Assembly (NCBI GenBank): GCA_023475565.1
Contig: JAMCVT010000104.1
Location: 11,486-75,485, forward strand
From: Actinomycetota bacterium
GTDB taxonomy: Bacteria; Bacillota; Desulfotomaculia; Desulfotomaculales; Desulfocucumaceae
DNA length: 64,000 nucleotides
Reading direction: 5' to 3'
In this document: positions 1-64,000 of the stretch, piece after piece
How the letters are laid out: the number at the start of each line of letters is the position of its first letter
Position numbering within the stretch: the first letter of the stretch is position 1
Translations under genes and position numbers: made by a program
Notes under the pieces: model-generated
Seen by the model: the letters and a program-made list of their open reading frames with translations, nothing else
Told to the model about the DNA's origin: nothing
Database searches by the model: none

Positions 1-123
1 CCGGGAGATACCTCCGACAAAGTAAAAGAGTCTGTGGATGTGCCCGTATTAGATGTTGTCACCGGAGGACCTGACCAACTGGGCGGTCTTATGAAGGATT
101 TGTACCGGGTCAAAAGTGAATAG
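1..123 (+). CDS. 3' end of an unidentified CDS entering from upstream (...VPVLDVVTGGPDQLGGLMKDLYRVKSE*)
   Basis: Frame 1 is open from base 1 to TAG at 121-123. No recognisable motif. Confidence 0.3.
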   Translation, partial: PGDTSDKVKESVDVPVLDVVTGGPDQLGGLMKDLYRVKSE

Positions 124-338
124 TTCAGAGTAAAATGATTCAATAATTCCTGAATTCGGTCATAGTTAATATCATGATATTGTTATAACGTACTTTTAAT
201 ATATAGTGAAATTTACGACAGCGCTATTTTACTGTTAGGGACCGATAATAATCTTTTAGATTAAACATGTTGCATTTTCTTTGATGGATGAGTAAAATAA
301 CCTTAATAAATTTGAAGTAAGAATGATTTAACCAGGCT

Positions 339-761
339 TTGGGGAAAGGGATGGCCGTCATGGGCATTAACCTGTCCAAAATAATTGAAACGGTAAAAAA
401 AGAGCTGAATGAAGCCAATACCCTTAAGCTGGAGCCATACAGCGGCAGCCTGGCCGGTGTGGACGGCTGGCTTTCTCCCAGCGGGACTTTTTATGCCTGC
501 TCTTACCATGACCACCTGGTTTATGCGGATAAACTGAGCGACAAGATGGGATACAAGAGGGTAAATAAATTTCCCTTCCAGCTTAACGGGGAGTATACCC
601 TGGAAAAGATGGGCTGGATAAAGATAAGCCTCAGCAGGGTTGTTGTATATAAGGGTATGACCATAACCAAAAAGCAGCTGGATTTTCTTTTTGACTATTA
701 CGTCAGCAACAGCAAAAAAGACGAGTTTATGGAGATATTCGAAATGTACGAGGATAACTGA
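339..761 (+). CDS. hypothetical protein, 140 aa or shorter
   Basis: Isolated ORF in an AT-rich flank. GGGAAAGGG lies upstream of in-frame ATGs at 351 and 360. No family recognised. Confidence 0.5.
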   Translation: MGKGMAVMGINLSKIIETVKKELNEANTLKLEPYSGSLAGVDGWLSPSGTFYACSYHDHLVYADKLSDKMGYKRVNKFPFQLNGEYTLEKMGWIKISLSRVVVYKGMTITKKQLDFLFDYYVSNSKKDEFMEIFEMYEDN

Positions 762-1017
762 GGAATATACAGCCTTAAAAGGACAGCATCATCCGAAGCA
801 GCCTGTGTTATGCCGAACCCCGCAAGGGGTTGTATTTTTGTTAAGAGAGCACAGAGAAATTTATATATCATATATTACTGAATAGTAAATAGTTACACAA
901 ACATATTAATATTTGCTTATCTAAGTGTTATTGTATAATTGAGGCTTGAAAATAAGCCTTGTCTGGACATGCTGCACGCTGATCCCAGGATGGGCAAAAC
1001 AGGAGGGAGGATATTCT

Positions 1018-4000
1018 GTGGTTAATTTCTGGGAAGGACAAATTGACTACATAATATTCCTTAACGGCCTGACGCTGGTTATACTTTCGGCGGTGTGCCT
1101 TTCCCTGATCAGGGCCGGCAACCGCCTGCTGCCCTGGTCAGGCCTTTTTTTGTTCGGCTTATGCCAGGGGGTATATGAATGGCTTGAGCTGGTGTCCCTC
1201 AGCCTGGGCGACGGTATGCAGTTTAAGTTTCCCCGGGTTTTTTTGCTGTTTGTGTCCTATGTGTTCCTGGTGGAGTTTGGGCGGGCCGGGATCAAAAGAA
1301 TTACTGGCCGGGTGACGGGCAGGTGGATATTTGTCCCCCTTCTGGCGCTGTCTTTCTGGGGTGTGCTGGGCGGTCCGGACGGTCTTAACGCCTCTTTGAG
1401 ATACGGCCCGGGCATGGCCGGGGGAGTTCTGGCATCGGCTGCCCTGCTTATTTCTTCCGGGGGGCAGGTGCGGGATTTAGACCGCAGGCTTAAGGCGGCC
1501 GGCCTGGGCATGGCGTTTTATGCCCTGTTCATGGCAGTGGTGCCGCAGGCCGGGTTTTTCCCGGCATCTATTATAAATCAGCAGTCCTTCCTGGAAACTG
1601 CCGGTTTTTCTATTAAGCTGGTCCAGGCCCTGACCATTTTTATCCTGGCCATGTCCCTTTGGTCATACCTGCTTTCCCAACGCAGAATAGAGCTTGATCT
1701 GTCTGAGCGCTACCAGGGCAGGCGGTATGTTTTCCTTATTGTTATAAATGTGGTATTGATCCTGGGGCTGGGCTGGGGGTCGGCCTGTTACTGGGGCAGC
1801 TTTTCCCTTAACGGGCTAAGGGCAAACAGCAGAAATAACATCAGTCAGCTGTCTCTTATTCTTTTGGGGGAGCTTACTGATGCCAGACGCAGCGTCACCT
1901 CACTGTCAGGTTCACCCTGGATAGCTCCGGCCCTTATCAGCCGGACTACTGGGGACATAAAAAGGGCCGATTCAGTTCTGGACAGGTATAAAAGCGCCAT
2001 GGAGGCATCGGCCTGCCTTTTGCTTGACAGGGAGGGGAAGGTCGTTGCCTCCTCCGGAAGCGGTACGGCAGAAAGCCTCCAGGGCAATGACTTTAAGTCT
2101 ATGCATTATATAAGGGCAACCCTGTCCGGTGATGCAGGCTGGTATTTTGAGCCCGGGGGGGAAAATGGCAGCAGGTATTATTATTCCGGGTTTCCGGTAA
2201 AGGACAGCCAGGGCAGAATAATCGGGGCGGCAGTAATTAAAAAGAATCTGGCGGCTGTAGAAAGGGACTTCAGGCAGTATCGCTACTGTTTTCTTGTTGA
2301 TCCCAACGGCTATATCTACCTTTCCAGCGATGAAGATATGCACTATTTGCCCCTTTGGCTGCCTGAAGGCGGGGAAGCCGTAAAGGCGGTCCTGCCAGTC
2401 AGGATAGAAGACGGGGATTACATGCTGTTTAAAGGGGCCGGCTATATTGCCGCCCGCCGGGAGATAGGCAGCGGGGGCTGGTCGGTGGTGCTTTTAAGCT
2501 CCACGGAGCAGGTATGGGTTTACCGTTTTTTCTGTATATGTATAACTCTTGTTCTGTGTGTGCTGATTATAGTGTTTTATACAGCCTTAATGTCAACCAG
2601 GGAGTGGGCGGGCCGTATTTCCCTGTCCGAGCGCAAGTATCATAGCCTGGTGGAGGGATCGCCCAACTTCGTCAAAATATTTGACCGGGAGGGCCGCTTT
2701 ATCACCGCCAACCCATCGGGATTGATGGCCATGGGGTGGCGGGAGGCTGATGTTATCGGCAAAGAATTCAGCCATTTTTGGCCGCAGGATACACGTCCGG
2801 TGGTGGAAAAGGCCTTGGCAGAGGTTCTGCAGGGGGAGCGCTGTTCCTTTGAGGCCAGCTGCAACCGGAACGATGGCGTACCGGTTACCTGGAATGTTAC
2901 ACTATACCCCATCTACGAGGAGGATGGGGGGTGCCGCCATTTGGTGGGTATTTCCACCAATGTGACAGAACGCAGGAAGGCCGAGGAAGCCTTAAGGGAA
3001 AGCGAGGCAAAATTCAGGACACTCTATGACTCTGCCAATGACGCCATTATTATTATGGACGGGACTTTTTTTGTGGACTGCAATCCCAAGGCCCTTAATA
3101 TGTTCGGCTGTGACCGCAGCCGGATTATAGGCCGGAACCTGCTTGACTTTTCCCCGGAGAGGCAGCCTGACGGAACTTCCTCGCAGGAAAAGGCCGGGGA
3201 ACTGATTAATGCCGTGCTGGATGGGGAGTCCAGGTATTTCCAGTGGCGCCACAGCCGCCCGGATGGAACATTGTACGACACTGAGATAAGCCTCAACCGG
3301 ATAAAGCTGAAGGATATGTATTATGTCCAGGCCATATTCAGAGACATTACCAGGCGAAAATTAAGGGAGGAGCAGCTGCGCCTCCACGCCGCAGCCCTCC
3401 AGTCGGTCGCCAACGCCATTGTCATTACCGACCCGGAAGGGTGTATTACCTGGATAAACCCGGCCTTCACCGTCCTCACCGGCTATACCTCTGAAGAGGC
3501 CATAGGTAAGAATATGAGTATTCTCAAATCGGGCGCCCATGATGAAGGCTTTTACAAGGATCTCTGGGATACCATTTTTTCCGGACTGGTCTGGCACGGG
3601 GAAACTCAAAACCGTCACAAGAGCGGAAGCCTTTACACCGAGGAGCAGACCATTACGCCGGTAAGGGACGAGGACGGCAGGATTACTCATTTTGTGGCCA
3701 TAAAGCAGGATGTTACCGCGCGCAAGCAGCAGGAGCAGCAGCTCAGCTACATGGCCACCCATGACCCGCTTACCAGCCTCCCCAACCGCCGGGTACTGGA
3801 GGATTCTCTCAAGCGGACGGTGGCCCGGGCCGGTCGCGGCGTCCACAGCAGCCTTCTGTTTATGGACCTGGACAATTTTAAGCTGGTCAACGACACACTG
3901 GGGCACACCGCCGGGGACCAGGTGCTTTACACCCTGACCAGGCTGCTGCTGAACATGCTGCGCAACGGGGACCTGCTGGTCCGGTTCGGGGGGGACGAAT

Positions 4001-5007
4001 TTGCGGTGCTGCTGGAGGGTGTTTCTGCCGAAGAGGCGCTGAACATAGCCGAGCGTATGCGCCGAGAGGTGGAGGAATACCGCTTTACAGCTGATGACCA
4101 GAATTTCCACCTCACTCTCAGCATAGGCATGGTCATTGTCGACGGGGAGCACAGCCCCGGGGTCATTCTGTCCCAGGCCGACACCGCCATGTATATGGCC
4201 AAGGAGCAGGGTAAAAACAGGGTGGTGGTTTACCGCCCCGAGGATGGTGTTCTGGCCAGGCTCACCGAGGACAGCCAATGGGCCGCCAGGGTAAAATCAT
4301 CTCTGGCGGAGGACCGTTTTGTTCTGTATTACCAGCCTCTGGTCAGGGTCAGCGAGGACCGGGTGGAGCACTACGAGGCGCTGGTCAGGATGATCGGTGA
4401 AGACAGCAGTATTATATTGCCGGAGCAATTCATACCTATTGCCGAGCGGTTCAGCCTCATGCCCCAGGTTGACCGCTGGGTCTTCAAAAAAGTGATCAGT
4501 ACCCTGCAGAATAACCCCGCCGTAAGAATCTTTATGAATCTGTCAGGCAGCAGCCTGGCCGACGAAACCTTCACCGCCTTTATAGAGGAGCAGCTGGGCC
4601 TGTCGGGAATTGACCCGGGGCGGCTGGGATTTGAAATCACCGAAACAGCGGTGGTGCAGGACATGGTGGCGGCCGAGCGCTGGGTGAAGCGCATCAAGGC
4701 CCTGGGCTGCCGCTTTGCCCTGGATGACTTCGGAGCAGGGTTCAATTCATTCATATACCTGCACAACCTGTCAGTGGACCAGTTAAAAATAGACGGCTAC
4801 TACATCCGCACCCTGGAGACCGACCCCACCCGCTACGCCCTGGTAAAAGCCATGCACGCCCTGGCCCGCACCCTGAACATGGAAACCGTGGCCGAGTATG
4901 TGGAAAATGAGGCCACCCTCCAGATAGTAAAGAATATCGGCATAACCTATGGCCAGGGCTATTACATTGGCAAGCCCCATCCAAGGCTGCCTGGGGGGGA
5001 GGAATAA
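1018..5007 (+). CDS. membrane-anchored multi-PAS GGDEF/EAL signalling protein (c-di-GMP turnover)
   Basis: 1353-aa ORF from 946; the likely start is GTG 1018 after AGGAGGGAGG. It has N-terminal TM helices, an extracytoplasmic sensor segment, three PAS modules, GGDEF (RFGGDEFAVLL) and EAL (EALVR ... QGYYIGKP). Confidence 0.9.
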   Translation: MVNFWEGQIDYIIFLNGLTLVILSAVCLSLIRAGNRLLPWSGLFLFGLCQGVYEWLELVSLSLGDGMQFKFPRVFLLFVSYVFLVEFGRAGIKRITGRVTGRWIFVPLLALSFWGVLGGPDGLNASLRYGPGMAGGVLASAALLISSGGQVRDLDRRLKAAGLGMAFYALFMAVVPQAGFFPASIINQQSFLETAGFSIKLVQALTIFILAMSLWSYLLSQRRIELDLSERYQGRRYVFLIVINVVLILGLGWGSACYWGSFSLNGLRANSRNNISQLSLILLGELTDARRSVTSLSGSPWIAPALISRTTGDIKRADSVLDRYKSAMEASACLLLDREGKVVASSGSGTAESLQGNDFKSMHYIRATLSGDAGWYFEPGGENGSRYYYSGFPVKDSQGRIIGAAVIKKNLAAVERDFRQYRYCFLVDPNGYIYLSSDEDMHYLPLWLPEGGEAVKAVLPVRIEDGDYMLFKGAGYIAARREIGSGGWSVVLLSSTEQVWVYRFFCICITLVLCVLIIVFYTALMSTREWAGRISLSERKYHSLVEGSPNFVKIFDREGRFITANPSGLMAMGWREADVIGKEFSHFWPQDTRPVVEKALAEVLQGERCSFEASCNRNDGVPVTWNVTLYPIYEEDGGCRHLVGISTNVTERRKAEEALRESEAKFRTLYDSANDAIIIMDGTFFVDCNPKALNMFGCDRSRIIGRNLLDFSPERQPDGTSSQEKAGELINAVLDGESRYFQWRHSRPDGTLYDTEISLNRIKLKDMYYVQAIFRDITRRKLREEQLRLHAAALQSVANAIVITDPEGCITWINPAFTVLTGYTSEEAIGKNMSILKSGAHDEGFYKDLWDTIFSGLVWHGETQNRHKSGSLYTEEQTITPVRDEDGRITHFVAIKQDVTARKQQEQQLSYMATHDPLTSLPNRRVLEDSLKRTVARAGRGVHSSLLFMDLDNFKLVNDTLGHTAGDQVLYTLTRLLLNMLRNGDLLVRFGGDEFAVLLEGVSAEEALNIAERMRREVEEYRFTADDQNFHLTLSIGMVIVDGEHSPGVILSQADTAMYMAKEQGKNRVVVYRPEDGVLARLTEDSQWAARVKSSLAEDRFVLYYQPLVRVSEDRVEHYEALVRMIGEDSSIILPEQFIPIAERFSLMPQVDRWVFKKVISTLQNNPAVRIFMNLSGSSLADETFTAFIEEQLGLSGIDPGRLGFEITETAVVQDMVAAERWVKRIKALGCRFALDDFGAGFNSFIYLHNLSVDQLKIDGYYIRTLETDPTRYALVKAMHALARTLNMETVAEYVENEATLQIVKNIGITYGQGYYIGKPHPRLPGGEE

Positions 5008-5013
5008 GCTTGA

Positions 5014-5051
5014 GGGTAATACCTCCGGTCTCCCGACCACAGGTATTACCC
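5014..5051. repeat. 11-bp perfect stem hairpin resembling an armless copy of the heptad-armed element
   Basis: GGGTAATACCT (5014-5024) pairs with AGGTATTACCC (5041-5051). The loop CCGGTCTCCCGACCAC carries CCGGTC/CGACC. The left half resembles the GGGCATTACCTCCGGTCGG flank of copy E4. Confidence 0.6.
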
Positions 5052-5144
5052 ATAAGCAGTCTCCCTCCACCGAAACGGCATTTAATTATATTAAATTTGT
5101 ACAATCCCTCCGGCATACTTTAGATGTATGGGAGGGATTTATTT

Positions 5145-6623
5145 ATGAAAGCTGTGCATGAATTAAGGCTTCTTGAGGAGGCCATTGAGAAGATTACCGG
5201 AAAGGCCCTGGAATTTGGCCTTGATTTCTACAAGATGTATTTCGAGATATGCCCGGCTGAAATTATTTATACCTTTGGGGCTTACGGAATGCCCACCAGG
5301 TTTTCACACTGGACCTTCGGCAAAAGCTACCAGAAAATGAAGACCCAGTATGACTACAACCTCAGCCGGATATACGAGATGGTCATCAACTCCGACCCCT
5401 GCTATGCCTTCTTGCTGGAGGGAAACACCCTGGTGCAGAACAAAATGGTGGTGGCCCACGTGCTGGGGCACAGCGACTTTTTTAAAAACAACGCTTATTT
5501 CAGACAGACCTCCAGGGGTATGGTGGAGACTATGTCCAGCGCGGCCAACCGGTTTAGGGACTACGAGTTCAAACTGGGCAAACTGAAGGTGGAGCAGTTC
5601 CTGGACTCCATTATTGCCATCCAGGAGCAGGTGGACCCATACAGGTATGTCAAGGGTGCCGATAAGGGGGCGGAAAGGGGCGCCGGGGAAGGCGGCTGCG
5701 GCGGCAGGTGCGGGGGCAAGTGCAGCCACGGCCAGGGCAGTAAGGGCCGCCATAAGGAAAAGGAAACACCTTACGACGACCTGTGGGACCTGGAAAAAAA
5801 GGATGGCTGGGGGGGTGGCTGCGGTGAGGAGAAGTCCAACAAATTCCCAGAAAGCCCGGAAAAGGATCTGCTGCTCTTTATAATGACCCATTCCCGGGAC
5901 CTGGAGGACTGGCAGAGAGATGTAATATCGGTGGCCCGCCAGGAAATGCTCTACTTCTGGCCCCAGATGGAAACCAAAATAATGAACGAGGGCTGGGCCA
6001 CATACTGGCACATGAGGATCATGAGGGAGATGGACCTCGATGTGGACGAGGCTATTGACTACGCAAAGATGCACGCCGGTGTGGTTCAGCCCTCAAGAAT
6101 GCGGATCAACCCGTACCTGCTGGGGCTTAAAATATTCGAGGACATAGAAAAGCGGTGGGATGAACCCACTGAGGAAGAAAGAAAAAAATACGGACGCCCC
6201 GGTGGTGAGGGAAGAAAAAAAATATTCGAGGTGCGGGAAACCGAGAACGACATTTCCTTCCTCAGGAACTACCTGACCAGGGAGATAATAGAGGATCAGG
6301 ATCTTTACCTTTTTAAAAAAGTGGGCTCCGAGTGGAAGATCACCGACAAGGAGTGGGAGGCCGTCCGGGACAGCATTGTGGACGGCATGACCTACTGCGG
6401 GTATCCATACATAGTGGTGGAAGACGGGGACTTCAACCGGCGCGGAGAGCTGTACCTCAGACACCAGTTCGAGGGAGTGGAGCTGGATGTTTTCTACCTG
6501 GAGCGCACCCTTCCCCACGTGTTCAAACTCTGGGGCCGCCCGGCCCACCTGGAAACACTGCTGGATAATAAAAAAGTTCTTTTCTCCTACAACGGGGAGA
6601 AGGTCTCTAAAAAATTTGTCTGA
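5145..6623 (+). CDS. spoVR: stage V sporulation protein R (SpoVR family)
   Basis: ATG 5145 follows GGAGGG. The N-terminus LDFYKMYFEICPAEIIYTFGAYGMPTRFSHWTFGK and MNEGWATYWH are typical of SpoVR. There is a Gly/Cys-rich internal linker. Confidence 0.9.
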   Translation: MKAVHELRLLEEAIEKITGKALEFGLDFYKMYFEICPAEIIYTFGAYGMPTRFSHWTFGKSYQKMKTQYDYNLSRIYEMVINSDPCYAFLLEGNTLVQNKMVVAHVLGHSDFFKNNAYFRQTSRGMVETMSSAANRFRDYEFKLGKLKVEQFLDSIIAIQEQVDPYRYVKGADKGAERGAGEGGCGGRCGGKCSHGQGSKGRHKEKETPYDDLWDLEKKDGWGGGCGEEKSNKFPESPEKDLLLFIMTHSRDLEDWQRDVISVARQEMLYFWPQMETKIMNEGWATYWHMRIMREMDLDVDEAIDYAKMHAGVVQPSRMRINPYLLGLKIFEDIEKRWDEPTEEERKKYGRPGGEGRKKIFEVRETENDISFLRNYLTREIIEDQDLYLFKKVGSEWKITDKEWEAVRDSIVDGMTYCGYPYIVVEDGDFNRRGELYLRHQFEGVELDVFYLERTLPHVFKLWGRPAHLETLLDNKKVLFSYNGEKVSKKFV

Positions 6624-6871
6624 CTTTTAACACCCGGCCCGGCCCCATTATTTTTAAAAAAAAGAGCAGGGTTCTTTGTCCTGCTCTTACTAAGGGGAAT
6701 TTATGAATAGAGGAGAAAGCTGTGAGGCTTTCATGCTGTATCCTTATTATGCATCCCTTTCCTTAAGGGCAAATGAATACAACCTTAAAATAAGATTAAA
6801 TTTGATTTAATTTTTTAATGCCGGCCATGCTTTCACCGGCAGAAACTGATTACCGGACAGGCTGTGCAGAA

Positions 6872-6908
6872 AAGAAAAACAGACCCCGCCTTATGGCGGA
6901 GTCTGTTT
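6872..6908 (-). terminator. intrinsic terminator downstream of tRNA-fMet
   Basis: On the minus strand: ACAGACTCCGCC-ATAA-GGCGGGGTCTGT followed by TTTTCTTTTC. Confidence 0.75.
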
Positions 6909-6912
6909 AAAA

Positions 6913-6988
<76 letters not shown>

Positions 6989-7234
6989 GCGGCCTGTTAA
7001 GTATAACACAGAGGTAAAAGTTTGGGAAGCATATTAGTGCGGCAGATGGGGGCCGGTATAACAGTTGCTTTACTGGTTTTTTGGGGCGGTTTTGTTAAAA
7101 TTGCTTTATTTAAGTGGAAATTTTCAGAAAACTGAAGGAAAAACGGAGGAAAATGTTGTATAATTTTTATATGATGTTCAGCTAAAAGTACATGGCTTTT
7201 TATAAAGGCATAACGACAGAAAGCGAGGCTGCCT

Positions 7235-8527
7235 ATGACAAACAATACGCTGCCAATTCTGGATAACCTTCCGGGGATGATTTACCGCTGCTCTGCCGAT
7301 GAGAACTGGAGTTTTCAGTATGTCAGCGGGGGATGCCGCTTCCTTACAGGTTTTAAACAGTCCGATTTAATTGAAAGTAAAAAAAATTCTCATAAATCAC
7401 TGGTGTATCCAGGGGACCTGAAAATGGTGCTGAACGTTATAAAATCTGCCATTGCCGGGGGGAGTTCCTATTCTCTCAGGTACAGGATTGTTGACTCCCT
7501 GGGAGTGCCCAGGCAGGTACTGGAACAGGGCCGGGCGGTGATGTCCGATTCCGGTGAGCTTTTATCCCTTGAGGGATTTATTGCAGCGGCCGAAGGCACC
7601 GGGGTGGCGGGGAACTCCTGCGGGAACGCTGCTATGGATCTGCACAGCTGCGAAATGATTAAGGCCCTTCCTGACTTGAAGTTTATGCCGGACAGGGGTG
7701 GATGTTTGCTTCAGTACAAGGAAGCGCGGGGTTTTAGGCTGCCCTATGCCGCCGAAAAGATTGATGGCAGGAACATAAACGAGGCTTTTCCAGGCAATAT
7801 GGCCGCTCAAATAAGGCATTTTGCCGAAAGGGCACTGCAAACGGCGGAGGTTCAAAATTTTATTTTTCAGATTCCGGTGTCCGGGGCTGCCCGGGAGTAT
7901 GAGGCCAGGGTCACCATCAGCGGGGCCGCTGACAACAGTATGCACCGGGAGAAGCCGCACCGCAGCCGCAGCGCCCGCAGCTCAATAGTCCAGGCGCTGG
8001 TGAAGGCGCTGGAGGCAGGGGACTTCATTACCGGTGGGCATGCCGACCGTCTGCAGGATATTGTGGAAAAGGTGGCCCGGGATCTGGGCCTGTCCGATAG
8101 GAGTATAACGGACCTAAGGCTTCTGGCAAAATTTCACGATATAGGAAAAGTTGGCATCCCGGACCGCATTCTCTTCAAACCCGGCCCCCTTACAATGGAC
8201 GAATACAATGAAATGAAGCGCCATACCGAGATTGGCCGCTGTATTGCCGAAGCAGCCCCCGACCTGGCACCCATTGCCGACTGGATATTAAAGCACCACG
8301 AGTGGTGGAATGGGGAGGGGTATCCCCATGGGCTGAAGGGGGATAATATTCCCATGGAGTGCCGCATACTGTCCATGGCTGACGCATACGACGCCATGAC
8401 CAGTGACCGCCCCTACCGCAAGGCTATGCAGCACGAGGCTGCGGTGGAAGAGATTGCCAGGTGCGCGGGAAGCCAGTTCGACCCGGAGCTGGTGCCGGTA
8501 TTTATCCGCTCGGTGTCGGGAAGGTAA
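7235..8527 (+). CDS. PAS-domain HD-GYP phosphohydrolase
   Basis: N-terminal PAS (LPGMIYRC...), then an HD-GYP domain (KFHDIGKVGIP, HHEWWNGEGYPHGLKG, ADAYDAMTSDRPYR). Confidence 0.85.
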   Translation: MTNNTLPILDNLPGMIYRCSADENWSFQYVSGGCRFLTGFKQSDLIESKKNSHKSLVYPGDLKMVLNVIKSAIAGGSSYSLRYRIVDSLGVPRQVLEQGRAVMSDSGELLSLEGFIAAAEGTGVAGNSCGNAAMDLHSCEMIKALPDLKFMPDRGGCLLQYKEARGFRLPYAAEKIDGRNINEAFPGNMAAQIRHFAERALQTAEVQNFIFQIPVSGAAREYEARVTISGAADNSMHREKPHRSRSARSSIVQALVKALEAGDFITGGHADRLQDIVEKVARDLGLSDRSITDLRLLAKFHDIGKVGIPDRILFKPGPLTMDEYNEMKRHTEIGRCIAEAAPDLAPIADWILKHHEWWNGEGYPHGLKGDNIPMECRILSMADAYDAMTSDRPYRKAMQHEAAVEEIARCAGSQFDPELVPVFIRSVSGR

Positions 8528-8550
8528 TATAAAATTTGGGCTATTCGCGG

Positions 8551-10473
8551 CTAATTCTGTCCCCTTACGTAATTAAGCAGGCCTCCGGCCTTTATTATTT
8601 TGACCTGCCGGTCCGAAAGGCTGTGCTTTACGTGGTAGGTCATGTTTTTACCGGCGTTATATACCTTTATGGTATTGGCCGGCAGGGACTCTGTCAGTTT
8701 CTCCAGCACCAGGGCGTCCCCGGCCTCTATGCTGTCATAATCACCTTCATTTTCAAACATAAGCGGCAGGAGCCCGAAATTTACCAGGTTCTGCATATGA
8801 ATCCTGGCGAAGGATTTGGCTATTACGGCCTTTATGCCCAGGTAAAGGGGCGCTAAAACGGCGTGCTCACGGCTGGACCCCTGGCCGTAGTTGGCCCCGC
8901 CCACTATTATACCCCCGCCGGCCTCCTGCGCCCTCCTGGCAAAGGAGGAGTCCACCCTTTCAAAGGCGTACATGGATATGGCCGGTATATTGGACCTGAG
9001 CGCCAGTATTTTGGCGCCGGCAGGCATGATGTGGTCGGTGGTGATATTGTCTCCAACTTTCAGGAGCACCTCACCCTGTATGCTGTTCCCCATAGGATAA
9101 GATTTTGGGAAGGGCTTTATGTTTGGCCCCCTCACGAGGCATTCATTTTCACTGTCAGCCGGAGGGGGTATAATCATGCTGTCATCCACCGGGTAGCTTT
9201 CCGGCAGTGATACCTCAACGGGCTGTCCCAGGTCCCGGGGATCGGTTATTTCCCCTGTAAGGGCTGCAGCCGCCGCAGCCTCGCAGCTGACCAGATAAAT
9301 GCCGGCATCGGCCGTGCCGCTCCTTCCTTCGAAATTACGGTTGGAGGTTCTAAGCGATATACCGCCGGACGGGGGGGACTGCCCCACACCAACGCAGGGA
9401 CCGCAGGCACACTCCAGTAGCCTTGCCCCGGCCCCAACCAGGTCGGCCAGGCTGCCGTTGGAGGCCAGTGCTCTAAGTACCTGGCGGGACCCCGGGGCAA
9501 TGACCAGGCTTACTTCGGGGTGTACGGTTTTGCCTTTTAGTATGGAGGCTACCTTCATCAGGTCGGTAAAAGACGAGTTTGTGCAGCTGCCTATAAAAAC
9601 CTGGTCTACCTTTTTACCCGCCGCCCCGGACAGCTTTACCACATTGTCCGGCATGTGGGGCAGGGCAATGAGGGGTTCCAGCCCGTTCAGGTCTATATCC
9701 ACCACTTCATCATAAACGGCGTCCGGGTCAGGCAGCATTTCAGTGAAATTATGCACCCTGGACTGGGCGGCCAGGAAACGCCTGGTAACCTCATCCGAGG
9801 GGAACACCGATGAGGTGGCTCCCAGCTCGGCCCCCATGTTGGTAATGGTGGCCCGCTCGGGCACGCTGAGCTGTGACACCCCTTCGCCGGTGTACTCCAT
9901 CACCCTGCCCACACCCCCCTTGACGGTCAGCCTGCGCAGCACTTCAAGTATTATGTCCTTGGCTGAGACCCAGGGGGAAGGCTTGCCGTGCAGCCTTATA
10001 TTGACCACCCGGGGCATGGCCAGGTAAAAGGGGTATCCGGCCATGGCGGTGGCCACGTCCAGGCCTCCGGCGCCTATGGCCAGCATTCCCAGACCCCCGC
10101 AGGTGGGGGTGTGGCTGTCCGATCCCAGCAGTGTTTTACCCGGTACTCCGAAGCGCTCAAGATGCACCTGGTGGCATATTCCGTTGCCCATCCGCGAAAA
10201 AAAAGCTCCGAATTTTGCGGCTCCGCTTTGGAGAAATCTATGGTCATCGGCGTTTTCATAGCCGACCTGCAGTGTGTTGTGGTCAATGTAGCTGACTGAA
10301 AGCTCTGTCTTGACTGAAGGAAGGCCGATGGCCTCGAATTCCAGGTAGGCCATGGTTCCCGTAGCATCCTGGGTAAGTGTCTGGTCTATTCTTATGGCGA
10401 TTTCCTTCCCCGGTTCCATTTCACCTTCCACCAGGTGAGAGGAAATTATTTTCTGGGTAATGCTCAGTCCCAC
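8551..10473 (-). CDS. aconitate hydratase (640-aa form)
   Basis: Aconitase motifs are present: GSDSHTPTCGGLG, IGSCTNSS, NRNFEGR, plus a C-terminal swivel domain. Confidence 0.9.
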   Translation of the reverse strand: MGLSITQKIISSHLVEGEMEPGKEIAIRIDQTLTQDATGTMAYLEFEAIGLPSVKTELSVSYIDHNTLQVGYENADDHRFLQSGAAKFGAFFSRMGNGICHQVHLERFGVPGKTLLGSDSHTPTCGGLGMLAIGAGGLDVATAMAGYPFYLAMPRVVNIRLHGKPSPWVSAKDIILEVLRRLTVKGGVGRVMEYTGEGVSQLSVPERATITNMGAELGATSSVFPSDEVTRRFLAAQSRVHNFTEMLPDPDAVYDEVVDIDLNGLEPLIALPHMPDNVVKLSGAAGKKVDQVFIGSCTNSSFTDLMKVASILKGKTVHPEVSLVIAPGSRQVLRALASNGSLADLVGAGARLLECACGPCVGVGQSPPSGGISLRTSNRNFEGRSGTADAGIYLVSCEAAAAAALTGEITDPRDLGQPVEVSLPESYPVDDSMIIPPPADSENECLVRGPNIKPFPKSYPMGNSIQGEVLLKVGDNITTDHIMPAGAKILALRSNIPAISMYAFERVDSSFARRAQEAGGGIIVGGANYGQGSSREHAVLAPLYLGIKAVIAKSFARIHMQNLVNFGLLPLMFENEGDYDSIEAGDALVLEKLTESLPANTIKVYNAGKNMTYHVKHSLSDRQVKIIKAGGLLNYVRGQN

Positions 10474-10716
10474 AAATACACATCCTTTCCAAAACCATTT
10501 AAAAAAAACAAAAAATTATGCCTGTCCGTTAAAACCACACAATTGTATTTTACATGTTGGGAAAACTGTTGTCGATATTTTATAGCTATTTATCTGTGTC
10601 AGCATTTTCCGGCGGGGCCGCCGGGGCCCCAGACAAAGGATTTTTTATAAAAAAAAGGGGAACGGGGCATTTTTATCGAAATTTCCCAGATATATTTGAA
10701 TTCGGGGAGTGTTCCC

Positions 10717-12753
10717 ATGTTTGAAGAAGAATTTGAAAAACTGGCACGCACCCAGATAAAAGAGGACAGCACAATTTTCGCGCTGGATATAGGAACCCGG
10801 ACGGTAATTGGCAATGTGGCGGCCGTTTCCGGCGCCAGTCTCAGGATTGTGGCCCAGAGCATCACCGAGCACGAGAGCAGGGCTGTTTTTGACGGCCAGA
10901 TACATGACATATTCAAGGTTGCCCAGGCGGTAAAAAGAGTCAAGGAGGACCTGGAGGCCAAGCTGGGCTTCAAGCTGAAAAAAGTGGCCATTGCCGCCGC
11001 CGGAAGATCTCTCAAAACCCGCTTTGCCCACATTGAGCAGGAAATTGGCGAGGATATAGAGATTGACCACTTGATCTGCCGGGGGCTGGAAATGGACGCC
11101 GTGAAGGAAGCCCACAGGCAGCTCAGGGAGGAAACAGGGGAGGTCCGGGAGGAAGAGTTTTACTGTGTGGGCTATACGGTGGTGAGCTATTACCTCAACA
11201 GCTATTCCATCACCAGCCTGGCGGGCCATTACGGCAGGAATGTAGGGGTTGACGTGCTGGCCACCTTCCTTCCCAATTCCGTGGTCAACAGCCTTTATTC
11301 CGTGCTCAGCAGGGTAAACCTGGAGCCCATCAGCCTCACCCTGGAGCCCATAGCTGCAGCCAGCGCCATTATTCCCGACAATTACAGGCTGTTAAACCTG
11401 GCGCTGCTGGATATAGGCGCGGGAACCTCCGATATCGCCATTACCAGGGACGGGGCCATAGTGGCCTATGGAATGGTGCCCCTGGCCGGTGATGAGATTA
11501 CCGAGGCGCTGGCCCAGGACTTCCTGGCCGACTTCAACACCGCCGAGTATATAAAGAGGCGGCTGGCCGGGGGAGAGGATATAACCTTCCATGATATTAT
11601 GGGCATAGAGAGGAAGATTACCTGCCCGGAAGCTCTGGAGGTGCTGGCGCCCTCCCTGGATAGCCTTGCTGCCAGGATTACTGAGGAGATTTTAAGGCTT
11701 AACGGCAATAAATCGCCAAAATCCATATTCTGTGTGGGAGGCGGGGGACAGGTCCCCACCTTTACCGGGAGGGTGGCCGAAAAACTGGGCCTTTCCCCGG
11801 ACAGGGTAGGCTTAAGGGGAAGAAAATCCATACCGGGCCTGCTGGTGGAAGAAGAGGCCATAAGCGGTCCCGAAGGGGTAACCGTGGTGGGTATTGCCAG
11901 GGTGGCCCTGGACAGTGTGGGCCACAACTTTATCACCATCAACATAAACGATAAGGACTACAGGCTTTTCCACTCCAGGGAGCTAACTGTGTTTGACGCC
12001 CTGGGGCTGGCCGATTATAATCTGGGCGACTTGGTGGGCAAAAATGGGAAAGACCTGCGCTTTGTGCTCAACGGGGAAAGAAAGGTTATTTACGGGGGCC
12101 TGTGCAAGCCTGCCGAAGTTTATATAAACGGCGAGACGGCCAACCTTAAAAGCGGGCTTAAAGAGGACGACAGAATTACCATTGTAAAGGCCGTCAGGGG
12201 AGAGGATGCCTCGGCATCCCCGGGTGACTTTACCGGACAGTACAGATCCCTTTCGGTCCAGGTAAACGGCAGTGACGAAGTGGCCGATCCCCAGTGTTTT
12301 ATTAACGGGAAAAAAGTTTCTCCGGACCGGAGCATTGCTGATGGTGACCGGGTGGAGATAAGGGAAGTTGAGGATGCTGCCGGGCTGGCTGAATATATGG
12401 GCTACAGCCCGGATTATTACGGGGTTTTTGTGGAAGATAAGGAAGTTTCCGCAGACAGCAGGCTGTCCGGTGGGGACAAATTGGAATTCCGGCTGAAGGA
12501 ACAGACTGTGCCCGGGGCCGGCGCGCCCGTCTCCCCCGCTGCGGGCAAAAGTATCGAGGTAACCGTAAATGATGAAAAAATAGTGCTGTCCGGGAAAATT
12601 TCTTATATTTTCGTTGATATTTTTTCTGTGGTAAACCTTGACCTATCCGAGATATCATCGGGCAGCAAGATAAAACTGGTTCATAACGGGCAGAGCGCCG
12701 GATACACCGACCCCATCGAAGAGGGGGACGTAATAGAGGTGGGATGGGAATAG
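10717..12753 (+). CDS. actin-fold (FtsA/PilM/EutJ-like) ATPase fused to C-terminal beta-grasp (ThiS/MoaD-like) repeats
   Basis: The ORF opens at 10696; ATG 10717 is the likely start. Phosphate-1 is ALDIGTRTVIG, phosphate-2 is LLDIGAGTSDIAI, and the adenosine motif is CVGGGGQVP. The C-terminal ~280 aa carries 4-5 repeats of the pattern xNG...GDxIEI. Confidence 0.8.
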   Translation: MFEEEFEKLARTQIKEDSTIFALDIGTRTVIGNVAAVSGASLRIVAQSITEHESRAVFDGQIHDIFKVAQAVKRVKEDLEAKLGFKLKKVAIAAAGRSLKTRFAHIEQEIGEDIEIDHLICRGLEMDAVKEAHRQLREETGEVREEEFYCVGYTVVSYYLNSYSITSLAGHYGRNVGVDVLATFLPNSVVNSLYSVLSRVNLEPISLTLEPIAAASAIIPDNYRLLNLALLDIGAGTSDIAITRDGAIVAYGMVPLAGDEITEALAQDFLADFNTAEYIKRRLAGGEDITFHDIMGIERKITCPEALEVLAPSLDSLAARITEEILRLNGNKSPKSIFCVGGGGQVPTFTGRVAEKLGLSPDRVGLRGRKSIPGLLVEEEAISGPEGVTVVGIARVALDSVGHNFITININDKDYRLFHSRELTVFDALGLADYNLGDLVGKNGKDLRFVLNGERKVIYGGLCKPAEVYINGETANLKSGLKEDDRITIVKAVRGEDASASPGDFTGQYRSLSVQVNGSDEVADPQCFINGKKVSPDRSIADGDRVEIREVEDAAGLAEYMGYSPDYYGVFVEDKEVSADSRLSGGDKLEFRLKEQTVPGAGAPVSPAAGKSIEVTVNDEKIVLSGKISYIFVDIFSVVNLDLSEISSGSKIKLVHNGQSAGYTDPIEEGDVIEVGWE

Positions 12754-12774
12754 GCGGCTAATGGGCATTTCTTT

Positions 12775-12987
12775 CCGGTCGGAATTCAGAATTCAGAATC
12801 CAGGAGTCAGAATGGCTTGAGCATTACTTATTTGAATAAAACAGACAGGCTTTAACATTATAAATTCGGCTTTCGCCGCCCGTTGGGCGGCGTTTTATGT
12901 GCCGTTCGAAAGACATGGCAATCATTGGGCGAAAAGGAATGCTTTTCTATTCTGAATTCTGACTTCTGAATTCTGTATTCCGACCGG
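12775..12987. repeat. heptad-armed inverted-repeat element, copy E1
   Basis: The left arm CCGGTCGGAATTCAGAATTCAGAATCCAGGAGTCAGAATGG (12775-12815) matches the reverse complement of the right arm (12947-12987) at 35 of 41 positions. The centre holds a terminator and AAAAGGAATGC next to the right arm. Confidence 0.9.
12874..12897 (+). terminator. intrinsic terminator embedded in E1
   Basis: CGCCGCCC-GTT-GGGCGGCG followed by TTTTATGT, downstream of the 10717-12753 gene. Confidence 0.75.
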
Positions 12988-13012
12988 ATTTATTCTCAGT
13001 ATGAGCATAATT

Positions 13013-14050
13013 TTAGAGTAGGAAAAAGCCTATGGATATCAGCAGGTAGGTGGTGAATAGAATAAGACCCTCCAGGTAATCTGTTTCGTTGTCCCGGACC
13101 ATGTTGTTAACCACCACTATGGCCAGTATTATGCTGAGTATCTCCAGGGGACTGAAGAGAAGGTTCATGGGATGTCCGAAGAAGTAGCCCAGGAAAACCA
13201 GCACCGGCGCCACGAAAAGGGCAATCTGCACCGATGATCCCACCGCTATTTCGAGGGCTATGTTCATCTTGTTCTTGAGTGACATCAGCACAGCCGCGCT
13301 GTGCTCGGCGGCGTTGCCCACTATGGGCACCAGTATAAGTCCCACGAACACCTCCGACAGCCCCAGTATTTTGGTGGCCGGGCGCAGCGAGGTGACCAGT
13401 ATCTCGCTCATGGCCACGATGGCCACCACGGACAGTATCATTATGCCCAGGCTCTTGCCCATGCTCCATTCAGACTCGTGGGCCACGTGCTCTATGTGGA
13501 AAAGGTGCCTGTGAGTCTTGAAAGAAAAGATCATGCTGGTTATGTATATTAAAACAAGGCCTACGGCGGTCCACAGACTGAGGGTCTGAAGATGATCGGC
13601 GCTTATATGCCCGGAAAAGGAAAAAATGGCCGGCACCGACAGGGCGGTAACGATCATCAGCAGGAGCGAGGTGTTGAGGTTGGCCACGTTTTCACTGAAG
13701 CAGAGCTTCTTATACTTCAGCCCCCCTATGAAGGCTGAAAGGCCCAGCACCAGAAGTATGTTGCCCAGTATGCTGCCGGCCAGGCTGGCCTTAACCACTG
13801 TTAGCAGCCCCTCTCTCAGGGCCAGTATGGTTATAATCAGCTCGGCCGCATTGCCCAGGGTGGCGTTTATAAGTCCCCCCACCCGGGGTCCGGTGTGCAC
13901 CGCCAGCTCCTCGGTGGCCTTGCCCAGTACTGCGGCCAGGGGGACGATGGCCAGGAGGGTTACCAGAAAAATGGCGGCCTCGTTGGCATGTACTATTTCC
14001 ATGTAAATAGCCAGGGGTACCGCCAACAGCAGAAAATTAAGGTATTTCAT
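13013..14050 (-). CDS. Ca2+/H+ antiporter (CaCA/ChaA-Cax family)
   Basis: Multi-TM protein with the two alpha-repeat signatures LGNAAELIITI and VGNAAEHSAAV. ATG 14050 (MKYLNF) follows GGAGA; the ORF opens at 14062. Confidence 0.85.
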   Translation of the reverse strand: MKYLNFLLLAVPLAIYMEIVHANEAAIFLVTLLAIVPLAAVLGKATEELAVHTGPRVGGLINATLGNAAELIITILALREGLLTVVKASLAGSILGNILLVLGLSAFIGGLKYKKLCFSENVANLNTSLLLMIVTALSVPAIFSFSGHISADHLQTLSLWTAVGLVLIYITSMIFSFKTHRHLFHIEHVAHESEWSMGKSLGIMILSVVAIVAMSEILVTSLRPATKILGLSEVFVGLILVPIVGNAAEHSAAVLMSLKNKMNIALEIAVGSSVQIALFVAPVLVFLGYFFGHPMNLLFSPLEILSIILAIVVVNNMVRDNETDYLEGLILFTTYLLISIGFFLL

Positions 14051-14167
14051 CACTTTCTCCAATCCCGTATGAATTTTTTAAGTTACATTGTTGTGAATTT
14101 ATTATAAGTATTTTTTTATATTTTTTAAACAGGGGGAAATATAAAAAAAGATTGGGGGGTGATGCAG

Positions 14168-15001
14168 ATGCGGCCTCTGTGGAAAGGCGCAGTAAGTTTC
14201 GGACTTATATATGTGCCTGTAAAAATGTACGCGGCCACTGAAAAAAAGGACATAAAATTCAATTATCTGCATGAAAAGTGCAAAACGCCGGTACAGTACC
14301 GCAAATACTGCCCGTATTGTGACACCGAGGTGACCCAGGAGGAGGTGGTGCGGGGCTACGAATATGAAAAGGGCAAGTTTGTGGTCATGAAAGAGGAGGA
14401 TTTTGAACGTCTTCCCGGGGAAAAGACCCGCAGCGTAGAGATACTGGACTTTGTGGATCTGGGTGAAATAGACCCGGTGTTTTACGATAAGGCCTATTAT
14501 CTGGCCCCCGGGGACGGCGGGCAGAAGGTGTACGACCTTCTAAAAAGAGCCATGGGGGAGACCAAAAAGGTGGCGGTGGCCAGGGTGGTCATAAGGAGCA
14601 AAGAGGCTCTGGCCGTTTTAAGGACAGCCGAAAATGCGCTTATGATGAGCACCATGTTCTACCCGGACGAGGTCAGAAACCCGGCCGTGATAGAGGAGCT
14701 GGGATACCGGGTGGAACTTCATGACAACGAGGTAAAAATGGCGGTCAGCCTGGTGGAAAACCTTTCTTCACGCTTTGAGCCGGAAAAATACACCAACCGT
14801 TACCGGGAGGCGCTCATGGAGGCCATTCAAGCCAAGGTCACCGGCCGGGAGGTAGAGGCGCCGGCAGCCCCCGGGGCCGATAACGTGGTGGACCTGATGT
14901 CGGCCCTGAAGGCCAGCATCGACCTGGCCAAAAAGGCCAGGGAAGGGGAAGCTGACACAAAGGAGACGCCGCCCGCCCGCAGGAGGAGGAAGACGGTTTG
15001 A
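14168..15001 (+). CDS. ku: Ku protein (NHEJ DNA-end binding)
   Basis: MRPLWKGAVSFGLIYVPVKMY is a canonical bacterial Ku N-terminus, with a basic C-terminal tail. ATG 14168 follows GGGGGG. Confidence 0.92.
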   Translation: MRPLWKGAVSFGLIYVPVKMYAATEKKDIKFNYLHEKCKTPVQYRKYCPYCDTEVTQEEVVRGYEYEKGKFVVMKEEDFERLPGEKTRSVEILDFVDLGEIDPVFYDKAYYLAPGDGGQKVYDLLKRAMGETKKVAVARVVIRSKEALAVLRTAENALMMSTMFYPDEVRNPAVIEELGYRVELHDNEVKMAVSLVENLSSRFEPEKYTNRYREALMEAIQAKVTGREVEAPAAPGADNVVDLMSALKASIDLAKKAREGEADTKETPPARRRRKTV

Positions 15002-15024
15002 TACTTAGATGAAAAGGCTTCGGG

Positions 15025-15176
15025 GGTCGGAATCCAGAATTAAGAATTCAGAAGCCAGAAGGGGAAAGGCATTCCTTTGCTGACAAAGCAACTTGCTGCT
15101 AATATTATTTTGACTAAAGAATGCAGCATGCAATAAACTTCTGAATTCTGACTTCTGGCTTCTGTATTCCGACCGG
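15025..15176. repeat. heptad-armed inverted-repeat element, copy E2 (centre modules inverted relative to E5)
   Basis: Left arm GGTCGGAATCCAGAATTAAGAATTCAGAAGCCAGAAGG; right arm CTTCTGAATTCTGACTTCTGGCTTCTGTATTCCGACCGG. GGCATTCC sits next to the left arm, and TTATTGCATGC (as reverse complement) next to the right arm. Confidence 0.9.
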
Positions 15177-15193
15177 AAAAACTGTCCCTTAAG

Positions 15194-15649
15194 CTAGAAA
15201 AGGCTGTATATCTCCAGCAGTATGGCGGTAACGGCTGCCGCCATCACCGGGCCGCAGGGGACGCCCCTTAAAAAAACGGTACCCAGTATGGTGCCCACCG
15301 TCATTCCGAAAATTATTTCAGGCATCACCTTCATGAGCTTTAAGCCCTCATTGTTCAGGTGGGTGGCCAGGGCTCCGCCGAAAAGGGCAATGACACCGGG
15401 CACTGTTGAAAAGCTGTATTTCACTTCTTTTATACTGACCTGGCCTTTGGCCAGGGGCAGCAGTATATAGACCATCAGCACCAGCAGCCCGAATTTGAGG
15501 CCTCTTTTTTCCAGCACGGGAAGCACATACTGCTCCATACCGGAAAATTTAACGGCCATCAGTATGCAGCTGGCCATGGCCACCAGGTTGGACTTTCCTA
15601 CTATGGCTATGATGAGAAGAAACAGCAGTACCAGCATAGGCGTGTCCAT
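15194..15649 (-). CDS. UPF0756/DUF441 family membrane protein
   Basis: 151-aa 4-TM protein. MDTPMLVLLFLLIIAIVGKSN... fits the family pattern as I recall it. Confidence 0.75.
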   Translation of the reverse strand: MDTPMLVLLFLLIIAIVGKSNLVAMASCILMAVKFSGMEQYVLPVLEKRGLKFGLLVLMVYILLPLAKGQVSIKEVKYSFSTVPGVIALFGGALATHLNNEGLKLMKVMPEIIFGMTVGTILGTVFLRGVPCGPVMAAAVTAILLEIYSLF

Positions 15650-15762
15650 GTCTGTATCCCACCAGTGATATAGAATGAAAAGCCGGGCCTTTAGCTTTCT
15701 ATACTTTTAATTTATTGGACTGGTATCCACAATATGCCAAACTGGGCCGGGAGGTGCCGCTT

Positions 15763-16722
15763 ATGGCCGGCAGAACGCCAATACCGCTGATCAGGCCGAT
15801 GCTGGCGGTAAAGTCCGATCCCTTCGACAGCAGTGAATATCTTTTCGAGGTTAAGTGGGACGGCTACCGCGCCATGGTTTATTTGGACAGCGGAGTTACT
15901 GAGATACGTTCGCGGAACCTGCTTGATATTACCGGTCTTTTTCCGGAATTGGGCGGTATGCACCTGAATATAAAAGGGCTGCCGGCCCTTCTTGACGGGG
16001 AGTTGGTGGTTTTTTCCGGGGGCAGGCCCTCTTTCCGGGAGCTACAGACCAGGGGAAGGCTTTTGGATGCAGGTAAAATAAAGAGGGCCGCTGAAAAATC
16101 TCCCGCCCGGTTTCTGGCCTTTGACATTTTGTATGTTTCCGGGCGGCCTGTTCTGGAGGAAGCCCTGGAGAGGAGAAAGGATCTGCTGGCCGGAGCGGTA
16201 AAAGTGGATTCTGCTCTGGTGATACCGGAATTCGTCCGGGGGGAGGGCCTGCTGCTGGCCGAGGCCACCCGGCAAAAAGGGCTTGAGGGGATAGTGGCCA
16301 AGGCCCTTAAAAGCCCCTACCTGCCTGGAAAGAGATCCCCATACTGGAAGAAAATAAGGCATACAAAGGAGGCCGACCTGGTTATCTGCGGGTATAGGGC
16401 CGGGAAGGGGGGGAGAAAGCTGGGATCTCTTCTGCTTTGCGCCTTTGAGGGCGGGAAACCTTCCTTTGCCGGGAAGGTGGGGACAGGGTTCGGCAGGGAA
16501 ACCGAAGAAGATCTCATACATAAGCTTGACCCTTTGAAAATAGAAGGGCCCTCCCTTCCGGTACCCCGGGGGGAAGAGGCCGGCGTGGCCTGGGTAAAGC
16601 CGTTATTGGTGTGTGCGGTGCAGTACCTGGAAAGGACCGCGGACGGATACCTTCGCCATCCCTCCTTCAAGGGTCTGAGACCTGACAAGGGGCCTTGGGA
16701 GTGCCCGGTGCCTGAAGACTGA
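15763..16722 (+). CDS. ligD: ATP-dependent DNA ligase (LigD ligase domain, stand-alone)
   Basis: Adenylation motif I is EVKWDGYR, with later motifs EGIVAK and WKKIR. ATG 15763 follows GGGAGG; the ORF opens at TTG 15715. Confidence 0.88.
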   Translation: MAGRTPIPLIRPMLAVKSDPFDSSEYLFEVKWDGYRAMVYLDSGVTEIRSRNLLDITGLFPELGGMHLNIKGLPALLDGELVVFSGGRPSFRELQTRGRLLDAGKIKRAAEKSPARFLAFDILYVSGRPVLEEALERRKDLLAGAVKVDSALVIPEFVRGEGLLLAEATRQKGLEGIVAKALKSPYLPGKRSPYWKKIRHTKEADLVICGYRAGKGGRKLGSLLLCAFEGGKPSFAGKVGTGFGRETEEDLIHKLDPLKIEGPSLPVPRGEEAGVAWVKPLLVCAVQYLERTADGYLRHPSFKGLRPDKGPWECPVPED

Positions 16723-16785
16723 TCCGAAGGCAGCAGCCGTGTCCTATAAAATAGTTAGGCACTCCTGGTTTGCCCTGGACATAGA

Positions 16786-17046
16786 ATGGAAGAAAGGTTT
16801 TTAAATACCTTCAGGTTTGGAAAAGGGGGAAACAGCCTTATGGGCAGCGGGACCAACCCGTATATTTTATTTCTGATACTTATACTGCTTATAATGGGGT
16901 TTGACCAGGACGGAGGCAAAAAGCTGGAAGTGATGAGGAATGTAATGGACAGGATGGCCAGCGCCATGAATAACTTCAAGACCGGCATGAGCTCGCTGGC
17001 AGTGGATTTTGAAGAGATTCATCTTTTGATGAAGGATATCAGGTAG
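16786..17046 (+). CDS. small hypothetical membrane protein
   Basis: 86-aa ORF with one TM helix. The internal ATG 16840 has the better RBS (AAGGGGGA). Confidence 0.4.
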   Translation: MEERFLNTFRFGKGGNSLMGSGTNPYILFLILILLIMGFDQDGGKKLEVMRNVMDRMASAMNNFKTGMSSLAVDFEEIHLLMKDIR

Positions 17047-17147
17047 GTTTTAAAAGTAAAAGCATGATCCTCACACGTTACAGCGTTAATAAAGAAGGAG
17101 TCCCAGGGAACCCGGAACTCCTTCCGTATATCCTGCAGCTTTCAAGG

Positions 17148-18362
17148 TTAGACACCGGCTGCTTTGGACTGGGCCTCCCGGATTTCCCGCCTTTCTTTGG
17201 CGATACCCTGGAACAGCATGTACAGTATGCAGGCGGTGAGGCCGCAGGCGCCTAAAAGCACCACTACACCTCCGATGTTGGTATACAAAATATTCATCTG
17301 GTAGTCCGCCCACCACTCAGGCTTTTTGGCCACCTCCATAATGTAGTGGTGCATCTTCTCCTTACCGCCCGGGGTAATGGACCCTGTTATAATGCTGGCC
17401 TTGTCACCGGTGATTCCGTCGGCCTTCAGCAGCGCCTTGACCGCTTTGTCATAGGACTGGGTGTAGAACCAGGCGACCTGCTTGAGCACTACCGAGCTAA
17501 AGGCGAATAAGCAGGCGATGGCGTACACCAGGCGGATGATGATGCCGTGCACGTACTTGGTGCAGACGGTGCCGAACTGGGCGCCCACGGCTGCGCCGGT
17601 GAGCATTATGCAGGCCGCTATCAGCTCGACCTTGCCCTTGACGCCGTAGGTGAATCCGCCGTAAGCACCGGAGAACATCACCTCGAACAGGTCTGTTCCT
17701 ACGGCTACCTTGGTAGGCAGGCCCAGTATGTAAATCAGGGCGGGCACTCGCAGGAGGCCCCCGCCGATGCCCAGTATGCCGGCCACGAACCCGCAGACGA
17801 TGCCCACGAATACGCAGCTCCAGAGGGAGAGCCTCATCCGGGTGACCTTGCAGTGAAATACAGGAGGAATTTCCTTAAGTGTTTCGTTAATCCATTTGGA
17901 TAATTTGTTGCCCACTATGTCCTTGACTGCCTGGCCGGTTTCTTTTTCAACTTTCCTTGCGCTCAGGTAATCCTTCAGCATTAGATAGAACATGCCGAGC
18001 AGTATGGCCATGTAGATGTAGCGGACCACCGGTCCGGCCAGTCCCTTTTTATTCAACCACATCAGGCACTGGGCGCCAACCTCAACGCCGGAGAAGGTGC
18101 CTATCAGCATAAAGACGGCGATGGCCGCGCTTACGTGCCCGAATTTCCAGTGCCTGAAGCTGGACACTATGGATTTGCCGGCCACGTGGGCCATGTCGGT
18201 GGCCACCGCGTAGACCATGGGAAAACCGAATATGTTCAGGGCGGGAGTAACCAGCCAGGCGCCCCCCAGCCCGAAGTAACCGCCTACCACGCCTACGGAG
18301 AAGCCGATTACCAGTAACGGCCACCAGGCCATTTCAACGCCGCTTAGTGGCATATAAAGCAT
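17148..18362 (-). CDS. TauE/SafE family anion exporter with C-terminal extension
   Basis: Two 4-TM halves carry glycine-rich helices (GGYFGLGGAWL, GILGIGGGLL) typical of TauE/SafE, plus an extra C-terminal soluble segment and TM. Confidence 0.7.
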   Translation of the reverse strand: MLYMPLSGVEMAWWPLLVIGFSVGVVGGYFGLGGAWLVTPALNIFGFPMVYAVATDMAHVAGKSIVSSFRHWKFGHVSAAIAVFMLIGTFSGVEVGAQCLMWLNKKGLAGPVVRYIYMAILLGMFYLMLKDYLSARKVEKETGQAVKDIVGNKLSKWINETLKEIPPVFHCKVTRMRLSLWSCVFVGIVCGFVAGILGIGGGLLRVPALIYILGLPTKVAVGTDLFEVMFSGAYGGFTYGVKGKVELIAACIMLTGAAVGAQFGTVCTKYVHGIIIRLVYAIACLFAFSSVVLKQVAWFYTQSYDKAVKALLKADGITGDKASIITGSITPGGKEKMHHYIMEVAKKPEWWADYQMNILYTNIGGVVVLLGACGLTACILYMLFQGIAKERREIREAQSKAAGV

Positions 18363-18459
18363 AATTTCACCTCCAAATTTATATAGCCATTTTGTTAAGT
18401 GAGTTAATTAAGAATTTTGCATAAGAACTATTTCACAAACCCGGAGAAAAATATTCTCG

Positions 18460-18651
18460 TCACTGCCCGGGTAGTTGATCTTCGAATTCTTTTTTATAGT
18501 TGCCCAAATTTATGCCGGTCAGTCTAATTACTAGGTCCGCTGCCAACGCCAGTATAGTGCCCATGCCCGACATGGTTACTACTACCAATAAGCCGCTCAT
18601 CATTCTGTTCGTCTTGGCCAGCCCGGCCACCCACTCAAAGTATTCGTACAT
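18460..18651 (-). CDS. small membrane protein upstream of the TauE gene
   Basis: The ORF opens at 18669; ATG 18651 follows AAGGGAGGG. One TM helix. Confidence 0.45.
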   Translation of the reverse strand: MYEYFEWVAGLAKTNRMMSGLLVVVTMSGMGTILALAADLVIRLTGINLGNYKKEFEDQLPGQ

Positions 18652-18683
18652 GCTTGACCCTCCCTTCATTTACTAGATGTGGC

Positions 18684-18785
18684 TCATCCCTGGAGGAACT
18701 TTAAAGTTACCAGGAGATAAACCCAGTACCCGACACTTATTGTACAAAAGCATACTGTGAAGACTCGAAATAGGAGTTTACCCAT
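18684..18785 (-). CDS. candidate 33-aa membrane micro-ORF (MGKLLFRVFTVCFCTISVGYWVYLLVTLKFLQG)
   Basis: It is not in the ORF track because it is under 60 aa. GGGAGGTG lies 7 nt upstream of the ATG. It is co-oriented with the two downstream genes. Confidence 0.3.
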   Translation of the reverse strand: MGKLLFRVFTVCFCTISVGYWVYLLVTLKFLQG

Positions 18786-19038
18786 AAAATTTCACCTCCC
18801 TTCACTATTTGATCAGGTTGAGAACTTCTTGCAACAACATGTTAAAATATGTAAATTTTTTATGTGAAATTTTGTACTATTTAGATGCAGAAAAAGGCCG
18901 GTTGCATTCAAATAATTCTCTGAATACACCCGACCTATCGTTTTTCGATTCGGTCAAATTATTTTATTTGGTAAAATTTTAACAAGCTGTTAATTAACTG
19001 TCAAGATTTTTTTCTAATCTGCGGGTTCTGCTGATACA

Positions 19039-19344
19039 CTACATTCCCGGCGGCTTGGGACGCCATATTATGTGCGGTGTTTCCGGGTTCCAGTAGGCGT
19101 CGCAGTCGAGGCAGCAGTATTTACCCAGAGAAGGTATGAAGCAGATGATTATACCTCCAAAGAAAAGGAAAGGAATCAGTATACGGCCCATAGGATATAA
19201 AAAGCCCAGGAAGTAGCATATTAACGATCCTCCGATGGCCATGCCAAGTCCCGCCGCCGTCCTCATTTTTTTTCCCGCTATAGTGTTGGTGGATTTGCAG
19301 TCGGGACAGGGTGGAGTGACTATTTTAAAAAAGGGAGATTTCAT
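19039..19344 (-). CDS. membrane protein with split zinc-ribbon (CPDC ... CLDC)
   Basis: 101-aa ORF with an RBS AGGAGGG, two CxxC pairs and two TM helices. Confidence 0.5.
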   Translation of the reverse strand: MKSPFFKIVTPPCPDCKSTNTIAGKKMRTAAGLGMAIGGSLICYFLGFLYPMGRILIPFLFFGGIIICFIPSLGKYCCLDCDAYWNPETPHIIWRPKPPGM

Positions 19345-19508
19345 GGCAAGCCCTCCTAAACCCGGAAAATGTGAACTAAATCACATGTTGTTGTATTAAA
19401 AATAACAAATGCTGTTCAAAATGTCAACCGCTTTTGTGAAATTTGTTGCATCATGAATGTATAAATGGTCAATATCTCCAGTCAAAATTTCCGGCAGAAA
19501 CGCGGGAG

Positions 19509-20108
19509 CTATTTTGGCGATACCCGGCCCAGGTAATAGCCACCCAGGAATATGGTGACGATTACTATAAAATGAAAGACTGCCCATCCGCTTTTCCCAT
19601 AGCGGAAAAGCTCACTGTCAAGCGGTTTTCTCAGGTGGGCCGGGATTATAAGACCCCCCGCCCACTCAAAAAGCAGGAGGAATATCCACCACCAGGTGTA
19701 AGAGGCCCAGAAATTCCACATAGGTTGGTACACTATCAGCTTGGTGTTAAGTCTGGCCAGTGTTTCGGCAGTCATCCCCAGGTGGACGACGGCCCAGTAA
19801 AAAGGTATTTTACCGGCCCAGACCCTGGGGCTGTACCTTACTCCTGCCAGGACAATAAAGGGGAATACCGTCAGAATGGCGATAAAGGGCATCCTCCCTT
19901 CTATCCCCGGTATAAGCACCTTGGGGAAGGTGTAAAAATTAAGTTTGATAAAAATGTAGCACAATATATTTCCAATGACCCCGGTCAGTATAAAAAGAAG
20001 CCCGTATCTTTTCCAGTCCAGCCTCAGTATGGGGTACGCCGCGGCCAGGCTCAGTGCAACCGATGACAGTAAAATTATTCTATCCCTGTCCCATTGAAAC
20101 TCCAGCAT
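19509..20108 (-). CDS. multi-pass membrane protein (possibly CBO0543 family)
   Basis: 199-aa hydrophobic ORF. The family assignment is from memory only. Confidence 0.5.
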   Translation of the reverse strand: MLEFQWDRDRIILLSSVALSLAAAYPILRLDWKRYGLLFILTGVIGNILCYIFIKLNFYTFPKVLIPGIEGRMPFIAILTVFPFIVLAGVRYSPRVWAGKIPFYWAVVHLGMTAETLARLNTKLIVYQPMWNFWASYTWWWIFLLLFEWAGGLIIPAHLRKPLDSELFRYGKSGWAVFHFIVIVTIFLGGYYLGRVSPK

Positions 20109-20202
20109 GGCATAATCCCCTTCGCACCTGTCGTTTTGGAGCTAATTTGAATTATTTATATGTCTATTGAGGGAAAATAACCAAAAACACGGAGGATTAT
20201 TC

Positions 20203-21156
20203 ATGGGCAGCACTGTTGTCCGGGTGGAGGGGCGTGAGGTCAGGCTTTCCAACCTGGAAAAGGTTTTCTGGCCGGAGGGAATCACCAAGGAGCAGTTGGT
20301 GGGGTATTACTCGGACATTGCCCCGGTGGTCATACCCCACCTGCGGAACCGGCCCCTGGTCATGAAAAGGTATCCGGACGGAATTGACGGGGAGTCATTC
20401 TATCAAAAGGAGTGCCCCGATTACGCCCCGGACTGGATCGAGACCTACCCGGTCAGCCACTCGGAAAAGAATATAAACTATATTGTCTGCAATGACGCGG
20501 CCACCCTTGTCTGGCTGGCCAACCAGGCCTGCATAGAAATCCATGCCTGGCTCTCGGTACTGGATAATGTTGAGTGCCCGGACATAGCGGTTATGGATCT
20601 GGACCCTTCGGAAGGAGTGCCCTTTGACGATGTTATGGACGTCGCCCTTCTCTGCAGGAGGGCGCTGGAGGAATACGGCCTCAAACCCTTTGCCAAGACA
20701 TCGGGGGCCAGTGGGCTGCACATTTTTGTCCCCATCGAGAGCAGCTATCCCTTCCGCACAGTGACACTGGCCATGCAGCATGTGGCCGAACTGATTACCG
20801 GGGTGTACCCTGCCAAGGCTACGGTGGAAAGGGCGGTGGCCAAAAGAACCGGGAAGATCTACCTGGATTACCTGCAAAATGCCAGGGGAAGGACTATGGC
20901 CTTCCAGTACAGCCTCAGGCCCCTGCCCGGCGCCCCGGCTTCCACCCCCCTGCTGTGGGAGGAGATAGAAGGGAGGCGGGTAAATCCGGGTTTGTTCAAC
21001 ATCAACACTATTTTTCAGAGGATTGATAAATACGGTGACCTGCTGGGGGATATGCGGGGCCACAGGCGGTCCCTGGCCGGGCTGCTGTCGGCGGCGGGCT
21101 ATAAGGGCAGGACCGGGGAAACCACCGCCGGTGTATATGCCGGTGCTCATCCCTGA
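20203..21156 (+). CDS. ligD: LigD polymerase/primase domain protein (stand-alone)
   Basis: VRLSNLEKVFWPE, VMKRYPDGI and LDLDP...SGASGLHIFVP are typical of LigD PolDom. ATG 20203 follows GGAGG. Confidence 0.88.
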   Translation: MGSTVVRVEGREVRLSNLEKVFWPEGITKEQLVGYYSDIAPVVIPHLRNRPLVMKRYPDGIDGESFYQKECPDYAPDWIETYPVSHSEKNINYIVCNDAATLVWLANQACIEIHAWLSVLDNVECPDIAVMDLDPSEGVPFDDVMDVALLCRRALEEYGLKPFAKTSGASGLHIFVPIESSYPFRTVTLAMQHVAELITGVYPAKATVERAVAKRTGKIYLDYLQNARGRTMAFQYSLRPLPGAPASTPLLWEEIEGRRVNPGLFNINTIFQRIDKYGDLLGDMRGHRRSLAGLLSAAGYKGRTGETTAGVYAGAHP

Positions 21157-21188
21157 TAAGGGCGCTAAAAACAAAAATTTTCGGTAAG

Positions 21189-22364
21189 GTGCAGGAAAAC
21201 AGGCGGCTCCCCCCGAAGTCCCTTCTGATAATATATGGAAGAAGTTGCCGGGAAGTGGTTTTCGTGGATGAAAAGGAATGCTATTTAGGCTGGCAGATGC
21301 TTTTGCCCGGAGCAGCCAAAAGGGTATGGCACCTTTTTGATCGCTTCGGCTCCCCTGCTGATGCCTGGAGGTCCACCGAGAAGCAGCTGGTAACAGTCGG
21401 AGGTTTTACCCCGGACGGGGCCAGGGAGCTTGTTTTACGGAGAAGGGCAATCAATCCCGAGGCCGAAATGGCTTTCCTGGAAAAGAAAGAGGTATCCTTT
21501 CTTTCATATAGCGACCCGGGTTATCCGGATTTGCTTAAAAAAATATTCGACCCCCCGCCGGGCCTTTTTGTAAAAGGAGAACTGACTGGCAGTGGAATGC
21601 AGGCCGTCGCTATTGTGGGGTCCCGCCGGGCTACCCGCTATGGCCTGGCCGTGGCTGAAAAACTGGCCGGGGAACTGGCCGGCTCCGGGGTCACGGTGGT
21701 CAGCGGCCTGGCCAGGGGTATAGATACGGCGGCCCACCAGGGGGCGCTGGCCGCAGGCGGGCGGACTGCGGCAGTGCTGGGCTGCGGGGTGGACGTGGGC
21801 TATCCGGCGGCCAACCGGAAGCTGAAGGATGAAATAGTTATGGCCGGGGCGGTGATCAGTGAGTTCCCCCTGCAGACCACACCCCAGCCCTGGCATTTTC
21901 CTATCAGGAACCGTATTGTCAGCGGCCTTTCCAGCGGGGTTGTCATAGTAGAGTGCGCCGAAAAGAGCGGCGCTTTGATAACCGCTGATTTTGCCCTGGA
22001 GCAGGGCCGGGAGGTAATGGCCGTGCCGGGCAATATAACCTCGGAAATGAGCCGGGGTCCCAACATGCTTATAAGGCAGGGGGCCAGGCCGGTGGAGAAT
22101 GCGGGGGATGTGCTGGAGGAACTGGGGCTGGACCGGCTGTTCAGGGTGGCAAGGCCTGAGGCGCCGGCGGTCAGGGTAAGCCCCGAGGAGGAGGCCGTGA
22201 ACAATACACTTTCCAATGATCCGGTTACTCTTGACCACATTGTGGAGCGGTCCGGACTGGCCGCCCAAAAAGCCCTGGCCGCCCTCACCTTTCTTGAAAT
22301 GAAAGGCTTTGCCCGCCAGCTTCCCGGCAGGCTTTACGTTAGTTCCGGAAAAAGGTTTCAATAA
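21189..22364 (+). CDS. dprA: DNA-processing protein DprA/Smf
   Basis: AIVGSRRATRYG and GLARGIDTAAHQGAL motifs plus a C-terminal winged helix. The true start is probably the internal GTG near 21264. Confidence 0.9.
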   Translation: MQENRRLPPKSLLIIYGRSCREVVFVDEKECYLGWQMLLPGAAKRVWHLFDRFGSPADAWRSTEKQLVTVGGFTPDGARELVLRRRAINPEAEMAFLEKKEVSFLSYSDPGYPDLLKKIFDPPPGLFVKGELTGSGMQAVAIVGSRRATRYGLAVAEKLAGELAGSGVTVVSGLARGIDTAAHQGALAAGGRTAAVLGCGVDVGYPAANRKLKDEIVMAGAVISEFPLQTTPQPWHFPIRNRIVSGLSSGVVIVECAEKSGALITADFALEQGREVMAVPGNITSEMSRGPNMLIRQGARPVENAGDVLEELGLDRLFRVARPEAPAVRVSPEEEAVNNTLSNDPVTLDHIVERSGLAAQKALAALTFLEMKGFARQLPGRLYVSSGKRFQ

Positions 22365-22468
22365 AAAAAGAGATCATTTTGCATGAATTGGCAAATCCGA
22401 TCATATTTTAAAATCAAGTTTTTCAGACTATAATACCGTTACGGTGATAGAAAATTGAGGTGTATTGT

Positions 22469-24784
22469 TTGGAAAAAACACTTGTGATTGTTGAATCCCC
22501 GGCCAAGGCCAAGAGCATTGGCAAGTTCTTGGGCAGCAAGTACTTTGTCAAGGCCTCGATGGGCCACATAAGGGACTTGCCCAAAAGCCAGTTCGGGGTT
22601 GACCCCGATAAGGGCTTTGAGCCCAAGTACATTGCCATCAGGGGAAAGGGCGACATAATAAAGGAGCTGAGGACTGCGGTAAAGAAGGCCGGCCGGGTGC
22701 TTCTGGCCTCCGACCCTGACCGGGAAGGAGAGGCCATAGCCTGGCACCTGCAGCACCTGCTCGGGCTTGATCCCGGTCAGAAATGCCGTATAGAGTTTAA
22801 TGAGATTACCAAAAACGCAGTCTTAAGCGCGGTAAAAAACCCCAGGCCCATAGACGGAAACAGGGTCAACGCCCAGCAGGCCAGACGCATACTGGACAGG
22901 CTGGTGGGGTATAACTTAAGCCCCCTGCTCTGGAAAAAGGTAAAAAAGGGCTTAAGCGCCGGGCGCGTCCAGTCTGTGGCGGTACGCCTCATCTGCGACC
23001 GGGAGGAAGAAATAGATTCCTTTATCCAGGAGGAATACTGGACTCTGACAGCCATGCTGGCCAGGGGAAAGGAAGCCTTTGAAGCCAGGCTGCACAGGAT
23101 AGGGGACCGGAAGGCGGACATACCCAGCGAGGCCAGGGTGAATGAAATACAGGACGACCTGAAGGGCAAGAGCTTTGTGGTGGCCAGGGTGGTCCGCAAG
23201 GAAAAGCTTCGCCAGCCTCCGGCGCCGTTCATCACCAGCAGCCTTCAGCAGGAGGCGTACCGGAAGCTTAATTTTGCCGCCAGGAAGACCATGTCTGTGG
23301 CCCAGCAGCTTTACGAGGGTATAGACCTTGGTAAAGACGGGCCTTCCGGACTTATAACCTATATAAGGACCGATTCCACCAGGGTTTCCGATACCGCCCG
23401 GCAGGAGGCGGCCGATTTTATAAGCAGGCGCTATGGGAAGGAATATTTAGGGAGCGGAGTGAGACCGTCTGCCGCTCCCAAGGGAAAGATACAGGATGCC
23501 CACGAGGCCGTCAGGCCTACCTCGGTAGATAAAGAGCCGGAATTGGTAAAGGCTTTCCTGACCAATGACCAGTACAGGCTTTACAGGCTGGTCTGGGATA
23601 GGTTTATGGCCAGCCAGATGAGCCCGGCGGTAATCGACACCACCAGCGTGGACATTAAGGCCGGTGATTACACCTTCCGGGCCACCGGGTCCATTATAAA
23701 ATTTAACGGCTACATGAGGGTATATACTGAAGCCAGGGACGAGGGGCCGGAAGAGGAAGACAACCGGACCCTGCCCCAGCTTGCCGGGGGGGACCGGCTG
23801 GAGAAGAAGGCCCTTGTTCCGAAGCAGCACTTTACCCAGCCGCCTCCCCGGTATTCCGATGCCACTCTGATCAAGGCCCTGGAGGAAAAGGGCATCGGAC
23901 GGCCCAGCACCTACGCCCCCATTGTGGAAACAATCCAGAAGCGCGGGTACGTGGTGAAGGAGAAAAAACAGTTTTATCCCACCGAGCTGGGTATGGTGGT
24001 GGTGAATTTACTCAAAGAATATTTCAGAGACATTATTGATGTTGAATTTACCGCCGCCATGGAAGATAAGCTGGACAATATAGAAGAGGGTGACATCGAG
24101 TGGGTGGGGGTGCTGAGAGAATTTTACCTGCCCTTCAGGGAGATACTGACCAGAGCCGAGAAGGAGATTGGACATGTCGACCTGGCCGATGAGGTCACTG
24201 ACGAGCTGTGTGAAAACTGCTCCCGGAACCTGGTGATTAAGATGGGCCGCTACGGCAAGTTTCTGGCCTGCCCCGGTTTTCCCGAGTGCAGGTACACCAG
24301 GCCTTTGCTGGAGCCTACCGGGGTCAAGTGCCCCCAGTGCTCCGGGGAACTGGTATTAAGGAGAAGCAAGAAGGGGAGGACCTTTTACGGGTGCAGCTCA
24401 TACCCGGACTGCCAGTTTACCGTGTGGGACCGCCCTTCCCAGGAAAAGTGCCCTGATTGCGGCGGGATGATGGTTTACAAAAAATACAAGGGTAAAGAAA
24501 CGCTCAAATGTTCGAACCCGGACTGCGGGACCCAGGATAAAAAGGCCGACACCGTGGAAAAGGTCCGCAAGGTCCCGGCCAGGGAAGCCGGAAAAGCCGG
24601 GGCTGACTCTAAAAAAGCCCCCTCCAGGGCAGCCGGAAAGGCCGGGGCGGACCCCAAAAAAGCTCCCTCCAAGGCAGCCGGTAAGGCCGGGGCTGCCAAG
24701 AAGACCAAAAAGGTTACCGGTTCTGCCGGCGGTGAAGGCCCGGGCCAGAAAAAGAACGGCAGCAGGATTGCATCGGGAAGGTAG
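22469..24784 (+). CDS. topA: DNA topoisomerase I
   Basis: TOPRIM VIVESPAKAKSIGKFL, active-site region ITYIRTDS, three CxxC zinc ribbons and a Lys/Ala-rich repeat tail. TTG 22469 follows GAGG; the ORF opens at 22460. Confidence 0.95.
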   Translation: MEKTLVIVESPAKAKSIGKFLGSKYFVKASMGHIRDLPKSQFGVDPDKGFEPKYIAIRGKGDIIKELRTAVKKAGRVLLASDPDREGEAIAWHLQHLLGLDPGQKCRIEFNEITKNAVLSAVKNPRPIDGNRVNAQQARRILDRLVGYNLSPLLWKKVKKGLSAGRVQSVAVRLICDREEEIDSFIQEEYWTLTAMLARGKEAFEARLHRIGDRKADIPSEARVNEIQDDLKGKSFVVARVVRKEKLRQPPAPFITSSLQQEAYRKLNFAARKTMSVAQQLYEGIDLGKDGPSGLITYIRTDSTRVSDTARQEAADFISRRYGKEYLGSGVRPSAAPKGKIQDAHEAVRPTSVDKEPELVKAFLTNDQYRLYRLVWDRFMASQMSPAVIDTTSVDIKAGDYTFRATGSIIKFNGYMRVYTEARDEGPEEEDNRTLPQLAGGDRLEKKALVPKQHFTQPPPRYSDATLIKALEEKGIGRPSTYAPIVETIQKRGYVVKEKKQFYPTELGMVVVNLLKEYFRDIIDVEFTAAMEDKLDNIEEGDIEWVGVLREFYLPFREILTRAEKEIGHVDLADEVTDELCENCSRNLVIKMGRYGKFLACPGFPECRYTRPLLEPTGVKCPQCSGELVLRRSKKGRTFYGCSSYPDCQFTVWDRPSQEKCPDCGGMMVYKKYKGKETLKCSNPDCGTQDKKADTVEKVRKVPAREAGKAGADSKKAPSRAAGKAGADPKKAPSKAAGKAGAAKKTKKVTGSAGGEGPGQKKNGSRIASGR

Positions 24785-24808
24785 TTGTGGCTTATGGGTA
24801 GTAACTAT

Positions 24809-25066
24809 GGTCAGAATACAGGAGACAGAATACAGGAGACAGGAGTTTTTGCAAGTTATGCCCTGAGGTTATAAATTCCTCATTACTGTGGCATTAAAAG
24901 ATTTATTTCAATTATCCGCAAACTGCACCATTAGAGGTAGAGAGTAGATTCCCTCTAGGCTACAGAGCACGGAGGCTTAAGGCCTGACTAATATGCTTTT
25001 GGCAACTTATAAGGCTGCCTGGAAATTCTGTCTACTGTCTCCTGTCTACTGTCTACTGTCTACTGG
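24809..25066. repeat. heptad-armed element, variant copy E3 (CAGGAGA/CAGAATA versus CTGTCTA heptads)
   Basis: The left arm is GGTCAGAATACAGGAGACAGAATACAGGAGACAGGAG, and the right arm is ATTCTGTCTACTGTCTCCTGTCTACTGTCTACTGTCTACTGG. The centre edges TTTTTGCAAGTTATGCCCTGAGG and CTTATAAGGCTGCCTGGAAATTCTG are homologous to E5. Confidence 0.85.
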
Positions 25067-25084
25067 CGCAACAGGAGGTTTGTT

Positions 25085-26410
25085 TTGGATTATATAACCG
25101 TTGTGGGCGCCGGCCTGGCCGGGTCGGAGGCTGCCTGGCAGGCGGCCCGGCTTGGCGTAAGGGTAAGGCTGTATGAAATGAGGCCTGTACAAACCACCCC
25201 GGCCCACCGGACCGGAGGCTTTGCCGAGCTGGTCTGCAGCAATTCGCTGCGCTCAGCCTCGCTGGAGAATGCGGTGGGGCTGCTGAAGGAAGAAATGCGC
25301 AGGCTGGACTCGCTTATAATGGCGGCGGCGGATCGTCACAGGGTTCCCGCCGGTGGCGCTCTGGCTGTAGACCGGGACCTTTTTTCCTCGGCGGTGACCG
25401 GTGCTCTGGAAGAAAACCCCCTGGTGGAGGTTATCCGGGAGGAAGTAGCTTCTATACCGGAAGGAGGTATAGTTGTGCTGGCCACCGGCCCCCTCACCCC
25501 GGAAACCATGGTGCGGTCCATAAAGGAGCTGACCGGCCAGGAGTATCTTTATTTTTACGATGCTGTAGCTCCCATAGTAACGCTGGAGTCCATCAACCTG
25601 GAAAAGGCTTTCCTCTCCTCCAGGTACGGAAAGGGAGAGGCTGATTACATAAACTGTCCCATGGACAGGGAGGAATATATCAGTTTCCGGGAGGAGCTGG
25701 CCGGGGCCGAAAGAGCCCCCAGAAAGGATTTTGAAAAGGAAGTTAACTTTGAGGGATGTATGCCTATTGAGGTGCTGGCCTCCAGGGGAGAGGACACTAT
25801 GCGCTACGGCCCTTTAAAGCCGGTGGGCCTTACCGACCCGCACACCGGTCAAAGGCCTTACGCCGTGGTCCAGCTGAGGCAGGATAATGCCGCCGGCACC
25901 CTTTACAATATGGTGGGGTTCCAGACCCACCTCAAATGGCCCGAGCAGCAGAGGGTCTTAAGAATGATACCAGGCCTGGAGAAGGCTGAATTTGCCCGCT
26001 ACGGGGTTATGCACCGGAATACGTACATAAACTCTCCGGTGGTGCTGGAGGCCACCTACCAGTGCAGACTGAGGCCCGGGCTGTTCTTTGCCGGGCAGAT
26101 TACCGGGGTGGAAGGCTATGTGGAGTCGGCTTCCTCGGGACTGGTGGCCGGCATAAACGCCGCCCGCCTGCATATGGGAAGAGAACTGCCGGCTTTTCCC
26201 CCGGTGACCGCCCACGGCTCCCTGGCCCGCTATATCACAGGCGCCGACCCGCGCAAGTTTCAGCCTATGAATGTTACCTTCGGCCTTTTCCCTGAGCTGG
26301 AAAGCCACGTAAAGGACCGTAAGGTCAGGAATTCCATGTATGCCGAAAGAGCCCTCGGCAGTCTGGCAGGATTCCTGAAAACCTTAGAGATAAGAGATAT
26401 AGGAAAATAG
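25085..26410 (+). CDS. trmFO: methylenetetrahydrofolate--tRNA-(uracil-5-)-methyltransferase TrmFO
   Basis: [19 protein letters not shown] motif and ELVCSNSLR, with full-length similarity to the family. The TTG start follows AGGAGG. Confidence 0.93.
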
Positions 26411-26451
26411 ATAATTTCCAAAGGGTTGGCAAGTGAGAGTCACCCTTGCGC

Positions 26452-26496
26452 TTGCGGGGTGAAGGACCGGTAGTCCTGAGGGGCGGCAGCCCCTTC
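26452..26496 (+). repeat. 46-nt conserved motif, copy A
   Basis: TTGCGGGGTGAAGGACCGGTAGTCCTGAGGGGCGGCAGCCCCTTC ends 18 nt before the xerC ATG. Confidence 0.85.
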
Positions 26497-26513
26497 TTAA
26501 TAAGCGAGGGACT

Positions 26514-27440
26514 ATGATTTATCATTATATTGACAGCTATATAAATTACCTGGAGACCGAAAAGAACTGCTCCGGGCACACTGTGTCGGGATATCGCCGG
26601 GATTTGTTTCACGGTGTTGATTTTTTTGCAGGGGCCCTGGGCAGGAAGGATTCTGAACTGCTGCCCGGGGATATTGACGTAAGGCTGATGAGGTCTTACC
26701 TGGGGGACCTGTTTTACAGCGGGCTGGCCAAGACTACCGTTTCCAGACGTCTTTCCGCCTGGAGGTCTTTTTTTCGCTACCTTGGCCGCGAGGGCCTGAT
26801 AGAAAGGAATCCCCTCAAGGGGCTGTCCTCCTTAAAGGCCGGCCGGAGACTTCCCCACTTCCTGTTCCGGGAGGAGTGCGGCGTCCTTATCGAGTCTCCG
26901 GGGGGCGGGAGTCCCCTGCCGCTGAGAGACAGGGCCATTATGGAGGTTTTATACTCCTCCGGCATAAGGGTGGGGGAGTTGGTGAGCCTTGATCTGGAAA
27001 ATGTAAGGCTGAGCGCCGGGGATATTACTGTGATGGGGAAGGGTTCCCGGGAAAGGGTTGCCCCCCTGGGTTCGTATGCGGTCGAGTCACTTAGGCTGTA
27101 TCTGGATGAAGGCAGGCCCAGGCTGGTAAAGGACTCCGGGGAAAGAGCGGTATTCGTAAATTTCCGGGGAGGCAGGATTACTGACCGGGGGGTAAGGAAA
27201 ATAATTAAAAAATATGTGAACCTGCTGGGCCTGCAGAGCACCATCAGCCCCCACACTATGCGCCACACCTTTGCCACCCACATGCTGGACAACGGCGCCG
27301 ATCTGAGGGCGGTCCAGGAAATACTGGGGCACAAAAACCTGTCCACGACACAGATATATACTCATCTGACCAGAGAGCGTCTAAAACAGGTGTACTTAAA
27401 GTCCCATCCCAGGGTTAAAATGAAAAAAGATGAAGGCTGA
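26514..27440 (+). CDS. xerC: tyrosine recombinase XerC
   Basis: The catalytic region is [12 protein letters not shown]...[14 protein letters not shown]. The position after trmFO is conserved in Firmicutes. Confidence 0.92.
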
Positions 27441-27528
27441 ATGCATTTCAGTATATAGTTCCGCACCGTCAATGTCAGCCGGGGCTGACCCGGCATATGT
27501 ATATAGCCAGGATGAAAGGAAGAGAGCG

Positions 27529-28059
27529 ATGTTTCATGCCACAACCATAGTCGCGGTAAAAAAGGGGGGGTCGGTGGCCATGGCCGGTGACGGCCAGGTA
27601 ACCTTCGGCCAGAATACTATTTTAAAGCACAGGGCCAGGAAGCTTCGCCGCCTGCACAACAACTCGGTGCTGGCCGGCTTCGCGGGGTCTGTGGCCGATG
27701 CCTTTACCCTTTTCGAAAAATTCGAGGGAAAGCTGGAGGCATACAGGGGCAACCTCCAGAGGGCGGCCGTGGAGCTGGCCAAGGACTGGAGAATGGACAG
27801 GGTCCTAAGAAAGCTGGAGGCCCTGCTGATTGTGGCCGACAAGGACAAAATGCTGGTCATCTCCGGAGGTGGAGAGGTCATAGAGCCCGATGACGATATT
27901 GTGGCCATCGGGTCCGGGGGTCCCTATGCCCTGGCCGCGGCCCGGGCCCTGGCCAGGCACACTGACCTGGCGGCTGCCGATATTGCCGGGAAGGCCCTGG
28001 GAATAGCCGCCGAAATATGTGTGTACACCAACAGTGAAATTATTGTTGAGGAGCTTTAA
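27529..28059 (+). CDS. hslV: ATP-dependent protease subunit HslV
   Basis: [14 protein letters not shown] has the N-terminal Thr active site after processing. ATG 27529 lies inside the longer ORF that opens at 27430. Confidence 0.93.
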
Positions 28060-28063
28060 AAAC

Positions 28064-28311
28064 GCTTATTCTGAAAAAAACCACTGTCGGAATACAGAAT
28101 TCAGAATTCAGAATTCAGATTTCCGGGTTGCCAAAAGTAGTCACCAAGGATAATGAAAATTCGGGTCCTTTTAAGGCCACAGAGGACACAGAGTTATATC
28201 TGCACGACTAATCAGCCTCATAATGACTTATTAGGAATGCCCAAACCATTTTTGAATTCTGACTCCTGACTTCTGACTTCTGTATTCCGACCGGAGGTAA
28301 TGCCCATTAGC
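28064..28311. repeat. heptad-armed element, copy E4 including outer flank modules
   Basis: The modules run GCTTATTCTGAAAAAAACCAC, TGTCGGAATACAGAATTCAGAATTCAGAATTCAGAT, centre, GAATTCTGACTCCTGACTTCTGACTTCTGTATTCCGACCGG, AGGTAATGCCCATTAGC. The element ends 6 nt before the hslU RBS. Confidence 0.9.
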
Positions 28312-28330
28312 TATTTGAGGAGGTTTTGAG

Positions 28331-29728
28331 ATGGAATCCCTTACACCCCGGGAGATAGTGGAAGAGCTTGATAAATACATAGTGGGTCAGGGCAGGGCCA
28401 AAAAAGCAGTGGCCATAGCCTTAAGGAATCGTTACAGGAGATCTATGCTTCCCCAGGATCTCAAGGATGAGGTGGTGCCCAAAAACATTCTTATGATAGG
28501 ACCCACGGGGGTTGGCAAGACCGAGATAGCCCGGAGGCTGGCCAGGCTTGTGAGGGCTCCCTTTGTAAAGGTGGAGGCCACCAAGTTTACCGAAGTGGGC
28601 TATGTGGGCCGGGATGTTGAGAGCATGGTCAGGGACCTGGTGGAAACAGCTATCAGGATGGTAAGGTCAGAAAGGATGGCCAGGGTTGAGGAAAGGGCCG
28701 GGAAAATGGCTGATGAAAGGATTATAGAGCTCCTGGCCCCACTTCCGAGGCAGGACTCCTCTCTTAAGAATCCCCTGGAAATGATTTTCGGAGGTAAACA
28801 GCCGGATTCCCAGGCTTCCCGGGATAATGATCAGCTTGCCCGCCGCATTGAATTTGAGAGGGAAAGCCTCCGTGAAAAGCTGACCCGGGGTGAGCTGGAA
28901 AATGAGCACGTGGAAATTGAGGTGGAGGAAAGCGCCACCCCCATGCTGGAGGTTTTCACCGGGGCCGGCGTGGAGGAAATGGGCATAAACATTCAGGATA
29001 TGCTGGGCGGTCTTTTCCCGAAGAAAAAGAAGAAAAGAAGGGTTACCGTCTCCGATGCCCGCAAGATACTCGTTCAGCAGGAGGCCCAGAAGCTTATAGA
29101 CATGGATGAGGTTACCTCCGAGGCGGTGAAGAGGGCCGAGGAAAGCGGGATAATATTCCTGGATGAAATTGACAAGATAGCTGTCAGGGACGGAGGATCC
29201 GGACCTGATGTTTCCAGGGGCGGGGTTCAGAGGGATATACTGCCCATAGTGGAGGGATCCACAGTGGTAACCAAGTATGGGCCGGTGAAGACCGATCACA
29301 TTCTGTTTATAGCCGCCGGGGCCTTTCACATGTCCAAACCCTCTGACCTCATACCGGAGCTGCAGGGCCGCTTCCCCATCAGGGTTGAACTGGACAGCCT
29401 CAGTGAAGAGGATTTTCTGCAAATTCTGACAGAGCCCCAAAATTCTCTTATCAAACAATATACCGCACTGCTTGCCACTGAAGGGCTGAATGTGGAATTT
29501 TCGCAAAATTCGCTTGTCGAAATTGCAAAAATCGCTTATACTGTTAATGGGCAAACTGAAAATATAGGTGCCAGAAGGCTCCATACAATTATGGAAAAAT
29601 TACTGGAAGATTTATCCTTTGATGCGCCTTCAATGCAAAACACAATGTTTAACATCGACCAGTCTTATGTTATGAAGAAACTTAATGATGTCGCCAAGAA
29701 CGAGGACTTGAGCCGATACATACTATGA
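28331..29728 (+). CDS. hslU: ATP-dependent protease ATPase subunit HslU
   Basis: Walker A is [15 protein letters not shown], with the I-domain and IFLDEIDKI. Confidence 0.95.
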
Positions 29729-29748
29729 GGAGGGAGCTGTAGTTTAAA

Positions 29749-30534
29749 TTGAGGGACTTGTTGGAAAAGACCCGGTCTATTAACAAGTTACTCCAGAAGT
29801 CTGCGGGCTACCCGGTGGACTATAAGGAAATAGCAGCCATACTGAGCGATAACATAGGCTGCAGCGTATATATTATCGACAGGCGGGGAAAAAACCTTGG
29901 CCATGCCTATCTTAGGGGCTTCACCTGTGAGATAATGAGGGACATAGTAGAGTCTCCGGAAGGATTTCCGGAGGATTATACCGATGCCCTGCTGCGCATG
30001 AGTGAAACCAACGCAAATTTCTGTCAGACTGTCAATATTTGTGTCTTCAGTCACGATAAGAAATGTAAATTCAGCAACAAGATAACCACCGTGGTTCCCA
30101 TTGTGGGGGCCGGTTCCCGGCTGGGCACACTGTTGCTGGCCAAATTCGACGAGACCTTTACCGATGAGGACCTCATACTGGCCGAGTACGGGGCCACCGT
30201 GGTGGGCATGGAGATATTAAGGGCCAGGGCCGGGCGCATGGAGGAAGAGGCCCGCAAGAGGGCGGCCGTGCAGATAGCGCTGGGTACCCTTTCCTACTCG
30301 GAACTGGATGCCGTGCAGCATATCTTCAAGCAGCTGGAGGGTGATGAGGGACTGCTGGTGGCCAGCAAAATAGCGGACCGGGTGGGCATCACCAGAAGTG
30401 TGATAGTAAATGCCCTGAGGAAATTTGAAAGCGCCGGTGTTATTGAGTCCAAATCCCTGGGAATGAAGGGCACGTATATAAGGGTGCTTAACGACAGGCT
30501 TCTGGAAGAGCTGGAAAGAATGAGCCAGCACTGA
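29749..30534 (+). CDS. codY: GTP-sensing transcriptional pleiotropic repressor CodY
   Basis: [14 protein letters not shown]-terminus, a GAF-like domain and the C-terminal w[29 protein letters not shown]. Confidence 0.95.
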
Positions 30535-30619
30535 GAAAAAGATAAATTGAATAACGTATGTTAATTAGGGGCGGTATCAAAAACCGGCCCTATTTGTATT
30601 TCTTAAGCCCGACAAAAAG

Positions 30620-30726
30620 GTAGTTGCCAAGCGGCACCATCAGAGGTTGAAAATACAAGGAATGCCCCCAAACCCTTCTGTATTCTGAATTCTGTATTCC
30701 GACCGATAAGAATTTCAGTATAAGCG
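30620..30726 (+). repeat. half copy of heptad-armed element (right arm only) with GTAGTTGCC...GCGGCACC module
   Basis: The sequence runs GTAGTTGCCAAGCGGCACCATCAGAGGTTGAAAATACAAGGAATGCC, then CTTCTGTATTCTGAATTCTGTATTCCGACCG, then ATAAGAATTTCAGTATAAGCG. No left arm is present upstream. Confidence 0.85.
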
Positions 30727-30737
30727 TCTTTTTGACC

Positions 30738-30767
30738 TTGCATTGATATGGATTTTTGTGTTAAAAT
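30738..30767 (+). promoter_or_regulatory. candidate sigma-A promoter for rpsB-tsf
   Basis: TTGCAT, 18-nt spacer, TAAAAT, with TGT immediately upstream of the -10. Confidence 0.35.
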
Positions 30768-30882
30768 CAACATTGGCGTTAAATTACACACGCCGTTGGA
30801 TTCCGGACAAGGGTGCCCTGGCGGGCTTTGGCCGGAAATGAAGGCGGCGGAGGCTAAAACCAGGCGGGAAGGAGGTGTACTT

Positions 30883-31587
30883 ATGGCTGTAATTTCTATG
30901 AAGCAACTCCTGGAGGCAGGGGTTCACTTTGGGCACCAGACCAGAAGATGGAATCCCAAGATGGAAACATACATTTATATAGCCCGTAACGGTATTTACA
31001 TTATTGACCTGCAGAAAACCGTGCGCAAGGTTGACGAGGCGTACGATTTCGTGAAGTCTCTGTCTGCCGCGGGCGAGACCATATTGTTTGTAGGGACTAA
31101 GAAACAGGCCCAGGAAGCGGTTAGGGAAGAAGCCGAAAAGTGCGGTATGTTTTTTGTGAACCAGCGCTGGCTCGGCGGAATGCTCACCAACTTCCAAACC
31201 ATTCGCCGCCGTATTGACAGGCTGCACGAGCTTGAGAAGATGGAAGCCGACGGCAGGATGGGTCTTCGTCCTAAAAAAGAAGTTGCCGAGCTTATGCATG
31301 AAAAGGAACGTCTGACCAAATTCCTGGGCGGTATTAAAGATATGCGCCGTTTGCCCGGAGCAGTTTTTATAATTGACCCCCGTAAGGAAAGGATTGCTGT
31401 GGCGGAAGCACGCAAATTGGGTATTCCCATCGTGGCAATCGTGGATACCAACTGCGACCCCGACGAAATTGACTATGTCATACCGGGTAATGACGATGCC
31501 ATCAGGGCTGTCAGGCTCTTGACCGGCAAGATGGCTGAAGCGGTCCTGGAAGGCAAGCAGGGAGAGCAGTTAGCTGCTGAAGAGTAA
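30883..31587 (+). CDS. rpsB: 30S ribosomal protein S2
   Basis: [30 protein letters not shown] 30883 lies 7 nt after GGAGG. Confidence 0.96.
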
Positions 31588-31605
31588 TAGCTTTTTTTGC
31601 CTGGT

Positions 31606-31728
31606 GGGGGCACTTTAGTGGTCGTCAGTCGTAGGGCATCGGACGTCGGTAAGAGGGGATTTGACCGTGGGTCAAATGTCAACGGGACTTACGACTGACG
31701 ACCTACGACTGACGACTGAAGGTGCCCC
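31606..31728 (+). terminator. long heptad-repeat hairpin (variant E9, CGACTGA heptads) ending in a T-tract
   Basis: GTCGTCAGTCGTAGG (31621-31635) pairs perfectly with CCTACGACTGACGAC (31701-31715). An outer GGGGCAC/GTGCCCC stem and an inner ATTTGACC-GTG-GGTCAAAT hairpin are present, followed by TGCCTTTTT. Confidence 0.7.
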
Positions 31729-31865
31729 TGCCTTTTTAATGTGCCTCCCAAGCCCTGCAGCTGCAAAAGAATCGTTTGCCGGGGGTTAATTTGGGAGATA
31801 ATACATAGCACTGGCATTTTGGAGAGCACTCAATTATTGATTTTTATACCGGAGGAGGAATGGAT

Positions 31866-32519
31866 ATGGCTGAAATTAGCGCGTCGCTAGTTAAGGAACT
31901 GCGTGAAAGAACCGGAGCAGGAATGATGGACTGCAAAAAAGCCCTGGGAGAGGTAGGGGGCGATCTTGAAAAGGCCATCGATTTTCTGAGGGAAAAGGGT
32001 CTGGCTGCCGCTGCCAAAAAATCCGGCAGGGTCACAGCTGAGGGCCTGGTGGAGTCGTATATACACGGCGGAGGACGGATTGGTGTTCTGGTGGAGGTAA
32101 ACTGTGAGACCGATTTTGTGGCCAAAACCGATGAATTCAAGGCTCTGGTCAGGGACATCGCCATGCAGATAGCCGCCTCCAAGCCCGAGTGCATTCGGCG
32201 GGAGGAAGTGCCGGAGGAAACAATCACCAGGGAGAAGGAAGTTCTGGCCGCCCAGGCTGCCAACGAGGGCAAGCCGGAGAAAATAATACAAAAAATGGTG
32301 GAGGGCCGGATAGAGAAATATTACAAGGAAGTGTGCCTTCTGGAACAGCCTTTCATCAAAGACCCGGATAAAACAGTGAAACAGCTGCTGACTGAAAGTA
32401 TCTCCAAGATAGGAGAGAATATTTCGGTGCGCAGGTTTGCCAGGTTTGAGCTGGGCGAGGGACTTCAAAAGAGGTCCGATGATTTCGCCGCCGAGGTGGC
32501 GGCCGCCACAAAATGTTAA
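31866..32519 (+). CDS. tsf: translation elongation factor Ts
   Basis: [30 protein letters not shown] 31866 lies 7 nt after GGAGGAGG. Confidence 0.95.
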
Positions 32520-32561
32520 TAAGCGCTGCGTCCGGGTGAAGGGATTATTTTCAATTTGTAG

Positions 32562-33854
<1,293 letters not shown>

Positions 33855-33858
<4 letters not shown>

Positions 33859-34109
33859 ACGGCCGGCTGGAGGCGGATCTGCTTGCCGTCACCAGGGAAG
33901 AGGCGGTGGCTGTACTGGAGAGGGCCGGCCTCTTCGTTCAGGTGCAGCATACCGGGGCGTCCGGCGGGCTCCCCGGCGGCTGTGCGGTGGAAAGGGTGGT
34001 CCGCTTTTGTCTCCGGGAAAACACCGGTGTTATAACAGTTGCCCGTGAACTGACCCGCCTTTCAGGAGATAGGAAACCTTTTTCGGCAGCCGGCGGACTG
34101 GAAAAGTGA
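33855..34109 (+). CDS. hypothetical 84-aa protein (weak PASTA-like pattern)
   Basis: The ORF overlaps the frr stop. [18 protein letters not shown] resembles a PASTA helix-strand. Non-ATG start. Confidence 0.35.
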
Positions 34110-34144
34110 AACAGTTCTGCCGGAGCGTCCGGTCGCGTATAATA

Positions 34145-34190
34145 ATTGCGGGGTGAGGGACCGAAAGTCCTAAAGGGGCGGCAGCCCCTT
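34145..34190 (+). repeat. 46-nt conserved motif, copy B
   Basis: TTGCGGGGTGAGGGACCGAAAGTCCTAAAGGGGCGGCAGCCCCTTC is followed directly by TAAAAGGAGG and the ferredoxin ATG. Confidence 0.85.
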
Positions 34191-34206
34191 CTAAAAGGAG
34201 GTGTAG

Positions 34207-34386
34207 AATGGGTTACCGTATAACCGGTGAGTGCCTGGCGTGTGGGACCTGCATGGAATCATGCCCCAACGAGGCTATAACTGAGGGGGAAACCTACAAC
34301 ATCGACCACGATAAATGCGAAAGATGCGGCATATGCATTGATTCCTGTCCCACCGGAGCCATTGTTGAAGAAAATAACCCCCTCTG
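34207..34386 (+). CDS. small 2x[4Fe-4S] ferredoxin, 59 aa (MGYRITGECLACGTCMESCP...CERCGICIDSCPTGAIVEENNPL)
   Basis: It is not in the ORF track because it is under 60 aa. It has two CxxCxxCxxxCP clusters, AAGGAGG 6 nt upstream and a terminator downstream. Confidence 0.85.
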
Positions 34387-34411
34387 ACCGTGAGGGGGTT
34401 GTCTTATATTT
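34375..34411 (+). terminator. intrinsic terminator after ferredoxin
   Basis: AACCCCCTC-TGACCGT-GAGGGGGTT followed by GTCTTATATTTT. The stem overlaps the stop codon. Confidence 0.7.
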
Positions 34412-34428
34412 TCTCACAGGCACTGCTT

Positions 34429-34603
34429 TCCGGTCGGAATCCAGAATTCAGAAGCCAGGAGTCAGAATTTTTTGCAAGCTGTACTCTGAGGGCAGGCCGA
34501 ATGCCTTGATTTATAGCTGTCTTTTGACCTATAAGGAATGCCTGAAATTCTGGATTCTGAATTCTGACTCCTGTATTCCGACCGCAAAGAATTTCAGAAT
34601 AAG
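34429..34603. repeat. heptad-armed element, copy E5 (reference orientation)
   Basis: The modules run CCGGTCGGAATCCAGAATTCAGAAGCCAGGAGTCAGAAT, TTTTTTGCAAGCTG, centre, CTATAAGGAATGCCTGAA, ATTCTGGATTCTGAATTCTGACTCCTGTATTCCGACCG, CAAAGAATTTCAGAATAAGC. Confidence 0.9.
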
Positions 34604-34614
34604 CTATTCCGGGG

Positions 34615-35457
34615 ATGCATCTTGGTAATATAATGGTTGTGAAGCAATTTGTGGGGGGTGAGCCGGTGTTTAAAAATATCGTGAACCTGGTGCGCAGGGC
34701 CCCGGACAGGGAAATAGACCAGGAGGATTTGCTTAAAGCGGCCCTGGACCCCTCCCGCATGCCTCGCCATGTGGCTATAATAATGGATGGAAATGGCAGG
34801 TGGGCCCGCAGCAGGGGCTTGCCCCGCTCTTTAGGGCACCGGGCCGGAGTCGAGTCCCTCCGCGAGGTGGTAAAAATAAGCTCCGAGATTGGGCTCGAAT
34901 TTCTTACGGTATACGCTTTCTCCACCGAGAACTGGAAGCGTCCCCGGGAGGAAGTGGACAGCCTGATGGACCTGCTGGTGGAGTACCTCTATAAGGAAAT
35001 AAAAGACCTTATAAAGAACAATGTCAGGGTAAGGGCTATAGGAAAGCTGGCTGAACTTCCCCCAAAGGCCCATGAGGCTGTTGTCCGGGCCCATGAAATG
35101 TCAAAAAAATGCACCGGGCTCAATTTTAATATCGCCCTCAATTACGGGGGGAGGGTTGAGCTGGAAGATGCTGTCAGGATGATTGGCGCCAAGGTGGCCG
35201 CCGGGGAGCTCTCTCCCGGCGACATCAACCAGAGTGTTATTTCGGACCACCTGTATACGGCGGGCCAGCCTGATCCCGATATTCTAATACGTCCGGCCGG
35301 AGATTTACGGCTCAGTAATTTTCTTCTGTGGCAGCTGGCGTACACGGAATTCTGGCTTACTGATGTAATGTGGCCGGATTTTAAAAGAATTCACCTGATT
35401 AAGGCGGTGGTTGACTTTCAGAGGAGAAACCGCCGGTTCGGGGGACTAAATGAGTAG
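34615..35457 (+). CDS. uppS: isoprenyl transferase (undecaprenyl diphosphate synthase)
   Basis: HVAIIMDGNGRWA and RLSNFLLWQLAYTEF. The exact start is uncertain because several in-frame GTGs lie at 34633-34669. Confidence 0.92.
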   Translation: MHLGNIMVVKQFVGGEPVFKNIVNLVRRAPDREIDQEDLLKAALDPSRMPRHVAIIMDGNGRWARSRGLPRSLGHRAGVESLREVVKISSEIGLEFLTVYAFSTENWKRPREEVDSLMDLLVEYLYKEIKDLIKNNVRVRAIGKLAELPPKAHEAVVRAHEMSKKCTGLNFNIALNYGGRVELEDAVRMIGAKVAAGELSPGDINQSVISDHLYTAGQPDPDILIRPAGDLRLSNFLLWQLAYTEFWLTDVMWPDFKRIHLIKAVVDFQRRNRRFGGLNE

Positions 35458-35469
35458 GCTGGTGATTAT

Positions 35470-36258
35470 TTGCTGTATCAGAGGGTCTTGAGCGCCGCTG
35501 TGGGAATCCCTGTTTTGCTGGCGGCTGTCTGGCGGGGGGGCTGGCTGCTTTTTGCCGCCACCGTGCTGCTAATGCTTCTTTCTCTTTATGAGTTTAATAG
35601 ATTATTTATTGTGATGGGAACAAAGACATCCTTTTTCATAATGGCGGCCGGTATGCTGGTTTTATCGGCCGGCGCCCTGTGGGGAGGCGCCGGGGCCTAT
35701 GGGCTGGCGGTAGTCCCGGTGGTTATGCTCATGCTTATAAGCGGGGTGCTGAGCTACCCCGGGGTAACACCTGCGGCTGTGGCCGTAAGGCTGACCGGGA
35801 CACTGTACGTAAGTCTTCTTATTTATTTTTACCTGATCAGGACACTGGATGGCGGGCAACTGTGGATACTGACCCTACTGGCGGCCATCTGGGCCGGCGA
35901 CACCGTGGCCTATTTTACCGGCAAAAAATTGGGCAAAAGGAAGCTGGCCCCGGATTTGAGCCCCGGCAAGACCGTTGAGGGCGCTGTGTGCGGGTTGGCC
36001 GGTTGTATCCTGGGGGCCTTTGCGGTATATTTTCTGTTTCCTGCACTGCCTTCGGGACAGGTTCTGGCAGTGGGCGCGGTGGCCGGTGTTTTCGGTATAA
36101 TTGGCGACCTTTTTGAGTCAAGCCTGAAGAGGCAGGGGGGGATAAAGGACAGCGGAACTGTTATCCCCGGCCATGGAGGAGTGTTGGACAGGTTTGACAG
36201 CCTGATCTTTGCCGCCCCTGCGGTTTACTATCTTTTATCCTTTTGGTCAATAGGATGA
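35470..36258 (+). CDS. cdsA: phosphatidate cytidylyltransferase
   Basis: C-terminal signature SLKRQGGIKDSGTVIPGHGGVLDRFDS. Confidence 0.92.
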   Translation: MLYQRVLSAAVGIPVLLAAVWRGGWLLFAATVLLMLLSLYEFNRLFIVMGTKTSFFIMAAGMLVLSAGALWGGAGAYGLAVVPVVMLMLISGVLSYPGVTPAAVAVRLTGTLYVSLLIYFYLIRTLDGGQLWILTLLAAIWAGDTVAYFTGKKLGKRKLAPDLSPGKTVEGAVCGLAGCILGAFAVYFLFPALPSGQVLAVGAVAGVFGIIGDLFESSLKRQGGIKDSGTVIPGHGGVLDRFDSLIFAAPAVYYLLSFWSIG

Positions 36259-36270
36259 GGAGTCGTTGAT

Positions 36271-37338
36271 ATGTCAAAGTATATCCAGGCTGTTATTCTG
36301 ACAGGGGCCTCCCTGGCCCTGATATATTTCTCTGCGCTTTACTTTGTGCCGGAGCTGTTTGTCATTTTAAGCAGTGCTTTGGCCCTGCTGGTGCCCTTTA
36401 TTATTGCCGCTCTGGTGGCCCTCTTGATGGAGCCGGCCATAAGCCTTCTTACCACCAGGACCCGTATGAGCCGGTCTGCGGCAGTGGCCCTGTCAATGCT
36501 GGCCTTCTTCGGGAGCTTCGGCCTTCTGGTCACCTTTGCCATTACCAGGCTGGTCAGGGAGCTGAGTGAACTTTCTCTGTACCTTCCCCGGTATGTAAAG
36601 CCTGTTCAGGAGTTTACCACCTACACCTTTGAGCGCAGTAAACTGCTGTATTTCAGCCTGCCTCCGGATGTTACGCTAAAATTTAGGGAAGGCCTGGGAA
36701 ACATGACCGGCAACCTTTCCAACATGGCCGGGTCCCTGGCCCAGTTTCTTATAGGACTGGCCTCGGCCCTTCCGGGGGCGGTGCTCGGTATAATAGTTGC
36801 GCTGATAGCCATTTATTTTTTCAGCAAGGACCGGGAGCTTATTGTCAAACTGTGGATGAACCTTATACCTTCCCCATGGAGTGACAGGAGCCTGCAGGTG
36901 ATCAGGGAGGTGTCCCGGGCTTTCCTGAGCTATATCAGGGCCCAGGCCTTTCTGGTCTCCCTTACCACTGTACAGGCTATCGCGGGGCTTTATATAATAG
37001 GCGCCAGGTATGCCCTGACCATGGGGCTCCTGATAGGTTTTTTCGATGTTCTGCCGGTGCTGGGGCCGGCCGCCATTATTCTGCCCTGGGCCGTATGGAG
37101 CTTTATAAGCGGCAATGTGGCCTTCGGTGTAAAGCTTGTGGTGCTCTACCTTCTGCTATGGCTGGTCAGGCAAACCCTTGAGGCCAGGGTGGTGGCCGCC
37201 AACCTGGGGCTGCATCCCCTGGCGGTGCTGGCCGTCATGTATATAGGCCTGAATATAATCGGGGTGGCCGGCCTTTTTCTGGGACCCTTACTGCTGATAA
37301 CCTTCCAGTCCATTTACAAGGCGGTAAAAAGGGTGTAA
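36271..37338 (+). CDS. AI-2E family transporter (PerM/YtvI-like permease)
   Basis: 355-aa 8-TM protein. The conserved C-terminal half LGLHPLAVLAVMYIGLNIIGVAGLFLGP is typical of the family. Confidence 0.7.
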   Translation: MSKYIQAVILTGASLALIYFSALYFVPELFVILSSALALLVPFIIAALVALLMEPAISLLTTRTRMSRSAAVALSMLAFFGSFGLLVTFAITRLVRELSELSLYLPRYVKPVQEFTTYTFERSKLLYFSLPPDVTLKFREGLGNMTGNLSNMAGSLAQFLIGLASALPGAVLGIIVALIAIYFFSKDRELIVKLWMNLIPSPWSDRSLQVIREVSRAFLSYIRAQAFLVSLTTVQAIAGLYIIGARYALTMGLLIGFFDVLPVLGPAAIILPWAVWSFISGNVAFGVKLVVLYLLLWLVRQTLEARVVAANLGLHPLAVLAVMYIGLNIIGVAGLFLGPLLLITFQSIYKAVKRV

Positions 37339-37359
37339 TTTATAGAATTAATTCCGGGG

Positions 37360-38511
37360 GTGTGTTTTATTAAAGGAGTTTCCATACTGGGCAGCACTGG
37401 TTCTATCGGCCGCCAGGCGCTGGACGTGCTGGACGGGCTGCCTGACTTTCGCATCGTGGGGCTGGCAGCCGGGAAAAATATAAAGCTGCTGAAAGAACAG
37501 ATAATAAGGTACAGGCCTCTACTGGTCTCGGTCGAAAAAGAGGACGATGCGCTGGAGCTGGCCCGGGAGTTGGCCGGAAAGGGCACCGAAATACTCTGGG
37601 GGTCTGAGGGGCTGCTGGCTGTGGCCGCTCATCCTGCTGCCGGAGTGGTGATCACTGCGGTGACCGGCACGGCCGGGCTCCTGCCGACGGTGGAGGCCAT
37701 CAGCGCCGGGAAGGACATTGCCCTGGCCAACAAGGAGACGCTGGTTGCGGCGGGCTCCCTGGTGACCGGCCTGGCGGCCCAAAAAGGGGTTAATATTCTT
37801 CCGGTGGACAGCGAGCACTCGGCCATATGGCAGTGTTTACGGGGATCCCGGCCCGGTGAGGTGGAAAGTATAATTCTAACCGCATCTGGAGGCCCTTTCC
37901 GAAAGGAGAGGGACCTGGAAAGGGTTACCGTGTCAAAGGCCCTGGCTCACCCCAACTGGAGCATGGGAAAGAAAATAACAGTGGACTCAGCCACCCTCAT
38001 GAACAAGGGCCTGGAGGTTATTGAGGCCAGGTGGCTGTTTGGACTTGATTACGATAGAATAAGGGTGGTGGTCCATCCCCAGAGCATAATACACTCCATG
38101 GTGGAGTTCAGGGACGGGTCAGTGCTGGCCCAGCTTGGGCTGCCGGACATGAAGCTGCCCATTCAGTATGCCCTCACCTATCCGGACCGGCTGCCCGGGA
38201 ATGTTCCCAGGCTGGACCCGGCCAAAATGAGCGCATTGACTTTCGAGCCCCCGGACATAGTCCGGTTCCCCCTTCTTGACCTGGCTTACCGGGTGGGCAG
38301 GCGTGGCGGCACCCTTCCGGCGGCCATGAACGCTGCCAATGAGGCGGCCGTGGAATTGTTTCTGGCCGGGAGAATAAGGTTCACATCTATTTACAGGGTG
38401 GTGGAGGAAGTGGTAGGCCGCCATGACATTACAGACCGGCCCGGCCTTGAAGAGATACTGGAGGCCGACCGCTGGGCCAGGGAAAAGGCCTCGGTGGCGG
38501 ACACCAGATAA
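37360..38511 (+). CDS. dxr: 1-deoxy-D-xylulose 5-phosphate reductoisomerase
   Basis: [29 protein letters not shown] and [23 protein letters not shown]. Confidence 0.95.
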
Positions 38512-38613
38512 CAGCGGCCTGCCGGAATGAAATAATGCGGTAATACGGCAGAATATAATAAGCCGGTTAAAGCCCGGGAGGGTTTTAAGCTTAAAAATAA
38601 AGGGTGATAAATT

Positions 38614-39657
38614 ATGGGTACTTTTCTTGCTTCAATTGTTGTTTTCGGGCTGCTTATTTTTTTTCATGAACTGGGCCATTTCGTGGTGGCCAAAAGGGTG
38701 GGCATAAAGGTTCATGAATTCAGCATGGGCTTCGGGCCCAAAATTGTTTCGGTACCCAGGGGGGAGACAGCGTACAACCTGCGGCTTCTTCCACTGGGGG
38801 GCTTCGTCCGCATGGCCGGAATGGACCCCTCCGAGGAGGAGGAAGAGGTTGATGAGGAAAGGGGCTTTAACAGGAAGTCGGTACTGCAGAGGACAGGGGT
38901 AATAATAGCCGGGCCGCTGATGAATTTTGTGCTGGCAGTTGTGCTGATTGCGGCTATTTTCATGTTCTACGGACTTCCCGACGCCCCCACCACCAGGGTC
39001 CGTGATGTGCTGGAAGGAAAGCCGGCGGCAGTGGCAGGGATTCATCCCGGTGATGTGATTACCGGCATTGGCGGGACCAGGATAGAAAGCTGGGAAATGC
39101 TCAGCCAGGCCGTGGCCTCCAGCTCCGGAAAGCCTCTCGATATAACGGTAAACCGGGGTGGACATCAGGTTACTATTAAAAATGTAATCCCCTACTCCGA
39201 TGAGGGGCACTACCGGATAGGCATTCAGCCCACCCTGAAGAAGGCCAACCCCATCACCGCCCTGGCCCTGGGAACCAAACACACCGCTTACACCACTGCA
39301 CAGATTTTGAACCTGCTGGGCCAGGGGCTGATCGGGAAAACTCCCATACAGCTGGGGGGGCCGGTGCAGATAGTGGCCACCATTGGCGAGGCTGTTAAAA
39401 GCACCAGCTGGCTTCTCAACCTGGTGAGCGTGGCCACACTGCTCTCCATAAGCCTGGGACTGTTCAATCTTTTTCCCATACCGGCGCTGGACGGCAGCCG
39501 CATTCTGTTTTTGCTGATCGAAAAATTGCGGGGCCGGCCTGTGGAGCCGCAGAAGGAAAATTTTATCCATATGATCGGCTTTGGCCTGCTGCTGCTCCTG
39601 ATAGTGGTTATAACCTATAACGATATACTCAGGATAGTAATAAAGGCGGGTATATAG
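38614..39657 (+). CDS. rseP: RIP metalloprotease RseP
   Basis: HELGHF zinc motif, a PDZ domain and [12 protein letters not shown]. Confidence 0.93.
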
Positions 39658-39661
39658 GGCC

Positions 39662-40741
39662 ATGGAGGGTGTCATGCACAGGAACAATACCCGGGCCATT
39701 ATGGTGGGATCTGTCCGGGTGGGGGGCGGGGCGCCGGTTTCGGTGCAGTCCATGACCAATACCGACACCAGGGACGCCTCCTCCACCGCAGCCCAGATTA
39801 ACGAGCTGGCGGCGGCCGGGTGTGAGATAGCCCGGGTGGCCGTTCCCGATCAGCAGGCCGCCGAGGCCCTGGGCGAAATAAGAAGGAATATTTCTCTGCC
39901 GCTTATTGCCGACATACACTTTGACTACCGGCTGGCCCTTACTGCCCTGGAGTCCGGGATTGACGGGCTGAGGATTAACCCCGGCAACATAGGCGGCAGG
40001 GAAAAGGTTAAGGCTGTGGTGGAGGCCTGCAGGGAAAGAAAAATTCCCATCCGCATAGGGGTAAACGCCGGCTCCCTGGAAAAGGACCTGCTGGAAAGGT
40101 ACGGCGGGCCTTCGGCCGGGGCCATGGTGGAAAGCGCCCTGCGGCATGTGCGGCTGCTGGAGGAACTGGACTACAGGGAAATCAAGATTTCCCTCAAGGC
40201 CTCCAATGTGCCTATGATGATAGAGGCATACAGGTCCCTGGCTGAAAAGGCTGATTACCCCCTGCATGTGGGTGTTACCGAGTCGGGCACGGTAAGGTCG
40301 GGCACGGTAAAGTCTGCGGTGGGTATAGGGGCGCTTTTGGCCATGGGTATAGGCGACACCATAAGGGTTTCTCTCACCGGCCACCCGGCGCACGAGGTGA
40401 GGGTGGGCTATGAAATATTGAAAACACTGGGCTTAAGACAGCGGGGGGTGGAGCTTATTTCCTGCCCCACCTGCGGCAGGACAAGGATTGACATAATTTC
40501 CATCGCCAACCGGGTGGAGGATCTTTTAGCCGGTGTAGAGGCCCCTCTTAAAGTGGCTGTGATGGGGTGTGCCGTAAACGGCCCGGGAGAGGCCCGCCAC
40601 GCCGATGTAGGCATTGCCGGCGGCAGGGGGGAGGGCCTTGTTTTCAGGAAGGGCCGGGTAATCCGTAGGGTTCCGGAAGAATACCTGGTGGACGAGCTGA
40701 TGAAAGAGGTTAATGCAATTATTAATGGGACAGCCCCTTAA
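39662..40741 (+). CDS. ispG: 4-hydroxy-3-methylbut-2-en-1-yl diphosphate synthase
   Basis: [19 protein letters not shown] and ISCPTCGRT...[14 protein letters not shown] 39674 is an alternative start. Confidence 0.95.
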
Positions 40742-40746
40742 GAATA

Positions 40747-40913
40747 CTTATACTGAAATTATTACCGGTCGGAATACAGAATTCAGAATTCAGAAGTCAG
40801 AATGCCTTAGGCATTCCTTACAAGTTGTTCCGTCTCCGGATTACTGCATGCAAAAAATCTGGATTCTGACTCCTGGCTTTTGGCTTCCGACCGCATAGAA
40901 ATTCAGAATAAGC
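40747..40913. repeat. heptad-armed element, copy E6 (inverted module order) with both outer flank modules
   Basis: The modules run CTTATACTGAAATTATTA, CCGGTCGGAATACAGAATTCAGAATTCAGAAGTCAGAAT, GCCTTAGGCATTCCTTACAAG, centre, GCATGCAAAAAATC, TGGATTCTGACTCCTGGCTTTTGGCTTCCGACCG, CATAGAAATTCAGAATAAGC. Confidence 0.9.
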
Positions 40914-40923
40914 TATTTTCGTA

Positions 40924-41004
40924 GTAGTTGCCTATACTGCAAGCGGCACCGTCAGATTATGAAAATACAAGGAATGCCCGGAATTCTGAATTCTGGGTTC
41001 TGAC
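40924..41004 (+). repeat. half copy of heptad-armed element, paralogous to 30620-30726
   Basis: GTAGTTGCCTATACTGCAAGCGGCACCGTCAGATTATGAAAATACAAGGAATGCCCGGAATTCTGAATTCTGGGTTCTGAC, followed by the 16-bp palindrome AATACTTATAAGTATT (41013-41028). Confidence 0.85.
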
Positions 41005-41050
41005 AGGAAAGCAATACTTATAAGTATTTTTACACCAAGGAGGAATTTAG

Positions 41051-42778
41051 TTGAGGGTTTCGGAAATGCTGCTGCCCACACTGAGGGAGACTCCGGCCGA
41101 GGCCGAGATAATAAGTCACCAGCTGATGGTGCGGGCAGGCTATATCAGAAAGGCCGCAGCGGGTGTTTACACCTTACTTCCCCTGGCCTGGCGGGTTGTA
41201 AAAAAGATTGAGGCCATTGTAAGGGAGGAGATGGACAGGGAGGGCGGGCAGGAAATTATGATGCCCATCATCCAGCCGGCCGAGCTCTGGCAGGAATCCG
41301 GGCGCTGGAATGTATACGGCCCCGAGCTGTTCAGGCTAAAAGACAGGCACGGCAGGGACTTCTGCCTGGGACCCACCCATGAGGAGATTATCACCGACCT
41401 GGTAAGGGGGGAGGTCTCCTCGTACAAACAGCTGCCCCTTCTGCTGTACCAGGTGCAGAACAAGTACCGGGACGAGAGAAGGCCCCGCTTCGGCCTGATG
41501 AGGGGCCGGGAGTTTATAATGAAGGACCTTTATTCCTTTGATAGGGATGAAGAGGGGCTGGAGGTGAGCTACCGGAAGATGTATAACGCCTATTCCCGGA
41601 TATTCCGGCGCTGCGGCCTCAAATTCAGGCCGGTGGAGGCCGATTCCGGGGCCATTGGCGGAAACGACACCCATGAGTTCATGGTGCTGGCCGATTCGGG
41701 AGAGGCGCTGGTGGTATACTGTCCCAAGGAGTCCTGCGGTTATGCCGCCAATGTGGAAAGGGCGGACAGCCCCCCGGACTTGACCGGGCCCGGGGAAGAG
41801 GCCAGGCCGGTCCAGGCTCTGGAAACTCCCGGCCTGCGCACGGTGGAGGAGGTAACCTCTTTTTTAAAAATTTCACCCAGAAAGCTTATTAAAACACTTA
41901 TATACAGTACCGATAAGGGTATGGTGGCGGCTCTGGTCAGGGGTGACCGGGATGTCAACGAGATAAAGCTCATGAAGGTGGTGGGCGCCATCAACATGGA
42001 GCTGGCCGCACCCGAAGAGGTGTCAAGGGTTACCGGTGCTCTGCCGGGCTTTGCGGGCCCGGTGGGCCTGTCAGGGATTAAGGTGGTGGCCGATCCCGAG
42101 GTGGGGGCCATTTCCAATGCAGTGTCGGGATCGAACAAAAAGGACGTCCACCTTGTCAATGTAAACCCCGGCCGGGACTTCAGGCCGGATAGTGTGGCCG
42201 ACATAAGAACCGTCAGGGCCGGGGACCCCTGTCCCCGGTGCGGCGCGGCCCTGGCCGGGGCCAGGGGCATTGAGGTGGGCCAGGTCTTTAAGCTGGGCGC
42301 CAAGTACAGCACGGTGCTGGGAGCCACCTTCCTGGATGAAAAGGGCCGGAGCAGGCCCATAGTGATGGGGTGCTACGGTATAGGGGTAACCAGGACCATG
42401 GCTGCGGCCATAGAGCAAAACCATGATGAGAACGGCATAATATGGCCTGTTTCCATAGCTCCCTTCCAGGTGGTGGTGGTGCTGGTCAGCGTTAAGGACA
42501 GCGGCCAGGCCGGCCTGGCGGAAAAGGTCTACCGGATGCTTACCGGTGCCGGGATAGAAACCGTTATTGATGACCGCAACGAAAGGCCGGGGGTCAAATT
42601 CAAGGATGCCGATCTGGTGGGGTACCCGGTGCGGGTGACGGTGGGATCAAAGGGGGTGGCCTCGGGTGAAGTGGAACTGCGCCTGAGAACGGGCGGGGAC
42701 ACAGCCATGGTTCCGGTGCACGAACTGGTAAGCAGGGTTTCCCGGATACTGGCCGGTGAGCAGGTGGCGGGTGAATGA
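41051..42778 (+). CDS. proS: proline--tRNA ligase (bacterial type with INS editing domain)
   Basis: Class II motifs [40 protein letters not shown] and GCYGIGVTR. The TTG start follows AGGAGG. Confidence 0.95.
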
Positions 42779-43938
42779 CGGCAGGCTGCCGTAATATACT
42801 TATCCTTTCTGTCAGCGCCGGGGAGGGCCACATGAGGGCCGCCGGGGCGCTCAAAGCTGCTCTTTTAACGGTGCAGCCCGGCAGTGAGGTCATCATTCTG
42901 GACACCTTCAGGCACACCAGCCCGTTTCTGGAGAAAATAATACTGGGCGCCTACATGGAGATGCTTAAACGGACCCCTTACCTGTACGGCTACCTGTACA
43001 CCCAGTCTGAAAAGGGACGTACCCTGTCCGGCTTTGCCAAGGAGGAATTCAACCGCCTGCTGAGCAGGTTTTCTGCGGCCAGGCTGCTGGAATATATAAA
43101 AAAACAGCGCCCCGATGTGGTGGTATGCACCCACCCCTTCCCCCTGGGGGTTATTTCAACTGTAAAAAAATCCGGCGCCATAAGCTGTTTTTCAGTGGGG
43201 GCCATAACCGACCTGACTATTCACCCGTACTGGGTTTTCCCGGAAACAGACCTTTATTTTGTGGGCGCGGAAAAGCTGGCCGGGGACCTGGCCGGTTTCG
43301 GCATTCCCACAGAAAGGATCCATGCCACCGGCATACCCATAGACCCCTCTTTCGGTTCAGTGGCGGACAGAAATTCGGTTTTGGAAGGGTATGGCCTGGA
43401 CGGGAGCCTTGCCACCATACTTGTTATGGGCGGGGGGCTGGGTATGGGACCCCTGGCGGAGTCGGTAAAGGCTCTGGGAAACCTGGAAAGCAGCTGTCAG
43501 ATTATAGTTGTAGCCGGAAAGAATGTCCAGCTGAAGGAGAATGTCGACAGCATCGCCCCGGGGCTGAAAAACACTGTCCGGGCGCTGGGTTTTGTTAATA
43601 ATGTGCACCAGCTTATGGCCTCCTCGGACCTGATGGTCAGCAAGGCCGGAGGGCTTTCCTGCAGTGAGGCGCTGGCGTGCGGGCTGCCCCTTTTCCTGTT
43701 GGACCCCCTTCCCGGACAGGAGGAGCGGAACAGCTCCTTTTTAGAGGCCGAGGGTGCTGCCGTGGCTGTTTCCGGGGTGGGGGACCTGGCTGAAAAGATA
43801 TCGGCATGCCTTGCCCGGCCGCACAGACTGAAAGAAATGTCCGGAGAGGCTGCCCGGCTGGGCAGGCCGGATTCCGCGTTTTTGGCGGCAGGCCTTATAA
43901 ATAGCCTGTTCCAGTCTGCTGTTCCGGAGCTGGGATGA
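42775..43938 (+). CDS. GT28-type glycosyltransferase (MGDG synthase / UgtP-like diacylglycerol glycosyltransferase)
   Basis: [17 protein letters not shown]-terminus and the C-terminal [18 protein letters not shown] pattern. Confidence 0.75.
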
Positions 43939-44047
43939 TCTAAACGGCGGACTGCAATAAAAAGACCTGAGTTGGTATAAAATTTTATCAATAATGGCTA
44001 TTATAATATAAGAAGACCAGCCGGGGCTAATATTTTACAGCTTTTAC

Positions 44048-44076
44048 TTGTCAAGGTTTTTCCGTTGTGATATACT
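44048..44076 (+). promoter_or_regulatory. sigma-A promoter of the rimP-nusA-infB operon
   Basis: TTGTCA (44048-44053), 17-nt spacer, TATACT (44071-44076), with TGA immediately upstream as an extended -10. Confidence 0.6.
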
Positions 44077-44115
44077 AACTGTGTTTGGAGCAAGGAAACT
44101 GTTTTTTTTTCGAAG

Positions 44116-44209
44116 GAGTGGGTATTCCCCACTCTTTCGTCTTATAATATCCGGCTTCCGGAACAAACCCGGGAGTACAGGTGCCTCCCGTCAGGGAGGC
44201 GGTATTTTT
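44116..44209 (+). promoter_or_regulatory. rimP leader with two terminator-like hairpins
   Basis: The first hairpin is GAGTGGG-TATTC-CCCACTC followed by TTTCGTCTT. The second is GCCTCCC-GTCA-GGGAGGC followed by GGTATTTTT, 19 nt before the rimP ATG. Confidence 0.5.
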
Positions 44210-44227
44210 AAGCCAGGGAGGATTGTA

Positions 44228-44698
44228 ATGGCTGTTAAAAACAGCGTGGCCACTGTAGTCGCGGAATTAGCCGCTCCCGCCGCCGGGGAACTGGGCCTGG
44301 AGCTGGTTGATGTCGAGTTCCTTAAGGAGGGCGGCCGGTGGATTCTGCGGGTTTTTATAGACAAGGACATACCCGGGGGGGTCACCCACAATGACTGCGA
44401 GGCGCTGTCCCAAAGGCTGGATGTGCTTCTGGACGAGGCTGACCACATCTCTCAAACATACTATCTGGAAGTATCATCACCCGGGATAGAGAGGCCCCTT
44501 AAGAAGCAGGAGGACTTCCGGAAATTTGCCGGGCATATGGTCAACATAACCACCTACGCGCCGCTGGCGGGCCGGAAAAAATTTACCGGAAAGCTTGAGG
44601 GAACAGGTGAAGGAGTGCTTTTGATCGAGGAAGAAGGCAGGAGCATAACTATTCCCATGGACCAGATTTCTTCGGCAAAGCTGCACGTTAAGATTTAA
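44228..44698 (+). CDS. rimP: ribosome maturation factor RimP
   Basis: ATG 44228 follows AGGGAGG. LGLELVDVEFLKEGGRWILRVFIDK is typical of RimP. Confidence 0.92.
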   Translation: MAVKNSVATVVAELAAPAAGELGLELVDVEFLKEGGRWILRVFIDKDIPGGVTHNDCEALSQRLDVLLDEADHISQTYYLEVSSPGIERPLKKQEDFRKFAGHMVNITTYAPLAGRKKFTGKLEGTGEGVLLIEEEGRSITIPMDQISSAKLHVKI

Positions 44699-44727
44699 AT
44701 TTCTTTATGGTTTGGGAGGCACAGGGG

Positions 44728-45873
44728 ATGAATACCGAATTTTTGGAAGCCCTTAATGATCTGGAAAAGGAAAAGGGGATAGCTGTCGGTGTTTTGCTGG
44801 AAGCTATTGAGGCGGCGCTGCTGTCGGCTTATAAAAGGAATTTCGGATCGCTGCAGAACGCCAGGGTCAGCATAGACAGGGATACCGGCGAATTTAAAGT
44901 ATATTCCCAGCGTACGGTGGTTGAAGAGGTTAGCGACCCCAGACTTGAAATATCTCTTTCCGGGGCCAGGGAAATCGACCCCCGCTATGATCTGGGCGAA
45001 ATAGTGGAAGATGAGGTTACGCCCAGGAATTTCGGCCGTATTGCCGCCCAGACCGCCAAGCAGGTGGTTGTACAGCGGATCCGGGAGGCCGAGAGGAATA
45101 TAATATACGAGGAATTCGCCAACCGGGAAGGGGATATTATCACCGGGGTTATCCAGCGGGTGGAGCAGAAAAATGTGTATATTGAGCTGGGTAAAACCGA
45201 GGCCATTCTGACACCCTCCGAGCAGATGCCGGGAGAGGAATACCGGCAGGGAAACAGGGTAAAAGCTTATATCGTGGAGGTCAAAAAGACCAACAAGGCC
45301 CCCCAGATTATTGTTTCCAGGACTCATCCCGGACTTCTTAAAAGGCTTTTTGAGCTTGAGGTGCCGGAACTTTACGAGGGGGTTGTGGAGCTTAAGGCGG
45401 TGGCCAGGGAGGCCGGTTACAGGTCAAAAATAGCTGTTTACTCCCGGGATGAAAATGTTGACCCGGTGGGCGCCTGCGTCGGCCCCAAGGGGATGAGGGT
45501 GCAGTCCATTGTTAACGAGTTAAACGGGGAAAAGATAGATATTATCAAGTGGAATTCCGACCCTTCCAAGTTCGTGGCCGCGTCATTAAGTCCTGCCAAG
45601 GTGGTGGCGGTGGAAATATGGGATGAGGAAAAGGTGGCCCGGGTGATAGTGCCGGATTACCAGCTTTCCCTGGCCATTGGCAAGGAGGGGCAGAATGCCC
45701 GCCTGGCCGCCAAACTTACCAACTGGAAGATAGACATCAAGAGCGAGTCCCAGATGGAGGAAATCTACCGGCAGGAGGGCTACGAGGAATACTACAGCGA
45801 GGACGGGGAGGCATATTCGGAGGAGGAATTACCCGAAGGTGATTTTGTGAGCAAAGAGGACTACGTCAAATAG
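44728..45873 (+). CDS. nusA: transcription termination/antitermination factor NusA
   Basis: N-terminal domain, S1 ([21 protein letters not shown]) and KH1/KH2 ([27 protein letters not shown]). Confidence 0.95.
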
Positions 45874-45884
45874 GAGGGGGAAAG

Positions 45885-46151
45885 TTGCCCAAGGTAAGAA
45901 AAATTCCTCAGCGGATGTGCGTTGGATGCCAGGAGATGAAGCCCAAGAAGGAATTGATCAGAATTGTGCGCACCCCCCAGGATAGTATAGAAATAGATAA
46001 CACCGGGAAAAAATCCGGCCGGGGGGCCTATATTTGCCCCCGTGTTGAGTGCCTGCAGCGGGCCAGCAAGGAAAAGAGACTGGAAAAGGCCCTTCAGAGA
46101 CAGATATCAAAGGAAATATACCAGGTGCTGGCAGAGAGGTTGGAGACATAG
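45885..46151 (+). CDS. ylxR: YlxR/RnpM family RNA-binding protein (DUF448)
   Basis: RMCVGCQEMKPKKELIRIV...GRGAYIC. Confidence 0.9.
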   Translation: MPKVRKIPQRMCVGCQEMKPKKELIRIVRTPQDSIEIDNTGKKSGRGAYICPRVECLQRASKEKRLEKALQRQISKEIYQVLAERLET

Positions 46152-46462
46152 TGGGTTCGGTGCTTAATATAATCAGCCTTGCCCGCCGGGCCAGGTGCGT
46201 GGAAAGCGGCGATGCCGCCGTGCGGGGGGCTATAGGCAGGGGAAAGGTCAGGCTTGTCATACTGGCCGGCGACGCTGCGCAAAGAACTAAAAAAGCCTTT
46301 GAACTGTTGGCGGGGGATGCCGGGATACCCCTGATAGTATATGGAAGCAAGGATAGCCTGGGCAGGATACTGGGTAAGCCTTCCCGGTCGGTGGTGGCAG
46401 TTACCGACCAGAATCTTGCCAAAGGGATAGTTGGGGCTATGGAAAAGGGGGGCATGGATTGA
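46151..46462 (+). CDS. ylxQ: L7Ae/YlxQ family ribosomal-protein-like RNA-binding protein
   Basis: GTG 46151 overlaps the ylxR stop by 1 nt. GLARRARCVESGDAAV...LVILAGDAA. Confidence 0.8.
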   Translation: MGSVLNIISLARRARCVESGDAAVRGAIGRGKVRLVILAGDAAQRTKKAFELLAGDAGIPLIVYGSKDSLGRILGKPSRSVVAVTDQNLAKGIVGAMEKGGMD

Positions 46463-46528
46463 ATAACAGAGGAAGCAGTTGTTGTACAGCTTTTAAGATT
46501 AATCCGGTTAAACATGGGAGGTGAATAT

Positions 46529-49500
46529 ATGGTAAAAAAACGGGTGCATGAACTTGCCAAAGAACTTGACATAGAAAGCAAAGATATAATTAAAGGAATG
46601 ACACAACTGGGTATCAGTGTGAAGTCTCACATGAGTACCCTTGAGGATGGGGAGATAGAACGCTTTTTGAATACATTCCATAATAAGGGACAGAGTCCCG
46701 CTGGAACCCCGAAGGTGAATAATAGACCTCCCGCCGCCCAGCCTGCCGGAGTACCCGCGCCGGCTGCCGAAAAACAGCCGCCGAAAGATATGCCCCGCCG
46801 TGAGACGGCCCAGGAAGAAAAAGATGACAAAAAGCCGCCGATGGATAAAAGACGGCAGGATAGCAGAAGGGATCCCAGGTATGACCGGGGGCCGGGACTG
46901 GTTGACCGGGTGCCGTCACGCCCTCCTGACAGGAGGTTCGAGGACCGTGCCGCCCGTACGTCTTCACCGCCCAAAAGGCCGCAGCCTTCCGCTCCCCCCC
47001 ACAGGCAGGAGCCTGTGAGAAGCCACCAGCAATCTGAACCGGCCAAGGCTGCTCTTCCTGGGCGGACTGAGGGGCAGGATCCGGCTGACAGGGCTGCTGA
47101 CAGGTTCCAGCAGAGACCGGCCCCAGTGGACCAGCAGCAGGGTAAGGATAGACCCAAATATCCCGACCGCCAGAGGCCGGCAGCAGCCCAGGGGTTCCAG
47201 GATCAGCAAAGGGATCAGCGGCCGCCGGTGCCGGGAAACAGGCCGGCCGGTGAAGTAAAAAGAGAACAGGATAACAGGCCCGGCTTCAGGCCCGGGGGTG
47301 ACAACCGGGGCTTCCAGCAGCGGGGTCCGGCGGGAGGTTTCGACAGGCCCCGGCCTGATGGCAACCGCCCCCAAACTATGGGCGACAGGCCCAGAAATGA
47401 TGGGCCCAGGCCTGATTTTAACCGTCCTGGTCAGCCCAGGCCAATGGGTGACCGCCCTGGTCAGCCCAGGCCGGCCGGCGACCGCCCGGCCAGACCCCCC
47501 GGAGCCGGTGCGGGCAGGAATGCCCCCGGCAATAGGCCGGGAGGCGGCGCCCCTGTCTTAAAAGTTCCCAAGGTGCCCGAACAGGCCAAGGGTGTGGATA
47601 AAATTAAGGCCTCGGAAAAGTCCAGGACCAGGATCCAGCAGACCCAGGCCAAGGGCTTCGCCAAGGGCCGGGATAAAAGGGTTGAAAATGATAGCAACCG
47701 CGCCAGAAATTCAGCCAGAAGAAAAGGACAGCAAAAACCCAGGCCGGAACAGAGGCCCATGCCCCCCCTGGAGAAGAAGCCTGTTATAATAGGTGAATCC
47801 ATAACTGTTCAGGAACTGGCCGAGAAGATGAAAAAAAGCCCGGCGGAGCTGATTAAGAAGCTTATGCTGCTGGGCACCCTGGCCACCATAAACCAGGAAA
47901 TAGATGCGGACACAGCCACTATTCTGGCCGGGGATTTCGGCTTTGAGGTGGAGATCAGGATTGAGCTGGACGCTGAGGGCAGACTGGAGGTTGAACAGGA
48001 GGATAAACCGGAAGACCTTCTGCCCAGGCCCTGTGTGGTAACCGTTATGGGCCATGTGGACCACGGGAAAACCTCGCTTCTGGACGCCATCAGGGAAAGC
48101 AACGTCATTGCCACCGAGGCCGGGGGTATAACTCAGCACATTGGCGCCTACCAGGCTGAGCATAACAATAAAAAGATTACCTTTGTGGACACACCGGGCC
48201 ACGAGGCCTTCACAGCCATGAGGGCCAGGGGCGCCAACGTCACCGATATAGTGGTGCTGGTGGTGGCCGCCGATGACGGGGTTATGCCCCAGACCATTGA
48301 GGCCATCAACCACGCCAAGGCTGCCGAGGTTCCTATTATAGTGGCCGTTAACAAAATGGATAAGCCGGATGCCAGCCCGGACAGGGTCAAGCAGCAGCTT
48401 ACCGAATACCATCTGGTGCCCGAGGAGTGGGGCGGCGATACTATTTGTGTTCCGGTTAGCGCCAAGGCCAGGGAAGGGCTTGATGACCTTCTGGAGAGCA
48501 TACTCCTGGTGTCCGAGGTGAGCGAATTTAAGGCCAACCCCCACAGGGCGGCCCGGGGAACCGTGATTGAGGCCGAGCTTGACAAGGGGCGGGGTCCTGT
48601 GGCAAGCGTGCTGGTACAGAACGGCACCCTGCAGATAGGCGACAATATAGTGGCCGGCACAGCCTTCGGTAAGGTCAGGGCCATGATGGACGACAAGGGC
48701 AGGCGGATTAAAAAGGCCGCTCCTTCCACCCCGGTGGAGGTGCTGGGCTTCCATGACGTTCCCGAGGCCGGGGATGCCTTTTATGTGGTCAGGGACGATA
48801 AGACCATGAGGCAGATCATTGATAAGAGGGTCGTCAAGAAGAGACAGGAAGAGGTCAAGACAGTGAGCAGGGTTACCCTGGAGGACCTGTTTAAGAATAT
48901 CCAGGAGGGCCAGATAAAAGAGCTCAACCTTATCGTAAAGGCCGATGTCCAGGGCTCGGTGGAGGCAATCAAGCAGTCTCTGGAAAGACTCTCCACTAAT
49001 GAAGTAAAGGTCAATATAATCCACGGCGGGGTGGGGGCCATAAGGGAAACCGATATTATGTTTGCCTCGACGTCCAATGCCATTATTATCGGCTTTAACG
49101 TCCGGCCCGATGTCAATGCCCGCAGGGCCGCCGAGAATGAAAAGGTGGATATAAGGCTCTACAGGGTTATATACGATGCCATCAATGAGGTAAAGGCGGC
49201 CATGAGCGGTCTTCTGGAGCCCGAGCTGAAAGAGGTGGTCATCGGGCGGGTGGAGGTCCGCAAGGTATTTAAGGCCTCCAAGCTGGGCAACATTGCCGGC
49301 TGCTACGTGACCGAGGGGAAAATATCAAGAGACGCCGGTATCAGGCTGATCAGAGACGGCATAGTAATATATGAAGGCAAGGTGGACTCCCTAAAGAGGT
49401 TCAAGGATGACGCCAAGGATGTGGCCCAGGGCTACGAGTGCGGCCTGACCCTGGAAAATTACCAGGATATCCGTGAGGGGGACATGATAGAGGCGTACAC

Positions 49501-49531
49501 CACCGAGGAAATAAAGAGAGAGCTGGCCTGA
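46529..49531 (+). CDS. infB: translation initiation factor IF-2
   Basis: ATG 46529 follows GGGAGGTG. It has a Pro/Arg-rich N-terminal region and the G domain [29 protein letters not shown]. Confidence 0.96.
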
Positions 49532-49581
49532 CCCCTTTGATGGTTTTAATGCAGGCCATCAGGGCATAATTTCCATGGGGG

Positions 49582-49947
49582 GTGAATCTATTGTCTCACA
49601 GGCCGGGAAGATTGGCGGAGGCCTTAAAAAAAGAGATTTCCGATATACTGATAAATGAGATAAAGGATCCTCGTATTGGCTTTGTCACCATTACACTGGT
49701 GGAAGTGACCCCGGATCTGCGCTATGCCCGTGTATATGCAAGCGTTTTGGGCAATGAGGAGCAGAGAAAATTAACCGCCGGGGCTTTAAGCAGCGCCACG
49801 GGCTATATCAGGTCGGAGATAGGCAAGAGAATAAGGCTTAAGTTTACCCCGGAAATTACCTTTAAGCTGGACAGCTCCATCGAGAGAGGCACCAGGATAA
49901 TAAAGCTCATCGAAGAGGTAAATAGCGAGGGAGAGTCCGGACAATGA
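49582..49947 (+). CDS. rbfA: ribosome-binding factor A
   Basis: [31 protein letters not shown] 49591 is an alternative start. Confidence 0.92.
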
Positions 49948-50936
49948 ACAACAGTCTGAAGGAAATAGCGGCCGCAATTAAAAATTCATCCCGGGTATTG
50001 CTGTGCGGGCATGTTGTCCCCGACGGGGACTGTCTGGGCTCGGTGGCCGCCCTGGGACTGGTACTGGAAGGCATGGGCAAGAAGGTTGTCATGGCCAGCC
50101 CGGACCCGCTGCCGGAGAATCTTCTTTTCCTGCCCGGAGCCGAAAGGTTTTATACCGGCGGCAACGGGGCCGGGGCGGGCATGGACTTCGATACCTTCAT
50201 AGTTTTAGACTGCTCTGTGTCGGACAGGCTGGGCAGCTTTAAAAAGTATCTGGACAGGCAGCTGGCAGTTATTAACATTGACCATCATATGAACTCTTCG
50301 GATTTCGCGCACTATAACTACCTGGACCCCGGGGCGGCAGCCACCGGGGAAATACTGACCGATCTCATCGGTATTATGGGGGCCCGTATAGACCGGGAAG
50401 TGGCTACCTGCCTATATACCGCCATTGTAACCGACACCGGGTCCTTCCAGTATGAGAACACCTCCCCGGAAACCCTCAGGAAGGCGGCTATGCTTATAGA
50501 AACAGGAATTCAGGCCTCCAGAATAAATGTGCTGCTTTACGAGGAAAAGCCTTTTCAGAGTATACAGGTTTTGGGTGCTGTGCTGGACAGAATGAAAATA
50601 AGCGCCTGCGGAAAAGTTGCCTGGTCAGTGGTGGAAAAAGCTATGCTGGACAGCTTTTCGGCCGGCGTGGAACATACTGATGGACTGATTAATTTTTTAC
50701 GAACCTTAAAGGGCGTTGAGGTGGCCATTCTTATAAGAGAGATGGATACCGGAAAATACAAGGTGGGGTTTCGCTCCAAGGGAGAGGTTGACGTTCACCG
50801 CCTGGCCTCAAGGTTTGGCGGTGGGGGCCATATGCGGGCCTCGGGGTGTGTTCTCTCCGGAAAGCTTGATCAGATTACCGAGATGGTGGTGGGAGAGGCG
50901 GTCAAAGAGGTTTCCCAAAAGGGTACCGGCGGATGA
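49944..50936 (+). CDS. nrnA: DHH/DHHA1 phosphoesterase (NrnA-like nanoRNase/pAp phosphatase)
   Basis: [16 protein letters not shown] and GGGHMRASG. Confidence 0.88.
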
Positions 50937-51847
50937 ATGGCCTGATCAGTGTTTTAAAGCCTCCGGGTATGTCTTCCCACGATGTGGTTAACCGCCTGCG
51001 CTCTTTCACAGGAACAAAGAAGGTGGGGCACACCGGCACCCTGGATCCCGGGGCGGCAGGTGTTCTTTTAGTTTGCTGCGGCAGGGCCACACGCCTTATC
51101 GAGTACCTGGACCATAACAAAAAATACCGGGCCGAAATAACCTTCGGGATGACCTCATCCACCGGGGACTCCTTTGGGGAGCTGACTCCGGGGGATATGC
51201 CGGGAGATTTTTCAATGGAAAGGCTCTTGGATACAATCCGCGGCTTTACCGGGGAAATCAGCCAGGTGCCGCCCATGACTTCCGCGGTGCGCCACCAGGG
51301 AAAAAAACTGTACGAACTGGCCCGGGCGGGTAAAGTAGTGGAGCGCCGGGCCCGTCCCGTTAAAATATACAGCCTGGAAATGGCCAGGTGGTATCAGGAC
51401 CCCCGGAGGCCCAGGGCCTTACTGGATATAAGCTGCTCCGCCGGAACCTACATAAGGACGCTGTGCCAGGATATAGGAGAAAAAATGGGCTGCGGGGCCT
51501 ACATGAGCTTTCTTTTGCGAACCGGGGTGGGGGATTATGCCATTGCTGACGCGCACACACTGGAGGAACTTAACCATTTAACCCGGGAGGGCAGGCTGCA
51601 GGAGGCGGTAATAAGTGTGGAAAGGGCTCTCGCCTTTCTGCCTGAGGTGCGGATAAACGAGGGAACCTTAAAGCCCGTTTGCTCCGGCGCCACCCTTTAC
51701 CCCCCAGGCATAAAAGACTCCCCCGGGGGCATAGGGGAGGGCGCCCTGGCGGCTCTTGAGTGGGAAGGCAGGTATGTGGCGGTGGCCAGGGCCGCTTACG
51801 ATGACAGGGGAAGGCTTTGCTTTAAGCCTGAAAAAATAATTGTATAA
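50933..51847 (+). CDS. truB: tRNA pseudouridine(55) synthase
   Basis: GHTGTLDPGAAGVL catalytic Asp motif, with a C-terminal PUA-like region. Confidence 0.94.
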   Translation: MNGLISVLKPPGMSSHDVVNRLRSFTGTKKVGHTGTLDPGAAGVLLVCCGRATRLIEYLDHNKKYRAEITFGMTSSTGDSFGELTPGDMPGDFSMERLLDTIRGFTGEISQVPPMTSAVRHQGKKLYELARAGKVVERRARPVKIYSLEMARWYQDPRRPRALLDISCSAGTYIRTLCQDIGEKMGCGAYMSFLLRTGVGDYAIADAHTLEELNHLTREGRLQEAVISVERALAFLPEVRINEGTLKPVCSGATLYPPGIKDSPGGIGEGALAALEWEGRYVAVARAAYDDRGRLCFKPEKIIV

Positions 51848-51871
51848 GCATTTCAGGGGGTAAGCGGTATT

Positions 51872-52801
51872 TTGGATATATACAGCACATGGAAGGGTGC
51901 CGGGGAAAAACATAAGAACATTGTGGTGGGGCTGGGCAACTTCGACGGGATTCACGTCGGGCACCAGAGACTTATTGCGGGCCTGGTGGGCGAGGCCGAA
52001 AAGATAGGCGGCACACCCGCCGTTTTCACATTTTATCCGCATCCCCTGGAGGTACTGGTGGGCAAGGCCCCCCCGAGGCTGCTCTCTCAGCAGGCCAAAC
52101 AGGAAACCTTCAGGCAGATGGGGGTTAAGGCGCTTTTACAGGTGCCCTTCACCCTGGAATTTGCCTCCCGGACTCCTGAAGCTTTCATAGAAAAGGTGCT
52201 GGTAAGGGATTTAAAGATAAGGTCGGTGTTTGTGGGGTATAACTACACCTTCGGGCAGGGAGGCAGGGGCAATCCCGAGACACTTATCGAAGGAGGCCGG
52301 CGGTACGGCTTCAATGTTTATATTATCCCTCCGGTGACCGTTGACGGGGTGCCTGTAAGCAGCACCCTGATAAGAGGCCTCCTGGCCGATGGCGAGGTGT
52401 ACGAGGCCAGGAAGTACCTGGGCTATTATCCCTTTGTGGAAGGGGATGTGGTGCCCGGGGACAGCCGGGGAAGATCCCTGGGATTTCCCACTGCCAACCT
52501 GAACCTGGAGGAGGGACTGACTGTGCCCGCCAATGGGGTTTACGCGGTGAAGGCGCAGGTGGATGGCGATCATTACCTGGGTGTGGCAAATATAGGGATT
52601 AAGCCCACCTTTCAGGGGTTTGGCGCTGTGCCCAACCTGGAGGTGCACCTGCTGGACTTTCACTCGGACCTTTACGGAAAGAAGCTGAAAGTGTTTTTTA
52701 CCAGGCGGATAAGGGAAGAAAAAAGATTTTCTTCCCCGGGAGAGCTGGTTGAGCAGATACGTATGGACATCAGCAGGGTCAGGGCGGCCCTAACCGACTA
52801 G
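51872..52801 (+). CDS. ribF: bifunctional riboflavin kinase / FMN adenylyltransferase
   Basis: GNFDGIHVGHQ and GFPTANL, with a C-terminal kinase domain. Confidence 0.94.
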   Translation: MDIYSTWKGAGEKHKNIVVGLGNFDGIHVGHQRLIAGLVGEAEKIGGTPAVFTFYPHPLEVLVGKAPPRLLSQQAKQETFRQMGVKALLQVPFTLEFASRTPEAFIEKVLVRDLKIRSVFVGYNYTFGQGGRGNPETLIEGGRRYGFNVYIIPPVTVDGVPVSSTLIRGLLADGEVYEARKYLGYYPFVEGDVVPGDSRGRSLGFPTANLNLEEGLTVPANGVYAVKAQVDGDHYLGVANIGIKPTFQGFGAVPNLEVHLLDFHSDLYGKKLKVFFTRRIREEKRFSSPGELVEQIRMDISRVRAALTD

Positions 52802-52925
52802 AATAAACTTGGAAGCGGTAAATATAATGAATATAAAAGCCGCCTTTGCCTGTGTGCTTGTGCTGCGTCCGGCAGTTGTGGTAAAATAAACTGGCTGCGG
52901 GAGTTAAAAGGAAGGGGATGTCGCC

Positions 52926-53153
52926 GTGGGAGTCCCCAAATTGGATTCTCCTGAAGAGGAAATAAAGAGGTGGGTAAACCAAATAGCTCTGATATGCCTC
53001 AGTGAGGACTTTCAGACGTTAAAAAAGGAACTGGAGACTATATACAGCAAGTCCAACCTGGAAGATTTCAGGACAGTGGCATTTCAGGACGCCCTTTACG
53101 CATTTCTCGCCCAGGAAGAAGAAAACCTTTCTATAAATTCCGGCAGAGGCTGA
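52926..53153 (+). CDS. hypothetical 75-aa acidic protein (possible antitoxin-like partner)
   Basis: The GTG start follows AAGGAAGGGGA. It lies 13 nt upstream of the next small ORF. Confidence 0.45.
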   Translation: MGVPKLDSPEEEIKRWVNQIALICLSEDFQTLKKELETIYSKSNLEDFRTVAFQDALYAFLAQEEENLSINSGRG

Positions 53154-53166
53154 GAAGGTTTAGGGT

Positions 53167-53388
53167 ATGAAAGTGATAATAACTGAGCACGCGCGCAAAC
53201 GGCTGAAGGATATGCGTCAGGAAAGAATAACCATACAGGATATCAATAGCGCTGCCGCGGGTATTCCGGGAAAGGTGCCCACGGCCACCCGCTTCAGGGG
53301 TTTTTTTGCCAAGTCGGGGCGCATGTTTGATATAGTGGCCAAGGACATACCGGGAGGTCGCTTGGTAATAACAGTTATTGGTAAATAA
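53167..53388 (+). CDS. DUF4258-like small protein (putative toxin-like)
   Basis: ITEHARKRLKDMRQERITIQDI and the C-terminal RLVITVIGK resemble the DUF4258 pattern from memory. Confidence 0.5.
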   Translation: MKVIITEHARKRLKDMRQERITIQDINSAAAGIPGKVPTATRFRGFFAKSGRMFDIVAKDIPGGRLVITVIGK

Positions 53389-53470
53389 TATGAACTGCTG
53401 GCTAGGGGATTCGTTCTCCGGCGGTTTGCTTGGCCTGCAGCGATTATTCCGGGGTTAGGAGGTGAATAAA

Positions 53471-53740
53471 ATGGCACTGAGTCAGGAAAAAAAGAATGCC
53501 GTTATTGAGCAGCACAAGCTGCACGAGAGTGACACCGGTTCGCCGGAAGTGCAGATTGCTATACTTACCAATAGGATCAAGGCTTTGACCGAGCACCTGA
53601 AGATACACAAGAAGGATCACCACTCCAGGAGGGGCCTTCTTAAAATGGTGGGCCAGAGAAGAGCCCTTTTGAATTACCTGAAAGACAGTAATTTTGAGCG
53701 CTACCGTGCAATCCTTGAAAAGCTCCAGTTGCGCAAATAA
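53471..53740 (+). CDS. rpsO: 30S ribosomal protein S15
   Basis: [33 protein letters not shown]...[12 protein letters not shown]. Confidence 0.96.
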
Positions 53741-53752
53741 TAAGATTTAGAA

Positions 53753-53781
53753 AAAGCGGAGGAAATTTCCGCTTTTTTTTA
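53753..53781 (+). terminator. intrinsic terminator after rpsO
   Basis: AAGCGGA-GGAAATT-TCCGCTT followed by TTTTTTT. Confidence 0.8.
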
Positions 53782-53905
53782 TAGAGTTAAACGATTTGAA
53801 TACCATTCACGTATTTTTAGATTATCTGGCAGGAAATACTATAAAATATGTAGAATTACCATCGATTGCTAAAATATGATGAGATAATTGGGAGGATTTA
53901 ACTGA

Positions 53906-56146
53906 ATGTCAGAGGGAAAGATTCTGAGGAAAGAGATTGAAATTTCCGGCCGTAAGATGATACTGGAGACAGGCAGGGTCGCCAGGCAGGCCAGCGGGGC
54001 CGTGCTGGTGAGGTACGGCGACACGGTGGTGCTGGTTACCGCCACCATGGCGAAGAACAAGAGAGAAGGCATTGATTTTTTTCCTCTTACTGTAGATTAT
54101 GAGGAAAGGCTTTACGCTGTAGGCAAAATCCCCGGGGGATTTATAAAAAGGGAAAGCAGGCCCAGCGAAAAGGCTGTTTTATCAGGGAGGCTTATTGACC
54201 GCCCCATAAGGCCCCTTTTCCCGAAAGGATTCAGGAACGAAGTCCAGGTGGTGGCCACGGTTATGTCGGTGGACCAGGACAACGCGCCCGAAATGGCGGC
54301 CATGGTAGGCGCCTCAGCAGCCCTGCACCTAAGCCACATACCCTTTGCCGGGCCTATCGGCGGAGTTATCGTGGGACGGGTTGACGGCAGGCTGATTTTC
54401 AACCCCGGCATTGTTGAGGCGGAGAAAAGCGATCTGCACCTGGTGGTGGCAGGTACGGCGGATGCCGTAATGATGGTGGAGGCCGGGGCCCAGGAGGTTC
54501 CCGAGAGCGCTGTGCTGGAAGCCATCAGCTTCGGGCATGCCAAGGTACAGGAGATTGTCGGGGTCATTGAGGCTTTCAGGGCGGAGGCCCTGGCCATGGG
54601 ACTGGCCAGGGAAAAGATTGTGCCCGAAGTCAAAGCAGCGGCGCCCGAAGTGGAAGAAGCAGTCTACCCGGTAGCCGTGGAAAAGCTCACCGAGGCCGTC
54701 AGGCGCTGCGTCGCGGATAAAATGGACAAGAAAACCAGGGAAAACTTCCTGGATGATATGAAGGATGAAGTGGCTGCCCTGTTTGGGGAAAAATTCCCTG
54801 AACAGATGGGATCGGTCAAAAGCGTTATTGACACAGCCGAGAAAAAGGCCATGCGCCAGATGATCCTCAAGGAAAAGATTCGCATAGACGGCCGCAGCAC
54901 CACCGAGGTAAGGCCAATTACAGTGGAGGTGGGCATACTGCCCAGAACCCATGGGTCAGGGCTTTTTACCAGGGGGCAGACCCAGATACTTTCGGTGGTC
55001 ACCCTGGGCGCCATTTCCGAGGAGCAGCGCCTTGACGGCCTTGGAGTAGAGGAAACCAAGAGATTCATGCACCATTACAACTTCCCTCCCTGGCAATGTC
55101 CTCGGTCCAAGCCCATGCGCTCCCCCGGCAGGCGTGAGATAGGGCACGGGGCCCTTGCCGAGAGGGCGGTGGGAGCAATTATCCCGCCGGAGGATAAATT
55201 TCCATATACCATCAGGATAGTATCCGAGGCTTTGGAGTCCAACGGGTCCACCTCCATGGGCAGCGTCTGCGGAAGCTGCCTGGCGCTGATGGATGCCGGT
55301 GTGCCCATAAAGTCTCCGGTGGCCGGGGCGGCCATGGGACTGATCAAGGATGGTGACGAGGTGGCCATTCTAACCGATATACAGGGCATAGAGGACCACC
55401 TGGGGGACATGGACTTCAAGGTGGCCGGAACTGCCAACGGGGTTACCGCCATGCAGATGGACATCAAGGTGGCCGGTGTGACTCCCGAAGTGCTGGCCAG
55501 GGCGGTGGCCCAGGCCACAGATGCCAGGATGCACATACTTGGAAAGATGCTGGAGGTTATATCCACACCCAGGGAGGATCTTTCACGCTATGCTCCCAGG
55601 ATAATACACTTCAGCATAGATCCGGACAAGATAAGGGATGTTATAGGACCCGGCGGCAAGATTATTAAGAAGATTGTCGAGGAGACCGGGGTGGATATAG
55701 ACATAGAGGATGACGGCAGGGTTTACATAGCTGCGGTGGACCCCGAGGCCGGCAAGAAGGCGCTGGGCATAATAGAGGGTATAACCAGGGATGTGCAGGT
55801 AGGAGAAATATACAACGGCAAGGTGACCAGGGTGACAGACTTCGGCTGCTTTGTGGAGATAATCCCCGGAGTATTGGGCCTGCCCGGCAAGGAGGGTCTG
55901 GTGCACATATCACAGCTGGCCCATCACAGGGTGGCCAGGACCGAGGACATTGCCAGGGAAGGGGAACCCATACTGGTAAAGGCCATCGGCTACGACAACC
56001 AGGGCCGGCTGAAGCTTTCCCGCAAGGAGGCGGTTCCACCTGAGCCGGGTGAGCTGGAGATGGCCCAGGACAGCGGCGGCCCCCCTCCCCCCAGAAGGGA
56101 TTTCAGGGATAACCGCCAGCCGCCCCGGGGAAGAAGGAACGACTGA
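53906..56146 (+). CDS. pnp: polyribonucleotide nucleotidyltransferase (PNPase)
   Basis: Two RNase PH cores, then KH ([10 protein letters not shown]) and S1 ([15 protein letters not shown]). An atypical WQCPRS sits where (F/Y)SVGE(T/A) is expected after HHYNFPP. Confidence 0.93.
55087..55108. repeat. left arm of 22-bp perfect inverted repeat inside pnp
   Basis: TCCCTGGCAATGTCCTCGGTCC is the exact reverse complement of 55938-55959. Confidence 0.95.
55938..55959. repeat. right arm of 22-bp perfect inverted repeat inside pnp
   Basis: GGACCGAGGACATTGCCAGGGA encodes an ordinary-looking S1-domain segment (ARTEDIARE). Confidence 0.95.
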
Positions 56147-56170
56147 CAAATCAATAAAAGAAAGCATATA

Positions 56171-56204
56171 AACAGAGAGCAGTCACATGCGTCTCTGTTT
56201 TTTT
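56171..56204 (+). terminator. intrinsic terminator after pnp
   Basis: AACAGAGA-loop-TCTCTGTT followed by TTTTTT. Confidence 0.8.
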
Positions 56205-56269
56205 AAAATATATGAAATTATGCCGGCGGAGAATTTCCCAGGGTTTTAAAAAGTGGGAGCTCCCCCTCA

Positions 56270-56315
56270 TTGCGGGGTGAGGGACCGATAGTCCTAAAGC
56301 GGCGGCAGCCCCTCC
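56270..56315 (+). repeat. 46-nt conserved motif, copy C
   Basis: TTGCGGGGTGAGGGACCGATAGTCCTAAAGCGGCGGCAGCCCCTCC followed by TTTTTAATTTTTT, 139 nt upstream of the kinase gene. Confidence 0.85.
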
Positions 56316-56453
56316 TTTTTAATTTTTTGGTAACATAAACTTAACACTGCCATGCAACATTTTTAACCGGTAGTATGATAAAATTTGAGTTATACCTGGA
56401 TGAGCGCACAGTTTTGGCTCAGCCAAAAACTTTAAGAGCCGGGGGTTTGTTTT

Positions 56454-57836
56454 TTGTTTAAAAGGTTCAGGGAATTTGCCGGGAGCATAAGCTGGCGGCC
56501 TTTGGCCGGCTATTTCCTAATGCTGTTTGTTTTTTATGCGGCCGTGGAGTTTTTTGCCGGGGACAGGGTAAATGCCTGGGCGGTGGTCCTGGTGGCCCTT
56601 CCTTTCGCCATAGCCCTGGCCTGGATTCTGTTGAAAAGAATACTGGAGCCCCTGGCGGAGATATCGGAGGCGGCCAGGGAAATGGCCCTGGGCTATCTGG
56701 ACCGGGAAATAAGGATTTATCACGACGATGAATTAGGGGTGCTGGCCAGGAATATAAACCTTCTGGGCAGAAAGCTGAGGCAGACCATCTATGAGATAAC
56801 CGAGGAAAAAGACAGGATGGGAGCGGTGCTAAACAGTATGGCCGACGGTGTGATCGCCGTGGATGGCGATGGCCGGGTGCTGCTGGTCAACCCCGTGGTG
56901 GAAAAGGCCCTGAACATATCCGGTGAGCAGTGCAGGGGCAAGGACATAGTGGGTGTGATAAGGCACCTGGACTTTGAAAACAGCTTTCAGACCGCCCTGA
57001 AAAACCAGGAGGACCTCACCCGGGAGATACAGGTGCTGACCCCGGACCCCAGGTACTACCGGGTCCATTTTACACCCCTGAAGGGGACCGGCAGGGGAGG
57101 GGTGGTGGCTCTCTTGCGGGATATTACCGAAAGGCGGCAGCTTGACCAGATGAGGGCTGAGTTTATCGCCAATGTCTCCCATGAGCTGAGAACACCGCTG
57201 ACATCCATACGGGGATTTCTGGAAACCCTTCTGGACGGGGCCGTTGAGGACAGGGAAACAGCCCTTCGCTTTTTGAAGATTATTGACGCCGAGACCGGGC
57301 GTATGACCGGGCTTATAGGGGATCTCTTCTCCCTTTCCAATATAGAAAGCGGAAGGGTGGCGCCGGTCATGGAAGAAATAAAAATGGCCGGTATAATTGA
57401 CAAGGTCTTTGCCATATTCAGCCATGCCGCCGGGGAAAGGGATATAAAACTCATTTCCGGGATACCGCCGGACTTCCCGGTGCTAACCGGTGACACCGGC
57501 ATGATCACCAGGGTTTTAATAAACCTGGTGGATAATGCTATAAAGTACAGCCATGACGGAGGCGAGGTTACCCTTTCCGGGGGGCCCGCCGGTGGGGGCG
57601 AAATTTTTGTCAGGGTGTCCGACAGGGGCATAGGCATACCCGAGGAAAGTCTTTCCAGAATTTTTGAGCGGCTGTACCGGGTTGATAAAGCCAGATCCAG
57701 GGAATACGGCGGCTCCGGCCTCGGCCTGGCTATTGTAAAACATATACTGGAGGCCCACCACGGAAGGATTGAGGTGTCCAGCAGGCCAGGACTGGGCAGT
57801 ACCTTCACGGTATACCTTCCGGTAAAACAAATTTAA
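56454..57836 (+). CDS. PhoR-like sensor histidine kinase (TM-HAMP-PAS-HisKA-HATPase)
   Basis: H-box SHELRTPLTSIRGFLETL, with N, G1 and G2 boxes (DNAIKYS, DRGIGIP, GGSGLGLAIVK). Confidence 0.88.
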   Translation: MFKRFREFAGSISWRPLAGYFLMLFVFYAAVEFFAGDRVNAWAVVLVALPFAIALAWILLKRILEPLAEISEAAREMALGYLDREIRIYHDDELGVLARNINLLGRKLRQTIYEITEEKDRMGAVLNSMADGVIAVDGDGRVLLVNPVVEKALNISGEQCRGKDIVGVIRHLDFENSFQTALKNQEDLTREIQVLTPDPRYYRVHFTPLKGTGRGGVVALLRDITERRQLDQMRAEFIANVSHELRTPLTSIRGFLETLLDGAVEDRETALRFLKIIDAETGRMTGLIGDLFSLSNIESGRVAPVMEEIKMAGIIDKVFAIFSHAAGERDIKLISGIPPDFPVLTGDTGMITRVLINLVDNAIKYSHDGGEVTLSGGPAGGGEIFVRVSDRGIGIPEESLSRIFERLYRVDKARSREYGGSGLGLAIVKHILEAHHGRIEVSSRPGLGSTFTVYLPVKQI

Positions 57837-57930
57837 AAACTGTTACCTTTTAGGCTTTTTAAGTGTAAAATGTTTATATTATTTAATCTAATCGGAATCC
57901 CGATAGAAGCATTACAGGAGGTAGGCCGGG

Positions 57931-58587
57931 ATGGGCAGGTACCTGTTCGATAAATCACTGAGAGAGATACAAAACGACATTTTACGCATGGGCGGGCTGG
58001 TGGAAAAGGCCATCTATGATTCGGTGGACGCCTTCATGAACCAGGATGTTACCGCCGCTGCCGGTGTAATAATGGGAGACGAGCGGATTGACGAGCTGTT
58101 TACCGAGATAGAGGATAAATGCATAAAGCTTATAGCCACCCAGCAGCCTATAGCCAGGGATTTAAGGGTGGCGGTGACGGGAATAAAGATACTGACCAGC
58201 CTGGAAAGAATGGCCGACCACTCGGTGGATATAGCCAGATCCACCATGTGCCTGGCCGGGCACCCCATGGCCCTGCGCCCCCTGCAGGAAATTCCCCGGA
58301 TGGCCAGGCTGGCCAGGCAGATGGTCAAAGACGGGCTGGACGCCTATGTGCACCGGGATGTGAACAAGGCCAGGGAAATGTGCGCCATGGACGACCAGGT
58401 GGATTTTATTTTCTCACATGTATTCAGGGATACCATCAGCTGCATGGCCGAGGATCCCGGAGTGGTGACCCAGGGCGCCTACCTGCTGTATGTTTCCCGC
58501 TACCTGGAGCGTATTGCCGACCACGCCACCAATATAGGGGAGGCTGTCATATACCTGGCCACCGGTGAAAGAAGGGAGCTTAATTAA
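57931..58587 (+). CDS. phoU: phosphate signalling complex protein PhoU
   Basis: Two PhoU repeats with RMADHSVDIA and RIADHATNIGE. Confidence 0.93.
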   Translation: MGRYLFDKSLREIQNDILRMGGLVEKAIYDSVDAFMNQDVTAAAGVIMGDERIDELFTEIEDKCIKLIATQQPIARDLRVAVTGIKILTSLERMADHSVDIARSTMCLAGHPMALRPLQEIPRMARLARQMVKDGLDAYVHRDVNKAREMCAMDDQVDFIFSHVFRDTISCMAEDPGVVTQGAYLLYVSRYLERIADHATNIGEAVIYLATGERRELN

Positions 58588-58605
58588 GCTAAAGGGTACT
58601 GCACC

Positions 58606-58834
58606 CCGGTCGGAATCCAGAATTCAGAATTCAGAATGAGCATACGGTTCTGATCTGTATCCGGGCTGCTTGGGAAACTGTCTCTCGTTGTTATGCCTGC
58701 GCCACCCGAGGGGTGGCTTTTAGTTTAGCCGGAAAAGCATATGCACACTATGGCCCCAAAAGTAATTATTGGCCATCTCTTTAAAGGAAGGCTGAAACCG
58801 CTTCTGAATTCTGGATTCTGGATTCTGAATTCCG
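58606..58834. repeat. heptad-armed element, copy E7
   Basis: The left arm is CCGGTCGGAATCCAGAATTCAGAATTCAGAAT and the right arm is CTTCTGAATTCTGGATTCTGGATTCTGAATTCCG. The centre holds a terminator, with AAAGGAAGGCTGAAA next to the right arm. Confidence 0.88.
58701..58721 (+). terminator. intrinsic terminator embedded in E7
   Basis: GCCACCC-GAG-GGGTGGC followed by TTTT, downstream of phoU. Confidence 0.7.
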
Positions 58835-58921
58835 CCACCCAGAGGCGGTCAGAACATTTATGTTTAAAACATGTCGATAATAGTTTAAAATAGGGTAGTA
58901 AAATGTTTCGGAGGTGCCGGT

Positions 58922-59419
58922 TTGTCGAAGGAAAACAGTTTTGATATAGTATCCAGGGTTGATTTGCAGGAGATTGACAACACACTCAATCAGGTCATGA
59001 AGGAAATAAGAAGCAGGTTTGACTTCAAGGGCAGCAAGTGCAGCGTGGAATTCAGCGACGGCAGTATTTTAATGCATGCCGACAACGATTTTAAATTAAA
59101 AAGCTTGGTGGACATACTGGAGGCAAAGGCGGTAAAAAGAGGGATTAATCTCAAGTCCTTTCGCTACGGCAAAATAGAGAAGGCTTCCGGAGACACCGTC
59201 CGGCAGAAGGCCGAGGTTGTCCAGGGGGTGGACAAGGAGCTGGGCAGGGAAATAATAAAGCTGGTAAAGGAAGCCAAGCTGAAAGTGCAGGCCAGCATTC
59301 AGGAGGACCAGGTGCGGGTGACCGGGAAAAACAGGGATGACCTGCAGAAGGTAATCCAGCTTATAAAGGATAGGGATTGGGAAATACCCCTTCAATTTGT
59401 CAACATGAGAACCTTCTAA
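58922..59419 (+). CDS. yajQ: YajQ family nucleotide-binding protein (UPF0234)
   Basis: SFDIVSRVDLQEIDNTLNQVMKEIRSRFDFKGS. TTG 58922 follows GGAGGTG. Confidence 0.9.
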   Translation: MSKENSFDIVSRVDLQEIDNTLNQVMKEIRSRFDFKGSKCSVEFSDGSILMHADNDFKLKSLVDILEAKAVKRGINLKSFRYGKIEKASGDTVRQKAEVVQGVDKELGREIIKLVKEAKLKVQASIQEDQVRVTGKNRDDLQKVIQLIKDRDWEIPLQFVNMRTF

Positions 59420-59461
59420 GTGAGATATGAGAAGTGAGATGTGAGAAGTGAGATGTGAGAT
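59420..59461 (+). repeat. six tandem heptads GTGAGAT/ATGAGAA/GTGAGAT/GTGAGAA/GTGAGAT/GTGAGAT
   Basis: The 7-nt periodic tract runs from the yajQ stop to 13 nt inside the rimO ORF. No complementary arm is nearby. Confidence 0.9.
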
Positions 59462-60806
59462 TGATCATAGGGCCGCGAGGGTTGGAATAATCAGCCTGGG
59501 GTGCTCCAAAAATCTGGTGGACACCGAAATAATGCTGGGCCTTTTGTCCGGGGCGGGGTATGAAATAGTATCTTCGGCCGGTGAGGCCGATGTTGTAATT
59601 ATAAATACCTGCGGGTTTATTACCCCCGCCAAGGAAGAGGCGCTGGAAACCATTTTTAAAACCGCCGGGCTGAAAAAAGAGGGCCGCCTTAAAGGGCTGC
59701 TGGTGGCGGGGTGCCTGGCCCAGCGCCACGGGCAGGAACTGCTGGCGGAGATGCCGGAAATAGACGGGCTGCTGGGCACCGGGGAGATAGAGAGGGTGGT
59801 CTCTCTGGTGGAGGCGGTAATAAGCGGGGAGCGCCCCTGCGCAGTGGGCAGCCCCGGATTTGACTACGGCCGGGTTATGCCCCGGAAGCTGGCCACTCCC
59901 AGCCACTGGGCCTACGTTAAAATAGCAGATGGCTGCAGCAACCGCTGCACGTACTGCGCCATCCCGGGAATACGCGGAAATTACCGGAGCAGGCCGGTGG
60001 AGGTGCTGGAGGATGAGGTCTCCGGCCTGGTGGCCGGCGGGGTTAAGGAAATAATACTGGTGGCCCAGGACACCACCGCTTACGGTATTGACCTGTACGG
60101 GCGCCCCAGGCTGGCTGAGCTGCTGGAGCGCCTGGCCGCCCGGGGAGTGCCCTGGATAAGGGTTATGTACTGCTACCCCACCGGCTTCACCCCTGAGCTG
60201 ATCAGGGTCATGGGCCGGGAGGAGAATATCTGCAGATATGTGGACCTGCCCCTTCAGCACATAAACGAGGGTATTTTAAGGAAAATGAACCGTAGGGGCG
60301 GCCCGGACCAGATAAAGAGGCTTATTCATCAGCTGCGGGAAGCCTTGCCGGGACTTACTCTGCGCACCACGTTTATTGTGGGCTTTCCCGGCGAGGATGA
60401 GGCCCGGTTTGAGGAGCTGTACAGATTTGTGGAGGAGACACGCTTTGAGAGGATGGGGGTTTTCAAATTCTGCCCCGAAGAGGGGACTCCCGCCTCACTG
60501 ATGGAGGATACCGTTTCAGAAGAGGTCAAGGAATACAGGTACCACAGGCTTATGTCGCTGCAGAAGGGCATATCGCTCAGCTTGAACCAGTCCAAGGCCG
60601 GCTCCGTGGTCCGGGTCCTGGTGGATGGCAAAAGGCCGGGCCGGGCCAGGCTGTATTACGGCAGGACCGGGGGGGACGCCCCCGAGGTAGACGGGTCGGT
60701 TCTTTTTTCACCGGCAGGCCGGGGCGGTATCCGGCCCGGGCAGTTCGTCCAGGTGAGTGTCACCAAGGGCTTTGATTATGGGTTAAGGGGGGTGCTGGCG
60801 CTGTGA
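59448..60806 (+). CDS. rimO: ribosomal protein S12 methylthiotransferase RimO
   Basis: GIISLGCSKNLVDTE, radical-SAM CSNRCTYCAIP and a C-terminal TRAM domain. The only in-frame start is GTG 59448, inside the heptad tract. Confidence 0.92.
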   Translation: MRCEIDHRAARVGIISLGCSKNLVDTEIMLGLLSGAGYEIVSSAGEADVVIINTCGFITPAKEEALETIFKTAGLKKEGRLKGLLVAGCLAQRHGQELLAEMPEIDGLLGTGEIERVVSLVEAVISGERPCAVGSPGFDYGRVMPRKLATPSHWAYVKIADGCSNRCTYCAIPGIRGNYRSRPVEVLEDEVSGLVAGGVKEIILVAQDTTAYGIDLYGRPRLAELLERLAARGVPWIRVMYCYPTGFTPELIRVMGREENICRYVDLPLQHINEGILRKMNRRGGPDQIKRLIHQLREALPGLTLRTTFIVGFPGEDEARFEELYRFVEETRFERMGVFKFCPEEGTPASLMEDTVSEEVKEYRYHRLMSLQKGISLSLNQSKAGSVVRVLVDGKRPGRARLYYGRTGGDAPEVDGSVLFSPAGRGGIRPGQFVQVSVTKGFDYGLRGVLAL

Positions 60807-61333
60807 ACCTGCCGAACAGGGTTACACTGGTAAGGATATTTCTTATACCGGTATTTGTGGCTGTGGTCACACTGAGAATACCTTACGGGGACTATATAGC
60901 GGCGGTTATATTCATACTGGCGGCCAGTACCGACGGCCTGGACGGCTATATTGCCAGGAAGAGAAAAATGGTTACCAACCTGGGTAAGCTGATGGACCCC
61001 CTGGCGGACAAACTTCTGGTTTCCGCCGCGCTCCTGGTGCTGGTCGAGCTGCAGCGCCTGCCCGCCTGGGTGGCCCTTATAATAATAGGGCGGGAGTTTG
61101 CGGTAACCGGCTTAAGGGCACTGGCGGCCGCCGACGGGAACATAATTGCGGCCAGGTGGATAGGGAAAGTGAAAACAGTTACCCAGATCGTGGCCATAGT
61201 GGCCCTTTTTATAAGGGACCTGCCGCTTCTATTGGGCTATACGGCCATGGGGGTGGCGGTCTTTTTCACCATCTGGTCGGGCTGGGAATACTTCTACCGC
61301 AGTTGGTCGGTTATTAAGAATGACGGATACTGA
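60803..61333 (+). CDS. pgsA: CDP-diacylglycerol--glycerol-3-phosphate 3-phosphatidyltransferase
   Basis: MNLPNRVTLVRIFLIP, DGLDGYIARK and DPLADK. Confidence 0.93.
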   Translation: MNLPNRVTLVRIFLIPVFVAVVTLRIPYGDYIAAVIFILAASTDGLDGYIARKRKMVTNLGKLMDPLADKLLVSAALLVLVELQRLPAWVALIIIGREFAVTGLRALAAADGNIIAARWIGKVKTVTQIVAIVALFIRDLPLLLGYTAMGVAVFFTIWSGWEYFYRSWSVIKNDGY

Positions 61334-61337
61334 AGAC

Positions 61338-61397
61338 GGCTTATAGGTACTGCTTTGCGGTCGGAATTCAGAATACAGGAGTCAGAAGCCAGAATGG
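61338..61397. repeat. left flank and left arm only of a heptad-armed element (E8)
   Basis: GGCTTATAGGTACTGCTTT then GCGGTCGGAATTCAGAATACAGGAGTCAGAAGCCAGAATGG. No centre modules or right arm follow within the window. Confidence 0.85.
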
Positions 61398-61403
61398 GTT
61401 GGC

Positions 61404-61444
61404 AGAATAAAAAAGACCCCTCGACCTAATCGATCGTGGGGTTC
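61404..61444 (-). terminator. intrinsic terminator after hicB
   Basis: On the minus strand: GAACCCC...GGGGTC followed by TTTTTTATT. Confidence 0.6.
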
Positions 61445-61452
61445 TACTGTTC

Positions 61453-61908
61453 TTACCTCTCAATCCGCTGGAGGTCTAATATATTAACAAGACCTTCGCG
61501 GAGAACCTTTGAAAAATTGATATTTTTCTCCTCGCTTAATTCTTTTAACCACGTCGGCAGGGTAACGTTAACTCTGGAGTATTCTGTCTTTCTATTCCGG
61601 TATAACGAGAGAACCACGTCAACCAGGGCCACCGTGACCGTTCCTCCCTCCGGCGGCCTATCATATTCGAGCCCATTAACCGAGGTCGGCCCGGAAACAT
61701 CGTCGCCATCCTCGATCAGACCTTCCAGGTGGAGGGCAAGTCCTTCCCTGGCTGCGTCCAGGGCTTCCTCGAAGGTCGCTCCGGGGCCGGGGCCAGCGAT
61801 AAGGCCGGGGAGGTCGGGAAAGGTAATGCTGCATTGTTCTTGACCATCCTCGTCAGTCCAGAAATGGAAAACTGCTGGGTATACATAATAATTCTTAGAT
61901 TTATTCAT
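61453..61908 (-). CDS. hicB: HicB family antitoxin with C-terminal ribbon-helix-helix
   Basis: ATG 61908 follows GGAGG. YPAVFHFWTDEDGQEQCSITFPDLPG is the HicB fold pattern, and the RHH is RVNVTLPTWLKELSEEKNINFSKVLREGL. Confidence 0.85.
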   Translation of the reverse strand: MNKSKNYYVYPAVFHFWTDEDGQEQCSITFPDLPGLIAGPGPGATFEEALDAAREGLALHLEGLIEDGDDVSGPTSVNGLEYDRPPEGGTVTVALVDVVLSLYRNRKTEYSRVNVTLPTWLKELSEEKNINFSKVLREGLVNILDLQRIER

Positions 61909-61948
61909 TCTATATAAAACCTCCTTGTAGGGAGGCAGAGGGGGGAGA

Positions 61949-62146
61949 TTAGAATTTAATCCCCGACTGCCTTTCAATACTCTTTATGTCGTTTACTGAC
62001 AGCTTCTTCCCTGTGTGGAGTGATAGCGTTACTTTACCGGGTTTTACAGGGTGTTTATATTGCTTATGACCCCCCTGCCCTTTGATCTCGTACCATCCGT
62101 CTGCCAGGAGGATTTTTTCGATTTCCTTCGCTGAGTAGTGTTTCAT
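61949..62146 (-). CDS. hicA: HicA family mRNA interferase toxin
   Basis: ATG 62146 follows GGAGGG. SAKEIEKILLADGWYEIKGQGGHKQYKHP. Confidence 0.85.
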   Translation of the reverse strand: MKHYSAKEIEKILLADGWYEIKGQGGHKQYKHPVKPGKVTLSLHTGKKLSVNDIKSIERQSGIKF

Positions 62147-62167
62147 ACTGCCTACCCTCCTGCTAAT

Positions 62168-62197
62168 ATTATAATGCGCATTACGAATGCGTGTCAA
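62168..62197 (-). promoter_or_regulatory. hicAB promoter with palindromic operator in the spacer
   Basis: On the minus strand: TTGACA, 18-nt spacer, TATAAT. The spacer contains CGCATT-N3-AATGCG (62177-62191). Confidence 0.6.
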
Positions 62198-62233
62198 TAA
62201 AAATAGGAGATAATAACAAAGGGGGTGGACCCC

Positions 62234-63236
62234 AAGGGGGTCAGGCCTGAAACCTTGATATTTTGTGCAGCTTTTTTATATGTACTTCCACGCCTTCTTT
62301 CCCTCGGGCCAACATCTTGGATATTGCAGATTCAGTAATACCGAATGATTCTGCCAACTCACGGTGAGGTATTCTGGTATATTCCCTGCAAAAGTTTACC
62401 AGGGTTCTGCGGGCCAGCCCCAATTATTTTCTCCTGCTTCGGCTAATGAGTTCTTTTACCTCAACTTCATAAATATCTGCGATCAGTTCAATAAGTTCTT
62501 TCAGAGACTTTCGTATGAGTTGGTCTTCCAATTTTTCAGGTTCACCGTCATGAGGTCCTTCTTCAAGTTCAACCTGCTTATCTCTTCCTCTTCTTCCCCC
62601 ATAAAGTCCAGGTATCTGATAACAGCCTGTTGTTTGTTTTCAGAAAAAAGGCCAAGAGGATACGTAGTATCTGTAACCCTTCTTTTTTCAGCAGTTTATA
62701 TCGCTATGGCTGTTGTACGGATAGTCAATCCCGGTATCCATTTTTGCCCGTTCCGGATTCTGATGAACGTAACGTATAAGGGAAAGCAGGTAGATATCCT
62801 TGTTACAGAGTACAGCTTTATACCTTTGTTCAAATACATGCCCGCTGTGCCTATTCGTTTGATTGTACCACGTTGTGTAGGTCTGCTGGATGCCCTGCAT
62901 GATCTTCCAAAGCGGTTTATCCCCCACTTCTATAGCAGATGCACATGGTTCGACATAACCACCCAGGCATAAAGGCTGAATCCATACCGTTGCTTATATT
63001 TTTCTATTAATGACAGGTATTCTTTTTTCTCTAATTCCTGTTTAAATACCCACTCTTTGTTGTTGCCACGACAAATCACATGATATTAAAGCACCAGGGT
63101 AGTGTATCCTGGATTTTCTGGGCATTTATTTGTTCCTCCTTTCCTTGTTAAAAACACAAGAAAGCGGCAGGTTGTCTTCTGCCGCAAATATATTACTTGT
63201 CATGCATTATGTCAATTATTCAGGCCTGACCCCCTT
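62234..63236 (-). mobile_element. decayed Y1-transposase unit bounded by 18-bp perfect inverted repeats
   Basis: AAGGGGGTCAGGCCTGAA (62234-62251) is the exact reverse complement of TTCAGGCCTGACCCCCTT (63219-63236). Each arm contains the 10-bp palindrome TCAGGCCTGA. Confidence 0.75.
62241..63125 (-). pseudogene. IS200/RAYT-like Y1 (HUH) transposase with C-terminal HTH, disrupted
   Basis: The minus strand reads MPRKSRIHYPGAL, then a frameshift, then YHVICRGNN...SNHVHLL (HUH), a stop and frameshift, then VGDKPLW...GHVFEQRYKAVL (catalytic Tyr)...YVHQNPERA, a stop, a gap, and the HTH segment RELAESFGITESAISKML. There are at least two frameshifts and two premature stops. Confidence 0.8.
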
Positions 63237-63522
63237 TGCCCCTCATTTTTACGAACATCTTCCGATTAACATTTTTTACCTCTCTTGCAATTCCCTACTT
63301 ACACACATCAAAGAGTATACTTCCGTTTGTGACCTGGACAATAAGACCGGATTTTTGTTCCGGCTTAAAAAGATATTTTTAATGTGACAAAAAAAGTGAA
63401 GTTTTTCCATTGATAAAAGGAAAACAATATTTTCTGTGGAAATAATTAGTACAATTCAGTAATGCTTAGAAAATATCAGTTCAAAAACAATTTTTTTAAA
63501 CTGATTAATCGGGGGCAGATTC

Positions 63523-64000
63523 ATGAGCATACTTATTAAGCAACCTATCGTAAAACCTAAAATAGATTTAGCTCGTGTATCTACAGATGTTACAATCCCG
63601 CCCTGTGATCAAGTTAAAGTGATGTCGCCAGATCAGTTTGAACAATTTATTACAGAATGGATATACGGGTATAAGCAAAATAAATATTATAAAGTGATGC
63701 ATATTGGGGGAGCTGGCGATAAAGGACGAGACATTATAGGATATTATGACAATAAACACGTAGACTATTATCAGTGTAAGCACTATGGCTCTGCCTTAAC
63801 ACCTAGTAATTATTATTTGGAATTAGGCAAGCTTTGCTATTTTACTTTTATTGGGGAATACCCTATTCCTAATAAATATTATGTAATGGCTTCTAATGAC
63901 ATTGGTCCGAAATTAATCGACCTATTTTTTGATTCAGATAAATTAAGAAGTTCCCTATTAAGTAATTGGAGGAAATATTGTCAAATGGAAATTACAAAAA
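63523..64000 (+). CDS. 5'-partial CDS: protein with Mrr/PD-(D/E)xK-like restriction-endonuclease N-terminal domain
   Basis: It is not in the ORF track because it is open to the window end. ATG 63523 lies 7 nt after GGGGG. GGAGDKGRDIIGYYDNKHVDYYQCKHY fits the GDxGxD...QxK nuclease pattern. The DNA is strongly AT-rich. Confidence 0.6.
   Translation, partial: MSILIKQPIVKPKIDLARVSTDVTIPPCDQVKVMSPDQFEQFITEWIYGYKQNKYYKVMHIGGAGDKGRDIIGYYDNKHVDYYQCKHYGSALTPSNYYLELGKLCYFTFIGEYPIPNKYYVMASNDIGPKLIDLFFDSDKLRSSLLSNWRKYCQMEITK

Follow-up and report, generated by a model that had tools for sequence, protein, structure and literature searches.

Repeat Elements in the Window

The window, that is, the whole stretch of 64,000 nucleotides analyzed here, contains a family of intergenic inverted repeats at a density of approximately one element per 5 kb (Table 1). 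A full element consists of two inverted arms around a heterogeneous center. Each arm starts with a terminal module (GCTTAT…/GCTAAT…GGGCATT), continues with CCGG and the anchor heptad TCGGAAT, and then usually has exactly four heptads of the form N-CAG-R-A-K. The similarity within the family starts at (G)CTTAT or (G)CTAAT, approximately 22-24 nt outside TCGGAAT, at both ends, as terminal inverted repeats. Both flanks are rich in A/T, with one side mirroring the other.

Table 1. Repeat elements of the window and their features
Feature	Position	Strand	Description
Shell	5008..5058	none	Two type-2 outer modules and CCGGTC/GACC joined directly, without heptads
Full element (focal)	12757..13006	none	Outer module, left arm, 135-nt center, right arm, outer module; convergent genes on either side
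Left arm of focal element	12779..12813	+	TCGGAAT TCAGAAT TCAGAAT CCAGGAG TCAGAAT; HMM E = 1.1e-15
Terminator-like hairpin in focal center	12874..12892	+	8 G-C pairs, then T-run
Right arm of focal element	12949..12983	-	On the - strand: TCGGAAT ACAGAAT TCAGAAG TCAGAAT TCAGAAT; HMM E = 1.3e-14
Full element	15013..15194	none	Between convergent Ku and DUF441 genes; the sole copy with sigma-70-like matches in the center
Full element	24792..25066	none	ACAGGAG/ACAGTAG heptad type; between topA and trmFO
Full element	28064..28311	none	In the spacer of the hslV-hslU operon
"Half" copy	30620..30725	-	One arm, A module and IS110-left-end-like stretch (30630-30651)
Variant	31604..31740	+	TCAGTCG-type heptad arms nested in the stem of the rpsB-tsf intrinsic terminator
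Full element	34413..34605	none	Between a small ferredoxin gene and uppS
Full element	40745..40914	none	Between ispG and proS; A/B polarity opposite to most others
"Half" copy	40924..41024	-	Degenerate arm, A module and IS110-left-end-like stretch (40942-40965)
Full element	58588..58837	none	Between phoU and a DUF520 gene; terminator-like hairpin 58701-58717 in the center
Solo left arm	61338..61397	+	Downstream of pgsA

A sequence-only reading of the window had listed these copies and interpreted them as one dense modular family. Every copy was found where it had been placed, and the family itself was confirmed both by enrichment over shuffled sequence and by a profile HMM of the arm trained on 64 arms, exclusively from other genomes. 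With this profile, the window yielded 16 arms (E from 1e-15 to 5e-5), each of them within a copy listed by that reading, and zero arms elsewhere. Tandem Repeats Finder called a period of 7 at all arms. Period-7 CAG-phased arrays of at least three units occur 17 times in the window versus 0.54 times in shuffles (shuffle maximum 3), and the motif CCGGTCGGAAT, with at most one mismatch, occurs 11 times versus 1.03 expected. The array at 55511 and the motif match at 20374 each lie within an ORF and are chance occurrences. The center and outer modules described earlier were also found, and both the variant reported at 31606-31728, in the rpsB terminator stem, and the shell reported at 5014-5051 are real. 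In the focal copy (12775-12987), the 35 matched arm positions hold, but the paired length is 40, not 41 (35/40).

There is next to no chance that the repeats arise from accidental similarity or from an assembly artefact: a general risk of repeat mis-assembly in metagenomes is the one point in favor, and this source is effectively refuted by counts far above those in shuffled sequence, by elements common to independent assemblies at orthologous sites, and by contigs that are 100% identical in three separate sequencing runs.

Copies elsewhere, for which the sequence-only reading had proposed a search, were found as well. Related Desulfotomaculia ("Peptococcaceae") MAGs carry the family with 72-82 arms at approximately 50 loci, and the non-heptad modules are shared. 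The lineage carrying the family is the clade around BICA1-7 and the Betzabe MAGs.

Anatomy of Arms and Centers

The arms lack an internal palindrome; they are built of tandem heptads with the terminal motif CCGGTCGGAAT. Heptad number per arm has a cap, the anchor plus four, at which 39 of 69 arms stand; five were found in only two of the 69. Usage of the heptad variants depends on the position within the arm, and the alpha and beta arms are distinct. The arms form inverted doublets, with 14 strictly anchored pairs separated by 75-239 nt from anchor to anchor. The centers (54-182 nt) are mutually unrelated except for modules of 9-15 nt. One exception is a 40-nt stretch common to the two "half" copies. 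Some centers hold host terminators. The hairpin in the focal center (12874..12892) is unique, host-like DNA and is conserved in the related locus L016.

Solo arms and the heptad-less shell are read as decay forms. The shell starts directly after a stop codon and is predicted to fold into a near-perfect hairpin (-30.8 kcal/mol, z = -7.67). Paired arms (n = 43) have 4.44 intact heptads on average and solo arms (n = 50) 4.82, the latter value falling to approximately 4.2 without one outlier of 36 units (paired versus solo, one-sided p = 0.096). This difference is not significant and gives no measurable sign that doublets are preserved better than singlets.

Three candidate features were discarded. 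An internal sigma-70 promoter (TTGCAx, approximately 17 nt, TATAAT) is not general to the family, since a promoter scan scored only the element at 15025. What had been taken as a "C-type center" is an IS110 left end rather than a family module. A hammerhead-like reading of CUGACGA...GAAA beside this module was ruled out on topology.

IS110 Insertions and the "Half" Copies

Two independent IS110-family insertions lie specifically within heptads, at CCAG|AAT. Left-end remnants of the IS110 element make up part of some centers. Guide-like segments in the left end of the IS110 element match AAGCCAG and AAT. A bridge-type IS110 element is apparently programmed against a host repeat in these Gram-positive anaerobes. 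IS110 elements commonly target REP-like repeats (PMC11208160).

The two "half" copies are present as reported. Their description should be corrected, however, because both appear to carry remnants of the IS110 left end, by which their form is plausibly explained. Against the IS110 left-end profile, the copy at 30620..30725 gave E = 0.014 with a 17/17 exact match, and that at 40924..41024 gave E = 0.5.

Genomic Placement and Orthologous Sites

The intergenic location of all copies, as claimed in the earlier reading, holds after spurious ORFs are discounted via synteny with the related loci L102-L105. The elements lie between co-directional genes in 39 cases, convergent genes in 9, and divergent genes in 1, versus a background of 172/41/41 (p = 0.006). 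This means that divergent promoter spacers are avoided and that the elements sit downstream of genes; the first heptad is located 28-38 nt past the stop codon. The polarity of the A versus the B/C inner modules relative to transcription showed no bias (4 versus 3).

The hslV|hslU element occupies the same site in MAG120 (L104), and this site is empty in L102, L103, and L105; the spacer is 271 nt long when filled versus 36-45 nt when empty. Both this site and fer4|uppS are filled in the window and in MAG120, whereas MAG119, Desulfovirgula, and JAIMBR01 lack the element at either. A further pair consists of L041 (filled) and L065 (empty). Whole elements including their modules are therefore present or absent as units at orthologous short spacers, those inside operons among them, which bears out the presence/absence variation that the sequence-only reading had put forward for checking. 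Its remark that direct target-site duplications are absent also holds: none is visible at complete copies or at filled/empty pairs, where the closest empty sites are 20-30% diverged, too much to place the element boundaries and any duplication to the exact nucleotide.

The orthologue of the 34413..34605 element in MAG120 keeps the modules, and its heptad variants are scrambled. Orthologous arms retain five units while the variants change. At the orthologous site of BICA1-7 (L016), the focal center and right arm are conserved, the right arm being identical at 35/35 positions. The topA|trmFO spacer carries other heptad types in relatives. The rpsB-tsf variant is orthologous in L103 and L105; a plain terminator is found in L102 and L104. 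Slippage, which had been suggested from differences in heptad number and order, seems to be partly correct: heptad order turns over quickly between orthologues, but heptad number is not free. Unconstrained slippage is not the whole story, since the number is capped and variant usage depends on position.

Predicted Folding and Sequence Constraint

The elements are predicted to form imperfect hairpins of approximately 40 bp. The predicted RNA fold of the focal element has an energy of -99.8 kcal/mol (z = -8.45), and a z-score of -3.9 was also obtained among the elements. For the 31604..31740 variant, the values are -74.8 kcal/mol and z = -8.78, and a comparison of three copies revealed two compensatory and five one-sided changes in 51 pairs. 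In the main family, no co-variation between arms was detected: identity is 26.6/35 within elements versus 26.9/35 between elements (permutation p = 0.80). The periodic defects assigned earlier to the folded stem are not a sign of selection for a particular stem.

In a comparison of orthologues, the C-A-G-x-A core is kept at 76/80 positions (95%) versus 40/60 (67%) at the other heptad positions (p = 1.8e-5). The three non-core positions change faster than the neighboring modules. Because the core is fixed, its neighbors vary, and the arms do not co-vary, the pattern is more indicative of recognition of a specific sequence than of simple base-pairing.

Relation to Known Repeats

At the Rfam gathering threshold, only tRNA was matched in the window, and nothing in seven related or distant loci; at E<=1 over 24000-42000, no match overlaps an element. 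Literature on the literal repeat sequences and on Desulfotomaculum repeats yielded nothing relevant. The earlier statement that the elements cannot be assigned to a named repeat or RNA family is consistent with these searches, but this kind of repeat does have a precedent in Xanthomonas (PMC4692102). The family is apparently undescribed so far, and its behavior resembles that of the bacterial intergenic repeats of the REP/BIME/REPIN class.

Like REP, BIME, and REPIN sequences, the elements are high-copy extragenic repeats whose modules are combined as mosaics. They share with these the inverted doublets with a poorly conserved spacer, able to form hairpins in single-stranded DNA or mRNA, the singlets as apparent decay products, the lack of a target-site duplication, and the role of favored landing sites for the IS110 family (PMC11208160). 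However, the REP unit is an imperfect palindrome of 20-40 nt tagged with GTAG or CGTC, whereas the arm here is a tandem heptad array. REPINs are reported to have better-conserved doublets and compensatory changes (Bertels & Rainey 2011, PMC3116915); here the two arms show no compensatory changes, and conservation is not measurably higher in doublets than in singlets. REP, BIME, and REPIN sequences are those of proteobacteria, whereas the host here belongs to a Gram-positive anaerobe lineage. The sequence-only reading had preferred REP/BIME-type mosaics over MITEs. The mosaic behavior is supported by the heterogeneous centers, but strict REP membership is not, as no GTAG/CGTC-tagged palindromic arm is present.

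Intergenic heptameric repeats of unknown function occur in Xanthomonas (GGGAATC) and Nostoc (GGGGAYT) (Rehm et al. 2015, PMC4692102). In approximately 70 cases per genome they form convergent inverted pairs capable of a stem-loop (PMC4692102). The present family resembles them in its 7-nt tandem units in intergenic regions near the upstream ORF, in its inverted pairs, and in the occupation of corresponding sites in related species, where length and sequence vary. It differs in its CAG-phased unit N-CAG-R-A-K without G-quadruplex potential, and in being a composite element, in which short capped arrays lie between conserved non-heptad terminal and inner modules. The free copy-number variation expected of Xanthomonas/Nostoc-type heptamers was not seen, since units are capped at the anchor plus four.

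TAACTGA direct repeats are found in Beggiatoaceae, cyanobacteria, and Bacteroidetes, and single-strand-binding proteins were proposed as their readers (MacGregor 2015, PMC4679880). Their other strand reads T-CAG-TTA and is hence CAG-phased, as is the family here. These repeats and the STRR sequences are likewise heptamer arrays across distant phyla, mostly intergenic and of unknown function. They are, however, nearly all direct, just upstream of start codons, and without flanking modules, whereas the elements here are inverted pairs downstream of genes.

The MITEs of the Correia/NEMIS, ERIC, RUP, and BOX type (review: PMC10969869) are uniform in their internal sequence and typically flanked by a defined target duplication (for instance TA for Correia). 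They are comparable as small non-coding intergenic inverted-repeat elements of 100-300 nt, co-transcribed with their neighbors, with long hairpins able to affect mRNA processing. The present elements differ in their unrelated centers and in that no duplication was seen; no shared interior of the kind left by a parent IS was seen, the centers having modules of 9-15 nt in common.

Outside the lineage, hairpins made of arrays with the same heptad variants occur in Bacillota, Acidobacteriota, Gemmatimonadota, Verrucomicrobiota, Lentisphaerota, and some phages. The array (CAGAATN)3CAG is present in at least 120 viral contigs, a count that overstates independent occurrences because 54-74 of the loci belong to one phage group, in which the array encodes the linker of a replication-organiser-like protein. 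A metagenome scan for the family-specific terminus gave one contig only.

Possible Origin and Function

On balance, and by no wide measure, we consider it probable that the elements are lineage-restricted, non-coding palindromic mosaic repeats, functionally analogous to REPIN/BIME. They would have spread as DNA by means of a trans-acting enzyme. This enzyme would most plausibly act on a hairpin or on single-stranded DNA, because a 7-nt register suits single-strand rather than double-strand readers. The arrays might later be altered by slippage or gene conversion within the length limit. By analogy with REP, BIME, and Correia sequences, the transcribed hairpins, lying between cistrons or at the 3' end, could affect how mRNA is processed, its stability, or the extent of read-through. 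The arms nested in a host terminator in one case count against this reading, as do the two departures from reported REPINs (in compensatory changes and in the preservation of doublets) and the same heptads in unrelated phyla, which a lineage-specific mobile element does not explain. It is a further point against it that no mobilizing enzyme was found: the window has no transposase, and no ORF family recurs beside arms in approximately 0.4 Mb of related loci. No RAYT (Y1 transposase) ORF flanked by repeats appears in the window or in the 8-kb loci examined. The unrelated, sometimes terminator-bearing centers are not well explained by a simple cut-and-paste unit.

The ends of Tn7, Mu, and eukaryotic hAT/CACTA elements carry multiple subterminal transposase-binding sites. 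The heptads might be such sites if the elements were classical MITEs, namely deletion derivatives of an autonomous DDE-type insertion sequence. The long terminal inverted repeats, the fixed number of subterminal repeats, the distinct alpha and beta ends, the insertion polymorphism among genomes, and the solo ends and internally deleted shells would all fit. We nevertheless regard this origin as unlikely, considering the lack of target-site duplication at any complete copy or filled/empty pair, the unrelated internal sequences, and the 7-bp spacing, which would be too tight for typical double-strand DNA-binding domains. Furthermore, no transposase was found between arms or recurring near them in the related loci. 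In the window and approximately 50 related loci, no autonomous element ending in these termini turned up. Two candidates were dismissed. As multi-copy partner ORFs near arms, the recurring families are merely ABC ATPases, sigma-54 activators, and similar. Facing arm pairs 1.5-2 kb apart had been candidates for the two ends of an autonomous element, but the genes between them are ordinary ones (radical SAM, GDPD, thioesterase, CotF, DUF2512).

Proteins that read short repeats in RNA are also known: HutP reads NAG-N4 repeats, and cold-shock proteins bind approximately 7 nt each. The elements might accordingly be cis-regulatory RNA, in which an oligomeric single-strand RNA-binding protein binds the (N-CAG-R-A-K)n strand in a 7-nt register and opens or closes the hairpin, so as to tune termination, processing, or translation at many operons. 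An invariant C-A-G-x-A core with free neighbors resembles a pattern of protein recognition and not a pairing constraint. The confinement to transcribed spacers with depletion from divergent ones, the hairpins of the same heptads in several phyla, and the candidate heptamer binders discussed in PMC4679880 agree with this function. We hold it to be improbable all the same. The elements have no polarity relative to transcription, so that half of the copies would present the complementary strand; the main family lacks covariation for a specific RNA fold, and no candidate protein was found. The conserved non-heptad modules, together with the presence or absence of elements among genomes, are in better accord with mobile DNA.

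It seems quite doubtful that the arrays are non-mobile heptameric microsatellites, generated in place by polymerase slippage at hairpins and akin to the Xanthomonas, Nostoc, and Beggiatoaceae repeats. Among the long simple repeats of many bacteria, heptamers are the most frequent, and in Xanthomonas they form inverted intergenic pairs (PMC4692102, PMC4679880). Scrambled variants in orthologous copies, different heptad types in one spacer of different genomes, and arms in a host terminator, which resemble growth inside a hairpin, are in line with such an origin. Slippage does not, however, account for shared terminal and inner modules of 20-30 nt, for an array length that is capped and not broadly spread, or for whole elements with their modules that come and go as units.

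A broader proposal, made by analogy with HutP, is rated as a long shot. N-CAG-R-A-K might be a cross-phylum code, with a conserved oligomeric protein in a 7-nt register as the reader of the single strand, be it RNA or DNA. In that case, the hairpins would serve as switchable sites of termination or processing throughout the genome, the elements of Peptococcaceae would carry the code as mobile DNA, and the bridge RNAs of IS110 would have evolved to make use of it.

Reports of intergenic heptamer repeats go back to the 1990s (cyanobacterial STRR, Xanthomonas GGGAATC, Beggiatoa TAACTGA); to our knowledge, neither function nor origin has been established for any of them. The present family is an unusually tractable case on account of its density, fixed arm architecture, filled and empty orthologous sites, and measurable constraint. 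It also offers a natural example of a bridge-type IS110 element apparently programmed against a host repeat. In practice, the elements break metagenome assemblies and sit within operons such as hslVU, and they should be masked or modeled during annotation.

The repeat family in the window

The features described by the sequence-only reading were present at the focal copy (12775-12987) and at every other site where it had placed a copy. The terminal motif CCGGTCGGAAT, with at most one mismatch, matched 11 times in the window against 1.03 expected. CAG-phased arrays of period 7 with three or more units numbered 17, against 0.54 in shuffles, and Tandem Repeats Finder called period 7 at each arm. 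Trained on 64 arms from other genomes only, a profile HMM picked up 16 in the window (E = 1e-15 to 5e-5), every one at those same sites and none elsewhere. The complementarity of the focal arms was borne out, although the figure is 35/40 and not 35/41. The presumed "shell" indeed consists of two outer modules fused without heptads, and is predicted to form a near-perfect hairpin (z = -7.7). The observation of a repeat family is confirmed. No Rfam family matches the elements, and a literature search found no paper containing their sequences; the family is real and, as far as these tools can show, uncatalogued.

Coordinates of features in the window and in loci from other genomes (L-numbers)
Feature	Location	Strand	Remark
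"Shell"	5008-5058
tRNA gene	6916-6988	-	Sole Rfam match in the window at gathering threshold
Terminator hairpins in centres	12874-12892, 58701-58717
topA 3' repeats	24569-24703		45-nt unit, three in tandem, 80-69% identity
~48-nt repeat TTGCGGGGTGAGGGACCGAAAGTCCTAAAGGGGCGGCAGCCCC	26451-26498, 34145-34192, 56269-56316
IS110 left-end match, "half" copy	30630-30651		E = 0.014, 17/17 exact
IS110 left-end match, "half" copy	40942-40965		E = 0.5
t44 RNA-like (rpsB leader)	30769-30859		Sub-threshold: 25 bits vs gathering score 44, E = 0.16
GTGAGAT/GTGAGAA array	59418-59461		Six tandem heptads
IS110-family element, BICA1-7	L016:1518-3062		Its gene has DEDD_Tnp_IS110 and Transposase_20 domains
~30-nt-period arrays, MAG120	L104:1017-1371, 8519-8669		Replace heptad elements of orthologous window spacers ~15001-15194, ~24784-25085
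G+C-rich stretch	L089:245-530		At least 280 nt
G+C-rich stretch	L045:6631-6803		~170 nt, up to contig end
Phage in-ORF arrays (IMG/VR contigs)	L162:~4050-4085, L144:~14340-14390, L131, L108		(AATCCAG)5 or (CAGAATA)n
(AATTCCC/GATTCCC)n, relatives	L050:~5600-5650, L103:~18620-18660		Non-CAG heptads

Anatomy of the elements

Seventy-two arms, taken from the window and some 50 related loci, were aligned on the anchor heptad TCGGAAT. The family similarity starts at (G)CTTAT or (G)CTAAT, some 22-24 nt outward of the anchor, and the terminal module is of two types, ..ACTGAAAT.. and ..GGGCATT... It is followed by CCGG, the anchor and the heptads, which number exactly four after the anchor in 39 of 69 arms and five in only two. 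The heptad variants depend on position: at the first base, A is frequent in heptad 1 alone and G never occurs, and the last heptad almost always ends in ..AAT. The two arms of one element tend to differ in type, one being rich in CAGAAT and the other starting with ACAGAAG-TCAGAAG. Adjoining the arms are inner modules, namely GGCATTCCTT (A), TTTTTGCA(A/T)G (B), or a third type (C). The centres (54-182 nt) have only these 9-15-nt modules in common, the remainder being unrelated, and two of them contain strong intrinsic-terminator hairpins of unique sequence. The elements therefore combine a defined end architecture with a mosaic interior, which sets them apart from both free microsatellites and uniform MITEs.

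Among described kinds, the nearest are REP/BIME/REPIN (PMC3116915) and the intergenic heptameric repeats of Xanthomonas and Nostoc, which occur as about 70 convergent inverted pairs per genome, close to the upstream ORF and with no known function (PMC4692102). The TAACTGA repeats (PMC4679880) are CAG-phased on the opposite strand. A strict MITE fails on target duplication, as the sequence-only reading had held, and also on a common interior. The assignment by that reading to REP/BIME-type mosaics stands in part: a strict REP fails on the type of unit and on compensatory change, but the family is REPIN/BIME-like in being a mosaic, with arms made of CAG-phased heptad arrays of capped length.

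Source DNA and insertion polymorphism

The window (G+C, 53%) represents core housekeeping DNA from a bacterium of the Desulfotomaculia ("Peptococcaceae"). It carries genes for aconitase, Ku and LigD, the genes dprA-topA-trmFO-xerC-hslV-hslU-codY-rpsB-tsf-pyrH-frr-uppS-cdsA, and ispG, proS, nusA, infB, pnp, phoR, phoU, rimO and pgsA; no transposase was found in the 64 kb. Its DNA is 87% identical to that of Peptococcaceae bacterium BICA1-7 across an orthologous stretch, and synteny is seen with Betzabe MAG120, MAG119, a Desulfovirgula MAG and JAIMBR01. Identical contigs are present in three Logan runs. A pattern scan covering one genome per species gave many matches, among those listed, in BICA1-7, Betzabe MAG117, 119, 120 and 121, BRH_c4a, HOT.CON.130 and Desulfovirgula.

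The hslV-hslU spacer is filled in the window (271 nt) and MAG120 (231 nt), and empty (36-45 nt) in MAG119, Desulfovirgula and JAIMBR01. The fer4-uppS spacer shows the same distribution, and L041 carries an element at a site that is empty in L065. The focal element is kept in BICA1-7, with the right arm 35/35 identical. The flanks of the elements are A/T-rich and mirror one another; no flanking direct duplication was found at any copy. The empty sites, however, are too diverged for nucleotide-exact boundaries. The elements might be mobilised in trans by a putative enzyme acting on single strands or hairpins.

It should be mentioned that two spacers of MAG120 are occupied by arrays that repeat about every 30 nt. 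The Ku-DUF441 spacer contains about five direct units and then about five inverted ones, and the array between topA and trmFO is shorter. Both use the same blocks, GCATTTCC..GGTCGGAGG / CCTCCGACC..GGAAATAC, and are a BIME-like higher-order mosaic of the terminal modules of the family.

IS110 insertions in the heptads

In the BICA1-7 orthologue of the focal element (L016), the left arm is broken by an IS110-family element of about 1.57 kb. Another standard element (L233, JGI 3300048576) carries a second, independent copy in its left arm, the protein being 96% identical. The junctions in both are ..AAGCCAG^ACCC(C/A)CATGCCGC ... TTATTTTCAGGGCAG^AAT..., carets marking the joins, and copies at non-heptad targets (L228, L232) have the same left end. 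Guide-like segments of this left end (about 250 nt) vary in step with both the flanks and the right end. AAGCCAG in the left end equals the left flank in both heptad-inserted copies, and TGAGTAG corresponds to the flank TGAATAG in L232. Four of the five copies repeat the left-end CA(G/T)GGCAG without mismatch in the right end, and L228 does so at 7/8 positions. For the left-end ..AG-AAT or ..AG-ATT, a counterpart in the right flank exists in L016, L233 and L231 and is missing in L228 and L232. Such co-variation is what the bridge-RNA model would predict for an element programmed against the heptad arms; this model, and the preference of such elements for REP-like repeats, are documented (PMC11208160).

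The "C-type centre", tried as a module of the family, is actually the first stem-loop of the IS110 left end. Compact elements of L045 and L082 contain this stem-loop precisely at CAG^ACCCCC, L089 and L091 have it at that junction too, and it recurs as a remnant in many element centres. The left-end profile also matches, weakly, both "half" copies of the window. These remnants in centres and halves mean that part of the mosaic, including what had been read as halves, is plausibly scar tissue of IS110 insertion, with modest confidence for the window copies. In L089 and L045, a module resembling the IS110 left end is followed by a mutually similar, G+C-rich non-coding stretch. Rfam gave no match for the stretch, and in L089 no transposase ORF follows it; it may represent either an IS110 derivative that is non-autonomous or some other RNA.

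Constraint, folding and gene context

The fer4-uppS element shared by the window and MAG120 has almost the same terminal and inner modules in both, and scrambled heptad variants; change within the arrays may proceed through slippage or conversion. In four orthologous arms, the C-A-G-x-A core was kept at 76/80 positions, against 40/60 at the other three positions (Fisher p = 1.8e-5). The predicted hairpins are very stable (z = -8.45 as RNA, -3.9 as DNA). The similarity between the two arms of an element does not exceed that between arms from different elements (26.6/35 vs 26.9/35; permutation p = 0.80), and doublets are no more intact than singlets by a measurable margin. This means that the constraint acts on the sequence of the heptad core, not on pairing at the variable positions.

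The rpsB-tsf variant is an intrinsic terminator with TCAGTCG-type heptad arms nested in its stem. The nested form occurs in the window and in two syntenic relatives (L103, L105), and a plain terminator in L102 and L104. Across the 51 pairs of the three nested copies, there are two compensatory and five one-sided compatible changes, against about seven single-sequence breaks; with three sequences only, the compensatory change is suggestive at best. Upstream, at rpsB, sequence related to the t44-like match is kept in L102, L104 and L105. As the ATG at 30748 is upstream of this match, the listed ORF probably starts upstream of the true rpsB start.

Neighbouring genes of the elements (49 assignable regions) are co-directional in 39 cases, convergent in nine and divergent in one, which differs from background spacers (172, 41 and 41, respectively; p = 0.006). 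The first heptad typically lies 28-38 nt past the stop codon, and thus the terminal module abuts the gene end. No polarity of A versus B/C modules relative to transcription was seen (4 vs 3). The elements might affect mRNA processing or stability.

Breadth of the heptad type

Beyond the family, inverted arrays of TCAGAAT, TCAGGAG, TCAGAAG and ACAGTAG, built around short loops or GC hairpins, were seen in Pyrinomonadaceae, Blastocatellia, Gemmatimonadaceae, some viral contigs and an unclassified bacterial MAG (L048). Verrucomicrobiota, Lentisphaerota and Nostoc loci have these variants in single arrays. Since, by our own estimate, the 17-base search pattern should match about 70 times by chance in the collection, only extended or paired arrays count. 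JGI metagenomes yielded the family-specific terminus only rarely (one contig), so the composite element is narrow in distribution and the heptad type broad. The same heptad core recurs across phyla.

The viral count is inflated by one phage group (54-74 loci), in which the array encodes a protein linker, ..NPIQNPESRIQNPE.., of a replication-organiser-like protein. The replication-organiser gene is a frequent site of phage origins with iterons. Further heptad types were CAGTGAC, CAGCNNT and AATTCCC; the (AATTCCC/GATTCCC)n arrays of relatives are the reverse complement of the Xanthomonas GGGAATC repeat (PMC4692102).

Other repeats in the window

The xerC, ferredoxin and histidine-kinase genes each have a copy of the separate repeat of about 48 nt at 15-140 nt upstream. 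The orthologous spacers of L102-L105 lack this repeat, which has no Rfam match and an unremarkable predicted fold (z = -0.4 to -1.0). The GTGAGAT/GTGAGAA array, of a different type and without an inverted partner, fills the spacer between the DUF520 gene and rimO. The tandem units in topA encode a repeated C-terminal segment rich in lysine and glycine.

What the first reader, a model, noticed from the sequence alone, without database searches (positions are those of the whole stretch)
55087..55959. Perfect 22-bp inverted repeat inside pnp; one arm overwrites the conserved SVGE core motif
TCCCTGGCAATGTCCTCGGTCC (55087-55108) is the exact reverse complement of GGACCGAGGACATTGCCAGGGA (55938-55959). 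A 22-bp perfect match is not expected by chance in 64 kb. The right arm encodes a normal S1-domain segment (ARTEDIARE). The left arm makes PNPase read [27 protein letters not shown]. From memory, E. coli and B. subtilis PNPases have (F/Y)SVGET at exactly these six residues of the second RNase PH core. The length is preserved and neither alternative frame restores SVGE. It therefore looks as if a copy of the downstream sequence replaced the native 21-22 nt. Possibilities are an intragenic invertible or recombinogenic segment of 873 bp, a long-range 22-bp mRNA duplex (an ideal RNase III substrate, which is interesting because pnp is autoregulated through RNase III in E. coli), a gene-conversion scar that inactivates PNPase, or an assembly or editing artefact.
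Basis: partly seen in the sequence, partly recalled or inferred. Interest (0 to 1): 0.7.

Follow-up and report, generated by a model that had tools for sequence, protein, structure and literature searches.

The report
One-off reverse-complement patch in pnp
The 22-base inverted repeat is really in this sequence, but it is a 15-base copy error found only in this one metagenome assembly; six other assemblies of the same strain have the normal PNPase motif, so it is a private scar or artefact, not a switch or regulatory element.

Summary
55087-55108 is the exact reverse complement of 55938-55959, and this is far beyond chance. Both arms lie inside a 746-aa PNPase gene, and the left arm turns the invariant [FY]S[TV]GE[T] motif into WQCPRS.

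The repeat is not a property of the organism. Six independent assemblies of the same strain span the site, from six sequencing runs in two accession series. All read TACAGCACCGGGGAAACC (YSTGET).

Only 15 consecutive bases (55092-55106) differ from those assemblies. They are the reverse complement of 55940-55954. The flanking TCCCT and CC were already complementary to the donor's flanks.

Independent contigs cover 42.9 kb of the window. This is the only clustered difference; the rest are isolated SNPs. 119 of 120 relatives keep the motif. No recombinase lies nearby and no inverted form was found.

Best reading: a single template-switch-type copying error, private to this MAG. I cannot tell whether it arose outside the cell (about 0.5) or is a genuine recent loss-of-function allele in one subpopulation (about 0.4). 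The invertible-segment and RNase III readings are not supported. Interest is low.

The parts
53906..56146 (+). pnp ORF (polynucleotide phosphorylase, 746 aa) that contains both arms
   Evidence: ORF. Pfam RNase_PH x2, RNase_PH_C, PNPase, KH_1 and S1. The exact product is NCBI MCL5058096.1.
55087..55108 (.). Left arm of the perfect 22-nt inverted repeat (TCCCTGGCAATGTCCTCGGTCC)
55092..55106 (+). The foreign patch. These 15 consecutive bases (GGCAATGTCCTCGGT) replace the native ACAGCACCGGGGAAA and change YSTGET to WQCPRS (residues 396-401).
   Evidence: Ungapped comparison with L001 and L002 and with six contigs. It is the only clustered difference in 42,867 compared bases.
55087..55091 (.). Native TCCCT: 5-nt microhomology with AGGGA at 55955-55959 (inferred exit point of the switch)
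   Evidence: Present unchanged in all six native contigs. Position-by-position match.
55107..55108 (.). Native CC: 2-nt microhomology with GG at 55938-55939 (inferred return point)
55938..55959 (.). Right arm, the donor. It is normal S1-domain coding sequence (RTEDIARE). Bases 55940-55954 (ACCGAGGACATTGCC) are the template of the patch.
   Evidence: Identical in L001, L002 and L003. The relative L024 differs at 2 nt here, so the patch copies this lineage's own version.

Best explanation
The repeat is the footprint of one template-switch-type copying error that exists only in this MAG record.

Proposed event: a polymerase copying the + strand left its template after TCCCT (55087-55091). It re-annealed through that 5-nt microhomology to the opposite strand 0.83 kb downstream (AGGGA, 55955-55959). 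It copied 15 nt (55954 down to 55940), then returned to the original template in register through CC/GG (55107-55108 / 55938-55939).

Result: a 15-nt reverse-complement patch, a perfect 22-nt inverted repeat, and YSTGET changed to WQCPRS.

Shown: the patch boundaries, the donor, the microhomologies, the ancestral state, and the fact that it is private to this record.

Inferred: that a polymerase switch made it, and where that happened. I lean slightly to an origin outside the cell. That would be strand-displacement amplification or library chemistry, or a consensus step that absorbed chimeric reads. In that case the organism's real pnp is the canonical one, and the repeat has no function as a switch or regulator.
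For: - The exact variant protein is on record only as NCBI MCL5058096.1, from one 77,447-nt MAG contig.
- Six independent contigs span the site: SRR22746142, -139, -141, -128, -129 and SRR10252151. All read CCCTACAGCACCGGGGAAACC = YSTGET.
- Over 10,799 nt the window differs from L001 only by one SNP and by 15 consecutive bases, 55092-55106.
- Over 42,867 window bases covered by independent contigs, this is the only clustered difference.
- The patch is the exact reverse complement of 55940-55954, with native TCCCT and CC microhomology at its ends.
- It copies this lineage's own right arm, not the version in the 93%-identical relative. That relative reads FSTGET.
- 119 of 120 relatives have [FY]S[TVN]GE[TAV]. 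S397, G399 and E400 are invariant in 30 diverse relatives. Solved PNPases show the same motif.

Three points favour a technical origin:
- The patch destroys an invariant motif, as if no selection had acted on it.
- The length is preserved exactly.
- The donor is on the opposite strand less than 1 kb away. That is the geometry of inverted chimeras, which are primed on 2-21 nt of complementarity in multiple displacement amplification (PMC1855051).
Against: - No read-level data are available, and the library and assembly methods of this MAG could not be traced.
- A de Bruijn or overlap assembler cannot jump strands on 5 nt of homology. Molecules carrying the patch therefore probably existed (inference).
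- The described MDA chimeras are single junctions with an intervening deletion. They are not a double switch that returns in register.
- An ex vivo event would have to be clonally amplified to reach the consensus.
- The window carries a haplotype (C at 54439) that differs from five of the six contigs. It could therefore be a distinct subpopulation with a genuine private mutation.
Confidence: 0.5

Rival explanations
1. Same copying mechanism, but inside the cell. This would be a genuine replication-associated template-switch mutation. In the four-point nomenclature the order is 1-4-3-2 on the + strand, which is 3-2-1-4 read on the - strand. It would have arisen recently in one subpopulation and would be a private, probably loss-of-function, pnp allele.
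For: - The patch has the anatomy of a template-switch mutation cluster: a perfect reverse-complement fragment of at least 10 nt, otherwise identical flanks, and 2-5 nt of identity at the switch points. These events create novel inverted repeats without a pre-existing repeat (PMC5453318; PMC5941160).
- An assembler needs real reads to produce the patch (inference).
- Returning in register is typical of a transient switch by a tethered nascent strand (inference).
- Several haplotypes of this strain coexist across runs.
- The patch is in frame with no stop codon.
- PNPase is dispensable in several bacteria (general knowledge).
Against: - It is absent from all six other assemblies of the strain.
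- It destroys a motif kept in 119 of 120 relatives, so purifying selection should remove it.
- The donor lies about 833 nt away. Short-range template switching is usually studied within tens to hundreds of nucleotides, for example +/-100 nt in PMC7954356.
- Exact length preservation is not required by the mechanism.
Confidence: 0.4
2. Purely computational error (misassembly, gap filling or polishing), with no molecule ever carrying the patch.
For: The patch occurs in one MAG only. That MAG's phylum label (Actinobacteria) disagrees with the gene content (Peptococcaceae or Desulfocucumaceae-like), which suggests limited curation. The length is preserved exactly.
Against: Natively only 5 + 2 nt are shared between the two sites. 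That is far below any k-mer or overlap length. I know of no assembler step that writes a reverse complement of sequence 0.83 kb away into an otherwise perfect 77-kb contig (inference). There is no other anomaly in 42.9 kb.
Confidence: 0.05
3. Programmed DNA inversion: the 22-bp arms are recombination sites that flip the 873-bp segment and switch pnp off and on.
For: A perfect 22-bp inverted repeat 829 nt apart.
Against: - The repeat does not exist in six sibling assemblies or in relatives.
- No contig shows the inverted orientation.
- The neighbours are truB, ribF, two small ORFs, rpsO, a PAS/HisKA kinase and phoU. None is an invertase.
- The only tyrosine recombinase seen is a XerC/D-like gene next to hslV, 28 kb away.
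- Either orientation would leave PNPase without its motif.
Confidence: 0.02
4. Regulatory long-range mRNA duplex (an RNase III substrate) that controls pnp expression.
For: The two arms could pair with a predicted duplex energy of -47.5 kcal/mol, against -12.6 for the native sequences.
Against: - The duplex is not conserved. The native gene in the same strain cannot form it.
- It costs an invariant protein motif.
- The E. coli autoregulatory hairpin is in the 5' leader, not inside the ORF (general knowledge).
- No Rfam family matches here.
Confidence: 0.02

Closest known systems
Template-switch mutations (Ripley model; four-point model of Loytynoja & Goldman, PMC5453318)
   Same: A cluster of adjacent changes is fully explained by one reverse-complement copy of nearby sequence. 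There are a few bases of identity at the switch points. A new perfect inverted repeat is created without a pre-existing one.
   Different: The donor is about 833 nt away, whereas such events are usually catalogued within tens to hundreds of nucleotides. Whether this event happened in vivo is unproven.
Quasi-palindrome correction in bacteria (thyA and rpsL hotspots; reviewed in PMC5941160)
   Same: Two template switches yield a perfect inverted repeat.
   Different: Those events perfect an existing imperfect repeat with a short spacer (searched with spacers of up to 70 bp in that study). Here only 7 of 22 positions matched beforehand and the spacer is 829 nt.
Inverted chimeras of multiple displacement amplification (Lasken & Stockwell, PMC1855051)
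   Same: Inverted orientation, an intramolecular nearby donor, and priming on 2-21 nt of complementarity.
   Different: Those chimeras are single junctions with an intervening deletion. Here there are two junctions 15 nt apart with no loss of sequence. It is unknown whether MDA was used.
E. coli pnp autoregulation through an RNase III-cut leader hairpin
   Same: The same gene, and a long perfect duplex is possible in the mRNA.
   Different: That hairpin is a conserved 5'-leader structure (general knowledge). This duplex is intragenic, spans 829 nt and is absent from the same strain in other assemblies.
Site-specific DNA inversion switches (Hin/Gin/Fim type)
   Same: Inverted repeats flank a segment of about 0.9 kb.
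   Different: No recombinase is nearby, the repeat is not conserved, no second orientation was found, and the arms lie inside coding sequence.

Membership tests
Template-switch event (four-point model) | Clustered differences from the ancestral sequence are explained by one reverse-complement copy of nearby sequence (fragment of at least 10 nt, no mismatches) | tested here: met
   15 of 15 differing bases equal the reverse complement of 55940-55954, or 22 of 22 with the flanks. The ancestral state comes from six contigs and an outgroup.
Template-switch event (four-point model) | Flanks are otherwise identical to the ancestral sequence | tested here: met
   There is no other difference within 650 nt on either side in L001 and L002.
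Template-switch event (four-point model) | Donor lies within short range (tens to hundreds of nt; +/-100 nt in PMC7954356) | tested here: not met
   The donor core lies 833 nt downstream of the patch. This is a limit of the detection methods, not a known limit of the mechanism.
Template-switch event (four-point model) | Arose during DNA replication in the cell | not testable with these tools
   This needs the source reads or the sample.
MDA or library inverted chimera | Inverted join primed on 2-21 nt of complementarity | tested here: met
   5-nt and 2-nt microhomologies. Criterion.
MDA or library inverted chimera | Single junction with an intervening deletion | tested here: not met
   Two junctions and exact length preservation.
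MDA or library inverted chimera | The sample was amplified by strand displacement | not testable with these tools
   No paper or record describing the sample was found.
Programmed inversion switch | Inverted repeats are conserved in relatives | tested here: not met
   Absent in six sibling contigs, in L024, and at protein level in 119 of 120 relatives.
Programmed inversion switch | A dedicated recombinase is encoded nearby | tested here: not met
   Gene tables of L001 and L003. The only integrase-family gene found is XerC/D-like, about 28 kb away.
Programmed inversion switch | Both orientations are found in populations | tested here: not met
   All contigs covering 55109-55937 are collinear with the window. 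Reads were not available.
RNase III-controlled pnp leader | A conserved hairpin in the 5' untranslated leader | tested here: not met
   The pairing is intragenic and private. There is no Rfam hit in the region.
Catalytically competent PNPase | Domain order RNase PH - PNPase - RNase PH - KH - S1 | tested here: met
Catalytically competent PNPase | [FY]S[TV]GE[T] motif upstream of the RRE..H loop in the second RNase PH domain | tested here: not met
   The window has WQCPRS. The downstream GRREIGHG is intact. In M. smegmatis PNPase the equivalent Arg430, Arg431 and His435 were identified as RNA or phosphate contacts (PMC8284320). The role of the motif itself was not found in the papers read, so loss of activity is inferred from conservation only.

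The most novel reading that the evidence does not exclude
The patch is a genuine in vivo mutation. On this reading, a single long-range (about 0.83 kb) template switch in a wild or enrichment population of a Desulfotomaculia-like bacterium did two things in one step: it created a perfect 22-bp inverted repeat de novo inside a housekeeping gene, and it knocked out an invariant PNPase motif. That would be a natural example of templated mutation acting well beyond the range usually surveyed.
Probability: 0.4. Interest if true: 0.35.

Novelty: not a real feature. Interest (0 to 1): 0.13.

Why it matters
The main value is as a caution. One MAG record carries a PNPase whose invariant motif has been overwritten, and the same protein sits in NCBI nr as an ordinary PNPase. 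Anyone who uses this record for motif statistics, selection scans or inverted-repeat surveys would be misled.

If the patch proved to be a real allele, it would be a clean natural case of a long-range template switch creating a perfect inverted repeat in one step. That would be modestly useful to people who study templated mutagenesis, but it would not be a new kind of system.

Tried and rejected
- **Provenance:** full-text searches for the run, assembly and protein accessions found nothing relevant. The sample type, library method and assembler therefore remain unknown.
- **Public collections:**
  - A scan of species-representative genomes for the site, with the 15 bases left free, found nothing.
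  - The JGI metagenome scan found only a 93%-identical relative carrying the native motif.
  - Exact look-ups of the variant PNPase and of two other window ORFs returned nothing. About 21 kb of the window therefore could not be compared with independent contigs.
- **Structure prediction:** AlphaFold2 models were made with the native protein or the window variant as first sequence. Both give pLDDT below 50 for about residues 390-414 and are otherwise the same. They say nothing about the effect of the patch.
- **Motif literature:** a search for the motif string gave only noise. The PNPase structure papers I read do not discuss these six residues.
- **Second case of the same phenomenon:** I checked the other long non-family inverted repeat (18 nt, 62234-62251 / 63219-63236). 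It is not one. It flanks a decayed IS200-like transposase gene.
- **Relation between patch and native bases:** I looked for a complement, reverse or reverse-complement relation between the native 15 nt and the patch and saw none. All 15 positions differ, which has a probability of about 0.013-0.024 by chance. I treat this as coincidence.
- **PCR primer:** I considered a 22-mer PCR primer as the source. I rejected it because 7 of the 22 bases are native flank in perfect register.

Full report
**1. The observation**

The window contains TCCCTGGCAATGTCCTCGGTCC at 55087-55108 and its exact reverse complement at 55938-55959. None of 100 dinucleotide-preserving shuffles produced a match. A uniform model expects about 1e-4 such pairs in 64 kb.

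Among all exact inverted repeats of at least 14 nt in the window, this is the third longest. It is the longest that does not belong to a dispersed intergenic repeat family.

Both arms lie in one ORF, 53906-56146 (+), 746 aa.
- The left arm gives [27 protein letters not shown] (residues 396-401).
- The right arm encodes RTEDIARE (residues 678-685) in the S1 domain. This segment is normal for the lineage: ARTEDIARE or AKTEDIARE also occurs in relatives.
- The other two frames do not restore the motif.

**2. Whether the repeat belongs to the organism**

The exact 746-aa product is in the public protein collection only as NCBI MCL5058096.1, 'MAG: Actinobacteria bacterium', from one 77,447-nt contig. 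The patch is therefore in the deposited record.

Its 90%-identity cluster holds a second full-length protein, from Logan assemblies of raw runs. That protein is identical at 740 of 746 residues and reads YSTGET where the window reads WQCPRS.

I fetched the DNA. Six contigs span the site. They were assembled independently from six runs: SRR22746142, -139, -141, -128, -129 and SRR10252151. All read CCC-TAC-AGC-ACC-GGG-GAA-ACC.

Over the 10,799 nt of L001, the window differs only by one SNP (54439) and by 15 consecutive bases, 55092-55106.

In total, 36 independent contigs cover 42,867 of the 64,000 window bases. The only clustered difference is this block. Everything else is isolated SNPs carried by one or a few contigs.

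A relative with 93% nucleotide identity in pnp (JGI Ga0209347_1006736) reads TTCAGCACCGGGGAAACC = FSTGET. The canonical sequence is therefore ancestral.

Among 120 homologues down to about 69% identity, 119 have [FY]S[TVN]GE[TAV]. Only the window protein has WQCPRS. S397, G399 and E400 are invariant in a 30-sequence alignment. Solved PNPase structures show the same motif.

**3. Anatomy of the patch**

| | sequence |
|---|---|
| Native | TCCCT ACAGCACCGGGGAAA CC |
| Window | TCCCT GGCAATGTCCTCGGT CC |

The 15 new bases are the exact reverse complement of 55940-55954 (ACCGAGGACATTGCC). The five bases before the patch and the two after it are native, and they already matched the donor's flanks (AGGGA and GG).

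The '22-bp perfect repeat' is thus a 15-nt copy plus 5 + 2 nt of microhomology.

The donor arm is unchanged in L001, L002 and L003. The 93% relative differs from the window at two positions of the donor region (AAG for AGG just upstream of the arm, GAT for GAC inside it). The patch carries the window lineage's GAC version. The copy is therefore recent and came from this gene itself.

In the restored native sequence, TCCCT occurs 13 times on the opposite strand within +/-1.5 kb. Only the actual donor has CC at the in-register distance.

**4. Mechanism**

A replacement by the reverse complement of nearby sequence, bounded by a few bases of identity, is what the four-point template-switch model describes. 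The nascent strand leaves its template at point 1, copies a fragment 2->3 in reverse-complement orientation, and returns at point 4.

Such events create novel inverted repeats without a pre-existing repeat. [quoted passage not shown]

Here the order along the + strand is 1 (55091), 4 (55107), 3 (55940), 2 (55954). Read on the other strand, this is the '3-2-1-4' type that the paper says creates an inverted repeat (my mapping).

The unusual aspect is distance. The donor core is 833 nt from the patch, whereas surveys restrict themselves to tens to hundreds of nucleotides (PMC7954356).

**5. In the cell or in the tube?**

This cannot be settled without reads.

For an origin outside the cell:
- The patch is unique to one record, although the same strain was assembled many times.
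- It destroys an invariant motif, as if no selection had acted on it.
- It preserves length exactly.
- A nearby opposite-strand donor primed on short complementarity is the signature of inverted chimeras in multiple displacement amplification (PMC1855051).

For a real mutation:
- An assembler cannot cross strands on 5 nt of identity, so molecules with the patch probably existed.
- The described MDA chimeras are single junctions with deletions, not a double switch returning in register.
- Several haplotypes of this strain coexist. The window carries the ancestral C at 54439, where five of the six contigs have T, so it may represent its own subpopulation.

My estimates:

| Reading | Probability |
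|---|---|
| Ex vivo origin | about 0.5 |
| Genuine private allele | about 0.4 |
| Purely computational error | about 0.05 |
| Functional readings combined | about 0.04 |

**6. The functional readings**

Invertible segment:
- The repeat is absent from siblings and relatives.
- Every contig covering the interval is collinear with the window.
- The neighbours are nusA, ylxR, L7Ae, infB, rbfA, a DHH protein, truB, ribF, two small ORFs and rpsO upstream, and a PAS/HisKA kinase and phoU downstream.
- The only integrase-family gene seen is XerC/D-like, next to an hslV-like gene about 28 kb away.

RNA duplex:
- The arms could pair at -47.5 kcal/mol, against -12.6 for the native sequences.
- A structure that the same strain lacks elsewhere, and that costs an invariant motif, is not a conserved regulator.
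- Rfam finds nothing in the region.

Consequence for the enzyme:
- The GRREIGHG loop 8-13 residues downstream is intact. In M. smegmatis PNPase its equivalents Arg430, Arg431 and His435 were identified as RNA or phosphate contacts, and the R431A mutant was inert or severely impaired (PMC8284320).
- The papers I read do not assign a role to the six replaced residues.
- AlphaFold2 models of both versions are unconfident there.
- Loss of activity is therefore an inference from conservation alone.

**7. Verdict**

But the repeat is a private, one-off copying scar in one MAG. It is not a feature of the organism's pnp, and it is not a switch or regulator.

Interest is low. The residual interest lies in the roughly 0.4 chance that this is a natural long-range template-switch mutation.

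Noticed in passing
window ~12757-13008, 15025-15194, 28064-28301, 30675-30724, 34413-34603, 40744-41024, 58596-58837, 61353-61400: A dispersed intergenic repeat with core GGTCGGAAT(N)CAGAAT, followed by a run of TCAGAA-like hexamers. It has 18 hits at up to 2 mismatches, against 0.2 expected. Six copies form convergent pairs 110-215 nt apart whose interiors look different, which is MITE- or REPIN-like. Independent Logan contigs tend to break at these sites.
   Followed up: partly
window 62234-63236: An 18-nt perfect inverted repeat (AAGGGGGTCAGGCCTGAA, 62234-62251 / 63219-63236) flanks an AT-rich 1-kb segment. On the - strand the segment carries a frameshifted IS200-like Y1 transposase (Pfam Y1_Tnp, E = 1.3e-12) with a weak DnaA_C-like HTH tail (below Pfam's cut-off). 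This is a decayed mobile element or RAYT-like gene. Any link to the dispersed repeats above was not tested.
   Followed up: partly
whole window / NCBI record of MCL5058096.1: The MAG is labelled 'Actinobacteria bacterium'. However, its PNPase is closest to Peptococcaceae bacterium BICA1-7 (93%) and to Desulfocucumaceae or Desulfotomaculia genomes. The gene order nusA-ylxR-L7Ae-infB-rbfA-nrnA-truB-ribF-rpsO-pnp is Bacillota-like (the Bacillota-like assessment is from general knowledge). A sister MAG contig (GCA_023379775.1) is labelled Firmicutes. This suggests a mislabelled bin or a contaminating contig.
   Followed up: partly
window 53338-55882: Strain microdiversity. At least three pnp haplotypes occur among the runs: T at 54439 in five contigs; 53728A/53745G/54301T in SRR22746128 and SRR10252151; and four other SNPs in GCA_023379775.1. 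The window's combination (the common haplotype but with the ancestral C at 54439) is not seen in any other contig.
   Followed up: partly
L003 (GCA_023379775.1 JAMCPB010000484.1) = window 55188-58650: This sister MAG contig starts 80 nt downstream of the left arm, so it does not cover the site. Its last 81 nt do not align to the window beyond 58650, next to a dispersed-repeat copy. Whether the break near the patch is a coincidence is unknown.
   Followed up: no
window 52926-53388: Two small adjacent ORFs (called as 70 and 73 aa, with no Pfam hit on record) sit between ribF and rpsO. The same pair is present in all sibling contigs. Their function is unknown.
   Followed up: no
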